Below, one piece after another: positions 1-64,000 of a DNA stretch of 64,000 bases. Each line of letters begins with the position of its first letter. The stretch's first letter is position 1. The stretch is from contig OZ193909.1 in assembly GCA_964276515.1 (NCBI GenBank), positions 15,314,001 to 15,378,000 on the forward strand, read 5' to 3'. The notes beneath the pieces were generated by a model, which made no database searches, had not been told where the DNA came from, and saw only the letters and a program-made list of their open reading frames with translations. Both the position numbers and the translations under genes were made by a program. Origin of the DNA: Gordius albopunctatus. Taxonomy: Eukaryota.

Positions 1-1002
1 ATACATAAGAGACGAAAAAAAACTTTAAAAAAATTTCGATTTATACTTTGGCCAATGGTCATTTTTTTCATTGGTCAGTAGCCAGGACACGGTCAAAAAG
101 TCATATTATATTAACAAGAACAATATATTAATTTAAAAAAAGTTTGCCCTCTCCAGGATTCGAACCCACATCATTAAAGGCATAGGCTTTTGTAGGGGGG
201 GGCACAGGGACCCATATCAGTAGAGGCATAGGCCCTTCTAGGGGAGGGAATAGGGTAATTATCAATGTTAACCTAATATACCAATTCAAAAACTAAAATA
301 AAAATTGCGAATCACAATTTGGCCAATGGTCATTTTTTCATTGGTCAGTAGCCAGGACACGGTCAAAAAGTCATATTATCAATGGTATCAACAAGAACAA
401 TATATTAATTTAATTTAAAAAATTTTTTGTGCCCTCTCCGAGATTCGAACCCACATAAGTAGAGGCATAGGCCCTTCTAGGGGAGGGCATAGGGTAATTA
501 TCAATGTTAACCTAATATACCAATTCAAAAACTAAAATAAAAATTGCGAATCACAATTTGGCCAATGGTCATTTTTTCATTGGTCAGTAGCCAGGACACG
601 GTCAAAAAGTCATATTATCAATGGTATCAACAAGAACAATATATTAATTTAATTTAAAAAAATTTTTGTGCCCTCTCCGAGATTCGAACCCACATCAGTA
701 GAGGCATAGGCCCTTCTAGGGGAGGGCATAGGGTAATTATCAATGTTAACCTAATATACCAATTCAAAAACGAAAATAAAAATTGCGAATCACAATTTGG
801 CCAATGGTCATTTTTTTCAATGGTCAGTAGCCAGAACACGGTCAAAAAGTCATATTATCAATGGTATTAACAAGAACAAAATATTAATTTAATTAAAAAA
901 TTTTTTTTGTCCTGTCCGGGTATCGAACCAGCAAGTCAGAAAGTTGAAAGGAAGGACAACGGACGGACAACAAAAAGCGAGCCCATAAATTCCATAGCAA
1001 TT
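1..1002 (-). repeat. Tandem array of ~240-bp units (window-truncated); expanded central repeats of a Helentron/DINE-type element
   Basis: TTGGCCAATGGTC recurs at ~48, 319, 558 and 797. The array ends in GCCCATAAATTCCATAGCAA (981-1000), the same subterminal repeat as the element at 24383-25053. Confidence 0.8.
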
Positions 1003-1046
1003 GAAACAAAACTTAACATAGAAAAGTCGAAGCAATTAGCCAGTAA

Positions 1047-1594
<548 letters not shown>

Positions 1595-2863
1595 AAAATT
1601 ATTACAGTCAGTGTTTTTAGATGGCAATAGGAGACAAAATATCTTCATCCATTCTTAATTACCTACCTCATCGGAGTTTCAATTTTTTCGATTCCTTCCC
1701 TCGAGCGGAATTTTGTGGAAACCCCTATCTGTAATTTTTGTAATTAATTTTATAGTTTCGCGTAAAAGGGCTTAATATTGTAAAAATGAATTTTTACCCA
1801 TAGCAATTATATCTGTTATTATAAAAAGCCGCATATTGTTTACAACAATTATGATTAATCATATCATATGCTTAAAATATATAATCGAGTGTGCTTTTAT
1901 ACTTTAATGACTTTCAAACAAGTCTAAATGGATACCAAATAAAACTCCAATTACAAACTGGTTAAATTTTAAAATTGCTGCTAAGTAATTGCTTTTTAGT
2001 AAATATATAGCTTTTAGTTCCAATGAAAAGATTGGCAGGATGGGTTAGTGAAATTAATGTATTAAAAATTCTTTTGCTCTCTGGCCCTGTTTTAATGTGA
2101 CTGGGGATTTATTTATCAAGCGATTATCTAATATACATTAACTTTTTAACTTTAAATTATATTTTACTTTTCATTCAATAACAGGGTCGGGAAAGATTAA
2201 TATAATACCTGTCTTATCTGATTTGCAAATCTAACAACTTTATAAATTTTTAAATGATAATCAAATTTGTTTGACTGCTTAAACAAATGAGTAAAGTGGC
2301 ATTTAAGTTATAAATTTTTCCGTTTTGTTTTTTCAAATTAAAATACTTCTATATCAATACTAACATAGTCAATAAATTTTGGTAAATGCCCGAAGCAAGA
2401 TAATCTTTTTAATTATAAACAAAACAAATAAATTATTTAAAAAACACCTCAGATTAATTCTCTGAACATAACTTGAGACCTGCAGGGGCGACCCGAGACC
2501 AGACCTGGGCCTAAAATATCATGAGCTTTTAAATCCGGGTCGGGCCGGAAGGGACGTAACAGTTCTAAAATGGCCCGGCCCGATATGAATGAGAGACATT
2601 TAACTTTGTTAAAAACAATATATCGAATTATAAAATTTATAGATAAATTAATAAAAATATATTAAACATTCATTCTTTTCTAGCCATTTTTTATCTACCA
2701 CCGATTTTGCGTTAGATAGATCAAAAAAGTAATCAAATTTTTTTAAACTAAGTCAGGTAATATATACGGATCAGATAAACAAAAAAACTAAGCCAGTCTA
2801 ATATAATTTGTGTTTGGAACCAGGATGGATTTGCCTTCTTAGAACTGTTCATTCTTTTTCTTA

Positions 2864-3834
2864 CAGCGTTTCTCTATTTGTTTGAACATCTTGACTCCCC
2901 TCCCGCACACTAGTAGGGGAGAGAAAAGGGTGATCAATCAAAGCTTTTAAAAATGAACGCTCTTTCCCTCTCCTTCCTTCACGTGCAACTTACTCCCTCT
3001 CTGACCATTTATATGCCTTTGCTACTCTTACATTATTGTTTGCCCTTTTTTATAATTTGGTGGGTTTTTTAAGAAATTTGTTGATTTTTTTGCCAAATTT
3101 TTTAATAAAAAAACGTGGTCGAAATTTTAAAAATATTGCGGGTAATTTTGAAAAAAAAACTGTTGCTTTTTTAAGTTTAAGATTGTAATTTTCTTAAAAA
3201 TTTGGTGGTTTTTGTCAGAAATTTGTTTATTTTTTTGCCAAATTGTTTGATAAAAAACTGTTATTTTTTAAATTTAAATTTATAAAATTTATTACAAAAT
3301 TGGTAAGAAATTTGAATGAAATATTTTTTAAGGTTTTTAAATAAAATAATTTAGCTATTACATTTTTTACACATATACTTTATGAAACTGGTAAAAAAAA
3401 TTAGAATGAACAATTTAAAAGTTTATTTAAAAATCAAATAAATATTTTAATTTAAACCTTAAAATTTATAAATATTTACAGTGTATTTGTATTTTTTTGA
3501 CTTGTATTATAATTTTTTACAATAAAGTTATACATTCCAATATTTGTAATATGTAAATTAAGAGGTTATTTTACCAATTGTTAGTGCCTTATTAAAAAAC
3601 AGCAAAAAACTACAAATTTTAGACGAAAAACGAAAAATTATAAAAAAGGGCAAACAATAATGTAAGAGTAGCGAAGGCATATGAATGATGGTCAAGGGGG
3701 GAGTAAGTTGCACGCGAAGGAAGGATAGGGAAAGAGCGTTCATTTTTAAAAGCTTTGATTGATCAATCACCCTTTTCTCTCCTACTAGTGTACGGGAGGG
3801 GAGTCAAGATGTTCAAACAAATAGAGAAACGCTG
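2864..3834. mobile_element. Non-autonomous Tc1/mariner-type element with ~195-bp terminal inverted repeats
   Basis: CAGCGTTTCTCTATTTG... (2864-~3058) is the reverse complement of ~3635-3834. TA flanks both ends (2862-63, 3835-36). No transposase ORF. Confidence 0.85.
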
Positions 3835-5094
3835 TAATATCTTTATATTCATCGTGAATTTTATCATATATCCTTCGCGCGACTTGAAACATTCATAAAT
3901 GTTAAAGTTAAATAAAAAGTTTAATTGAAGGCTCGACACTTATTTTAAAATTTGCAGAGTTTTATTACCTTTTCAAAGGTTTCTAAGATTGCCAGTGATG
4001 GGGATAAGTAGATTTAAAACCGACTTTGCAGGCGGTTTTATATAATATTATTAAAAATTGAAACACATTAATTTATCACTAATAAATGGAATTATAAAGA
4101 CTAGCTTCTAGATGACTAAATTTTTAAGTTCAAAGTTTATTTTACACATTTATCATAATATTTTTAAAAGTTCCCCAATTTAAAATCGTTAAGATGTTAA
4201 ACATGATTGAATTAGATCAATATAATTTAAAAGTTAAAATATGGTTTCCGAAGATGAGGTTAATGTATAACAAATTAGTGGTGCTATTGCAAACGGTTGT
4301 TCAGTTCTCCTCTTCTCTTCTTCTTCATCAGTTATTAGAGAACTGCACGGGTGACCCAAAACCGACCCGACCAGAACCCGAACCGTGGAGTCCAAAATTT
4401 TGAAATGTCTTTAGGTTGGATCGGGTTCGGTTTGAATATTTTAAAATGTTTTCGTGTTGGATTTAAAGTGTCGGGTCAAAGGCTATGAATCTTACATTGC
4501 AAAATACATGAGACATATTTTTAAATTATTGCTATAATGTATAATATTTTTAATTAATATCGAGATTTATAATTGAAGATCATTCATTCAGATAATTAAA
4601 TTTCATTTTTTTTATAAATCTAATTGTTTTAATTTAGACGCAAGTTTAAATTTAAATCGTGAAAGGTAAAATATATCAACAAAATAATATTTTTAAATTG
4701 TATTTAAAAGTGTGAAGTGGTAGTTCATTATTAATTTAATCTACATAAATTATATTCATAAAACAAATAAAAGTAGGGGAGACCGGGGCTAGTCGTAGCC
4801 CGATAAAGTAAAAACGATTTTTCGGGGCTATTAGTAGCCTTGACAAAATTTTGTATTTTCAACATAACATTTTTTTGGCTGTCTTATAAAGGGATATTTT
4901 TCATATAAAAACCGTCTAATAATTAAATTTTTATCGGCAATATAACATGTTGAATTATTAATTGTTTTTGTAAAAATAGGGGTCGGGGCTAGTCGGAGAG
5001 GTGCTAGTACTAGCCATTTTTCATTGCGTAGACAAATGTCAAGATTTAAAAAAAATAGTTTTGTTTAATAATAAATTATCTTAGTGTAATTTGG

Positions 5095-5151
5095 AATATT
5101 AACACTACCTACGACGGTCCCAAGTCCGTGTGCAAAAAGTGGAGGGTTGGC
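5095..5151 (+). ncRNA. Twister ribozyme (type P1) at the 5' end of RTE copy 1
   Basis: U^AACACUACCUACGACGGUCCCAAGUCCGUGUGCAAAAAGUGGAGGG aligns with the rice twister core UAACACUGCCAAUGCCGGUCCCAAGCCCGGAUAAAAGUGGAGGG (recalled). Pairings: P2 CACU/AGUG, P4 ACGG/CCGU, pseudoknots AC/GU and CCC/GGG. P1 pairs poorly in this copy. Confidence 0.85.
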
Positions 5152-8100
5152 ATCAGGTCGGAAACCGGCTATAAAAATCAACTCCAAAATTTATGATAGT
5201 TCCAAACGAGATTTTACAAGAAAAGGCTAGGGCGTCCTCCACAAACGACGCGCACTGCATACCCCGCCCGTGCAATGTGAAAAATACACTAGGGTTACTG
5301 CCCAACTCACAACGAAGGCGGTTAAGGAAACTAGTTGTGGAAAGAATGCGAATTACGTGCTGGAATGTGGGAACGTTGACGGGGAAGAGCATCGAGGTCG
5401 CACAGATGTTAAAAAGAAGAAAGGTACACATCGCCTGCCTACAAGAGACGAGGTGGAACGGAACGAAAGCTCGGGAATTAGGAGAAGGATACAAGCTTTT
5501 CTACAGTGGGTCACCAAATCGTAGAAACGGGGTCGGTATCGTTCTAAGCGAATCGTTCAAGGACAAGGTGGTGGAAGTCAAACGTTGTTCCGACAGGCTA
5601 ATGTGGGTGAAGATTGTGGATCAAGGGGGCCTCCTAATCGTTATGTGCGCGTATGCTCCCCAAATTTGGTGTTTGGAATCAGAGAAAGACATATTCTTCG
5701 AATCATTGGAAAAGGAAATACAAGGAATCCGACAGGAAGAAAGGCTAATTATTGGGGCCGATTTCAACGCTCACGTAGGGAAAGATCGCCTCGGGTATGA
5801 ACGCAATCATGGAGGCTATGGGCATGGTCTGAAGAACAAAGAAGGGGAAAAACTTCTCCAAGTATGCCAAGCATATGACATGGCGATCGTTAACACCTAT
5901 TTTCAAAAGTGCGAAGATCATATTGTGACCTATATAAGTGGGAAGCATTTTAGTCAAATCGACTATTTGCTTATACTGCGAAAGGACTTATGGAGTATCA
6001 AAGATTGCAAAGTAATACCGGGAGAAGAAATCGCTAGGCAACATCGTCCCCTTGTTATGGATCTTGACAGAAGAGTATTTCACGAAATAAGAAAGGTAAA
6101 TGAACCTCGAATTCGATACGAAAGGCTAAAGAATACGTCGACGAACGAAGAATACCATCAAAAAGCCTCCTTACTCTTGGGTGCAAGGAAGTTGCAAAGG
6201 GGCGTAGACGAAGATTGGGAAACGCTATCTAAGGACATTAAGGAAACAGCGATTCGTGTTCTAGGACAGACCAAAGGAGGCAAAGCTATGAATAGGGAAC
6301 TATGGTGGTGGGATCAATCGGTTAAAGATTTCATCGAAATAAAGAAAAATCTATATAGACGGTGGCATAAATCAAAAAAGTCGGAGGATTATCAAGAGTA
6401 CAGGGATGCAAAGAGGGCCACAAAAAAGGCCGTTGCAAAAGCGAAGAATGCTGCGTACACCGAGATGGCAAACAAACTTGATCATAAAGGGGGCAATAGG
6501 CTTATGTACAAATTTGCCAAGATAAGGGAGAAGAAAAGTCGAGATGTCGGAGTTCTTAAAATAGTCAAAAGCGAGAAGGGTCAAACCTTATTCAAGCCGA
6601 AGGAAGTGATGGAAAGGTGGAAAGGATATTTTAAGAAACTTATGAATATTGCAAATGACAAGGATTCCCTTCCCGAAATTGAGCCAAATATAAGTATGGT
6701 CGAACTCTTCCAGAAGGATGAAGTTAGGACACAAATGAACAAGATGCAAAAAGGAAAAGCAAATGGCCCAGATGGAATACCTATGGAAGCATTGCTCGGA
6801 TGTCGTGAAGAAGGAGTCACCACCATGACGAACCTCCTTAACAAGATATTGGTAGAAGAGCGAATCCCTAATCAATGGAGAGCAAGCACGATTATACCCT
6901 TATTCAAAGAAAAAGGAGACCCTCAGGACTGCGGCAATTACAGAGGTATCAAGCTAACTTGCCACTCCTTGAAGCTTTTGGAAAGGATCTTAGTAACAAG
7001 GCTGAAAAACGAGGTGGAAATATCGGCTAATCAATTCGGATTCGTGGCCGGCAAATCCACAATCAACCCAATCTTCGCCCTAAGACAAATGATGGATAAG
7101 TATGGTGAAAAGAGGAAAGACCTACATATAGTTTTTATCGACTTGGAGAAAGCTTATGACAAGGTCCCCCGCGATTTAATATGATGGTGCCTAAGGAAAC
7201 AAAATATCCCTGACGCATATATACGGCTTATGAAAAATATCTATGAAGCCTCAAACTCTTGCGTTAGGACGACAGTTGGAGACTCTAAACCTTTTCGGGT
7301 TAATATTGGATTACATCAAGGCTCTGCTTTAAGTCCCTTTTTATTTAATATAATTATAGACACGATAACGAGGGACTTTCAAAAGCCATCGCCATGGTGT
7401 ATGCTATATGCCGATGGTATAGTACTATGCGAGGAAACAAGGGAGAAGGTATTCGAAGAAGCAGAAAAGTGGTCAAAGCGCTTAGCTGGATATGGTTTAA
7501 AGATCAACGATCGAAAAACGGTATACATGGAAATGAAGGTACAAGCACTCCATCGCTGGATGACCACCTAAAGTACCCAAAAGTAGACAGGTTTACTTAC
7601 CTCGGCTCTATGCTACATCAAGAGGGAGGTTGCGCAACTGAAATCAATGCCCGGATTCAAAAAGGATGGCTTAAATGGCGAAGTATATCCGGTGTAATGT
7701 GCGACAAGAAAATGCCAATATGGTTGAAGAGCAAAGCTTACAAATCCATCGTAAGACCGGTGTTACTCTATGGAAGTGAAACATGGGCATTAAACACCAC
7801 GGAAGGAAAGCTATTACAAGCCACGGAGATGAGAATGATACGATGGAGCTTGGGGTATACTAAGCTCGACCATATGACGAATGACTTTCTCATGACAAAA
7901 ATGGGTATTCAACCTATGGCGGACATGATTAACGAAAATCGTCTAAGGTGGTATGGGCATATACTAAGAAGGGACCCGGATGACGTAAATCGAAAAGTGC
8001 TAGACATGAAAATACCGGGGAAGAGAGGAAGAGGACGACCCCGTGTCACGTGGAAAAGGCAAGTCGATAAAGTTATGGAAACTAAAGAGATTCGTCAAGA

Positions 8101-8192
8101 CATGGCACTAACCCGGTCAAGATGGAAGAGAATCATCAAAACAAACCCCACCAATGTGGGACCAAATAACTGATAAAGAAGAAGAAGAAGAA
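5101..8192 (+). mobile_element. Full-length RTE-clade non-LTR retrotransposon, copy 1 (defective)
   Basis: APE endonuclease motifs (WNVGTL, LQETRW, GADFNAH, SQIDY) and RT motifs (FIDLEKAYD, GLHQGSALSP). (GAA)n tail; 15-bp TSD GTAATTTGGAATATT (5086-5100, 8193-8207). Defects: stop at 7182-84, YADD changed to YADG, frameshift near 7537. Confidence 0.96.
5193..8173 (+). pseudogene. Disrupted APE-RT ORF of RTE copy 1
   Basis: ORFs 5193-7184, 7230-7571 and 7394-8173 join into a single ORF when compared with copy 2. Confidence 0.92.
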
Positions 8193-8808
8193 GTAATTTG
8201 GAATATTAATAGACTATTTAAAGTTTTTTTCAATTGCAGAATTTGTCTTTTATGGGTATACCTCAATCAGATTATCATCATGCCACTTTTTTATTTGTAT
8301 TATGTAAAATATTTTTTTTATAATAAAACAATTTTTTGATTGATTTGAGTTAGCATACACCAATAGAAAGTAAAAACGTAAGGGATAATCTATCCCCCGA
8401 AAGGGGATATAACTTGCACGGGAAATTTTTAAATCTTTAGGATTTTTGTTTTTTTTGAATTTAATTTGTGAGAAAACTATAAAAAAATTTAAGCCGAATT
8501 TTTTTTCTATAGTAAAAATATACCTTAAAATTACGTTCCAACAAAAAAATTAAAAAAATAATTTTTAGTTTTTCTTAAACGCGATTTAATTTTTTATGGC
8601 TATTTAGTCCCCGGTCTCCCCTAAGTTTAAATTTACAAAATGATTCATTTCCAAAACTATATATTTCAAATTAGACCCGATATTGTAGATGCTATCATAT
8701 TTATACATCTCAATAATGAATCATTCAAATAGATTTAGCAATCAAAATCGGAAGTCTAAATAAATTTCATAACGCACTTTAATTTGTCGATTAAATTTTA
8801 AACACTCT

Positions 8809-8970
8809 CATGGGCGTAGCCAGGTTTAAAATTAGAGGGGGGCAATAATGATTAAGGGAGGGGCAAAAACCATTTTTTAAGTTTTAGCCTTAATTTGATT
8901 AAATATCTACAATTTCTGGATTCAGAGGGGGGCAACCGCTTGTCCCTGCCACCCCCTGAATACGCCTATG
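8809..8970. mobile_element. Short hAT-type MITE (CATGGGCGTA...TACGCCTATG)
   Basis: Short TIRs, ~160 bp. Same family as 55251-55415. Confidence 0.7.
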
Positions 8971-9121
8971 ATCACCGCAATTTGTCTTACTCTCGTGTTG
9001 GATACCAAAATTTGAAACGTGTTCGGGAGGGATTCGGGGTCGGGTTCTGTGTAAAAATCTTTAAAATGCTTTCGGGTCGGGTAGAGTTCGGGTTGAAAAA
9101 AAGTGACCTTGAAGTTCTCTA

Positions 9122-11934
9122 GTTTGTTTTAATGAGTTTCTTCCATCTTGACCGGGTAAGTGCCATGTCTTGACTAATCTTTTTTGTTTTCATAACTTTA
9201 TCGACTTGCCCTTTCGACATGACACGAATTCGTCCTCTTCCTCTCGTCCCGTTATTTCCATTTCTAGCACTTTTTGATTTAAATCATTCGTCTTCCTTCT
9301 TAGTATATGCCCATCCCACCTTATCCGATTTTCGTTAACCATGTCCGCCATAGGTTGAATACACATTTTCGTCACGAGAAAGTCATTCATCATATGGTCC
9401 AGCTTATTATACTCCGAGCTTCACCGTATCATTCTCATCTCTGTGGCTAGTAATAGCTTTTCTTCCGTAGTGTTTAATGCCCATGTTTCATTTCTTTAGA
9501 GTAAAACCAGGCTAACGATGGATTTGTAAGCTTTGCTCTTCAACCATATTGGCAATTCCTGTCACACATTAATCAGATATACTTTACCATTTAAACCATC
9601 CTTTTTGAATCCGGCATTAACTTCTGTTGCAACCTTCCTCTTGATGTAGCATTGAACCGAGGTATATGAACTTGTCTACTTTTAGGTAATTTATATGGTC
9701 ATCGAGCGATGGACTACCTTTAATGTCGTTTCCATGTATACCGTTTTTCGATCTCTGTCCTTTAAACCATATCCAGCTAAAAGCTTTGACCACTTTTCGG
9801 CTTCTTCGAATACCTTCTACTTTTCTTCTAGCATATTACTATATCATCTGCATAGAGCATATACCATGGCGATGGCTTTCGAATGTCTCTCGTTAACGTG
9901 TCAATAATTATATTAAATAAAAAGGGACTTAAATCAGATCATTGATGTATTTTAATTTAAACCCGAAAAGGTTTAGAGTCTCCAACTGTCGTCCTAACGT
10001 AGGAATTTTAAGCTGCATAAATATTTTTATAAGCCGTATATATGCGTCAGGGATATTTTGTTTTCTCATGGACCACCATATTAAATCGCGAGGGACCGTG
10101 TCATAAGCTTTCTTCAAATCGATAAAGACATATGTAGATAGATCTCTTCTCTTATCACCATATTTATGCATATTTTGTCCTAGTGCGAAGATTGTGTCGA
10201 TTATGGATTTGCCGGCCATGAATTAGTTATTCGATATTTAACCTCGTTTTTCAGCCTTTTTAATAAGATCCTTTCCATAGGCTTCAAGGCGTGGCAAGTT
10301 AGCTCGATACCACTGTAATTGCCACACTCCTGAGGGTCTCCTTTGCCTTTAAATAAGGGTATAATCGTGATTGCTCTCCATTGATTAGGAATTCGCTCCT
10401 TTTTGCATCTTGTTCATTTGTGTCCTAACTTTATATTCCTGAAAGAGTGCGACCATCCTTATGTTTGGCTAAATATCCGGAAGAGAATCTCTGTAAATTG
10501 CAATATTCATAAGTTTCTTAAGATATCCTTTCCATCACTTACTTCGGCTTGAATAAGGTTTGACCCTTCTCATTTTTGACTATTTCAAGAACTCCCATAT
10601 CGCGACTTTGTTCTCCCTTATCTAGGCCAAATTGTTCAAAAGCCTATCGCTCCATTTTTGGCGCAGTTTGTTTGTAATCTCGGTGTACGCCATCGCTATT
10701 GCACCTGCCCTTTTTGCGGCTCTCATTGCCTCCATATACTCTTGATAATCCTCCGCCATTCTTTATTTATGCCGCCGTCTATATAGATTTTTCTTTCTTT
10801 CTATGAAATCTCTAACTTATTGATTCCACCACCATAGCTCCTTATTTATAGCTTGGCCTCCTATGGTCTGTCCTAGAACTCGAATCGCTGTTTCTTTTAT
10901 ATCCTTAGTTAGCGTCTTTCAATCTTCGTCTACGTCCCTTTGCAACTTCCTAACACCCAAGAGTGAGGAGGCTTTATGATGGTATTTTTCGTTCGTCGGC
11001 CTTAGTCTTTCGTATCGAATTCGAGGTTCAAAGCCCTTTCTTCTTTCGGTAGATACTTTTCTGTCAGGATCCCCAATAAGGGGACGATGTTGCCACAATT
11101 TTTTCTTCCGGCAATCCTTGATATTACATAAGACCTTTCGCCCTATGAGCAGATAGTGAATTTGACTAAAATGCTTCCCACTTCTATAAGTCACAATATG
11201 ATCTTCATGTTTATAAAAATAGGTGTTAACGAACGCCATGTCCTATGCTTGGGATTTTTGGGAGAAGTTTTTCCCCTTCTTTGTTCCTCAGACCATGCCC
11301 ATAGCCTCCATAATTTGAGGCGATCTTTCCCTACGTGAGCGTTTAAATCCGCGCCAATAATTAGCCTATCTTTTTGTCCTATTACCTGTATTTTCTTTTC
11401 AATGAATCGAAGAATATATCTTTCTCTGATTCCATTAACCCAATTTGGGGACCATACACGCACATAACGCTTAGTAGATCCCCTTGATCTGCAATATTTA
11501 CCCACATTCGCCTGTCTGAACAACGCTTGACTTCCAACACCTTGTTCTTGAACGATTCGGTTAGAACGATACCGACCCCATCTCTACGATTTGATGACCC
11601 ACTGTAGAATAGTTTGTATCCTTCCCCTAACTACCAGGCTTTGGTTCCGTTCCACCTCATCTATTGTAGGCAGGCAATGTGTACCTTTCTTCTCTTTAGA
11701 ATTTGTGCGACCTTGATGCTCTTTCCCGTCAACTTCCCTTCATTCCATCACGTTACTCGCATTCTTTCCAAGACTAATTTCCTTAACCGCCTTTGTTGTG
11801 AGCTGGACAGTAACCCTAGTTTATTTTTTACATTGCACGGGCGAATTATGCATTTGTTTGAATCTATCTTGATTTTAGAGTTGGTTTTTATAGCCGGTTT
11901 CCGCCCTCACGCCAACCCTCCACTTGTTGCACAC
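9122..11934 (-). mobile_element. Older degenerate RTE, copy 3; its (GAA)n tail is displaced to ~4306-4335
   Basis: Reverse complement is collinear with copy 1 and has many stops and indels. TTCTTCTTCATCAGTTAT lies left of the MITE at 4336. Only the 3' half of the twister survives (~11912-11934). Confidence 0.92.
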
Positions 11935-13529
11935 TATCCTTCACTAACTCTTTGCGTACACTAATTAACAACCGTTCAACTGATTTTCCGTCATTATATT
12001 AATCATATAATTTAACTTTCAAATTAAGCATTATCTGTCTAAAACATGTTTTAAATGATTTGCTAATAAAATTTTGAGTATCCATATAAATTCAAATTTG
12101 GTGGTAGAAAATGAATGGTTTAATACACAAGCGCAACTAGTAATCTCATATTAATATTCAATTTCAACAATAAAAATTTAAATTATCCTGTAATTTTGCC
12201 ACTGAGTTTTGTTATTAATTAATGTTAGGTTTATATAATGGGGGAGGGGGCATAAGACAAAAAGATACTAATTTTTAAGATATTTGTATAATTTTTTTTG
12301 TTCCATTCGGGGGGGGGGGGAGCCCTACCCTTTCACAACAAATAAATGATTCTCTTTCCATCGGCTAAAACTTTTCCTGGCTTTAATAAAATATCGAACT
12401 CATCTGTCTTCAGGCATTTAAATTTATTTATCAAAAAAGTGCTTATACTTTTAGACAATTATATTGTTTCCATTAAATATCCAACTCTGTGGATTTCAAA
12501 ACCCCTCGGGCTAGATATTTTTGCTCAAGACCTTTGGAGCATTTAAAGGATTGCTACTAGCTTCCGCTAATATATTTTTTGGACTCTCTTCCATTAATTT
12601 ATTAAAACTTATTATTCTGCTTAAACCAAACCATTCGCTCAACTGCCCTATTAGTCTTGACTATGTCAGCCTAAAATTAGCTTTACATTCACCGGCAAGC
12701 AAGGGTTAAAACATGGAAATTAACCATACACGTGCCTTTGCTCCACATACATTTAAATTTTTTAGGTTTACCACAAATAAGGACATTTCAGTCTCTAAGA
12801 TAAATTTATTTAGCGTTTTAACCACATATTAAAAAAAACTGATTGTTTTATAATATGAGACTAGATTACGACCTTTTTAATAGAAAATTTTGAGTTACTT
12901 CATTTCTACATCCGATCTTAAAAACAATGTACTTGGACTAAACTCGAACAAGACGATAATGTTAGAGAAAACACTTTAAGAAATTCATTAATTGATTTCC
13001 TAGAAGAAAACCAAAATCTACTAGCATAGATTCTTCAATATTCAAAATCGGAATCATCCCTTTAATGCACACCTATCTTTATAATAAATTAATCATATAA
13101 ATTCTATAAAATATTTTCTCATTAAAATAAATATTTATTAACTTTAATCTCCCTCAACTATCTAGCGCCCCCGTCAACGATATTTATTCAAAGACACACG
13201 TTTATTTGATGAAAATATTGAAAGTATTATTCTATTTAAATCGAATCATTTTTTTATTCTTAATAAATTTGATACAATATTTGGATTGACTGATGTAGCT
13301 AGTTCCTTTAGGTCATGAATTGGAAATTATCTTCAATTACTTTTAAAATAATTTAATTGTATGAGTAACAACTATTTTTAAAAAAAACTTTTTAACCATT
13401 AAAAAATTGTAACTTTTTATTAAATGAAAGATGCTTTTAAATAACTTTTTCACTTACTAAATGCAATGTAAAAGTCTAGATATTGATTTCTTAATACTCA
13501 TTTTCATTATTTATATAAGCGAATAAAGG

Positions 13530-16500
13530 TTATAATTGTATTTCAGGATAAAGATCCTTTAACGCTACAACGTTTTTGTAAAAATTATTCCATTTCGGTA
13601 TAAATGTCAATTCTGCCTTATTCATACGACGCTTGGCTCTTTTCTTTTGCCATATATCCAGCACTTCCAAAATATCCATTAAATCATCATTTTGCGTGGT
13701 ATATAGCTGTTCATCAGCCACTTTTAGGATACCATTCTCACAAAATTCCGTAGGTGATTGTATTTTAAAGGGGAATTCAATCGGTTGGTCGAGTTTGTCG
13801 AGACAATTTGCGTCAAATTTCGTAGCAAAATCGAGGACATTTTTACTAGTCGTGTCAACTTTATCTAAAGCCTTAGCCGTCTCTGGACTCACCTCTCCTC
13901 GGTTTCCATTCATAAAGTTAAACGAATTCGTTGATTCAGAGTGAAATGTTCCAGGTACGTATTGAAAAGAAGACTTTTTAGTAGCGTTCATTGAGCAAAC
14001 TAACTTTTCGCTATTTATATCGTTTTCATGTTTTCTACTTTCGTCCATATCTTGTGACATTCCACGTGTTTGTTTAATCAAAGCGTTAAAATAATTAGCG
14101 ATCGTGCCACCGTTTAATGTGGGCAAATTTGGGTAGGTAGAGGATTTAAATGATTCCATAAGTTTGAAATATAAGTTTTCGCACAAATCCTTTTCCAGCG
14201 ACGACTTAAATATAAGGTTAAAACCTAACTCGGGTGATGATGCTACGTTACTTTCCCCTTGACACTTGTAATTTTTCATCCTTTCAACCGACCGTATTGA
14301 GACCAAACCTTCTTTAATATGGTAGAATAAACCCTTGGAAATGAGTATACCCGATAACTCTAATAATAAAAAGCTTAGGCAAGCTAATTTGAAAGACCAT
14401 CCCAAGTTGTAAACTTTATCTCCGGCACGGGTATATGTGGAAGAAAGCTTTAGAGCTTGTATGGCGATCATCATGTCGTCCCTTTCCAGTTGAAATTCTA
14501 GTTCATCTTCGTCAATCATTTTATCGTCTAGGGCGATGATAAGGTTGCGTTTTAAAGTTATTTCGTTTTCCATCTTTGAGATGATTATGATCATGCCCAA
14601 AAATAATACCAAACCTAATAAACAAATTTTATATATAGATTGTTAGTGATGCGGGAAAACCGAGAAAAATCTCGAGACGAGATTTTGAAAAATTGAGTCG
14701 AGATCGAGACGAGAATTTTGACCTCGAGACGAGACGAGATTTTATCGGCGAGATCTCGACTTTAATTTTTATCTATTAAGTCTTCATTTAGCTAATTAAG
14801 AATTTTTATTTTATGAGATTTAAATTTAGGGTATTTAATGCAAATTAATATGATTTTGAAACTTTTGATAGTAATTACTTACGCAACTAAATATCCGCTT
14901 CGCGCAAATTTCAAATTTGCATTATAATCTTAATAGACATAGTGTTAGTAGCCCTTAGGGTATTTGTTACTTATTTTTATAGCTTATATAATATAAAATT
15001 ATTTAGACCTATAATGTGTTTATGCGCAACAAGTTCATCATCCAACACAAAAAAGAGCAAGCTGCTCAAACATTTCACAGTATTCAAGGATGAATAAAAT
15101 AAAATGGAGAAGTGTAAATTGTGCTTTAAAGAAATTTTTTATATTAAGTTATATATGTGCAATTAACGGAAGATCTCAAAACTGTTATGTTCTTCCAACA
15201 AAAATGCCTATTTTATTGTATTTACAATGTTGAGATAATTACTTGTTATTAATAATGATATCTTCAAAAGTTTCATCTCGCATTTTTGTCATTATTTTAA
15301 CTTTATTATATAAGATCTCAATAAATTCATTATGTTAAAATATGATGATATTATTAAACTTTATCCTTTTATTGAGCCTTAGCCAGGAAATGAAAGTTAT
15401 TGTTTAGCAACTTTATACCTTCGAGGCAAGTAGTATATCTAACACCTCCAATAATGCTTCCTGTCTTAAGATACCCATCTAGCTTGTGTTTTGGGGTTTG
15501 AGATAAAAAATTCGTTCTATTATGACCAATTTATATCTTAGATAATAATTTATAAGAGTCAGAAAAAAATATATGGTACAATTATTTTTAAAATTCGAGA
15601 TTTTAATAATTGCACCCGAGACGAGACGAGATTTTGCTTTCGAGACCGAGACGAGATCGCAACACTATAGATTGTGGGTATCCTTACACACACAAAAAAA
15701 TGTTTATAAGCCTTAGTGCCTTCAAAATCAAATAAGCTGCATTTGAAAGTTTAGATTGCCTTTAAGTTACTATTAGCTTGGTGAACTAAATTACTCAATA
15801 ATTATGGATCATTATTTAATTCAGTCCTTTACAATTAGGGAGACCGAGGAAAGGATAACCATAAAAAATTAAATAGCGTTTTAGAAGAAGAAAATTATTT
15901 TCTAAATTTTTCCCTTGTATGTATTTTTGTTAAGTTTAGATAGTTTGTTTAAATATTGCGTTTAAAAAACTACAAAATTCTACAGTTTTAAAATGTCTGG
16001 AGCACGTCATAGCTTTGTTCAGGTGATAGAATAGCTTAATATTTCGCTATTTTTTGTAAAACGATTAATTTATATGAAAATTATTGAAACTCAAACGCAT
16101 ATTCTACCCATTACACTTATAAAATTAGTCAATAGGACAACCTGACTTATGTACCCATAAAAGAAGGACACTACAATGGAAAAGTCCTTTAAAAGAATAT
16201 TAATGTATAATCATTATTTCTCTTCCAAATTACAACAAGTTAAAATATTAAGCGAAGTTTTTAAATCTTTCATTCTTAGGTAAAATACAATGAGAAATGA
16301 CTAGCACTAGAGAGAGACTCTCACTAGCCCCGACAAATAATAATATAACATCTTGTTTTCAAATAAAAATTGAATTATTGAGCGGTTTTTATAGAAAAAA
16401 TTGGCCGTCATAGGATATAACTCAAATTTGTTTGAAATATACAACCAAACAAATTTTATGTGCAAAATAAAAAACCAAAAACCGTTTTTTCTTTTAAAAT

Positions 16501-19500
16501 TTTTTTAATCTTATTTTTTCGAAACAATAATTTTTTTATTTACATTTACTAACAAAAACATATAAAAATGTTATTGTACTCAATCATTTTAAAGAATAAT
16601 TAATAAGATACAAGAGCCCCGCGCTATAACTAGCCCCGGTCTCCCTTCTATATCAATTTATAAGCTGACTGATTTCAAAATCATATACCCATAATTAATA
16701 ACTAAATTTTAAATCTAATTATTTTTCATATTTGTGTTTTACAATAGTTCAACCATTTAGTTATATTTAAACATAAAATACACGATGCCTTCAAGAGATA
16801 AAAAAAAGGGTTCTGTCGGTCGGTCATATAATATACCTGCCATAATAAATAACGTGGAACTGACGACATTGTAGGGATCTTTCTCTTTACGAAGCCAAAG
16901 AATATAGGAAAGTGTAGCTATTAAGGCAAATATTAGGCTAGGTGTAGGGAATATGAAAGCCGTTTTCATAGAATCTACATGATTAACAAAGTTTTAAAAA
17001 ATTATTATCATATACTAGTGTGTGTGTCATACAAATATAAAACTTATTCTCGTTGATTTGTAATCGGGCACTTTTTTTGGACGACTGACAATATTAATAA
17101 AAAGTTACATTAACATTTTTATAGGTTATTAAATCTAATTTATCGTAAATAAGCACACGCTAGATACTAATAAAAAGGGAAGGGTTTTAGTAAGATTCGA
17201 TAATTTTATTAACTTAACTTGTTACAATACTGTCTTCATAATTCGATATTCGTCCATAAGTTCGGAGACCAATATGACTTATATAGTCTAGTCAACCTAT
17301 TCATAGCATAAAACATTAATTGTGCTAATATTAATGCCTCCTAATAAATTGCCATATATTATGGACTTACAATCACTTTTTTGCTATTTTTTCTATCTTT
17401 ACATGATTTTAATAATATAATACTAATTTTGTTCATATGATGCAACTTAGGGCCTATATCATTTATTAAATCGTAAAAGTCATATGCTGTAACAACATTT
17501 TATTGCGATTCTATATGTAGTTATGTCTTTACTACGCCTCTGGATTTCGAATCGAATCGAATATTTTTGATATTCGATTCGGATTCCATTTTTTTTCAAA
17601 AAAAATATTCGATTCGAGATTCGTCGAATATTAAAATTAAGATTCGAATTCGATTCGAAAAAAATTTAAGGATTCGAATTCGATTCGAATATATATCAAC
17701 ATTTTTTAAATCAAAATTTAAATTCAAAAAAGACTAACTGTGATTTTTATTGCATATATATTTAAAAAATTTATTCAAAAATCTTTAAGAGTACACACAT
17801 TGAAAATAAAAAGATAAAAGGCGAACAAAAGATTAAAGCGATATGAGTAAAACAATCAACAAATATTTTTTAGCCAATTTTTAAGACTAATTATTTTCCT
17901 AACACTTTCTTCCTTAAAGGATTGCTTGTATTTCGTCAATAAATTTGTACCAGTTGAGAACATTTTTTCGCAGGGGGTAGATGATCCTGGTATGGAAAAG
18001 AAGATTTTTTGCAATTTTTTGGATGGCTGGAAAACGACGTTGATTCGATTTCCACCATTGTAAAGGCTCAACATTGGAGGCCACCCGTGGTTCGTTTAAA
18101 TATGTCTCCAATGGAGACTTCGCGTTCATATCACTTTTAAATAGACGATCGAGGGCTGATACCTCGCTAGTTGGGACAAAATCAAGCTGACTTCCTATAG
18201 CAGCTTCCAAGTCATCTTTAATTTCGCTATAAGATATGTCGTGTATTGGTGATAAACACTCAAAATATTGAATTTTGAGTCTTGGATCGACGACACTCGC
18301 TAATAAGGCTATTTTCTTATTAAATGCCATATATTTTTCAATTTTCTGCTTAGCCATTTTAACAGCATGATCTTCTACGGTGGCGAAAGTTTCTATAAGT
18401 TAGTAATATACGGGTAATACTAAATTCATCGTGGGATATTGCTCCCCGGATATTAAATTAGTGGCACTGTAAAAGGGAAAAAGTAGGAATTTACGCCTTT
18501 CAATTTCTTCCCATTCGACGTTGGATAATAATTCCTCTTTGTAGAATTTAAAGGCTAAATCGTCCAATGCCTGCCTCATTAAAATAGCCTTTTCAATCAT
18601 TATGTAGGTGCTATTCCACCTGACTGCCATGTCGAGTTTCACCTTTATGTAATTGATAGGCGGGTCAAATTCTTTGCAAATAGTCTTTATTCGTGATATA
18701 TTTTTGTGCTGTCTGGCTATTTTTATCAAGGTCCTTAATTAAATTAAATTACGATCTACATTCTCCATAACCTGTTTAGCTGCTAGGTTTATGATGTGTC
18801 CCATACAGCGAACACCCACAATATTTAACGAGGGGTATTTACTTGAGAGGACCTCAATAAATGAAACATTATTCCTGGCATTATCTAAGGTAATTGAACA
18901 ATCGTTCAAGCTGATGCCATTATTGTTTAATATTGTTAGAAAAACATCACATATGTTTTCTCCTGAATGTTTATCAATAAATGGATGGCAATCTACTAAA
19001 ATATTTTCTAGCTCCCATTTATCATTAATAAAATGACATGATAATGCTAGGAATGGGACCCCAATGGGAGATGACCATATGTCAATGGTGTAATTCAATT
19101 TTAAACAAACTTGTGATAATTTTAATTTAATTTGTTTTGATGTTTCTATATAGACTTCGTCTAAATATTTTTTCATTATATCTGATGTATAAATCTGCAT
19201 AGTTGTACTTCTAGCCCATTGAATTTTTTTAAAATTTATTAAAATTTAAGCTGTTTAAGGCTTTCAATGATATATTACATTCTACCATCCATTTTAACAA
19301 ATAATGCTTATCATCATATTTAGGATTTAAATATTTTTGAATATTTTCATTTTCATCCTTAAGGGGCTTTGTATGGAAACTTTTATAGTGCTTATTTAAA
19401 GCTGAAGTCGTTCCTGATTTGTTGTATACGAAGACTTTAAAGCAATGGTTGCAAGTTGCTTTATTAAGTGATTTGTCATGGGTGAAATGGTCCCATATTA

Positions 19501-22177
19501 TAAATTTTTTTCTTTTTATCTCTTCAACATCAAAATTATCTAAATGTAACTAACAATATAAATAGGAATTAAAAAACATGTTAAAATATTATAGAAAAGT
19601 AGGGGAGACTAAAGCTATATCTTTACCGAGATCATACATGCCCTCATAAATAATTCACTTTTGGCCAAAAGAATCAATGGCCAAAATTCTAATTCTAATA
19701 GTGAGATGTTTAAAATGTATATTTGGGAATGAATATTTTAGATTTTTCTACCAATATTAAAATAATTATTGATTGAAACAAATAAAAATAAGTATCAAGA
19801 GTTCCAATATATATTATATACATTTATAGTATAAGGATTAATTTATTAATTAAATGCAAATTAATACTATTGCCTAATTACAATATAGAAAATGAGGATC
19901 CTAACCTTGTTTTTACACTATTTTCATGTTAATAATTAACCTAAATAAATAAAGTATTCATAAATGTTTTATAGCAGTATATTGTTGCAAAATTTGTTAT
20001 TATAAACTTACCAAAATTAGAATTAGAAGACATCTCTAAATATATTAAAGTTTAAAGTTTAAAATATTTAAATTTAGCGTATCAAGCAGGAAAATAACTA
20101 AAATGCGGTACGAAAAAACAGCTGAATAGTTACGTCCGCTTCTGTATTTAAATTTAAATTCAAAAAATCAAATTTATGATTTTTTAAGGATTCGATTCGG
20201 ATTTTAGAATCTTAGCAATTAAATATTCGATTCGAATCGAATCTCGAATATTTCCCAGAGGCGTAGTCTTTACCTGATAGTGAAGTTGACTTGGATGATT
20301 CTTCATTTCCACTCGATAACTGGTGCACGAACATACAACTTTTATCGTGCATGTGGACTAAAATTGTCATAAAATCGGAAATTATAATTTGATTATACAT
20401 ACTACTAAACTAGAAATTTAATTTAACAAACGCGTCACGCACCATTTTTATTTTAGCCATCTTGACAAATTACAAATAATTTCTTTATTCAATATTTTTG
20501 TTATAATAAAAAGCCTTCTTAAGAATGGATCCAAAGATTAATCCTGATTTTTTAAATTAGGTAGGTATAAAGCAAGGTCCTAAAAGCATGCTCAAAACCC
20601 GATCATAGTAGCTTATTTCGATATACACCAGTATTTTGCCGTGCATTTTTAAAATAAAGTAAGTATCAGAGGTCAGATTTAATTGTATTTTTCTGTCCGA
20701 ACCCTGCCTGATCTGATTTCATAATTAAACTGCCCACCAGAGCCCGCCCGATCTCTTCTATGCGTCCGCCCGAAAATGCCCGAATTCTAAGAGCTGCGTA
20801 TTTTCAATTCAGCACTAATATTGTTATATTTTTTAAAAAATTCTGCTTCAATCTTATATTTTTTTGGGATGAGAACTAGGATTAACAAACTTTATACAAT
20901 CAAAGTGACAAAGTTTACACAAAATAAAATACATTATTTCAAAAACACCATGGAGTCCGAATTGCCCGAGTCTTGTTATGGTGCCCGCCCGAGTCGGCCC
21001 AACATTCAAAATTTATGGCAGTTGCGTCCCGCAGCGGGCCGAGCTTTCCTGATCTCTGGTAGGTATTACAGATATTTTTTTGATGCGATGGTATATTTCA
21101 TAATTTGAAATATGATGATTCGTGTTGCAAAGTCTAATTAGTTTAATTCACATTGATATTAAGGCCATTTATCAAAAATAACCTCAACCTAATTGCCATC
21201 ATTCATAACTTAATTGCAACAGTTTATTGTGAAGATTACCGAAAATTATTCGCAGATAACAAAGCTTCCAAAAATGGTTAAAGGTATAAGCAAAAAAAGA
21301 TATAATAAGAAATCTTTTTTATAATTCAACTTTTTTTTATTTATTTATTTCATACGAACAAAATTTCTAAATAATAAATGATTTGTAGTAAAAAAATCCA
21401 TATTGTATTTTTTAGTATTTGTCAATATAAAAAATTTAATGGACCCGTCCTTTTACTGTTTTTGACGACGTTGAAAACTATTTTAAACACCTCGATGACT
21501 AATCTCGATCATTGTGAAAGTATGCTATAATACTTCATTATTTTTTTTTGAAATTTATAAAATTTTTGACCTTTTTAATCATACTTATCTTTTTGATAAA
21601 ATATAATTTTAACAGTTTTGTATTTTTATATATTAGCTATTATATTGTAATAAAATAAAAAATATTGATTACCTAAAGTTAGGTTATCCAGATCAATGAC
21701 TAAATCCGTTTCACACCAAAACCACAAACCATACTTAGTGTAAATCATACAAAGAATATTTGAGTTTTTCTTATTTATCGTTGATTTATTATCGTACAAT
21801 TTTGCGGTGTCGGGGATATTAGTAGCAGCTGATGATGATATATTAGAATTTGGATTTAGTGACACCCCCATATTAGGAAGAGCGTTAGGTTTGATATCTT
21901 TCAAATTTAGTGGAATGAAGTTTAAAGTATGACTTGGATCACTTTTTTCTAAAATTTGAATCCAATCGTTTGTCGAAATGGAAACCAGAAGACTTGTTAA
22001 TGACATAATGACAATCAACTTGTTCAAGTATAACTTGACTAACTTCAGCATCCCGTATTCCAGATGTCGCAGACCGCTCCATAGAGTCTCACCTTTATCG
22101 ATATCATTTTGTGTGTGATTTTGATTGTCCGAATTGTCTTTAGCAATTGTCGTGATCTCGCGTTTGCTCGGGCACAT
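13530..22177 (-). CDS. PMP-22/EMP/claudin superfamily tetraspan protein, stargazin/CACNG(TARP)-like, ~603 aa
   Basis: Exons 22177-21673, 20357-20274, 16974-16837 and 14614-13530, all GT-AG and phase-consistent (1812 nt). Motifs STNDW...YGLWFWC...C in the first loop and YNLGWSFKLACLSFLLLELSGIL in TM4; four hydrophobic segments and a long C-terminal tail. Confidence 0.85.
14644..15667. mobile_element. hAT-type MITE in intron 3 of the claudin-like gene
   Basis: TIR TAGTG(A/T)TGCG, perfect 8-bp TSD TAGATTGT (14636-43, 15668-75), CGAGA subterminal repeats. Confidence 0.88.
15838..16646. mobile_element. Degenerate pogo-type MITE (GGGAGACCG TIR family)
   Basis: TAGGGAGACCGAGG...GCCCCGGTCTCCC ends; internal similarity to 4776-8621 in inverted orientation. 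Confidence 0.75.
17533..20265 (-). mobile_element. hAT DNA transposon with disrupted transposase
   Basis: 11-bp TIR TACGCCTCTGG, perfect 8-bp TSD GTCTTTAC and TTCGA subterminal arrays. Protein motifs: BED finger IWDHF...CNHC...TTSALNKH (~19500-19385), TIDIWS, TLDNARN, RCMGHIINL, VRWNSTY and the dimerisation-region motifs PLQWWK and STPCEKMFS. Confidence 0.95.
17856..19500 (-). pseudogene. hAT (Ac-like) transposase broken by stops and frameshifts
   Basis: ORF pieces 18739-19200, 18400-18729, 17914-18357 and 17856-18074, plus the upstream BED finger. Confidence 0.9.
20667..21058. mobile_element. hAT-type MITE in intron 1 of the claudin-like gene
   Basis: TIR CAGAG(G/A)TCAG; near-perfect 8-bp TSD GTAAGTAT/GTAGGTAT; GCCCG subterminal repeats. 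Confidence 0.8.
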
Positions 22178-22731
22178 ATTCGATCTTGACTATTTACAAC
22201 TCATGTTCTCAATGTATTAAAAAAGTTTTTGTCATTTAACTCGGCGCTTTGATTTTATGTCTTTATTCGGGTAGGTGTTCAATGTAATACGAATTATTGG
22301 AATTTAACGATAAATCAATACATTCATTTTAAACCATCTCTTAGTCTGTCGTCGTAGATTGGTTTTATTACAAGCGTGATTGTAAAAATATTGCGATGCT
22401 CACGTATTCCATGGTGGACAATATTAAAAAGGGGTTTGGACAATATATTGGATATACCAAAAAGTATTGATCTTGTTTAGCGTTATATACGCGTAATTAC
22501 ATTTGCTCATTTATCGTTAAACTACACCATATATTTTATCAGAGAGCGCAATAATCAAAGAAATTCGGTGAACTTTGTTTTAAGGAAATTCTTGTTGATA
22601 GCTATAAAATGCAAAGACACTTATTGATTATTGTAAATAATTATAACTAATATAAATATTAAAAATTCAAGTGTTCTAATAATAAAAAAAACTAATCACA
22701 TATTTAGATGTACCTATTCTACAACTCAGTA

Positions 22732-23929
22732 GGGGAGACCGGGCTATATGTGTCTTGGGGCTATACATATCTTCTCGATTAATTTTAATGTTATTAATTT
22801 TTACCTAGTCAAATTTATATATAAAATGTACTTTATAAAGGCGCATTTCAGGAATAAAAAATTTTTTTGGGGCTAAAAGCTCCTTTTTTAATTTAGCTTT
22901 TTTGTTAATAACTTTTTAACTATCAGTTCTTTAGAACCCAAACAAGTTTTAGGTGATAGAGTATAAATTTTTGTATAATAAATTGATAGGAATCAACAAT
23001 TTAGTTATAAATAACTCCGTCATACCAACACCCAAAGAAATATTTTAACCATGGGTCTATTGTGACCGGGGCTATAATTGCCCTTTTATTCATTGATATA
23101 TTCAAAATAATGCAATTAAATAAGTGCGAAACAAATCATGGGCGTTAATATAAAGATAAAAATTGGTTGGGCAGGGGGGCAGCTGCCCCTCCCCTTTTCA
23201 ATTCATAAGTTTCTATATATTTAATGAATTTATGGTTAAGTTTTAAAAATCCTCATTCTACCCCCTCATATTAAATCATATCCGGACTTTTACCCCCGCC
23301 CCCCACCTTTTATTTAATTTCTGCCTTCGCTTTGCCCATGAAAAGAAAAATCAAGTCTATTAATCAAAGAAACAAAAAATTAGTTAAGGTATAATAGCCA
23401 AACAAACTTTGCCACTCCCTCTATGAAAAATATACGAAAAAACCGAAGTTGCTGAAAAAAATCGAAAAAAAGAAATATTATTGCAGTGCATGCAAAGACC
23501 ATAAATTTAACATCAGAATGAAGACGGATTTACATGCAAAGGTTGCTCAATGTGAGCCCATCGATCTTGCTGCAATCATGATATTTTTATGTGTAAAATA
23601 TTTGTTTAAAATAAAAAACAATGTATACAATAAGTATATGCGATATTTTTGCTAATTTATAGTTGTTTTAACGTTATTTGAATGTTTTCATAAGTAAAGT
23701 AACAAAAAACTACTAAGGGTATTATAGTCCCGCTTTTTGATTTCTAGAAAATGCGTTTTTTCCAAACCTCTCTGCAATTAAAAATATGGATTGTTATAGT
23801 GTGAAAAAATTTTCTTAGATAGAATTAATGACTAAAAACATTCTTATAAAAAAATTTCTTTAAAATAGTTTAAAAATTTTTGTCTAGGGCGCTTTAATTT
23901 TTTATGGCTACGATAGCCCCGGTCTCCCC
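22732..23929 (+). mobile_element. pogo-type deletion derivative with PHD-finger relic and a nested short MITE (~23137-23340)
   Basis: TIR GGGGAGACCGGG with TA TSD. Translation across a frameshift at ~23475-23595 gives YYCSAC...EDGFTCKGCSM*AHRSC...FMC, a PHD-like pattern as seen at the C-terminus of some pogo transposases. Confidence 0.82.
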
Positions 23930-24382
23930 TACATCCAAATCGATTGTTATTTAAAAGTATATAAATTTTTATGAAATCTAAAATCGACATTGAAGGGAAA
24001 ATTTGCTAAAGATTTATATTTTTTGAATGTCTCTTTAAAAAATGAAAAGTTGTATAAAATATTGTGTTATAATATATGTAATATGTTTATATAAAATATA
24101 ATATTGATCAAAATTAGTCTACAATATTATTTACCATAGAAACTAAAATCATTGAAAAATGACAAACCCTATGTCAAAATATAGTAAAAATTAAATAGCG
24201 CTATGCTTACTAAGTTTTAGATATCGGCTTTTATTTTTTGGACCTTCAACAATACATCGACTTATTAATGCATCATAGTTCAAATTATATAGAAAACTGC
24301 ATTCAATAAATACATATATCAGCTCTTATGCCTGTATAGCCTAGGGTCACTCCTCATCCAAATCCTTTATATAAAATTATAT

Positions 24383-25053
24383 AAAACTCGGGCCTTCGGC
24401 CCTCGTGGTAAGCGGAAGGGGGCAATGGGAGTAGGGGAAGGGAAGGGGGAACTCTTCTATACTCTGTATAAAAGTAACATATTTGCTATGCAATTTATGG
24501 GCGAGAAAGGTGGGAAGGGGCGAGAATCTCTATGGGGGGGGGGGGTATTAAATGCAAAATAATTGGACTGACGAGCATAGGGTAAATATCAATGGTAACC
24601 AATTTAAAAAAAAAACGAAAAATAAAATTTCGAATCACAAATTTGGCCAATGGTCATTTTTTCAAATAGTTAATAATATAATAACATCTTCAAGATTTGT
24701 TAGAACGTTCACATGGATTCGAACCCACATTAATAGAGACATAGGATTTTGCAGGGGCACAGGGATCCATATCAGTAGAGGCATAGGCCCTTGTCGTGGA
24801 GGGCATATGGTAATTATCAACGTTACCGAATTCAAAAACGAAAAATTAAAAATTTGGATTTATTTGGCCTATGGTCATTTTTTTCATTGGTCAGTAGCCT
24901 GCGGACGGTCAAAAAGTCATATTATCAATGGTATTAACAAGAACAAAATATTAATTTAATTTAAAAAAAAAATAAAAAAATTTTGTCCTCTCCGGGTCTC
25001 GATCCCCAACCTGCAAGACAACAAAAAACGAGCCCATAAATTGCATAGCAATT
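24383..25053 (-). mobile_element. Helentron-associated (HINE/DINE-1-type) non-autonomous element
   Basis: 20-bp subterminal inverted repeat TTGCTATGCAATTTATGGGC (24483-24502 / 25032-25051) and a terminal stem-loop GGGCC-TTC-GGCCC (24390-24402). The centre holds ~1.5 units of the 240-bp repeat. Confidence 0.75.
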
Positions 25054-26661
25054 AATACAATAAAGTAATGAAAGGGTCACTACACCTTCCGCAAACAGAT
25101 GTTAGGGAAACTTATTTGCCAAAGGTGATATTGAGAGTGATTAGCTTAATGTTGGTACGATGACTGCAAAATGCAGAGGAGTTGCTAACACCCTCAAAAA
25201 CGGGTTGACATAGCAGTTATACAAGAAACAAGATTAAAATTATCAAAAGCAAGAATAGTGAAGGCTACAAACTTTAGTTCATTGGCTTAAGCATAAAAAT
25301 CGCCTGGAAATCATATCAGTTTCACATCTGTAAAGATCAAGTAAAAGATGAATTTTGGGTAGAGTTAGACGAAACGCTTCCTATGATACCCAAGGAGGAG
25401 ATAATTATTATTAGCACATTGGCAAAGAATGATTCGAACTAAATTATGATGGCGAAGGTATATTAAAAATAGCTGACATTTAATTTGTCCATCACAAATA
25501 GTTTTTCAAATAGAAAATTTATGATCTAATAGGGTACAAAAGTGGAAATCTGTCGTAGATATCAATAAAATAATTGAAAAAATGTATGCAATTTCAAGGA
25601 TAACGAGGTGAGGCTATTGTCCGACACAATGTCACGAAGGCAAAAACACAAAAGACTAAGAGACTAAATGAGAAAATCAAATGGTTTCAGTTACTAAAAA
25701 TATTTAAATGGTTGCAGATAGACGATTATCAAAATGCCAGCGATATTTGGAATAACATACCCATCACGGTACGATCGCTAGTGAAACGTTTTATAGGGTA
25801 AGGTAAACAAGGTATATATAATGGTAAAGACATATGGTGATGGAACGAAGACGTGTAAAGTCTAGTTAAGTTGAAAAGGAATACTTATAAAATTTGGTCA
25901 GGCAGCAGGAATGAAGAAACAACATTGGCATATTTTAAAGCTAAATATTGACGAGGACCAGGGCAAGAACTCTATAAACGTGGTAAACGCAAAAACCATA
26001 AAAAGCAAGGAAGGCAACACTCTAACTCTAAACCATCAGATCATAGACAGTTGGTAATTGGACATTTGAAAAAGAAAGAACTATGAATATGATCAAGAGT
26101 TAGAAGTAGCAGAAGAAGTTGACCCGTGCTTAAAAAAATAACATATATAGAGCGGTGGGACCTGATAATATACGTATTAAGGGTCTAAAAATGCTAGATA
26201 TCTTAAATGCACATTTGCATGCAAAAGCTTTTCAACAAAATACTTGCAATTGGGAGGATGCTTGATAAATGGAGTGAAAGCTAAATTAAATCAATATAAA
26301 ATAACGGGAATTCATAAAAGTGCAATAAGTATCGGATGATAAAGTTTGCAAGCGAGTCAGCAATGAACACGTGAGAAAATGTCATACAAGTTAGATTTAG
26401 AACAAAATCTAAATAGATGAGCGAAAATTTGAGTTTATGCCTGGGAAGTCAACTTTAGAGGCATTACATGGCCTCCGGGGACTTATGAAATATGTCAAAA
26501 AAACGGAAGGATGTTCGTATGTGTTTATTCTTAAAAAAGATTTTTACAAAGTCCCAAAGCAGTTGCTAGGGATAGCCTGAGTTCCAATAATATACCCGAC
26601 ATTTCTATAATGTTGTTAATGGACAAGTAAGTAAGAAATCAAAAAGAGAATTAAGTAATAC

Positions 26662-27125
26662 TGTCGTATCTGGAGATTTTTCCCACCCCCATGTCATCTT
26701 ATACAAAAGTTAAAAGTTCATTGATTGCGAGATTCTTTTGATCTTACACTGCTGTACAACATCTGTATTTCCTGTACGGATTTTAATATCACTCATCGTA
26801 GCGTATTACCACTACTCTTTTACATTTTATTTCCAGTACGCGTATGTTATCCCCCCCCCCCTACGCGCTCATACGTGTGTGTTATTTCTATCAATACGCA
26901 TCATTTAATTTGATAACGCGTTTCTATTCATTATTATAATTTTGTCGTATATTTTATAATTAATAAACTGAATGAAACTGACATGTAAGGGTTAGTAAAA
27001 TTAATACTATCCTTACTGGGGGAAAAGGTTTTCCCCCGTCCCAATATATTCCCTTATTCTTTCCTCAATTCTCCCATTAGATTCCTGTTTATACTTCAAA
27101 TTATTTTTATTCGTATCCTCTTAGG
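26662..27125. mobile_element. Possible solo-LTR-like insertion(s) in the decayed RTE
   Basis: TGT...AATAAA...ACA block (26662-26983) followed by a second TGT-starting block. AATAC flanks both sides and the RTE relic resumes afterwards. Confidence 0.35.
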
Positions 27126-27594
27126 AATACGAAAAATACATTAAAAGGATTTTGTCTAGGTATTCATCAATGATCTGCATTTAATCCATTGTTCTTCCCA
27201 ACAGTGATGGATTGTATAACCTGAAACGCAAATCACCTTGGGCAATGCTCTTTAAAGATAATATATTGCCATGCGCAGGCGCTGGGGTATGGAATTGAAA
27301 GCAATGGTCATAGAGTCCACCGGGATAAAACTGATTAAATAGGAAAAAATCGTCGACTGTTGTTTAAGCAGTAAGTAGGAATACAAATATCTTGGTAGGA
27401 GAGTGGAGAATGAATTAAGGCAATAATCGTAGCAGGCCGGCTAAAATTCAGTGATTTGAGGGGTGTACTATGTGACAAACACATACCACTCATATTGAAA
27501 GGACGATTATAAAACATCATTATTGTACCTATGGTAATTGTGGAGCGGAAACGTAGGTGATTAAGGCAAAAGAAAAGCAAAGCCTGGCTACAGG

Positions 27595-28913
27595 TAGAGG
27601 ACCTGCACGGGCGGCCCGAGGCCTGGCCCGCAAAAGCCCGGGACCGAACGGGCCCGGGTCGGACTTGGACCCTAAATTTTGAGGCTTTACAATTCTGAGT
27701 CGGGCCTAATTTATAAAATATAGCCAAGGCCAGGAATAATTTAAATGTAGTAGCCTAAATAGTTTTTAGTCTGTTTAAAAAAATCTATATGAAATAACAC
27801 GATGCGACAATCTTTTATTAGTGCCAGTAATAGTATCAACAATATTGGACGAATGTGTGTTATAATCCCGATAAATATAATATTGAACAGGTAATAGTGA
27901 AATATAAGTTGGACGAAGGCCGTGAGTAATTATCCGTGAACTTAATCGACTTAAAAATGGTGACGTCTACGAGTCAGTGGAGGTATTGGATCAAGGGACT
28001 TCTTTCTCTCGGTTGATAATCGCTGTTACTACATAGAGAGAAGAAAACAATATATGATCAAAAAACAGTGTACAATCCAGCCTTTTATCACAGTCGATGC
28101 GCCTCTCAATTTGAATGAGAGCTGCCGACTGCTCGACCTACATTATCATTTATTCACACGCTAATTATTCTCCTCATTAGTGAGCAAGATACAAAACGCT
28201 ATCTCATTAGCATAGGCGCGTGAATGTTAAGTGATTTAACTACTTAACCACGGCTACAACAATAAATAAGCTCATTCGAATAGGCCTAAAAAACTAGCAA
28301 CCACAACACTATAAAATTTCAAAAAATTAATTAATTACTAATTATTGCATCTTTTAAACATTCATTCATAAATTTCGCGCTTTTGTAATATACAAACAAT
28401 CGAGCAAGGAACAAAAAATCTACTGCAAATAGCTGAAAATATTCAGAATTTTTTTTATAAAAATCTTAGCGGAGAGAGTGAAGTATGGAAAAGAATTCTA
28501 TATGTGTATGACATAAAGGATAAGAAAATAGATTTTGTTTTTTTGTAAGATTTGCAAGTGTTATCCTATAATTCTTGCTCATCAGGTAATTGTTTATGTT
28601 AGTTTTGATAATGCTTAATAGGGAACACTCATTTCCAAAAGCATAAATGTTGTGAATAAGTCCACTAAAAGAAAAATTTGACAATTGCCTATACAAGCCA
28701 CCCACAACAAAACTTACAAACACTGCAAAAATCAAAAAAGATCTCAAATCCTCAATAGCCTTTTGTGGATTAGATATGAGATCTTTCAATACCAAAATTG
28801 ATTTTGATTAATTTCTGGAATCAATAAAATTCCAGGCAGGCCCGGCCTGATTTTTTTTATATTAAATTCTTGGCTCGGGCCGGGCCTCAATAAATCGATT
28901 TTGCAGGTCTCTA
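27595..28913. mobile_element. hAT-type non-autonomous element (TIR TAGAG(G)ACCTGCA)
   Basis: TAGAGGACCTGCA...TGCAGGTCTCTA ends, GGCCCG subterminal repeats, degenerate TSD GCTACAGG/GTTACAAT. A related left end sits at ~2474. Confidence 0.75.
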
Positions 28914-29583
28914 GTTACAATGGAGATGCGAATGTTAAAATGGATCTTCATATAAGGAATCAAGATATAGGAGATAAACTAAATGTATTTCAGATTCTAA
29001 AAAAGTTGATGGAGATGGTATGGCCGTTTGGAGAGACAAGAGGAAAGTCACCTCTCAAAGCGTATCAAGAAGTTGCGTCGAAGGTAAGCGAAAGAGTGGC
29101 TAAGCTGACATGGAAACATAAATAGATATGGACTTGACAAGGTAAGAGTTGAGTATAAGAACTGAAAAATGCTTGTTATAGTATAAAGGTATAAAAATTA
29201 CGTTAATTACATTAACGTCTAGTCTATGAATTTAATTTGTAAAAAGGTGAGTAATTAATATCAAATTAGAAAACAAATAATTGATCTTTTTTATTAATAA
29301 ATAAATTGAAAAATAAGGATTTTAGAAGGAACAACAACCATTGCTACCAAATTTATCAAAACTATCTACGAACTTTTGTAATCCTACCTTTTAACCCTAT
29401 AAAGAACATTAAATATTAATCTAAAAGAGTTAATTTATTAACAAAACTTGTGTGGTGAGCTGCGTCGTTTATATATGTATATTTGCGTCATTTATTTTGT
29501 AACTTCTATATTCCTTGTGCCACACGTTGTTTCAACAGCTGTTAATTTACCGACGCATTCATTACTTCCTTCACGCTATTATT

Positions 29584-29967
29584 TACCAATATTCATTATC
29601 ATCATTAGAACAACGCCCTTTAACATCTTAATTCATTGCTGCCCATCATGCAAGACAGGAAACGTTGGAAAGACTTCTCAAAGAACAAATTATTGCGGCT
29701 CCCCAGTAAGGATCTCCTCACGCACTATTTATTTACGACCTAGCATTAAAGGCTTTAAATTACTTTCAAGTCAACAGGTATTACATATTTACATGTCATA
29801 ATTACACTGCATGTTAATCATTTTTTTACAGCATACTTACACACGTTATCACTAACGTGGCCTGATGCGCCCTTTGGCGTTAGAAGGGGCTCAACCTTAG
29901 ATTGCACTAACTAAGCTCTTGGGCGTCTTCGCGGCAAACTTACTTAATTACTTATTATCATCATTAC
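29584..29967 (+). mobile_element. 5'-truncated LINE 3' end with (TACT)-like tail
   Basis: 22-bp direct repeat TTACTTCCTTCACGCTATTATT (29562-83, 29968-89) serves as TSD. The terminal ~90 bp resemble 51052-51140. Confidence 0.7.
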
Positions 29968-30198
29968 TTACTTCCTTCACGCTATTATTCGCCAATAAAT
30001 GAGTAAAAGCAATACCAAACACCAAACTAGACAATTTTTTAAGGAAATTCGTACATTGAACTATTTGTATAAGTTGATTCTTTCTCTATGACTGTTTGTC
30101 CCCTATGTTGGATGTAATATGTATGATGTGTTTACCATTCCAAAACAATTGAAATTAAACCCCTTCCCCCTCATTTTGTATTCTATATTAGCTCTATT

Positions 30199-32661
30199 GG
30201 GCTATTCCATGACATATCAAAACGGTTTCGGCCCACCATCTCAGATCGAGCTGATTTTTTGTGAGAATTTAGACCCTATAGGAAATAGTAATTTCTGAAA
30301 ATTTTAACCATTTTGGGCCAATACTTTTTAAGTTATGGACGCTAAAATGGCCAAAATCACGCTCGAGTGCGTTTTACAAATTTTACTATTATTGCCATAA
30401 TTTCAAAAGTATTGGTTCTAGCTTCGTAAATTTTATTGCATTTTAATCCTTATAAAATTCTCTACCAGAAAAATGTAACCTAAAACCTCAAACTTTTGTG
30501 GTTGAAGTTTTGTGGTTAAATTTGTGGAAAACCAAAAAAACTTACTTCGCCACCAGCTATAATCACCAAATTCACCATGGGGATTCCCCTATGTCCAAAT
30601 ATCAAATTTCTAAAATAAAAAGTTTGGGGACGGCTATGAGGTGGTCAGGAAATCGAAAAAACACTAATAAATTAAATTAATTTATAGGTGGCGCTATAAA
30701 CAACTATTGCGAATCTGATATTTTAACTATACTTTATTATTAAAGGGCCACATAAAGATATATCTGATAAATAAACAAAGTTGGAATATAACCTTATGAA
30801 AAATTCTTAAATATTGACTTAATTAAAAACAAATTAAGGGAATTCGATATTACATTATGACTTTTTATCTAAATTATACAGGGTTAGATTACAATTGCTT
30901 GGTTTTTTATTGCCTTAAAAGATATAAAATCGCAGCTGGCACATCATCCTAGCTTTCTACAATTAAATGATTAAGGCCATATGTGCAACAACGCTATTAA
31001 TTAAAGCACAAAATCGATGTCCTATTAATTTTATTTGTTTCAACTGGCTATAATTTCATTAAATACTTTAATTTTGTGTCAATTAATTTCCATGCATAAA
31101 ACCACTTATTGTTGTAATCCATTTAAGACCCATAAAGGTAAAATCAAAGGAATAAGAAATGTTTCTAAATGGATGACCTTCTTAGATCCCAATGCGAAAT
31201 TATGTGACACATGTCGCAAATTAATTTATCAACGCCGGGATATTCCAAATATTAATCCGTCTGTTGATCCTTCTTTCTCCCCCCCAATAAATGAAATTAT
31301 AGACAAAGCAGGACCATCTATTCAAGCCCTTAATACCTCATTATCTATGATTGCCGAATCGCCGATTAAAATGAAGAGATTCGTAGAAAAAAAATATCCA
31401 TCAAGAAAATTAGCAAAAATTAAAAAAAGCCTTGCCACAACCTTGGAAATCGTCGAGGAAAACAATCAATTATCGGTCGATTCTGAATTACTAGATAGTA
31501 TGAAATCTTTCGAATTGTTTGAATGGGCAAAAAGAAGTTTAACAAACATAAGTTTTGGGTATATGTCAAATGACGAGGTTAAACAAGAGGAATTGAGACT
31601 TGTTTCAAGGTTTAATCGGGCGAGACCTATAGCTGGAATGCAAAAATTACACGCGTTAATACCGATTGATAGAAAGAGTGTAAAAACAAAGACATATTCA
31701 AATTCGAATGAATATTTTAAGGAAGAAATTCAACGAGCGGATGAAATTGATTTGGCATACCTAAATGGTTATGTGGCATGTAAATACCAGAGCAAATGGT
31801 GGTTAGCTCTGGTAGTTGGCAAGGATTTAATTAATGAAAATATTGTCGTCCACCTTTTACATCCCAATGGTCCATCCAAGTCATTTTTTTTCCCGCCAAA
31901 ATTAGATAAAATAAACATTAAAAAATCGGATGTTATAATGACAATGTCTCCGTACACAATCACGGGACGTAGTTACACACTTTCTGCACAAGAAATGGAT
32001 TTGGCTACTACGCAACTACATAAAATGTAGCTTGAGAAGCAATTTATTATTTATTATAATAAAGAATATTTATACAATTTTTATTGAACATGAATTAGAT
32101 AATAAAAATTATTTATTACGGTATATCTTTAACGAATGTTCGAAGACAAAGTTTACCCTAACCCTGTATAATTTAGATAAAAAGTCATAATGTAATATCA
32201 AATTCCCTTAATTTGTTTTTAATTAAGTCAATATTTAAGAATTTTTCATAAGGTTATATTCCAACTTTGTTTATTTATCAGATATATCTTTATGTGGCCC
32301 TTTAATAATAAAGTATAGTTAAAATATCAGATTCGCAATAGTTGTTTATAGCGCCACCTATAAATTAATTTAATTTATTAGTGTTTTTTCGATTTCCTGA
32401 CCACCTCATAGCCGTCCCCAAACTTTTTATTTTAGAAATTTGATATTTGGGCATAGGGGAATCCCCATGGTGAATTTGGTGATTATAGCTGGTGGCGAAG
32501 TAAGTTTTTTTGGTTTTCCACAAATTTAACCACAAAACTTTAACCACAAAAGTTTGAGGTTTTAGGTTACATTTTTCTGGTAGAGAATTTTATAAGGATT
32601 AAAATGCAATAAAATTTACGAAGCTAGAACCAATACTTTTGAAATTATGGCAATAATAGTA
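30199..32661 (+). mobile_element. Internally deleted DNA transposon with long TIRs, Sola2-like
   Basis: ~504-bp near-perfect inverted repeat (30384-30887 / 32158-32661). The left end probably extends to GGGCTATTCC at 30199, so the right TIR looks truncated. Superfamily assignment is from recalled motifs. Confidence 0.75.
31035..32030 (+). CDS. In-frame internally deleted transposase (Sola2-like); first in-frame ATG at 31092
   Basis: N-terminal CCNPF..H...CDTCRK Zn-binding motif joined to C-terminal YVACKY..KWW...LHPNGPSKSF. No central catalytic region is visible. Confidence 0.6.
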   Translation: MFQLAIISLNTLILCQLISMHKTTYCCNPFKTHKGKIKGIRNVSKWMTFLDPNAKLCDTCRKLIYQRRDIPNINPSVDPSFSPPINEIIDKAGPSIQALNTSLSMIAESPIKMKRFVEKKYPSRKLAKIKKSLATTLEIVEENNQLSVDSELLDSMKSFELFEWAKRSLTNISFGYMSNDEVKQEELRLVSRFNRARPIAGMQKLHALIPIDRKSVKTKTYSNSNEYFKEEIQRADEIDLAYLNGYVACKYQSKWWLALVVGKDLINENIVVHLLHPNGPSKSFFFPPKLDKINIKKSDVIMTMSPYTITGRSYTLSAQEMDLATTQLHKM

Positions 32662-33029
32662 TATAATCTTATTACATTTATAAATAAATCAAAATATACA
32701 AATTATAACAAATTTAATTATAAGACGTTATAATTTTAAGAATCCAACCTAGGTACAATAATTTTAAACATCATATGCTGCAAATAATCATTAGCTAACT
32801 AGGTTTATATTCTTAGATTAACAAATTTTAATAACATAATAGTAGATTTAATTAGTTCAAAATGTTCTAACTATTATATATTAATTAATGTGTGTTAAAT
32901 TATATATTAATACATAAATATGAATGAAAGAATTTATTTAATCATTACCTTAAATAAAATTAAACATTTATTACATTTGAAAATAACCGCATATAACAAA
33001 ATAAATTAGAGACCTTTATAAAATCGAAT

Positions 33030-33408
33030 TTAATCGTTTATATCTTCATCGTAATCAATAGATTTTCTGTTTTTTCGCGTGCAATTAACAATGTTGCCCT
33101 TCAAGTCAACCCAGCGATATTTGCATCTATCACAATAAGGCTGGCATCTAACACTTTTATCCTTACAAGAATATATGGAACACGCTCTAAATAGACAGCT
33201 ATATTTAAGTGAGCCATCACCGCAATGGGTAGTGTTACCTTCGGAACCTTAAAACAAATTTATTAATTAAACAATCTATTTAAATTTTAAATGTGACAAT
33301 TAATGCTGTTGGCTTACTAATTAGGCCAGTATGTATGCTATAGTTCCAAACCAATCCAAGTACTAGGGCTAAACTCAAAATCACGGAAAAAATATAAGTT
33401 GGCTTCAT
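33030..33408 (-). CDS. Small, probably secreted cysteine-rich peptide, 102 aa
   Basis: Exons 33408-33318 and 33247-33030 with a 70-nt GTAAG...TTTTAAG phase-1 intron. Product MKPTYIFSVILSLALVLGLVWNYSIHTGLISSEGNTTHCGDGSLKYSCLFRACSIYSCKDKSVRCQPYCDRCKYRWVDLKGNIVNCTRKNRKSIDYDEDIND*. Hydrophobic N-terminus, 8 Cys, downstream AATAAA. Confidence 0.8.
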
Positions 33409-33889
33409 GCTTAATATTAGTGAGAAAATATAATAATTGCGCTATATATATGCTTCCAAAATAAAATAAAAGGAGTGAAGATATGAAAGGTGCAAATATC
33501 GCTTTAATAATTATCGAAACATTACTAATACTTCCTGATTTTTTTTATCAAGTTATAACATTCAACAGTGAATTAGGGGAACAAATTAAGATATAAATTG
33601 TGTTCCGTTTTTACTTTAATTTATACAATTTTACTTAATGGCTCTAATCAAAAAATCAGATTATATGGACAGTTTCCCTGGTATGTATACTTTATCATTA
33701 TCAGAATAAGCATAGTTATATTATGAAAATAAACGTTAAGTTTAACCAATTATTAAAAAAATTTTGTTATTTGTTTGCTTGTTGTTCAAGTATAAATAAA
33801 CTATTTATTTTTGTTATTTGTAATAATTTATTTTTTACTTAGTCTTTCATCTATAGCAGTCATTTTTTAATAAACAATTTATTAATTAA

Positions 33890-35371
33890 CTTGCTGTGCC
33901 CGGCCAAGCGTTGCTTTGGCTTAGTACTTATTTGGCTAAATAATCGGTACCTATCAATAGAAAATATATGAAAGAATTTGGGTCAGCTGAAAGAGAGTTT
34001 GAGATGTGAAAAAATATTTTTTTTATTATGCAAATTAATATTAGCTTAATAAAAAAGCCATATTTATTATTAATCAAATAGATTTATAACAGTTTTAAAT
34101 TGTTTAGCGATAACATGCATAGTTGAGTGACATATGCTAAAGTCAATGATAATGTTTGACAATGATGATAATGTTTGACAATTCAGAGATAAATTTTAGT
34201 AATGCGTGTATAGTTAGTTTTGTATCGTCATAGCCTAAAATCTACAGTAATAAAATGAAAAGATAGTAGAAAAACACCTTAAAATTTGGTTTAATGAAGT
34301 CGTTTACAATCTATCAAACCCCTGATCAAAAGTGTTGGAATGGCCCCCTGTCCGAGTGCCTCTTAAAGTCTCTTATTAATGGCGCTTCGGCAGAGGAACT
34401 TCCAGCGCTTAGGAGCTTAGCTCCACCCTCAGGTTACGAATGACCCGAAGCTTTCCCAAGTCGTAACCTCGGTCTACTATTATCGAACAACGATATCCGA
34501 GGCCTAAGGTTATGACAAAATAGTTGCTGAAAAAATTTCTTAACTTTGCAATAATTCCCTAAAATCGAATGGCCATCATGGTCTACACTGTAATAGCAAC
34601 AAAGCCCGGTATCTTTGACATACCGCGGTTAACAAACTTATAATATCCCCTCTATTCTTGAACTCACAGGCCTCTGTGAAGATAGCAAACAACCCGTTGG
34701 CCAATCTATAGGCGCTTGGGAAAAAGGACTCATTTTAGCATGGAACTATAGATGTACTGACGTATTCGCCCCATTTTATCACAACAAATATCCCCTGTCC
34801 ACTGGAAATTTTCAATTACTCTGAAATTAACAATACTATAATTTGTGGTTCCATTGCGACAACCACCCTAACAACCTTTGGCCCCCAAGCCTTACAAATT
34901 AAGAAAATAGGGAAAGTTGTAATATAAAAAAACTTCGTAAAAATAGCAAAAAATCACGAAACGTGGAAACGCTTCTAAAAGCGCGCGTTATATTTATTTA
35001 AGTATATGGTGATGTATTACGGTATCTAAAATATATATTGGTTACAGATTTAAATATATATTGTAAAAAAACGGGCGTAGTTGAGTAAAAAATTGAGACA
35101 CAAATGACAAAGCAATCATGGAAAAAAGTTTAAGGCAAAAAGTAGCACCATAACGATAAATAAGTACAAACAACGCACTATAAATAATCCGCTAGATGGC
35201 GCCAACCAAATTAAAAACATGGTTCCCGCTGTCGTAGTGTGATAAAAAGTGTTTACAAACCATCTACAATGCTAAGGCAATAATCTGGCCAAATTTGGTG
35301 GCAGTCGGTTGAGAACTCTAAAAGCTATTAGCCTACAAAAAAAACGGGACTTAGATTTTTATATATATAGA
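33890..35371 (-). mobile_element. Non-autonomous Helitron
   Basis: Minus strand starts A|TCTATATATATAAAAAT and ends GCAACGCTTGGCCGGGCACAGCAAG|T (CTAG-like end, A/T target). Confidence 0.8.
34330..34900 (+). pseudogene. Decayed C-terminal fragment of a CRE-like (restriction-like endonuclease) non-LTR retrotransposon
   Basis: Translations: RSLAPPSGYE*PEAFPSRNLGLLLSNNDIR; GHHGLHC...*HTAVN; ILELTGLCEDSKQPVGQSIGAWEKGLILAWNYRCTDVFAP; TFGPQA. These follow the order of the zinc-knuckle and KRPDG..W..G..L.WD motifs. Confidence 0.7.
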
Positions 35372-35661
35372 TTTTATGAATCTAATGACAAGAGCAAGGA
35401 TCACTTAATGAATGTCATTTTTTATTTTATTGATTATACAAGAGTACGAGTAATTGATAAATGTATTTGATTACACTAATCGCCGTCATAAACTTTTAAT
35501 TAATAATCTAAACATAAAACATAATTGCAATAACGCACCTACACAAAATAAATCTCATAAAATTGTCATAGCTTAAATACTAGCGATAATACTTTATTTA
35601 ATATGCCCAAGATAATTTGTAAAGTAATTGAACAAAATTTTATAGCTATTTATGTAAATTC

Positions 35662-35878
35662 ATTATGCTTTTTAATACCAATGCTATTTAAGACATTATT
35701 GCACAATTTCGCTAATTCTTTTTTTTAATTTTATTATCACTTCGTAAATGACATTGAACAAGGTATTTATTATGTTTATATGCATTATAAATGCTAATTT
35801 TGATAATAAAATTAAAAAAAAGAATTAGCGAAATTGTGCAATAATGTCTTAAATAGCATTGGTATTAAAAAGCATAAT
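35662..35878. repeat. Perfect 78-bp inverted repeat with a 61-bp spacer
   Basis: 35662-35739 is the exact reverse complement of 35801-35878. Confidence 0.93.
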
Positions 35879-35882
35879 TAAA

Positions 35883-35939
35883 TACAATAACACTACCTAC
35901 GACGGTCCCAAGTCCGTGTGCAAAAAGTGGAGGGTTGGT
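35883..35939 (+). ncRNA. Twister ribozyme (type P1) at the 5' end of RTE copy 2
   Basis: Core identical to copy 1; predicted cleavage between 35888 (U) and 35889 (A). Flank-derived CAA (35885-87) can pair with UUG (35935-37) as a 3-bp P1. Confidence 0.87.
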
Positions 35940-38900
35940 GTCAGGTCGGAAACCGGCTATAAAAATCAACTCCAAAATTTATGATAGTTTCAAACGAGAT
36001 TTTACAAGAAAAGGCTAGGGCGTCCTCCACAAACGACGCGCACTGCATACCCCGCCCGTGCAATGTGAAAAATACACTAGGGTTACTGCCCAACTCACAA
36101 CGAAGGCGGTTAAGGAAGCTAGTTGTGGAAAGAATGCGAATTACGTGCTGGAATGTAGGAACGTTGACGGGGAAGAGCATCGAGGTCGCACAGATGTTAA
36201 AAAGAAGAAAGGTATACATCGCCTGCCTACAAGAGACGAGGTGGAACGGAACGAAAGCTCGGGAATTAGGAGAAGGATACAAGCTTTTCTACAGTGGGTC
36301 ACCAAATCGTAGAAACGGGGTCGGTATCGTTCTAAGCGAATCGTTCAAGGACAAGGTGGTGGAAGTCAAACGTTGTTCCGACAGGCTAATGTGGGTGAAG
36401 ATTGTGGATCAAGAGGGCCTCCTAATCGTTATGTGCGCGTATGCTCCCCAAATTTGGTGTTTGGAATCAGAGAAAGACATATTCTTCGAATCATTGGAAA
36501 AGGAAATACAAGGAATCCGACAGGAAGAAAGGCTAATTATTGGGGCCGATTTCAACGCTCACGTAGGGAAAGATCGCCTCGGGTATGAACGCAATCATGG
36601 AGGCTATGGGCATGATGTGAAGAACAAAGAAGGGGAAAAACTTCTCCAAGTATGCCAAGCATATGACATGGCGATCGTTAACACCTATTTTCAAAAGTGC
36701 GAAGATCATATTGTGACCTATATAAGTGGGAAGCATTTTAGTCAAATCGACTATTTGCTTATACTGCGAAAGGACTTATGGAGTATCAAAGATTGCAAAG
36801 TAATACCGGGAGAAGAAATCGCTAGGCAACATCGTCCCCTTGTTATGGATCTTGACAGAAGAGTATTTCACGAAATAAGAAAGGTAAATGAACCTCGAAT
36901 TCGATACGAAAGGCTAAAGAATACGTCGACGAACGAAGAATACCATCAAAAAGCCTCCTTACTCTTGGGTGCAAGGAAGTTGCAAAGGGGCGTAGACGAA
37001 GATTGGGAAACGCTATCTAAGGACATTAAGGAAACAGCGATTCGTGTTCTAGGACAGACCAAAGGAGGCAAAGCTATGAATAGGGAACTATGGTGGTGGG
37101 ATCAATCGGTTAAAGATTTCATCGAAATAAAGAAAAATCTATATAGACGGTGGCATAAATCAAACAAGTCGGAGGATTATCAAGAGTACAGGGATGCAAA
37201 GAGGGCCACAAAAAAGGCCGTTGCAAAAGCGAAGAATGCTGCGTACACCGAGATGGCAAACAAACTTGATCATAAAGGGGGCGATAGGCTTATGTACAAA
37301 TTTGCCAAGATAAGGGAGAAGAAAAGTCGAGATGTCGGAGTTCTTAAAATAGTCAAAAGCGAGAAGGGTCAAACCTTATTCAAGCCGAAGGAAGTGATGG
37401 AAAGGTGGAAAGGATATTTTAAGAAACTTATGAATATTGCAAATGACAAGGATTCCCTTCCCGAAATTGAGCCAAATATAAGTATGGTCGAACTCTTCCA
37501 GAAGGATGAAGTTAGGACACAAATGAACAAGATGCAAAAAGGAAAAGCAAATGGCCCAGATGGAATACCTATGGAAGCATTGCTCGGATGTCGTGAAGAA
37601 GGAGTCACCACCATGACGAACCTCCTTAACAAGATATTGGTAGAAGAGCGAATCCCTAATCAATGGAGAGCAAGCACGATTATACCCTTATTCAAAGGAA
37701 AAGGAGACCCTCAGGACTGCGGCAATTACAGAGGTATCAAGCTAACTTGCCACTCCTTGAAGCTTTTGGAAAGGATCTTAGTAACAAGGCTGAAAAACGA
37801 GGTGGAAATATCGGCTAATCAATTCGGATTCGTGGCCGGCAAATCCACAATCGACCCAATCTTCGCCCTAAAACAAATGATGGATAAGTATGGTGAAAAG
37901 AGGAAAGACCTACATATGGTTTTTATCGACTTGGAGAAAGCTTATGACACGGTCCCCCGCGATTTAATTTGGTGGTGCCTGAGGAAACAAAATATCCCTG
38001 ACGCATATATACGGCTTATGAAAAATATCTATGAAGCCTCAAACTCTTGCGTTAGGACGAAAGTTGGAGACTCTAAACCTTTTCGGGTTAATATTGGATT
38101 ACATCAAGGCTCTGCTTTAAGTCCCTTTTTATTTAATATAATTATAGACACGATAACGAGGGACTTTCAAAAGCCATCGCCATGGTGTATGCTATATGCC
38201 GATGATATAGTACTATGCGAGGAAACAAGGGAGAAGGTATTCGAAGAAGCAGAAAAGTGGTCAAAGCGCTTAGCTGGATATGGTTTAAAGGTCAACGATC
38301 GAAAAACGGTATACATGGAAATGAACGGTACAAGCACCCCATCGCTGGATGACCACCTAAAGTACCCAAAAGTAGACAGGTTTAATTACCTCGGCTCTAT
38401 GCTACATCAAGAGGGAGGTTGCGCAACTGAAATCAATGCCCGGATTCAAAAAGGATGGCTTAAATGGCGAAGTATATCCGGTGTAATGTGCGACAAGAAA
38501 ATGCCAATATGGTTAAAGAGCAAAGTTTACAAATCCATCGTAAGACCGGTGTTACTCTATGGAAGTGAAACATGGGCATTAAACACCACGGAAGGAAAGC
38601 TATTACAAGCCACGGAGATGAGAATGATACGGTGAAGCTTGGGGTATACTAAGCTCGACCATATGACGAATGACTTTCTCATGACAAAAATGGGTATTCA
38701 ACCTATGGCGGACAGGATTAACGAAAATCGGCTAAGGTGGTATGGGCATATACTAAAAAGGGACCCGGATGACGTAAATCGAAAAGTGCTAGACATGAAA
38801 ATACCGGGGAAGAGAGGAAGAGGACGACCCCGTGTCACGTGGAAAAGGCAAGTCGATAAAGTTATGGAAACTAAAGAGATTCGTCAAGACATGGCACTAA

Positions 38901-38980
38901 CCCGGTCAAGATGGAAGAGACTCATCAAAACAAACCCCACCAATGTGGGACCAAATAACTGATAAAGAAGAAGAAAATAT
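35889..38980 (+). mobile_element. Full-length RTE retrotransposon, copy 2 (nearly intact)
   Basis: Same 5' start as copy 1 (AACACTACC), GAAGAAGAA tail, 12-bp TSD ATTAAATACAAT (35877-88, 38981-92). Near-identical to copy 1. Confidence 0.97.
35981..38635 (+). CDS. APE endonuclease-reverse transcriptase, 884 aa; frame stays open past one TGA to 38962
   Basis: Intact endonuclease motifs and YADD. A single in-frame TGA at 38633-35 separates the last ~108 codons. Confidence 0.9.
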   Translation: MIVSNEILQEKARASSTNDAHCIPRPCNVKNTLGLLPNSQRRRLRKLVVERMRITCWNVGTLTGKSIEVAQMLKRRKVYIACLQETRWNGTKARELGEGYKLFYSGSPNRRNGVGIVLSESFKDKVVEVKRCSDRLMWVKIVDQEGLLIVMCAYAPQIWCLESEKDIFFESLEKEIQGIRQEERLIIGADFNAHVGKDRLGYERNHGGYGHDVKNKEGEKLLQVCQAYDMAIVNTYFQKCEDHIVTYISGKHFSQIDYLLILRKDLWSIKDCKVIPGEEIARQHRPLVMDLDRRVFHEIRKVNEPRIRYERLKNTSTNEEYHQKASLLLGARKLQRGVDEDWETLSKDIKETAIRVLGQTKGGKAMNRELWWWDQSVKDFIEIKKNLYRRWHKSNKSEDYQEYRDAKRATKKAVAKAKNAAYTEMANKLDHKGGDRLMYKFAKIREKKSRDVGVLKIVKSEKGQTLFKPKEVMERWKGYFKKLMNIANDKDSLPEIEPNISMVELFQKDEVRTQMNKMQKGKANGPDGIPMEALLGCREEGVTTMTNLLNKILVEERIPNQWRASTIIPLFKGKGDPQDCGNYRGIKLTCHSLKLLERILVTRLKNEVEISANQFGFVAGKSTIDPIFALKQMMDKYGEKRKDLHMVFIDLEKAYDTVPRDLIWWCLRKQNIPDAYIRLMKNIYEASNSCVRTKVGDSKPFRVNIGLHQGSALSPFLFNIIIDTITRDFQKPSPWCMLYADDIVLCEETREKVFEEAEKWSKRLAGYGLKVNDRKTVYMEMNGTSTPSLDDHLKYPKVDRFNYLGSMLHQEGGCATEINARIQKGWLKWRSISGVMCDKKMPIWLKSKVYKSIVRPVLLYGSETWALNTTEGKLLQATEMRMIR

Positions 38981-38999
38981 ATTAAATACAATGAAAATT

Positions 39000-40560
39000 A
39001 AATCCGAAACTCCATGTCAGGTTATAGAATGCCTTTAATCCTTGAATAGCCGGTGTCATTGAAAAGTTATTTTATATATGTCCTCTTGTGATTTACCATT
39101 GAACGATAAAGAAGCCTTGCGACCCTAGTTTTGTAGTGAAATTTGTACTTACTTTTGGCTAAGCCCGTGACCAGTTGTAAAACATTTTTCATTTATTAAT
39201 TTAAAATATTCCCCATTATTTTTCATCAAGTTTTATCCTCATAACTTTCTTATTATATAGCCATAATCTTGTTTCTTTGCATATTCCTATCATAATCTGT
39301 TAAAAGCTTTTTCCTTGAAGGTTTTATTTAACTTCGTCTTTATTACATCATACATTCTGTATTATTTGCCTTTTTTAATTTTTGCATTTATTCATAGATA
39401 TTAAATGCTTCTTACCTTTTCCCTATAGCCAAATAGCTATATCGAATGACTAAATATTTTACTTAAAAGTCTTGAGAAACATTCTTGCCATAAGCTATTA
39501 AAATTCTTCCAACAAAGTCAGCCACTCACTCTTTGTGAATATTTAAAAGTCTATATTTTGAAGAGCCCACTCATATATCAAATGCAATTCGTATTGCGAA
39601 TTTTCGCCGACTAATTATATTATATTCCACACGTTTTATTGCTTTATTAAACCCTGGACAACTTTCCTCTGTCGTGTCTACCTTTAAATACAGAATTATA
39701 CCTTAAATAACGAATATTGTCCGTCGTGCTTCTTTATTGAAGTATCTTGTAAATGGGGCTTAAAAATGATGAACCCTCTTAATGGCAGCACAATTTGTTA
39801 TACTACTAAATTCTATTAGAACTTTTATGCACCTTATACCCAGCTAAGTTGGTCATCAAATATAATTTTGATAATCTGCTAAAAATTAAGCTAGTCACTT
39901 GAGGCACTCTATCAACTTATAGATAACAACAAAGTGCATGATTTAGGTGTGTCTCTTTTTCTTTATTTCTCTTCTTACATTGTTCAAGGCTTCTGATATT
40001 GAGCCTTCCGAATAAGTAAATTTATATTTTCTACTAAATTCCATAGCCGTTTTTCATTTGCCCTTTTCCCATCTCTAAAAAGTGTTATTTAAGACCTATT
40101 TTTATAATTATATCCTGAATAAAATCTGTAATCGTAAAAATCGATATTATTATCTATCTTTCCACTAGTTAGAGATTTAATTAGTTTCCAAGTTATTAAA
40201 GAGGTGGCCTAGGATTTAAACCCTTATTTATCTTAATATTTTAAACCGTAATTTAGTAGTTGTCTAGCTTAAGTACACAATTTGACTTCAACTTGAGAGA
40301 TCCCGCTGGTTAAATTCCACTATAAGAAAGATTGCCTTGAAGGTCCAACCATCCCTACTCGTTTGATATATTACTGCAGTAGTTGTATCATTTTTACTAT
40401 CTAGCTGTTTTATGTAAGAATTTCCATCTTCTCTTGATTAATAAACCGGCTCTTCTATTTTTTAGGGAAGTTTTAGCCAAGTAATCATAGTATCGTACAC
40501 CATGGCTTTGGCTTTATCCAGATGACTGCCACCTCTCACTATAGCAACATTTAATGAACG
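39000..40560 (-). mobile_element. Possible highly decayed LINE relic
   Basis: Faint RT-like remnants on the minus strand: LQGNL (~40340) and a QGSILGP-like stretch (~40200-40228). Confidence 0.3.
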
Positions 40561-41438
40561 AAACTTATTTGTTACTTAATGTTTTAAGCCTCCAGACCAG
40601 ATCACACCTTAAAAACTATAGATTTTGATGGAGAAAACTAATAATAACACATTTAACTATATATTAATGCGATATATATAATATCTAAATTGTTGCGATA
40701 GGCTAAGAAGCAAAAAAATAAATATTCAAATTTAAATCAGTCGCAACAAATAGACTTTGGGGTATAAACGGAGTGCTATACTTGATTAAAAAATTTATTT
40801 GGCAGTTAACTTGACAACTATAGTTGATGGTAAACGCCATGGAGTCAGCTCAAACTTAAAGGTAGGGTGGAGTGCATGGACTTATCAAGGAGGTGGCAGA
40901 AAAATATCTTTAAAATTTCATAAATGTTCAAATTTCAAAAAATATTTTTTCCCCTACCCAAATCATTATCACCCCCTAAATCTAGTCCTGTATACGCCAA
41001 CGATGGAGTCGCCTGCAGTTCACTTGAAGGTAGGAGGAGTGATATAATGAAAGGTTGGAGAAAAGGCTGTATATTTAGTTAGAAAATATTAAAAGTCTGA
41101 TTTAGAGATAATAATTTGTTTTCTATTAAGTGACAAAGAGGAGTGAATTAGAATAGCTCTACTTGCTCATTAGTGTGGTTGCGAGAGGTTAAGAAGGAAA
41201 ATACTAAGCGTTTAAAATCAGTCGCTACTAATGATTATTGCATAATATATATTAAATTTATTAAAAATATTGCAAATTTAATATAATAGTAATTAAATTA
41301 AAATGGGTTTACTTCAAATATTAACAATAATATTATTTAGAAATTATCTATATTATAACGGTTTTTGGAGTTACATATGTAGAAAAATATTCCTTGAGAG
41401 AGATTATTATACCTTTAAAACCACGTTTTAATTGTAAC

Positions 41439-43522
41439 ATGTTACGATATATATGTTCCATTTTAGTTTTTATACCTGTAACCTTATCGCTTCAAGGCAA
41501 TAAAATATGCGTTTTATTGGATAATCTTTATACCAGGGATTTATATTCTCAATTTTTCGGCTTACTTAATGGTAGGATAAAATCAGTATTTTAACAAATT
41601 TTTTAGACAGAGGCTATGAATTGACCTATAATGCTGCTGATGATTCAAGCCTTACATTGCATCAGTATAAAAATTATACATGTGATCATTTAATTTTGTT
41701 TGCTCCTACTGTTGAAGGTAACTTAAATTTGTTATAGACTAAGTCTTTTAGAATTTGGAGGTCAAATTAATAATGAAGCTATAAAAGACTTTATTGACAA
41801 TGGGGGAAATGTATTGGTTGCAGCTAACTCAGATATAGGTAATCAGGCTCTTAGTACATAACTTATTTTGTATTGCCTTATTAGGTGATCCTATCAGGGA
41901 ACTAGCAATAGATTGTGGCCTTGAATATGATGAAGCTGGAACCTCTGTAATTGATCATTTTCATTATGATGCCAATGATAAGGGAAAAGTATATTAGTAA
42001 TCTGGTTATATCGAAATTAATTTTAGCATACTCTTATATGGGAAGATCCCAAAAATATAGTAGCTTCTAAAGTCATCAAGGGGAATGTTGATAAACCAAT
42101 TTTATACCAAGGTGTTGGGTATGTAAACTTTTGTATATTTAATATGTCAATAGATTAACTAAAAATCCAGACAACCAGTTGATTTTTGATATCCTCACTG
42201 CTGACTCTACAGCCTTTTCATTTTCACCAGATGCTAAAATTGTTAATCATTATCCTCATGCTTTGGGTAAAGATATGCTTTTAGTGGCTGCACTGCAAGC
42301 CAGGAATAATGCTAGAGTTTTATTTACTGGATCAATTGATATGTTTTCCAATAAGTTTTTTGATTCACCTGTCAAAGATGCCCTCACTGGAAAATTGTAA
42401 TTATATGCAATTTTGTATTTATAATTTATGTCATTATTAGTTATGAAAAGTCTGGAAATAAAAACTTTGCAGAAGCTTTATCTAAATGGGTATTCAAAGA
42501 AACTGGAGTTTTACGAGGGGGGAAAGTAGAACACCACAAAAAAAATTCAAAAGAGACTCCACAAGCATATACAATTATGGATGATGTGGTATCTTTATTA
42601 GTTTATACGCTATTAATTTTTTTCCAGAATTTGATTTTAAAATATATCTATGAAACAATATAGGCAATTTAATTTATTTATCATTTTATACTTATACAGC
42701 TATTTACTATTAACATTGAAACTTTGGATTCTAAAGGCCATTGGGTTCCCTACGTTGCTGATGACATCCAGCTTGAATTTTTTAGGGTAGATCCTTTCAT
42801 ACGCACAACCTTAGTGCCCAAAGGTGAGATATTAAAAGATTAAATATTTAAATTTGGCTTAAATATACTTTGTAATTTTCAATAAATTTATCTCTTTTAG
42901 GTTAATTTTTAACTTAATTATATCAATTGAAAATTAAGATTGTCCAAACTGGTCAATAATAACAATTGAATTGCATTTTTAGGTGGAAAATATGTGGCTG
43001 AATTGAAACTTCCAGATGTTTATGGAGTATTTCAATTTAAGATTGATTACAAGAAGGAGGGTTACACATATCTTGCATCTGTCAATCAGGTTAGTTTAAA
43101 TATTTGTCTCTGCTAAATAAAGAGTTTAATTTTAATTAAACAATCTGTTATTGGTAGTGTATATGTCTTTAATCAATTTTCTTATGTTTAAAACATGCTT
43201 AACCAGAAAATCTAATCCTTTAATCATTAAATTTATAGTTAATTTTTATTTGGGACAGTACCAAAAATTATTAATACTAATTTTTTTAAAGTTTTTCCAA
43301 TTTTTCATACACTATTAATTAAAAAATCCTTTAAATAAAATTGTTGTGTCCATAATTTTGCTTTAGGTATCAGTCAGACCATTCGAGCACACACAGTATG
43401 AGCGTTTTATAACCTCAGCTTATCCCTATTACGCCGGGGCATTTACCATGATGGCCATGCTATTTTTGTTTGTCTTTATGGTGCTGTACGATCAAGATGA
43501 GAAAAAAAGGAAATCGGAATAA
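41439..43522 (+). CDS. DDOST: Oligosaccharyltransferase 48-kDa subunit (OST48/Wbp1)
   Basis: Ten exons: 41439-41571, 41607-41717, 41752-41838, 41885-41988, 42027-42118, 42154-42396, 42441-42588, 42700-42823, 42983-43089, 43367-43522. Motifs [42 protein letters not shown] and [15 protein letters not shown], then a C-terminal TM and basic tail. Confidence 0.97.
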
Positions 43523-44394
43523 ATGATACTCCTTTTGATTTTGTTATAAATTTACAATAAATACGTCTCGACAACATCAGTATATGACTGTGATTTGTAT
43601 AAAATCGATTAATATATTAAATTTTTCAAGCAGCCCTGTAGTTTACTTTTATCACTATAAGATTAGCACAGGCGTAGCTAGGATTGGCTCCCATGAAGTT
43701 TAGCCTTATTGACTGTCAGGACTTTTATGTAGTTCGCAACCCGTTATAAGCCTGTAAATTTAAAGGATATAAAATTATTCTAATACTCTTAAGCATTCCT
43801 TATAGTCGTGTGTGGTAATTTGCAAAGCAGCTATCGTTTGTTCTGATCATACTATCTAAAATTATTATAACGCGAGTTATCAAGGTATTCTTGTTTCTTA
43901 ATAGCACTAAGTATTTTGCGACTTGCTTCTGCTCCTTTTTATTCAAAAAACATTGGGTGCTCAGTTTATTACGCAAAATGTAAATTAGGTTGGTAAATTC
44001 AAATTTGCAAACTCATTCAAAAACCCAAGATTGAAAAATTGCATTTTAGATTGAATTTCTGAACAAAAATTAATTTATTTCCCTACCACATCTAGTATTA
44101 ATTTCAGAATTTCTAAAAAAATTTGGTAGTCTGATCAAATTTATTCTCAAAGGGGTCAGTAAAATTATCTCCACTTAATGTGATAAATTCAAATAATGCA
44201 CAGCAGGGGCGTATTTAGGATTACCTAATTATTTCGTTTTTCAATATTTTTAGTAAAATATTTGGATATTTAAATGTAATATATTCATGTACAAAACTTA
44301 AAAATCACAAACATTTTTTTGCACGAAACTGTTGCCAGGAATTATCTCTCAAGACTACTTTAATCCGAAGCAGGGATGACAATTCTATGTTGAC

Positions 44395-45450
44395 ATGTCG
44401 GGTTAACAATTTTGAAATATCTTCGGGTTGAAAATTTTAATATGCTTTCGGGTCGGGTTAGATTTAATGTTTCGGGTCAAAGGTTTTGAATCTTACAATG
44501 TTAAATACACGGGACATATCTTTTAAATTAATGCTATTATGTATTATAATATTTTTTAATTAATATCAAAATTTATAATATAGGAGTATTCATTCAGTTA
44601 ATTCCTTTTGTTTTTTTAAATCTGATTGTTTTAATTTGGACGCAAATTTAAATTTGACTCGTGAAAGGTAAAATACATCAACAAAATAATATTTTTAAAA
44701 TTCATAACACAAATAAAAGTAAGTTTAAATTTATTAAATGCTTCATTTGCAAAACTATATATATTTCAAATTAAATGTGACCCGATATTGTAAATGCTAT
44801 CATATTTATACATCTCAATAATAAATCATTCAAATAAATTTATTGTAGTAATCAAAATCTGTGGTATCAATAAGTTTCGTAAATCGCACTTTAATTTGTC
44901 GATTAAATTTTAAAATTTAGCCATACTTTAATAAAATTTCTACGATTTTTTGTAGTTAGAGGGGGGCAGCCGCCCGTCCCTGCCACCCGTTGGCTACGCC
45001 CATCGTGCACACCACAATTATTCTTAGGGGGCTTGTCTTAATATCGGATTCAGATGACGCCAATTTATCTTTATCAAATATTCGATTCAATTTCATGTGT
45101 CAGACTCGGTTTTAATTATTAATATTTTGTTTTTTGACATTTGAATCCATTTTTTTTTTAATTCTTTCGACTCTTGAGAGTAACCGCTGTTATATTATGC
45201 GTCTGAAATGAAAATCTGGTGTGAATTCGAAGTTTAGACACGGTTATGTTATATAACCCGTACAACGATTTTTGCTGCGCATCAAAACCCGATATTAAGA
45301 CAAGCCCTTACACTCGCGTTGGATGCCACAATTTGAAACGCGTTGGGGAGGGATTCGGAAAAAAATTTAAACGCTTTTGGTTCGAGCCGGGTTGAAAATT
45401 TTAAAATGCTTTCGGGTCGGGTTGAAAAAAAGTGACTTTGCAGTTCTCTA
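44395..45450. mobile_element. hAT-type MITE, same family as 4336-9121; left end degraded
   Basis: Body collinear with 4400-4775 plus 8624-9121; right TIR TGCAGTTCTCTA. Confidence 0.8.
45027..45307. mobile_element. PIF/Harbinger-type MITE
   Basis: TIR GGGCTTGTCTTAATATCGG with TTA TSD; the empty site is visible in the paralogue at ~8985-8993. Confidence 0.8.
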
Positions 45451-47285
45451 ATCGGTATAGTCTGCTCTAACCCAGCGACACCACATTATAATTGATAAGA
45501 CAATATCGGCCTTGTTACCGTCTAACATTTTCGCTGATCACTGTTGTATTTTGGACATTTAGAGTTCCGCTAACGGTGAGCTAAGAACCCACTGATGAGA
45601 AATGACGAAGAATCCTTTCAATCTCCTGGCCAAATGAGTTTTTTCATGTTGAGTCAGCCAAATATGGCACACACCCTAGATGAATTTGACCAAAGCTATT
45701 AACGCTATAATTTTAATGCCTAATGTACTTTTTATCAACTCAAATTGTTGAGTAATTTTTTCTATGAAAAATTATATTTAAAAAAAATATCTTAAAAACA
45801 TATTTTCTCCTAGTTTTAAAACTTCATTCATGCTTTCTAATATATTTATATAGTAATCAGGCGAGTAGCCAGGATTTTCTCCCGGGGGGGGGGGGGCAAA
45901 TTTCCAAAAATTTTTTGTAACATTTTTATTTCAACATCAAAATTATAAAATCTGGTATAAAACATAAAGTTATTATAAATAATTAACTTAGTCAGTTACG
46001 TTGCACAACTGTAAAATATATAAACTTTAGATCTGAAATAATTTTTTTTTCGGGGAGGGGGGCTTTGGCTACGCCACAAATAGTAATTAATTACCGTTTT
46101 AAATATAAATAATCATGGCACTTAACCCGCTACGACTCCTCCACCCCCATTTTTATAAAAAATAATAATTATCCATAGTAAAATGCGAAATGAAAGTTTA
46201 TGTGGTTAAGTTATATAAGTATTAATTTAAGGCATAAAGTTTGAGATAGTTGATGCTACATAACCTAAAAATTACTTAACTAGTGAGAGTGTACGTTCTA
46301 AACAAACTTTTTCCTCAAGTAAAATTTTTAATTTTTTAAAAAAGTATTTCATACATTCCCTTATAATTCGATACAAATTTTTATTGTTAATCCATTCTAC
46401 TACCTGCCCCTTCTATTTAGATACCCTTAACACAAGTAAACATTATCTTAGTTTAGAAAATAAGGGAAATTTTTGAATCAAGTTCTAAAATGACCAACAG
46501 ATAAATTAAAAGATGAGTTTAAATAAATTTCAGGGAGGAAAACAGAAACTTATCAAAATAAATTATAAAAATAATTTTTAAATTAGGGCTAACACATTAC
46601 CAATAAAAGAATTTATTGTATATTAAGGAAAATATTAACAAATTTAAATACAAATGGGGTTGGAGGGATTGCATTGCCCTTGCATATGGTGGAAAATTGA
46701 GATCAGATTTGAATAAATTTTTAAGCAAGGCACAAATTCAACATAAAAAATCTGCCTAAATAAAGCACAAAATTTAGTAAGGTCAATTTATTTCCCTAAT
46801 CAATTAGTTCTCAAAGCCATGCATATTATAACCTTTAACCTTTTTTTAATTTACCAGGTTATTTTTGTAAGAAAACAGTAAAAAATCAATAACAAATTTA
46901 TATATTAATGAATAAACATAAAATTTGATATTAGGAAAGATAAACAACATATAATTTAGCTGACAATATGAATAATACATTGAGAGGGTTTACAATGTGT
47001 AATGTAAAGATAGCATATAATTATAAATTGTTAAATAATATGAGATTATGGGTAATGGTAATGTTTTATACATAAATATCAAGTCATTCGAACTAAATCA
47101 GGTAAGCAATAATGTTTTTTTTGCTAGGAATAGAAAAAAGGTAATAAAAAGTCATAAATTATAAATAAAAATTGCCATTAATTACATAATTAACAATTTG
47201 CAGTTTATAAATTTTCATGGATATTATCAAATTTGACAACATCCAATCTGACAGATTGGTGGAGAGTGGTACCATGAATAATAAA

Positions 47286-48331
47286 TTAACAATTGTTCCT
47301 TGAATGTTTGATTAGCCATTGTAATGTTATATCTAAGGCATAGATTTAATAAATTCAAAAAGTTTTTAAAATGAAAAAAAAATAAAAAATAGTGTTAATT
47401 CAAAAATATTAAACTAAATGTTAGCATGGAATTAATAATATAATCTGTTATCATTTATAAACAAAATTAAAAACTATTTACAAAATTAATTACCAATATT
47501 TTCTTTCTCTTTGCACGATATAGAATAACAACATATTTCTCGGTCTTGTATAGCCGAAAGGTTTCTACATTTATTATAAAGAAATGTTTTATAGTTAAAT
47601 CTTACAATTTTTCAATCAAAGTCTTTTCATCATAAGAATTTGGCAAATCCTTTTTATTTCCTAATACCAAAACAGGGATATTTTGTAATTGTGGTTTGTT
47701 AAGAAGATTGTGGAGCTCATTGGCTGCTGCTTGAATTTTTTCATGATCAGCTGCATCAACCATATATCTTATTGTATACAATAAAGGTAAAGATTAAAAT
47801 TTATAGAATGAAAACATTTATTTATAAATATATTCCCACTTTTATTAATTAACTAAATATTAGACAAAAGTAGCATTAAACATTGGTAATAAATTTGTTC
47901 ACAGTTATCAAAATTTGAAAAATTTTAGCATCAAGTAATTTTAAATAACAATACAATTTAGAACAAACTTTACTTACACAATTGCATTTACACCCCTACA
48001 ATATCTTTCCCACATGCTCCTGAATCTTGGTTGACCACCAATATCCCAAATCTTTGAACAAATTTTAATTTAAAATTAATGTTGAAACCTTAATTGTCAC
48101 ATTCCCCTTTGTAATTTTTCTCATATTAAAGCCAACTGTAGGTATCATATCTTCTGTGAATTGCCCTGACTAAGGTTATTGGTTATGAAATACAAAATTA
48201 ATTATTACAGCTATGACATTAACGAATGTTGTTTTTCCAGAATATTGCAAACCAACTAGAGTAAGCTCCATCTCCTCCTTCCAAAACAAACTTCTAAACC
48301 AATCTAATAACTTGTTAATAATTGTTATCAT
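47286..48331 (-). CDS. ARL8: ADP-ribosylation factor-like GTPase 8
   Basis: Six exons: 48331-48209, 48169-48089, 48051-47978, 47767-47606, 47564-47494, 47332-47286. Motifs [58 protein letters not shown] and [11 protein letters not shown]. Confidence 0.98.
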
Positions 48332-49174
48332 ATTGTAATTAAAGTGAGGAGCGATAGCTCGAAATCTTTTGGGTGTTAAAAATTATCTAAAACTCTAAAT
48401 AGTTTTTATTCATGCTATTCAATCTGGAAATCCAACGAACTGGCTCTACCGACCCGCCTTCGGCTGTTCAAAACCACCATATTGCCTATATTCCTCTATG
48501 GATGCGAAACATGGTCCCTAAAAGGTTCGACCATAAAAGCGGCCCAAACTAAACTAAATAAAATGCTCAGAATAATTTGTAAAATATTCTACCCTGAGGT
48601 AATTAGCAATCCAAACCTCTGGACCCTTTGCGAAATCCCTCCCATAAAAAACATAATTATATCACGGTAATGGAACTTCCTAGCCCACCAGACCAGACGC
48701 AATGGACTACTAATTTGCTTAAGAGCAATTCTATGGAGACCCCCTCAACTAAAAAAAACTAAAATGTCGAGGTTCCTGGATCCACAAAACATTTTTGGAA
48801 CTCCGCTCTCTTAACCACGAATGGAATACTATAATCGCCATAATGCAAAACAAATCCGCTTGGAAAGCCTTTTCTGCCTCCAATTTCCCTTCAAAATATC
48901 CCCTCCCAATCGCCTCAACTTCGAGCTGTCTCTGAAGCCTACAAAATCCAAAATAAATGATCAGATCTATCCCTGAGACAGAGGGCGACCCATAAACTAG
49001 CTAACCACTGATAGATACTTTCTTTCCACACCATCTAACCATGAACCCGAATCTGACGCACAAACTAGCAAGCAGTGGAAAGCCTGCAAGTCCTCTTGCC
49101 AAAATAAGGAATGGTGGTATCTTATATTTATATGCTTATACTATTATACTTTTACATTTAGCTTGCACGGTCTG

Positions 49175-50942
49175 TGTTAAGGACTGATATTTATTCACGT
49201 AAACTATTAGGAGTGTGATACAAAAACACGACGAAAAAGTGTGCTGGCGTATATATCCAACGCCTTCATATGTTACAACCAATTAACGCTAATTTGATTG
49301 ACAACGCGCGTGTAAATAACATCAACACGCAGGTAACTATCGTATCCCTGGAGGCACTTTACCTCTCTACAGTTCCCCCCTTTTCACAAAGATAAGGCCT
49401 TAGGTAGCTTAGAGCCTGTCGTACCCGGCGTGGGTATCTAACATCAGGCGGGGCGTTGTTAAGCTCCGGATCCATGGGAGCGACACTGTGTTACCCCGCT
49501 CCTGTAGCGGCATTGTCATTCGGAACCGTTGGCAGGGGACCCTGACTAAAGGCCATTGGTAAGGGCTCGCATCACCTGATCCGTTCGCAAGTGTAACCCG
49601 ATGCCGCCAACCATTTCCGTGTCCGCCCATTCTCCAGTTCAATATTTTCCTTCGTCTCACTTGATCTAAATGTCGATGGTGGCTTCTCCCTAGGGCCTTA
49701 ACGTCGAACGAGCGCGTCCCGCGCTTGGAAATAATGGTGCCCTCCACCCATTTATCGGGCTCCATGAACATAAGCACCCACACTGGGTCTCCGACGTCGA
49801 ACCCTTGCGCCCTTCTTGCATCTCTCCCCTGGGGGACGCTAGGTTCTCTTGATACTTCCCTTGACTCGTGCAGCTTAGGTAGGTACTTTTTGTAGCGTAG
49901 CCTTGGACCGACTACTACTGTTGTACCGCGCGTACCCCTAATCCACTCCCAGCGCTGCCGTAAAGTCCCATCGCTGGCGGTGTACTGTCGTATAACTTTC
50001 CGTGTGATGGACGCGTTCGCGGTATCCTCTAGTACCTCTTCGGTAACTTGGAACGCATGCTTGCTTGGTCGTCTCGCCACAACAATGACTGCGTCATCCT
50101 TACCCTTGATGGCAGCCATGGATCGACCTTGATTTTGGTCCGATTTCGCGTTCCTAGAGCGAGGCTTATTGGGGTTGAGTGGGATTACAGATTGTTGCTG
50201 AGACGAGGAGCCAGGATCCCTAGAAACCCCTTGCGGCGGTGCTACGCTGTTTGGTTGTTGTGGTAACTGACCCATCGAACCGGGTTGCTGTTGGTCGGGG
50301 GAGAAAACTGGGCCCGGCATTAAGACATGTGGAAAAATCTAGCTACCGGGTGGCCTACCCATTGGGTCCCCACCAAAGGAATGCATTTGACTATCTTGCA
50401 TCCCGATACTCATGGGATCGCTAGGTCTCGGCTCTTTCGGGACCTTCTCCTCGACGAAATTCACAACGTATTGCTCCATGACGGCTCGCGAACTCCATTG
50501 GGCTAGTTCCCATGCGTCCTTTCCGAACTCTTTAATCCAATTCGCCCCGAGTAACGGCGGTCCCTTTACATCCGCCACCAGCATCGACAGGCGCTTTCGG
50601 TTGGGAACCAGCCGGACCTAGGCTGTTACGTCCCCGATAATCTTTATCCCCTCGCCGCCAAACGCATACACGGCAGGTGTCGAGTTTGCTTGCACGGGTA
50701 AGCGTTTCTTCCACACGTTGGCCGGTACGATTGTAACGGTGGATCCCGTGTCCATAAGCAAAGTTATTAAGGTGTTATTGACAAATACATCAATAGTCAG
50801 AATATCTAAGTGTGCTGGCGTATATATCCAACGCCTTTATATGTTACAACCAATTAACGCTAATTTGATTGCCAACGCGCGTGTAAATAACATCAACACG
50901 CAGGTAACTATCGTATCCCTGGAGGCACTTTACCTCTCTACA
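49175..50942 (-). mobile_element. Deleted Ty3/Gypsy LTR retrotransposon
   Basis: 5-bp TSD GTCTG. Complete 197-bp 3' LTR at 49175-49371 (TG...CA) preceded by PPT AAAAGGGGGGAAC; partial 5' LTR at ~50809-50942. Retains protease LMDTGSTVTIV (~50760-50728) and an integrase C-tail FDVGDPVWV...KWVEGTI. No gag, RT or RNase H. Confidence 0.9.
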
Positions 50943-51138
50943 GTCTGCTTTTACTTTATTGCTTCCGCCTACTTAAAATACTGATCTTCGCTTTAACATA
51001 CTAACACACTAACCACTAACCTACTAACAACTGAACACGTAACCTCTGGTTAGCGTGGCCCGAGATGCACCTATGGTGTCAGATGGGACTCAATCTTAGC
51101 TTGCCGATTTAGATAAGCTCTTGTTTGTCATCGGGGCT

Positions 51139-51563
51139 TATACATACATACATACATACATACATACATACATACATACATACATACATACATACATACA
51201 TACATACATACATACATACATACATACATACATACATACATACATACATACATACATACATACATACATACATACATACATACATACATACATACATACA
51301 TACATACATACATACATACATACATACATACATACATACATACATACATACATACATACATACATACATACATACATACATACATACATACATACATACA
51401 TACATACATACATACATACATACATACATACATACATACATACATACATACATACATACATACATACATACATACATACATACATACATACATACATACA
51501 TACATACATACATACATACATACATACATACATACATACATACATACATACATACATACATAC
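51139..51563. repeat. (CATA)n microsatellite
   Basis: Uninterrupted run of ~425 bp. Confidence 0.99.
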
Positions 51564-53102
51564 CATTAAATCTTATGAATTGATTGGCTACTAATCTTAA
51601 TGGTCATAAATCGTCTTACATACTCACATTCTAAACCTCAATCCTAGAATAAATCCTAGAATCTTTTATATCTACACAAATTATTAAATTTAAGGCCCGA
51701 CAATAGATAATTCAACGCGTTTTAAGAATTTAAGATCTATTTTATATTTAATAAAATTCCTAAATAAAATCTTTTTAATTTTATATTATGGACACTTCAG
51801 ATAATTTAACCCGGGTAGATATCAATATGACGGGAGTCTTTCTCTTGTTGAATCTTAAATTTATCTAATTGTTTATTTAATCTTAAGGTGTCGAAATCAA
51901 ATCGAAGTAGATTTTTTATCTCCAATTCCCCCTTAAAAAACTGCAGAACTGTTTCCTCACAGGAACTAGCTAGGTTGAAGTTACTTTCAAAAATAAGTAA
52001 TGACGGTAGTAGTTACCTTTTTAGGTAACTGAATAGTTCCAGTTATTTACCTTGAGGAATCAGCGACATTTATGTTCATTCAGTTAAAAGTTTTCACAAT
52101 TTAATAAAATAATATTTATGAATATAATTTATTGAAATTTTTGTTAAAAAAAATTTAATATTAATTAGGAATTTCATTTAATATTATCATTTAATAAACG
52201 CCTGCGATTTCACATTAAATTACCGTGACTGAAGACGCTCGACTTTAGTGGTTTATTAAATATGATAAAAAGTTTTTAATCTTGAAAAATTATCGTAGAT
52301 TTCTAAAGAACCTTTATCATTATCTTAGGTTAGAAAGTGTTGGGCCGTGGGGCTCGATAAATGATTATCAACGAAGCGCTATATTATACCAGCATCCAAT
52401 ATTTTGTTAATCAATTGAATGCTATATTTACAGACTGTAATCTTTAGCATCTGTTTTATCACATGAAGAGTAAACACTTCTTAATGACAGATTTTCATTT
52501 ATTCAAATATATTTAAAAAAACTACAAAAAATCTTAAGAGGACTCTAAAATCTAATAATAAGATATAGTCACCAATATTTACATTGTATTACACATCTTG
52601 CACATTTGATGTTTCGCCACAGTGCATACATTGACGGGAAATCTATTATATATTTAATTTTATTGTATTTTAAGATTTACTACAATTCATAGCTTAATTA
52701 ATTAATAATACAACACCAAATATAGACTGCTTGTATAAGAACATTGAAATAAATATGTCAAAATAAGCATGATGAAAGCTTAGAAAAAAATCTTTATGTT
52801 TTCAACACTCTCCGAGATTCGCGATTTGTTCGAGAACGTGATTTGAATCAAAATTTGCGAAAAAGTTGGAGTTTGATTTAATTCCAAACCATTTAAGCAA
52901 TTATTGGAACGTTAGGCACGTGATTATTGAAGTTTCTTCCATCCGTTAAATTCATTGTGTATAAGCTATCCTAAATCCAAAATAAATTACTCTTAAATAA
53001 CAAGTTACTTGGTCCAAATTATCCTGCCTCATATGGTCATATCCCGGATTCACGAAGCCATAATCATTTCTAATATCATTTAATTTATTTTTTTTATTAT
53101 TC

Positions 53103-56006
53103 TTACTCATAAAAACCATTAGGATCACGACTTTGTAATTCCATTATTTTTGTGTTTTTAACTGGTATAAAAGCTTGCTTTTTTTGGTCATATATTATCT
53201 CACCTTCAATAGCTATGTTGTTTGAATAATAATCCTTTAAAATATCACGGTCATAATATGAACGACAAGGGTTATAGCACGGTAGAGTGTAACCAGAACC
53301 ATAATTTTCTCGCACATTTTCATTGCAATAAATGTTTTGCGTATCTTTGACACTAAAATACTCAAAGGCGGGCAGAGTGACATTATCAGAAGTGCTGACA
53401 GTCTGCATGTCACAATTATTTTGATAGTCAGAAACATACTCATCAGACTTCAAATCGGCAGACAACATTGCTATTTGCATAATATCCTCCCCTCGTAACG
53501 TCGTCATATCAGTGTATTGAGGCTGTTCGGTCTTTTCTTGGTTATCATTTACATACTTTGGATAATATGGATGATACTGGTTGTCATCATAGATGCCATT
53601 ATAATTTATACTATTGACTGATGGCCTTAAATATTGATAATCCTCACCGTTGATAGACTGATTGTTGGGCATGCAGCCATAGAGAGTTGAAAGGGAACTT
53701 TCATTTAAATGACAAAGCTGTTGTGAAGAAATATCTGCTTCTTCATCATAATTATCAGTCAGGTATTCATCGATGGGATAAAAACAAGAATCATAGGTAC
53801 TAAATGACTTTTTCAAACCAATGTTATTTTCATTGTAATTTTGATGCAGATGATGGTCTGACTTACTTATAAATCTATGACACCCAAAGCCATCTAAAGT
53901 TATTAAACATATATGTTATAAAACTATACCATAGGAACAAGGTTCCATTTTTCTTGTTCTTCGTCGCCTTTTAACCTATATAAATATGAATTTTCTATAC
54001 AAATTGATATTACTCTAGTTTCATAATCAGATGTATCATCAAATTTCAATCTCTTAACTATATTTCTGTGGACGCATTTTTTCTCCGATTTATTCAATAA
54101 GCGCTCAGCTTTTCGCTTTCTACTTTCAGCAGGACTATATACGTACCCTTTATAAATATATAGTGTTAAGTGTAAACCAATATTTAGGGGTTAACCTAAA
54201 ACCCTATATATTAAATAGTTAACATTATTGTTACACAAATTAAAAAAAAACACTTTAATATTGTAAATATTGAAGAATTTTTCAGAAGGACATAAGGCAG
54301 GAAGTCAAAATTAAAACCAAGAAAATAAAAAAAATAAAAGCTTTGTTTATACGTAACCATGTGTAAAATGTTTTAGAAGGTTAGACTTATAAAAATTAGA
54401 CAAATTAGTTGCAAATAATGAATGCGTATATAGGATGGTTTGTAATTTATAGACTAAACAGTGAAACGTATAAACTATCGGATTAGGGAGCCCAGAATTC
54501 ATATAGGGTTGATGAATTTATATTGCCAGCACATTATGATAATTTTAAAACGACTTTTTATTTTTAGGATTTGTAGGAAAACCCATCAAAATCAAGAAAT
54601 GTATCTAAGGCCTTGTTTGTTAGGAAAGCTTAACACACACCATTACCGCCAGGTCGTGTAAAAGTTGAACCATTATAAAATTCGCTGATTATTAAACAGC
54701 TAAAGATCTAAAATTTGTTACAGTTTGAGTAAATCTTATATTAACGCTTTCGTGTATATCATATATACTTTCATTTAAAAATTCCTTTAATTTGCTTATA
54801 TTTATATTTGTATATAATGAATATAATTATGGTTTGGCTAAGTAAGAGTGAGATTATGATTAACTTTTCTATAAAAGATCTCATTAAACACGGCGTGATA
54901 TTTGATCGTAATTATCCCAACTCAAAATCTCTTAAGAGTGTATGTCATACTCATCAGGCATTCAAACACTTACCTAAAGAAAATAACGTTCGATATCGTC
55001 ACCATTGGATGTATAAAAGAGAAGGTAGAGAAGAAGATTGCCAAAGAAACATATGTGAATTAAAATTAAGATTACACCCTATGACTTGGATATAAAATCG
55101 TTTGGGACATGTTTTTTTATATAGTTAATCATATTTTATAACATTTGTGGTTGTTAAACTCTCTAAAAAGGGACTATGTCAATCATACTGAACGTTAACG
55201 TTAAGACTTTATGCATTCGCTAATAAAATTTGTTTTATATTTTGTATATCCATGGGCGTAGCCAGGAGGTGGTAGGGACGGGCGGCTGCCACCCTCTAAA
55301 TCCAAAAATCCTTTAAAATTTAATATAAATAGGGCTAATATTTGAAAAAATTATCATTTTGCTCCTATCTAAATTATTATCGCCTCCTAAATATCCAATC
55401 CTGGCTCCGCCCATGTGTATATGCTTTACGTACCTGGGTGCAGTAATTTATGAACTCTATCAAGTTCATCAGCTTTTTGCTTAAAAGGTCTTTTTTCTTC
55501 ATTACTAAACGATTTCCATTCTTGTCCAAGCAAAACGCTCACTTTATTATTACTATATCCAGGATATTGTGTTTGTATCTCTTTTCGCCTCATTTTAGCA
55601 TAAATCATAAAAGCATTCATCGGTCTCCTTACTTTTTCTATACCATCGTCTTATTATATTGTAGAAATTAATATACATATCAAAATGTGCCTACTCATGC
55701 TAATAAAAAACAAACAAAAACTGGAGCAATCTCATTTTATTGCAAGTTTTATGGGCCTGGCCAAAGGGCAGGGAGGGGCGGCTTCCCTCCTCTAAATCCA
55801 AAAATTTGATAAAATTGATTAAAATTATAGCTTAAATTTTAAAAATGATCATTTTTACCCTCCCAAAGTCATTATTACCCCCCTCTAATCCCAATGCTGG
55901 CTATAACCATGGCTATTTTACTTTGTTAGAGTAAAAATAAACTTTATTATATGACAAATTTCAAACATATTTAAACCAAAGTTTATATAAGCTTACCCAT
56001 TTGCAT
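53103..56006 (-). CDS. Sox HMG-box transcription factor, SoxH/Sox30-like, ~398 aa
   Basis: Exons 56006-55997 (tentative), 55649-55434, 54147-54014, 53975-53930 and 53893-53103, phase-consistent. HMG box KVRRPMNAFMIYAK...LGQEWK...HPGYVYSP, followed by basic clusters and a Tyr/Asn/Asp-rich C-terminus. Confidence 0.88.
55251..55415. mobile_element. Short hAT-type MITE in a Sox intron
   Basis: TIR CATGGGCG(T/G)AGCCAGG; TSD TGTATATC/TGTATATG. Relatives at 8809, ~23137, ~45858 and ~55750. Confidence 0.85.
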
Positions 56007-56494
56007 AGAATATAATATTTATTATATAAAACTAAAGAATAAGCTATTCTAATTTTGTATTCCATTTATTTATTTGGGATAAATTATGTAGTGAACAGTT
56101 AACACATAAAAACGTGATTTGATTAGTTCATATATATATAATATTCATGGGCGTTGTCAGCAAAAATTAAAATTTTGTTAATTATTAAATAAATTAACAA
56201 ACGAATTAATAGTATTTATATTTAAGTAAAGACTAAGACACTTTTAAATACTTTAAGAGTTTATTTATACTTTTTTGAAATTTAATCTTCGACAAAAAAG
56301 CTTTTGATCCTTAATTCCTTTTTTTAAAATTCACGTGTTCACTTGTCAAAAAAAACTTAGTTGAACATCTTCCCCACAAGACTAACTGGCCCTCCCAGAC
56401 TTAAGTAGCGATTTTATAATTTATAGAGGTGATTCTATTCGGCAATCGGAATACATAATTTCCCTTTCGCGGATAAATATGGTGAAAAGAGAAA

Positions 56495-58540
56495 GTATGT
56501 ATGTATGTATGTATGTATGTATGTATGTATGTATGTATGTATGTATGTATGTATGTATGTATGTATGTATGTATGTATGTATGTATGTATGTATGTATGT
56601 ATGTATGTATGTATGTATGTATGTATGTATGTATGTATGTATGTATGTATGTATGTATGTATGTATGTATGTATGTATGTATGTATGTATGTATGTATGT
56701 ATGTATGTATGTATGTATGTATGTATGTATGTATGTATGTATGTATGTATGTATGTATGTATGTATGTATGTATGTATGTATGTATGTATGTATGTATGT
56801 ATGTATGTATGTATGTATGTATGTATGTATGTATGTATGTATGTATGTATGTATGTATGTATGTATGTATGTATGTATGTATGTATGTATGTATGTATGT
56901 ATGTATGTATGTATGTATGTATGTATGTATGTATGTATGTATGTATGTATGTATGTATGTATGTATGTATGTATGTATGTATGTATGTATGTATGTATGT
57001 ATGTATGTATGTATGTATGTATGTATGTATGTATGTATGTATGTATGTATGTATGTATGTATGTATGTATGTATGTATGTATGTATGTATGTATGTATGT
57101 ATGTATGTATGTATGTATGTATGTATGTATGTATGTATGTATGTATGTATGTATGTATGTATGTATGTATGTATGTATGTATGTATGTATGTATGTATGT
57201 ATGTATGTATGTATGTATGTATGTATGTATGTATGTATGTATGTATGTATGTATGTATGTATGTATGTATGTATGTATGTATGTATGTATGTATGTATGT
57301 ATGTATGTATGTATGTATGTATGTATGTATGTATGTATGTATGTATGTATGTATGTATGTATGTATGTATGTATGTATGTATGTATGTATGTATGTATGT
57401 ATGTATGTATGTATGTATGTATGTATGTATGTATGTATGTATGTATGTATGTATGTATGTATGTATGTATGTATGTATGTATGTATGTATGTATGTATGT
57501 ATGTATGTATGTATGTATGTATGTATGTATGTATGTATGTATGTATGTATGTATGTATGTATGTATGTATGTATGTATGTATGTATGTATGTATGTATGT
57601 ATGTATGTATGTATGTATGTATGTATGTATGTATGTATGTATGTATGTATGTATGTATGTATGTATGTATGTATGTATGTATGTATGTATGTATGTATGT
57701 ATGTATGTATGTATGTATGTATGTATGTATGTATGTATGTATGTATGTATGTATGTATGTATGTATGTATGTATGTATGTATGTATGTATGTATGTATGT
57801 ATGTATGTATGTATGTATGTATGTATGTATGTATGTATGTATGTATGTATGTATGTATGTATGTATGTATGTATGTATGTATGTATGTATGTATGTATGT
57901 ATGTATGTATGTATGTATGTATGTATGTATGTATGTATGTATGTATGTATGTATGTATGTATGTATGTATGTATGTATGTATGTATGTATGTATGTATGT
58001 ATGTATGTATGTATGTATGTATGTATGTATGTATGTATGTATGTATGTATGTATGTATGTATGTATGTATGTATGTATGTATGTATGTATGTATGTATGT
58101 ATGTATGTATGTATGTATGTATGTATGTATGTATGTATGTATGTATGTATGTATGTATGTATGTATGTATGTATGTATGTATGTATGTATGTATGTATGT
58201 ATGTATGTATGTATGTATGTATGTATGTATGTATGTATGTATGTATGTATGTATGTATGTATGTATGTATGTATGTATGTATGTATGTATGTATGTATGT
58301 ATGTATGTATGTATGTATGTATGTATGTATGTATGTATGTATGTATGTATGTATGTATGTATGTATGTATGTATGTATGTATGTATGTATGTATGTATGT
58401 ATGTATGTATGTATGTATGTATGTATGTATGTATGTATGTATGTATGTATGTATGTATGTATGTATGTATGTATGTATGTATGTATGTATGTATGTATGT
58501 ATGTATGTATGTATGTATGTATGTATGTATGTATGTATGT
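56495..58540. repeat. (TATG)n microsatellite, ~2.05 kb, inside a Helitron-like 5' region
   Basis: Uninterrupted run. Preceded by AAAAGAGAAAG and followed by GAAACTACCGACACGATT, the same layout as the 5' end of the Helitron at 58921. Confidence 0.97.
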
Positions 58541-58920
58541 GGATAAGGGCTAAATTCTGAAACTACCGACACGATTCGCGCGAAAATTTAACCGTAGATG
58601 CCGAAGGCGGCCAGGGGTAAAATAGCTTTTTCAGATTCCTAAAATTCCTTTTAGTTTTAAAAATATCGGACATTTCCCAGCCAGTTTTATTTATAGCATC
58701 CTATACAATAATGACGTCATACATACAAGGTTGAAGTTTTCTCGAATTAGATATTTAAAAGTATAATAAAAATGTTACAGTAAACGGTGAAAATTATTGG
58801 GGTTTAACAAAATATTTAAATTAAATAAATAAAATAGTGGTTTATAAACACTTTTGTCACTTAACTGTGCATGTTATCGCTAAACATCGCTAAGTAATAA
58901 GTACTTAAAACTGTTATAAA

Positions 58921-59933
58921 TCTATATAATCTTATATATAAAAATGAAAGTATGTATGTTTGCATGTGTGCCGCCACAAATTTTGGAGAACTACCAGACC
59001 GATTTGGCACAAAATTTCACAGTTTATTCCCCACACTCCGGAGCATGTTTTAAGATTTGCACGAGCCAAATCGGTCCAGTAGTTTTTGAGGGGTCAGGTT
59101 TTTTTTGTTTTATACGTTGTTTTATATGTTTTGGCACTTAATAAAAACGTCATATGACGTCATACGGTATACTGTAAAATGCGGCAATCACTTAATAAAA
59201 TTAAGACGTCATACAGGTTACTGTAAAATGCGTCAATCACTTAATAAAATGTCAATGACGTCATACAAGATACTGTAAAATGCGGCAATCACTTAATAAA
59301 ATGTCAATCATACGCAACTTCATGACGTCATATAGTGATACTGCAAAATGCAAAAATATAAATAATCTATCATAAAAGTGTATCACTTATAGTATTTTTT
59401 AGACCGTCATACGTGTACGTAGTGTAGTGTGATAAATGTAGGCATGTGCTGCATAAAATGGAAAGTTTTTACGATTTGAAACATTAAATCAAAGTCATTT
59501 TTTGCTTATTTTTTACGTCAATTATTATTATAGTATGGTCGTGTCCTCTCCTGGGTGGCTAAATAATTTTGTCATTTTTTGCGCGTTAAATAAGGAGAAA
59601 AATGAACAAAAGAAATGCTTGAAGGGCCAGGGGGCTAAAGACTTTTCCCTTGGGGGGGGGGCATGGGGCCAGGTTTTCTCTCTTGGGCGGGCTTGGGCCT
59701 TGGACCCTCTTTAATTATTTGTTTAACAATTTTTGCATAATAAACACTTACCAATTATATTTGATATATTGTTAATATATTATACGGAAATAGAACAATA
59801 GAAGTAGAACATATAGATATCAAACTTTATTTTTACTTCAATAACCGCTTTATTATCATATATGCCCTAAAATTCCAACATAATTTAATACACCCGGGTA
59901 AATGACAAAACAACGTTTGCCGGGTTCATCTAG
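58921..59933 (+). mobile_element. Non-autonomous Helitron with internal ~55-60-bp tandem repeats
   Basis: Starts A|TCTATATAATCTTATATATAAAAATGAAAG (alternative start 58930) and ends CAACGTTTGCCGGGTTCATCTAG|T. GACGTCATAC...CTGTAAAATGCG repeats at ~59155-59350. Confidence 0.88.
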
Positions 59934-61397
59934 TGAAGTATAAATTTTAAAAATATACGCAAGAGGGAAGAGCTGATAACCCTTCACTAAAGGTAAGGCT
60001 ATTTTTAAATCCAAAAAATGACACTCGATGTAAACAAAGTAATATAGAGTTCATCCTAGGTTAAAGACTAAGGCATTAATGTAATAAATGGGTTTCGGGA
60101 AATCCATCAATAATTAATAATGGTTTTCTACTTATATAAATTAGAGTGGTGTAGAAAACATTGGAACTTTCATTCAGCACTCCCCCATAAATGCGTCATC
60201 GTCGTTATTTTTATGAAATCATTAACCTCATCTGTATGTGAAAAAATATAAATAACATGTATTGCTTTAACTTGGTTATTAATAAATTTGTACGTAAAGC
60301 GGGGCATTTGTTTATTTTGACCCCCTCTTAATAGGACCACACCAGGTTTTATACAACAAATACTTTTGATTGGTCCGTATTATATTAAATGATTTGATGA
60401 CTTTCCATTTGATATTTTTTGACCAATATGTTTTAAAATCGTTAAATAAGTAATAATAGTAGATAGTTAGCGCTAATTTGTTCTAGATCCTAAACAATTA
60501 TATCTAAATTCATTTAGGTTTTTTAACATAAGATTATATATATATTAGCGATAAATAATAACAATAAGAAATAGAAGATAGGATTTGCAGAAACTATCCA
60601 TCCTCATGTTCTGAAAAACCCAGTAAGCCATGAGCCTACGCATGGGGAGGGCCCTTCTCGAACCGTCCTATACTTCTTAGTTCCTGAGACGATGGTAAGT
60701 TCTTAGCTTGAAACTTTACATGCATAATCTTAGCTCCCTCAAAAAACAATTTAATTTTTAACCTAAGATCCTAAAATATCTAATCACCATAATATTGGTC
60801 TTTACACATTTTTGGCCAGAAATCAATATTTTCAATTGATATGATGATTACCTCTTAAGTCAAATATTGACCCAACTTTATTCTGCGTCGAAAAATTGGT
60901 ATTTTGATAGCGCGGATAGCTATATAACTTCTGTGACGCATGACCTTTGGCCTCTGATGAATATGAAGTATATATTTGGCAAAAAAAATTTAATGGAAAA
61001 AATTCTTACCTCTTTCCCTTGTTCAGTGTCTTCCTCTATTTAGGGGTCTCACGTGTAATAACAACTGTCTTAACAAATTATTTTGACATGCAAATTATGG
61101 TATTCAACGCTTGTTTATGTAAAATGGTGGTGATCCAATAATAAATTTAGGGTCTTTCGCTTCTTATTGGGTTTGTTGTCTTCTTTTTCCACCCCTACAG
61201 AAAAATTGCGTCTAACAGAAATATTAAGATTATGATAATTACTTATTAATGCTCCATATATAAATAAGGGGGTGTCACCTAAAGATGACATGCGAATACC
61301 AAAAATACAAGATTTAATTTTTTATTTAAATCAATTACAATGAAATTATTATAAGTCATGATAATTAGCCAAGTATTTTTAATGCAATCCGGCATTA

Positions 61398-62158
61398 CTT
61401 CTTCTTCTTCTTTATCAGTTATTTGGTCCCACAGTCGTGGGGGTTTGTTTTGATAAGTTTCTTCCATCTTGACCGAGTGAGTGCCATATCTTGACTAATC
61501 TCTTTAGTTTCCATAACTTTATCGACTTGCCCTTTCTATGTGACATGGGGTCGTCCTCTTCCTCTTTTTGATTTACGTCATCCGTGTCTCTTAGTATATG
61601 CCCATATCACCTTAGTCGATTTTCGTTAATCATGTCCGCCATAGGTTGAATACCAATATTTATCATGAGAAAGTCATTCGTCCTATGGTTGAGCTTAGTA
61701 TACCCCAAGCTTCACCGTATCATTCTCATCTCTGTGGCTAATAGCTTTCCTTCCGTGGTGTTTAATGCCCATGTTTCACTTCCATAGAGTAACACCGGTC
61801 CTACGATGATTTTGTTAGCTCTGCTCTTTAAATATATTGGACAATACACTAGATACACTTAGCTTTAAGCCATTCTTTTTAAATCTGGGCATCGACTTCT
61901 GTTTCGCAACCTCCATCTTGATATAACATCGAATCGACGACTATAAAATGTCTGCTTTTAGGTACTTTAGATATTAATCTAGCGAAAGGGAGCCTGTGAC
62001 GTGCATCTCCATGTATACTGCTTTTCGATCGTTGACCTTTAAACCATATTCAGCTAAGCGTTTTGACCACATTTCGGCTTCTTCGAATACTTTCGCCTTT
62101 GTCTCTTTGCATAGTACTATGTATATCATCGGCATATAGACTACACTATGGCGATGGC
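61398..62158 (-). mobile_element. 5'-truncated degenerate RTE, copy 4
   Basis: (TTC)n tail followed by the reverse complement of the RTE 3' end up to the YADD region. Confidence 0.92.
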
Positions 62159-63953
62159 CGAGCGAGGAAGGTGACAGATATTTATGACAAAATAGAAGCC
62201 AATTTGGAGCATCTACCTAATCAATGATTAAGTCTTGTGTAGAGATTATTTGTTCTTTCTATCTAAAAATTTCATCCTTCTAAGATAATTTGAATTAGAT
62301 TTTTCTATGTGGTCGCATTAAGGTGATAGTACAGTACAGACGTCATCAAATTCAGAAGATTATTTCAAGCAACTTTTCTCCTATAAAATTGTGATATTTC
62401 TTTGTTAATATGACATAATTAAATGCGAGCTATTATAATATAAAATATCTACCTTCGAAAAATCATAAATGTTTTGCGGACTGCAATCTGATTGCTAAAA
62501 TCAGATGGTCTCATATGGAATGCGCAATAATAGGTTTCAGGAGATAACTAATTATTTAAATTTATGCGACAATTTGAAGTTAAACTTGACTGACAAGTTT
62601 GTTTAAATGCGGGAGATTTTCAATCTTTTTAATAAACATTATAAGAAAAATTTCAAATATGTAAAAGCATTAATATTTCAAGGGTCGAAACCATGTCCCA
62701 TATTATGAACACCATGCTACCAAACATTTTAGAAAAGGAAAGCCAATGTGCTTTGAATATAATAATTATGGTCTTCTTGTATAATATAGGCAAATATTTA
62801 TAGTTATTAACTCGTAGAAATTGCTTTTATTAAATCTGCTATTTGCCCGAGTTTACTGCTTGGGCAATCTGCTCAATGCCTGAACAGATTTTGCTGCTAC
62901 GACTCGCCTCTCGAACATTTTTATATGCTACTGTTCTGCCTATTGCACCGAACAGCGAGCACTCATTGTGCTAACGAACATATTAAACAGCTCAGTGTGC
63001 GTGCTCGAGCAAAGCACATAGTAAGCATTGTTCACACGAGCAATTTAAAAACTCATCACATCGTCAACACGGCTGCCAGACTTGAATAGCCGAGCGTCAC
63101 CCCTCATCCAAATATCTAAAGAAGCTGACCACCTTGTGTGACAAAAAGCTATTGGAAAATTAACTGTAACCTAACTATTGTAGTTATTGTGGAAAAGTGA
63201 CTTTGACAGTTCTACATAAGTCTTGCTATTAACAAGGAACAATTTAAGATAGACTATTAAAAGATTTAATTGCATAATGTGTGAGTGAGCTAAGTGGTGA
63301 CATAAATATGTCATTTAAATGAAAAAATTAATTAAGATGAAAGTTTTTTGCTATTTATATGGTCTTCGACTTGCGATTATGTTTTTTATAAGCTTTCATC
63401 CAGTTTCTTCAGCTTCATCAAATTATTTGTTAAAATTTTGACAAATTAAATAATAAAATAATTATAAGATATCGACATGGATTTGATCATATTTATCAGT
63501 GATTTTCAACAGAATATGCAAGAGGTCATAAGGATAAAATTATCCTAGCCTGATTTTAGGTGGATTTTTCTCAAGCCCATTAAAATACAATATGGCCTAA
63601 GTGCGAGCCACCTAGGAATATGTCCCATAATTTAAAATATTTAATAATAAATATTTTTTAAAGGTTATATTTACCTATTTCTAAAAGAAATAAATAGTAG
63701 ATAATCTTTTATGATTAGTCATGCGTTCATTCTCACTTAATAGTTTAGGGCTATTCCTCCTGCCGCAACCATTATTTTAGGATGGGCAGCGTTGGTCATG
63801 CACAATATTGGATGATCAAAAGAGGGCATTATTAACGAAGATTAATAACACGCGATGAAGCTACTTGTAAGTTCATAGATTTAAACTTTAATAAATTTTA
63901 ACATGTGAAATGACAACTTAGAGCAAATTTAATCCGGTTAAATATAGACTCAG

Positions 63954-64000
63954 TTCTTCTTCTTCTTTATCGTGTTGAAAATCCCACAGACGTGGGGTAC
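63954..64000 (-). mobile_element. 3' tail of another RTE-like element (window-truncated)
   Basis: TTCTTCTTCTTCTTTATC...CCCAC...GTGGGG resembles the tail at 61398-61445. Confidence 0.5.

Follow-up and report, generated by a model that had tools for sequence, protein, structure and literature searches.

Twister ribozymes at the head of an RTE-type retrotransposon are known from Perere-3, an element of the RTE clade in Schistosoma mansoni. According to the accessible part of that study, the T-variant twisters of Perere-3 cleave in vitro and in yeast (Liu 2021, PMC8501958). The route described there begins with read-through transcription and self-cleavage that leaves 5'-AA, and continues with translation of the uncapped RNA and target-primed reverse transcription; the target-site duplication (TSD) supplies N-1 and the 5' strand of stem P1. 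Cleavage is allowed by any base at position -1, with C*AA, G*AA and A*AA among the sites cut (Liu 2021, PMC8501958). A literature search, which covered papers outside subscription and judged most of them by title or the start of the abstract, found only this study of twisters in RTE elements by experiment. R2, L1Tc and some RTE elements carry HDV-like ribozymes at their 5' ends, as far as the accessible parts of PMC6765202 and PMC5786205 go. These ribozymes are proposed to do the job considered here for a twister, in that they would free the element from a co-transcript and help cap-independent translation, whereas their fold is different. It lies wholly downstream of the cut, making HDV-like ribozymes independent of target DNA.

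The window, which is the whole 64,000-nucleotide stretch of DNA analysed here, contains two full-length copies of one RTE element, both on the forward strand (copy 1, 5101-8192; copy 2, 35889-38975). The copies are 3.1 kb long and 99% identical, differ by 32 substitutions and two small indels over ~3090 nt, and are young, recent insertions of one family. The window has their 29-nt head, AACACTACC...AAGTCCGT, at exactly two places (5101 and 35889), and none of 100 shuffles contains it. Copy 1 is flanked by the duplication GTAATTTGGAATATT (left, 5086-5100; right, 8193-8207), which measures 15 bp, or 17 bp if the first AA of the element is counted. Because this match runs 2 nt into the AA, the 5' junction of copy 1 is ambiguous by 2 nt. 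The 12-bp duplication of copy 2, ATTAAATACAAT (left, 35877-35888; right, 38981-38992), stops on its left side exactly before the first A, and this junction is unambiguous. Two older partial copies lie on the reverse strand. An older copy (9122-11934, 81-86% identity) keeps the 3' half of the ribozyme only, from J4/2 to UUGG, and a 5'-truncated 3' fragment (61402-62158, 82% identity) is without ribozyme. DNA of the window outside the element is 69% A+T.

The assignment of the element to the RTE-type non-LTR retrotransposons, made in the preliminary description, is supported by sequence features. A single ORF starts with an AUG 92 nt downstream of the first base of the element and encodes, by Pfam, only two domains, APE (PF03372) and RT (PF00078), with no RNase H. 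The ORF of copy 1 (5193-8173) is interrupted twice, at 7182-7184 by a stop and near 7537 by the loss of 1 nt, which shifts the frame; that of copy 2 (35981-38962, 993 codons) has one premature stop at 38633-38635. The 3' UTR is only 13-19 nt long and ends in (GAA)3-5: (GAA)5 closes the UTR of copy 1 (8174-8192), and in copy 2 a UTR with (GAA)3 is followed by five filler bases and the right TSD (together 38963-38992). A single APE+RT ORF, a very short repeat-ended 3' UTR and TSDs are the hallmarks of RTE elements in the accessible part of Tay et al. 2010 (PMC2887409), and all of these features are present here, with TSDs of 12 and 15-17 bp. The best database relatives of the encoded protein are APE+RT proteins at 40-44% identity, and motifs shared along its length with the named plant RTE proteins in Additional file 2 of PMC2887409 can be recognized by eye.

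Judged from sequence, the first 50 bases of both copies are an intact twister ribozyme core, and the two cores are identical. In copy 1 the core spans 5101-5150, with A7 at 5101 and G45 at 5142; in copy 2 it spans 35889-35938, with G45 at 35930. The Rfam twister-P1 model (RF03160) matches copy 1 at 5096-5150 with 39.7 bits (E 1.6e-7 when 301 nt are searched and 3.4e-5 for the whole window) and copy 2 at 35884-35938 with 42.2 bits (E 6.6e-6). The covariance model, named beforehand as a check, gives significant E-values at both copies but scores 25-27 bits under the gathering score of 67.2, and an Rfam scan of the window at gathering level gave no match. The shortfall probably results from the incomplete P1, the missing P3 and a longer linker. 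In a relaxed Rfam scan no ribozyme family other than twister-P1, and none of the HDV family, was found at E up to 1. The proposed alignment of ~46 nt with the type-P1 core also held at the level of structure. Coordinates in copy 1 are 5103-5106/5138-5141 for P2, 5107-5108/5124-5125 for pseudoknot T2, 5109/5113 for the pair C15-G19, 5114-5117/5126-5129 for P4, 5118-5125 for loop L4, 5130-5137 for the J4/2 linker, 5144-5146 for the 3' strand of T1 and 5147-5150 for the P1 3' arm UUGG. We take the T1 register and the non-canonical pairs to be assigned as in crystal-structure numbering. Watson-Crick pairs are formed in both copies at 4/4 positions of P2, 4/4 of P4, 2/2 of T2, 3/3 of T1 and at C15-G19, a total of 14/14.

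The reference for a position-wise comparison was a set of 11 rice-type twister cores from metagenomes (L001-L011), one of which (L001) is identical to positions 7-49 of the Osa-1-4 sequence given in the PMC5113685 supplement. In both copies A7, A8, U24, A28, A29, G45 and A46 are the same as in the rice type; A7 is the acid and G45 the base of twister catalysis in the accessible part of PMC6154101. The window core also resembles rice Osa-1-4 (RF03160; PMC5113685, in part) in being a minimal core without P3 and in having identical P2 and T1. Unlike Osa-1-4, it has A13-U31 and A20-U35 pairs, a UAC loop and a longer linker, and encodes no P1 5' arm. Both compensatory exchanges claimed in the preliminary description are real: against 11/11 rice-type cores, G13-C31 of pseudoknot T2 has become A-U, and so has C20-G35 of P4. 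Other changes had been omitted there, namely the L3 loop (UAC vs AAU), the J4/2 linker (8 vs 5 nt) and the incomplete pairing of the UUGG arm, whose 5' partner comes from target DNA and forms 2/4 pairs in copy 1 and 3/4 in copy 2. Stem P1 is reported to be non-essential for twister in the accessible parts of PMC5113685 and PMC8501958.

The mutational scan of the rice twister allows the two exchanges to be weighed. G13 is one of only four positions at which every single change gives an activity below 0.20 (Kobori and Yokobayashi 2016, PMC5113685). In the part of the matrix consulted, the relative activity of G13A alone is 0.17 and that of G13A with C31U is 0.89, the next best of the 142 cells in the row being 0.24. 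Of all partner changes the window family carries the one that restores the fold, and this points strongly to selection for the pseudoknot. Little weight can be given to the exchange in P4, since C20A is tolerated by itself (0.86, against 0.94 with G35U; PMC5113685, in part). The matrix holds single and double mutants only, and the sum of the changes in the window core, including the linker longer by 3 nt, lies outside it. The window core is a natural example of a pseudoknot swap predicted active by the mutational scan.

The element's 5' end falls on the twister cut site. The TSD directly adjoins the cleavage-site AA in 2/2 full-length copies of the window, and the same edge was seen in public data when contigs of four of 22 listed runs were aligned to 35790-36190. 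The four runs (X1-X4) carry two organism labels and belong to two studies, with X3 and X4 from the other label and study; X1 may be the source sample, and the counts are of contigs rather than insertions, from listings beyond which lie 941 further loose-end rows and 24 further variant rows. In the four runs the flank has summed depths of 400, 133, 0 and 0, and the bin with 35889 has more than 500,000. Loose upstream ends at 35887, 35888 and 35889 number 12, 48 and 62 contigs in one run and 16, 47 and 68 in another, among the rows listed; in the other two, where 35887 is not listed, the ends at 35888 and 35889 number 42 and 54, and 41 and 71. Unrelated upstream DNA thus joins the family at 35887-35889 in 4/4 runs, and the consensus upstream is AT-rich and of low agreement, as expected for many different insertion sites. 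It follows from this pile-up that the family starts at A7. Within the 50-nt core lies only 1 of the 40 variant rows listed, in the variable J4/2 linker. Many single-contig joints skip 30-160 nt of the 5' UTR within 35910-36110, and summed depth is higher over the ribozyme than over the rest of the 5' region; both observations may be due to subfamilies that have diverged, or to short non-autonomous derivatives with the same head.

The expectation that the 5' end coincides with the predicted twister cut site is upheld by these data, and the shared head of the two copies, each with a T before it (T5100 and T35888), is confirmed. The T itself is not a feature of the family. It is the last base of the TSD in each copy, which had been overlooked, and is therefore target DNA and not part of the element. 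A T precedes the element in 37-49% of the junctions listed, compared with a background of 34.6% in AT-rich flanks, and a preference for T at -1 was dropped as a candidate.

It is probable (roughly 0.85) that the 50-base twister core, as read from its sequence, frees the element RNA by cutting a longer read-through transcript precisely at the first base of the element. A host transcript would run into the element, and the core would fold as a double pseudoknot and cleave 5' of A7, with G45 as the base and A7 as the acid. Translation of the uncapped RNA, which ends in a 5'-OH, would begin at the AUG 92 nt downstream, and the RNA would then be copied by target-primed reverse transcription. As a result of self-cleavage at the first base, every complete new copy would start at AA and would borrow N-1 and the P1 5' arm from its new target site. 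In copy 1 the left TSD supplies N-1 (T5100) and a chance P1 5' arm (5096-5099); in copy 2 it supplies N-1 (T35888) and the three P1 pairs. Since the UUGG arm consists of U and G throughout, each of its bases pairs with half of random target bases; the expectation is 2/4 pairs, and the pairing of the two copies is near it. The idea that UUGG is uniquely promiscuous is weakened by GGGG, which has the same expectation (2.0 of 4), and GGCA follows with 1.5. A borrowed P1 5' arm would make some insertions better source elements than others, and the window family makes an existing idea testable, namely that a copy's ability to transpose again is decided by its insertion site through the P1 supplied there. 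Release of the RNA by read-through and cleavage, with the absence of an internal promoter, is what we infer, and the route shown for Perere-3 is the simplest account.

The sharp 5' junction could also be produced by an internal RNA polymerase II promoter with a fixed start at +1, in which case the twister core would co-exist with the promoter or be vestigial and would not set the 5' end. Such promoters are present in L1 and jockey. The conserved block continues beyond the ribozyme as far as about 35977 (of the 40 variant rows listed, 3 fall in 35889-35977), and other functions may be encoded in it. However, the junction coincides to the base with the scissile position, and compensation of the sensitive pseudoknot pair points to selection on the fold. 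A reverse-transcribed cap leaves an extra G, but in 4/4 runs the consensus has A instead of G before 35889, with an agreement of only 0.45-0.47. We regard an internal promoter as improbable. A chance resemblance to twister is far less probable still and can be given very little weight. It would be in keeping with scores below the Rfam gathering score, but would have to account for E-values of 1.6e-7 to 3.4e-5, for 14/14 core pairs with two of them compensated, and for the exact coincidence of the core with the junction.

A somewhat less likely explanation than an internal promoter is that the ribozyme once set the 5' end and is now slow or mostly misfolded. It would be kept mainly as a structured leader that serves in cap-independent translation or binds protein, and the edge of the copies would reflect stalling of the reverse transcriptase. 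A P1 with 2-3 of 4 pairs and a predicted competing downstream helix would fit such a history, as would the role in translation that Liu 2021 (PMC8501958, in part) found for the cleaved ribozyme. On the other hand, P1 mutants are well tolerated in the rice twister (PMC5113685), stalling is not expected exactly at A7 whatever the flank, and the copies are young, as their few substitutions indicate. The twister ribozyme at the 5' end of this young RTE family is real and probably active.

The competing helix involves a strand downstream of the core. In the ViennaRNA minimum-energy fold a small hairpin is predicted 3' of the ribozyme at 5156-5170. When the first 100 nt are folded without pseudoknots, the prediction contains P2 and P4 and pairs G47-G53 of the ribozyme with TCAACTCC, about 30 nt downstream (5178-5185; 35966-35973 in copy 2), at predicted energies of -5.5 and -8.1 kcal/mol. 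The same fold lengthens P4 by UAC/GUG at the cost of C15-G19, and its stability is not unusual (z -0.7 to +1.1). The competing helix is overstated in this prediction because the program cannot score T1 or T2. The strand is retained as CCAACTC in the older copy at 9122-11934, and at 35966 the majority base is C in X3 and X4, which improves the pairing. This predicted complementarity could serve a refolding after cleavage, act as a brake, or be due to chance.

The comparison with Perere-3, as far as that element is described in the accessible part of PMC8501958, shows a common plan with different details. Both elements have a 5' twister, a single APE+RT ORF, a TSD next to AA, a P1 5' strand derived from the TSD, a UUGG P1 3' arm, a short repeat tail and non-specific insertion. 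The Perere-3 examples in Table 1 of that study have a P3 stem, P2 of CUCC/GGAG and T2 of GC/GC, whereas the window core is without P3 and has P2 of CACU/AGUG, T2 of AC/GU and an 8-nt J4/2. In the window element the distance from the first A to the AUG is 92 nt; in Perere-3 it is about 112 or 147 nt from the T-variant, where the starting point of the count may differ. The tail repeat is GAA compared with GTAA, the hosts differ, and activity of the window twister is a prediction. That twisters are known in RTE elements of Schistosoma, as the preliminary description stated, is correct and was established experimentally (PMC8501958, in part). The principle of a twister-headed RTE element is already published for Perere-3, and no new principle is presented here. 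New are the P3-less core with a compensated pseudoknot, the possible downstream competing helix and peptide-level hints in a maize RTE element and two relatives. The window family, which is young and autonomous and has a different core, is a second case and shows that the arrangement is not confined to Schistosoma.

The peptide-level hints come from read-through of the ribozyme. The stretch P4-L4-P4-P2-L1 of the twister would encode RSQARIKEEG, and this peptide is found upstream in 2/103 related proteins with a recognizable APE start (P0040 and P0048), a count in which most of the proteins start downstream of any ribozyme. Both proteins are 42-43% identical to the window protein, and their N-termini look like translated twister cores (residues 11-23 of P0040 and 18-30 of P0048); the gene calls appear to run through the ribozyme. 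Shuffled leaders gave 0.005 such matches for the pattern of that frame, which was fixed after P0040 and P0048 had been seen. In maize ZmRTE-a01, as given in the accessible part of PMC2887409 file 2, a nearly identical peptide, RSQARLKEEG, lies upstream of the APE domain. These peptides hint at the same ribozyme in ZmRTE-a01, P0040 and P0048. With the first 45 residues of P0040 as query, only P0040 itself was found among 12 candidates, and none of 148 new proteins added by a profile search had the read-through peptide. Kojima 2018 (PMC5786205) reported an unexplained conservation of RTE 5' regions, and its accessible part has no mention of twister.

A pattern scan of metagenomes found 11 loci, all of the rice type and none with the window variant. 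These are the reference loci L001-L011; each has 3-4 P1 pairs, and tblastn of the RTE protein matched none of the 11. Their upstream flanks are G/T-rich, and they are apparently part of a plant repeat. Pattern scans of prokaryote genomes and viral contigs for the twister core gave no match, and no locus could be confirmed when viral contigs were scanned at the protein level. The motif CCCAAGTCCG/CCCAAGU was absent from the one Liu 2021 supplement searched (PMC8501958, in part), and none of three twister motifs was found in the PMC5786205 supplement. We consider it an evenly balanced question whether the 5' twister is the standard 5'-processing device of a large animal-plant RTE lineage, with target DNA completing the ribozyme and deciding which insertions remain active; the family in the window may add a strand that refolds the 3' half of the ribozyme into a hairpin as a timer or switch to translation.

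Several other features of the window are of minor interest. Matches to mir-297 and plant miRNAs at the relaxed Rfam threshold were rejected, as they fall on microsatellites or AT-rich DNA. Long TATG/CATA arrays at about 51040-51600 and 56390-58590 are the cause of the spurious mir-297 matches and of six-frame ORFs. A 2.3-kb element at 30384-32661 with 513-nt terminal inverted repeats (99% complementary) is likely a DNA transposon; the 333-aa ORF inside it (31029-32030) has no Pfam match. Fragments of a hAT transposase are present on the reverse strand at 17914-19245, with a Dimer_Tnp_hAT domain at 17914-18399 and no Pfam match for the adjacent ORF at 18739-19245 (reverse strand). A 370-aa ORF at 13530-14642 (reverse strand) matches the last helix of TARP/calcium-channel gamma-2 subunits weakly and without significance (E about 0.5), a hint of an exon of an animal host gene. 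Finally, a 239-nt tandem repeat with GGATTCGAACCC-like motifs is present in three copies at 210-926, and a related copy is found 24 kb away at about 24640-24970.
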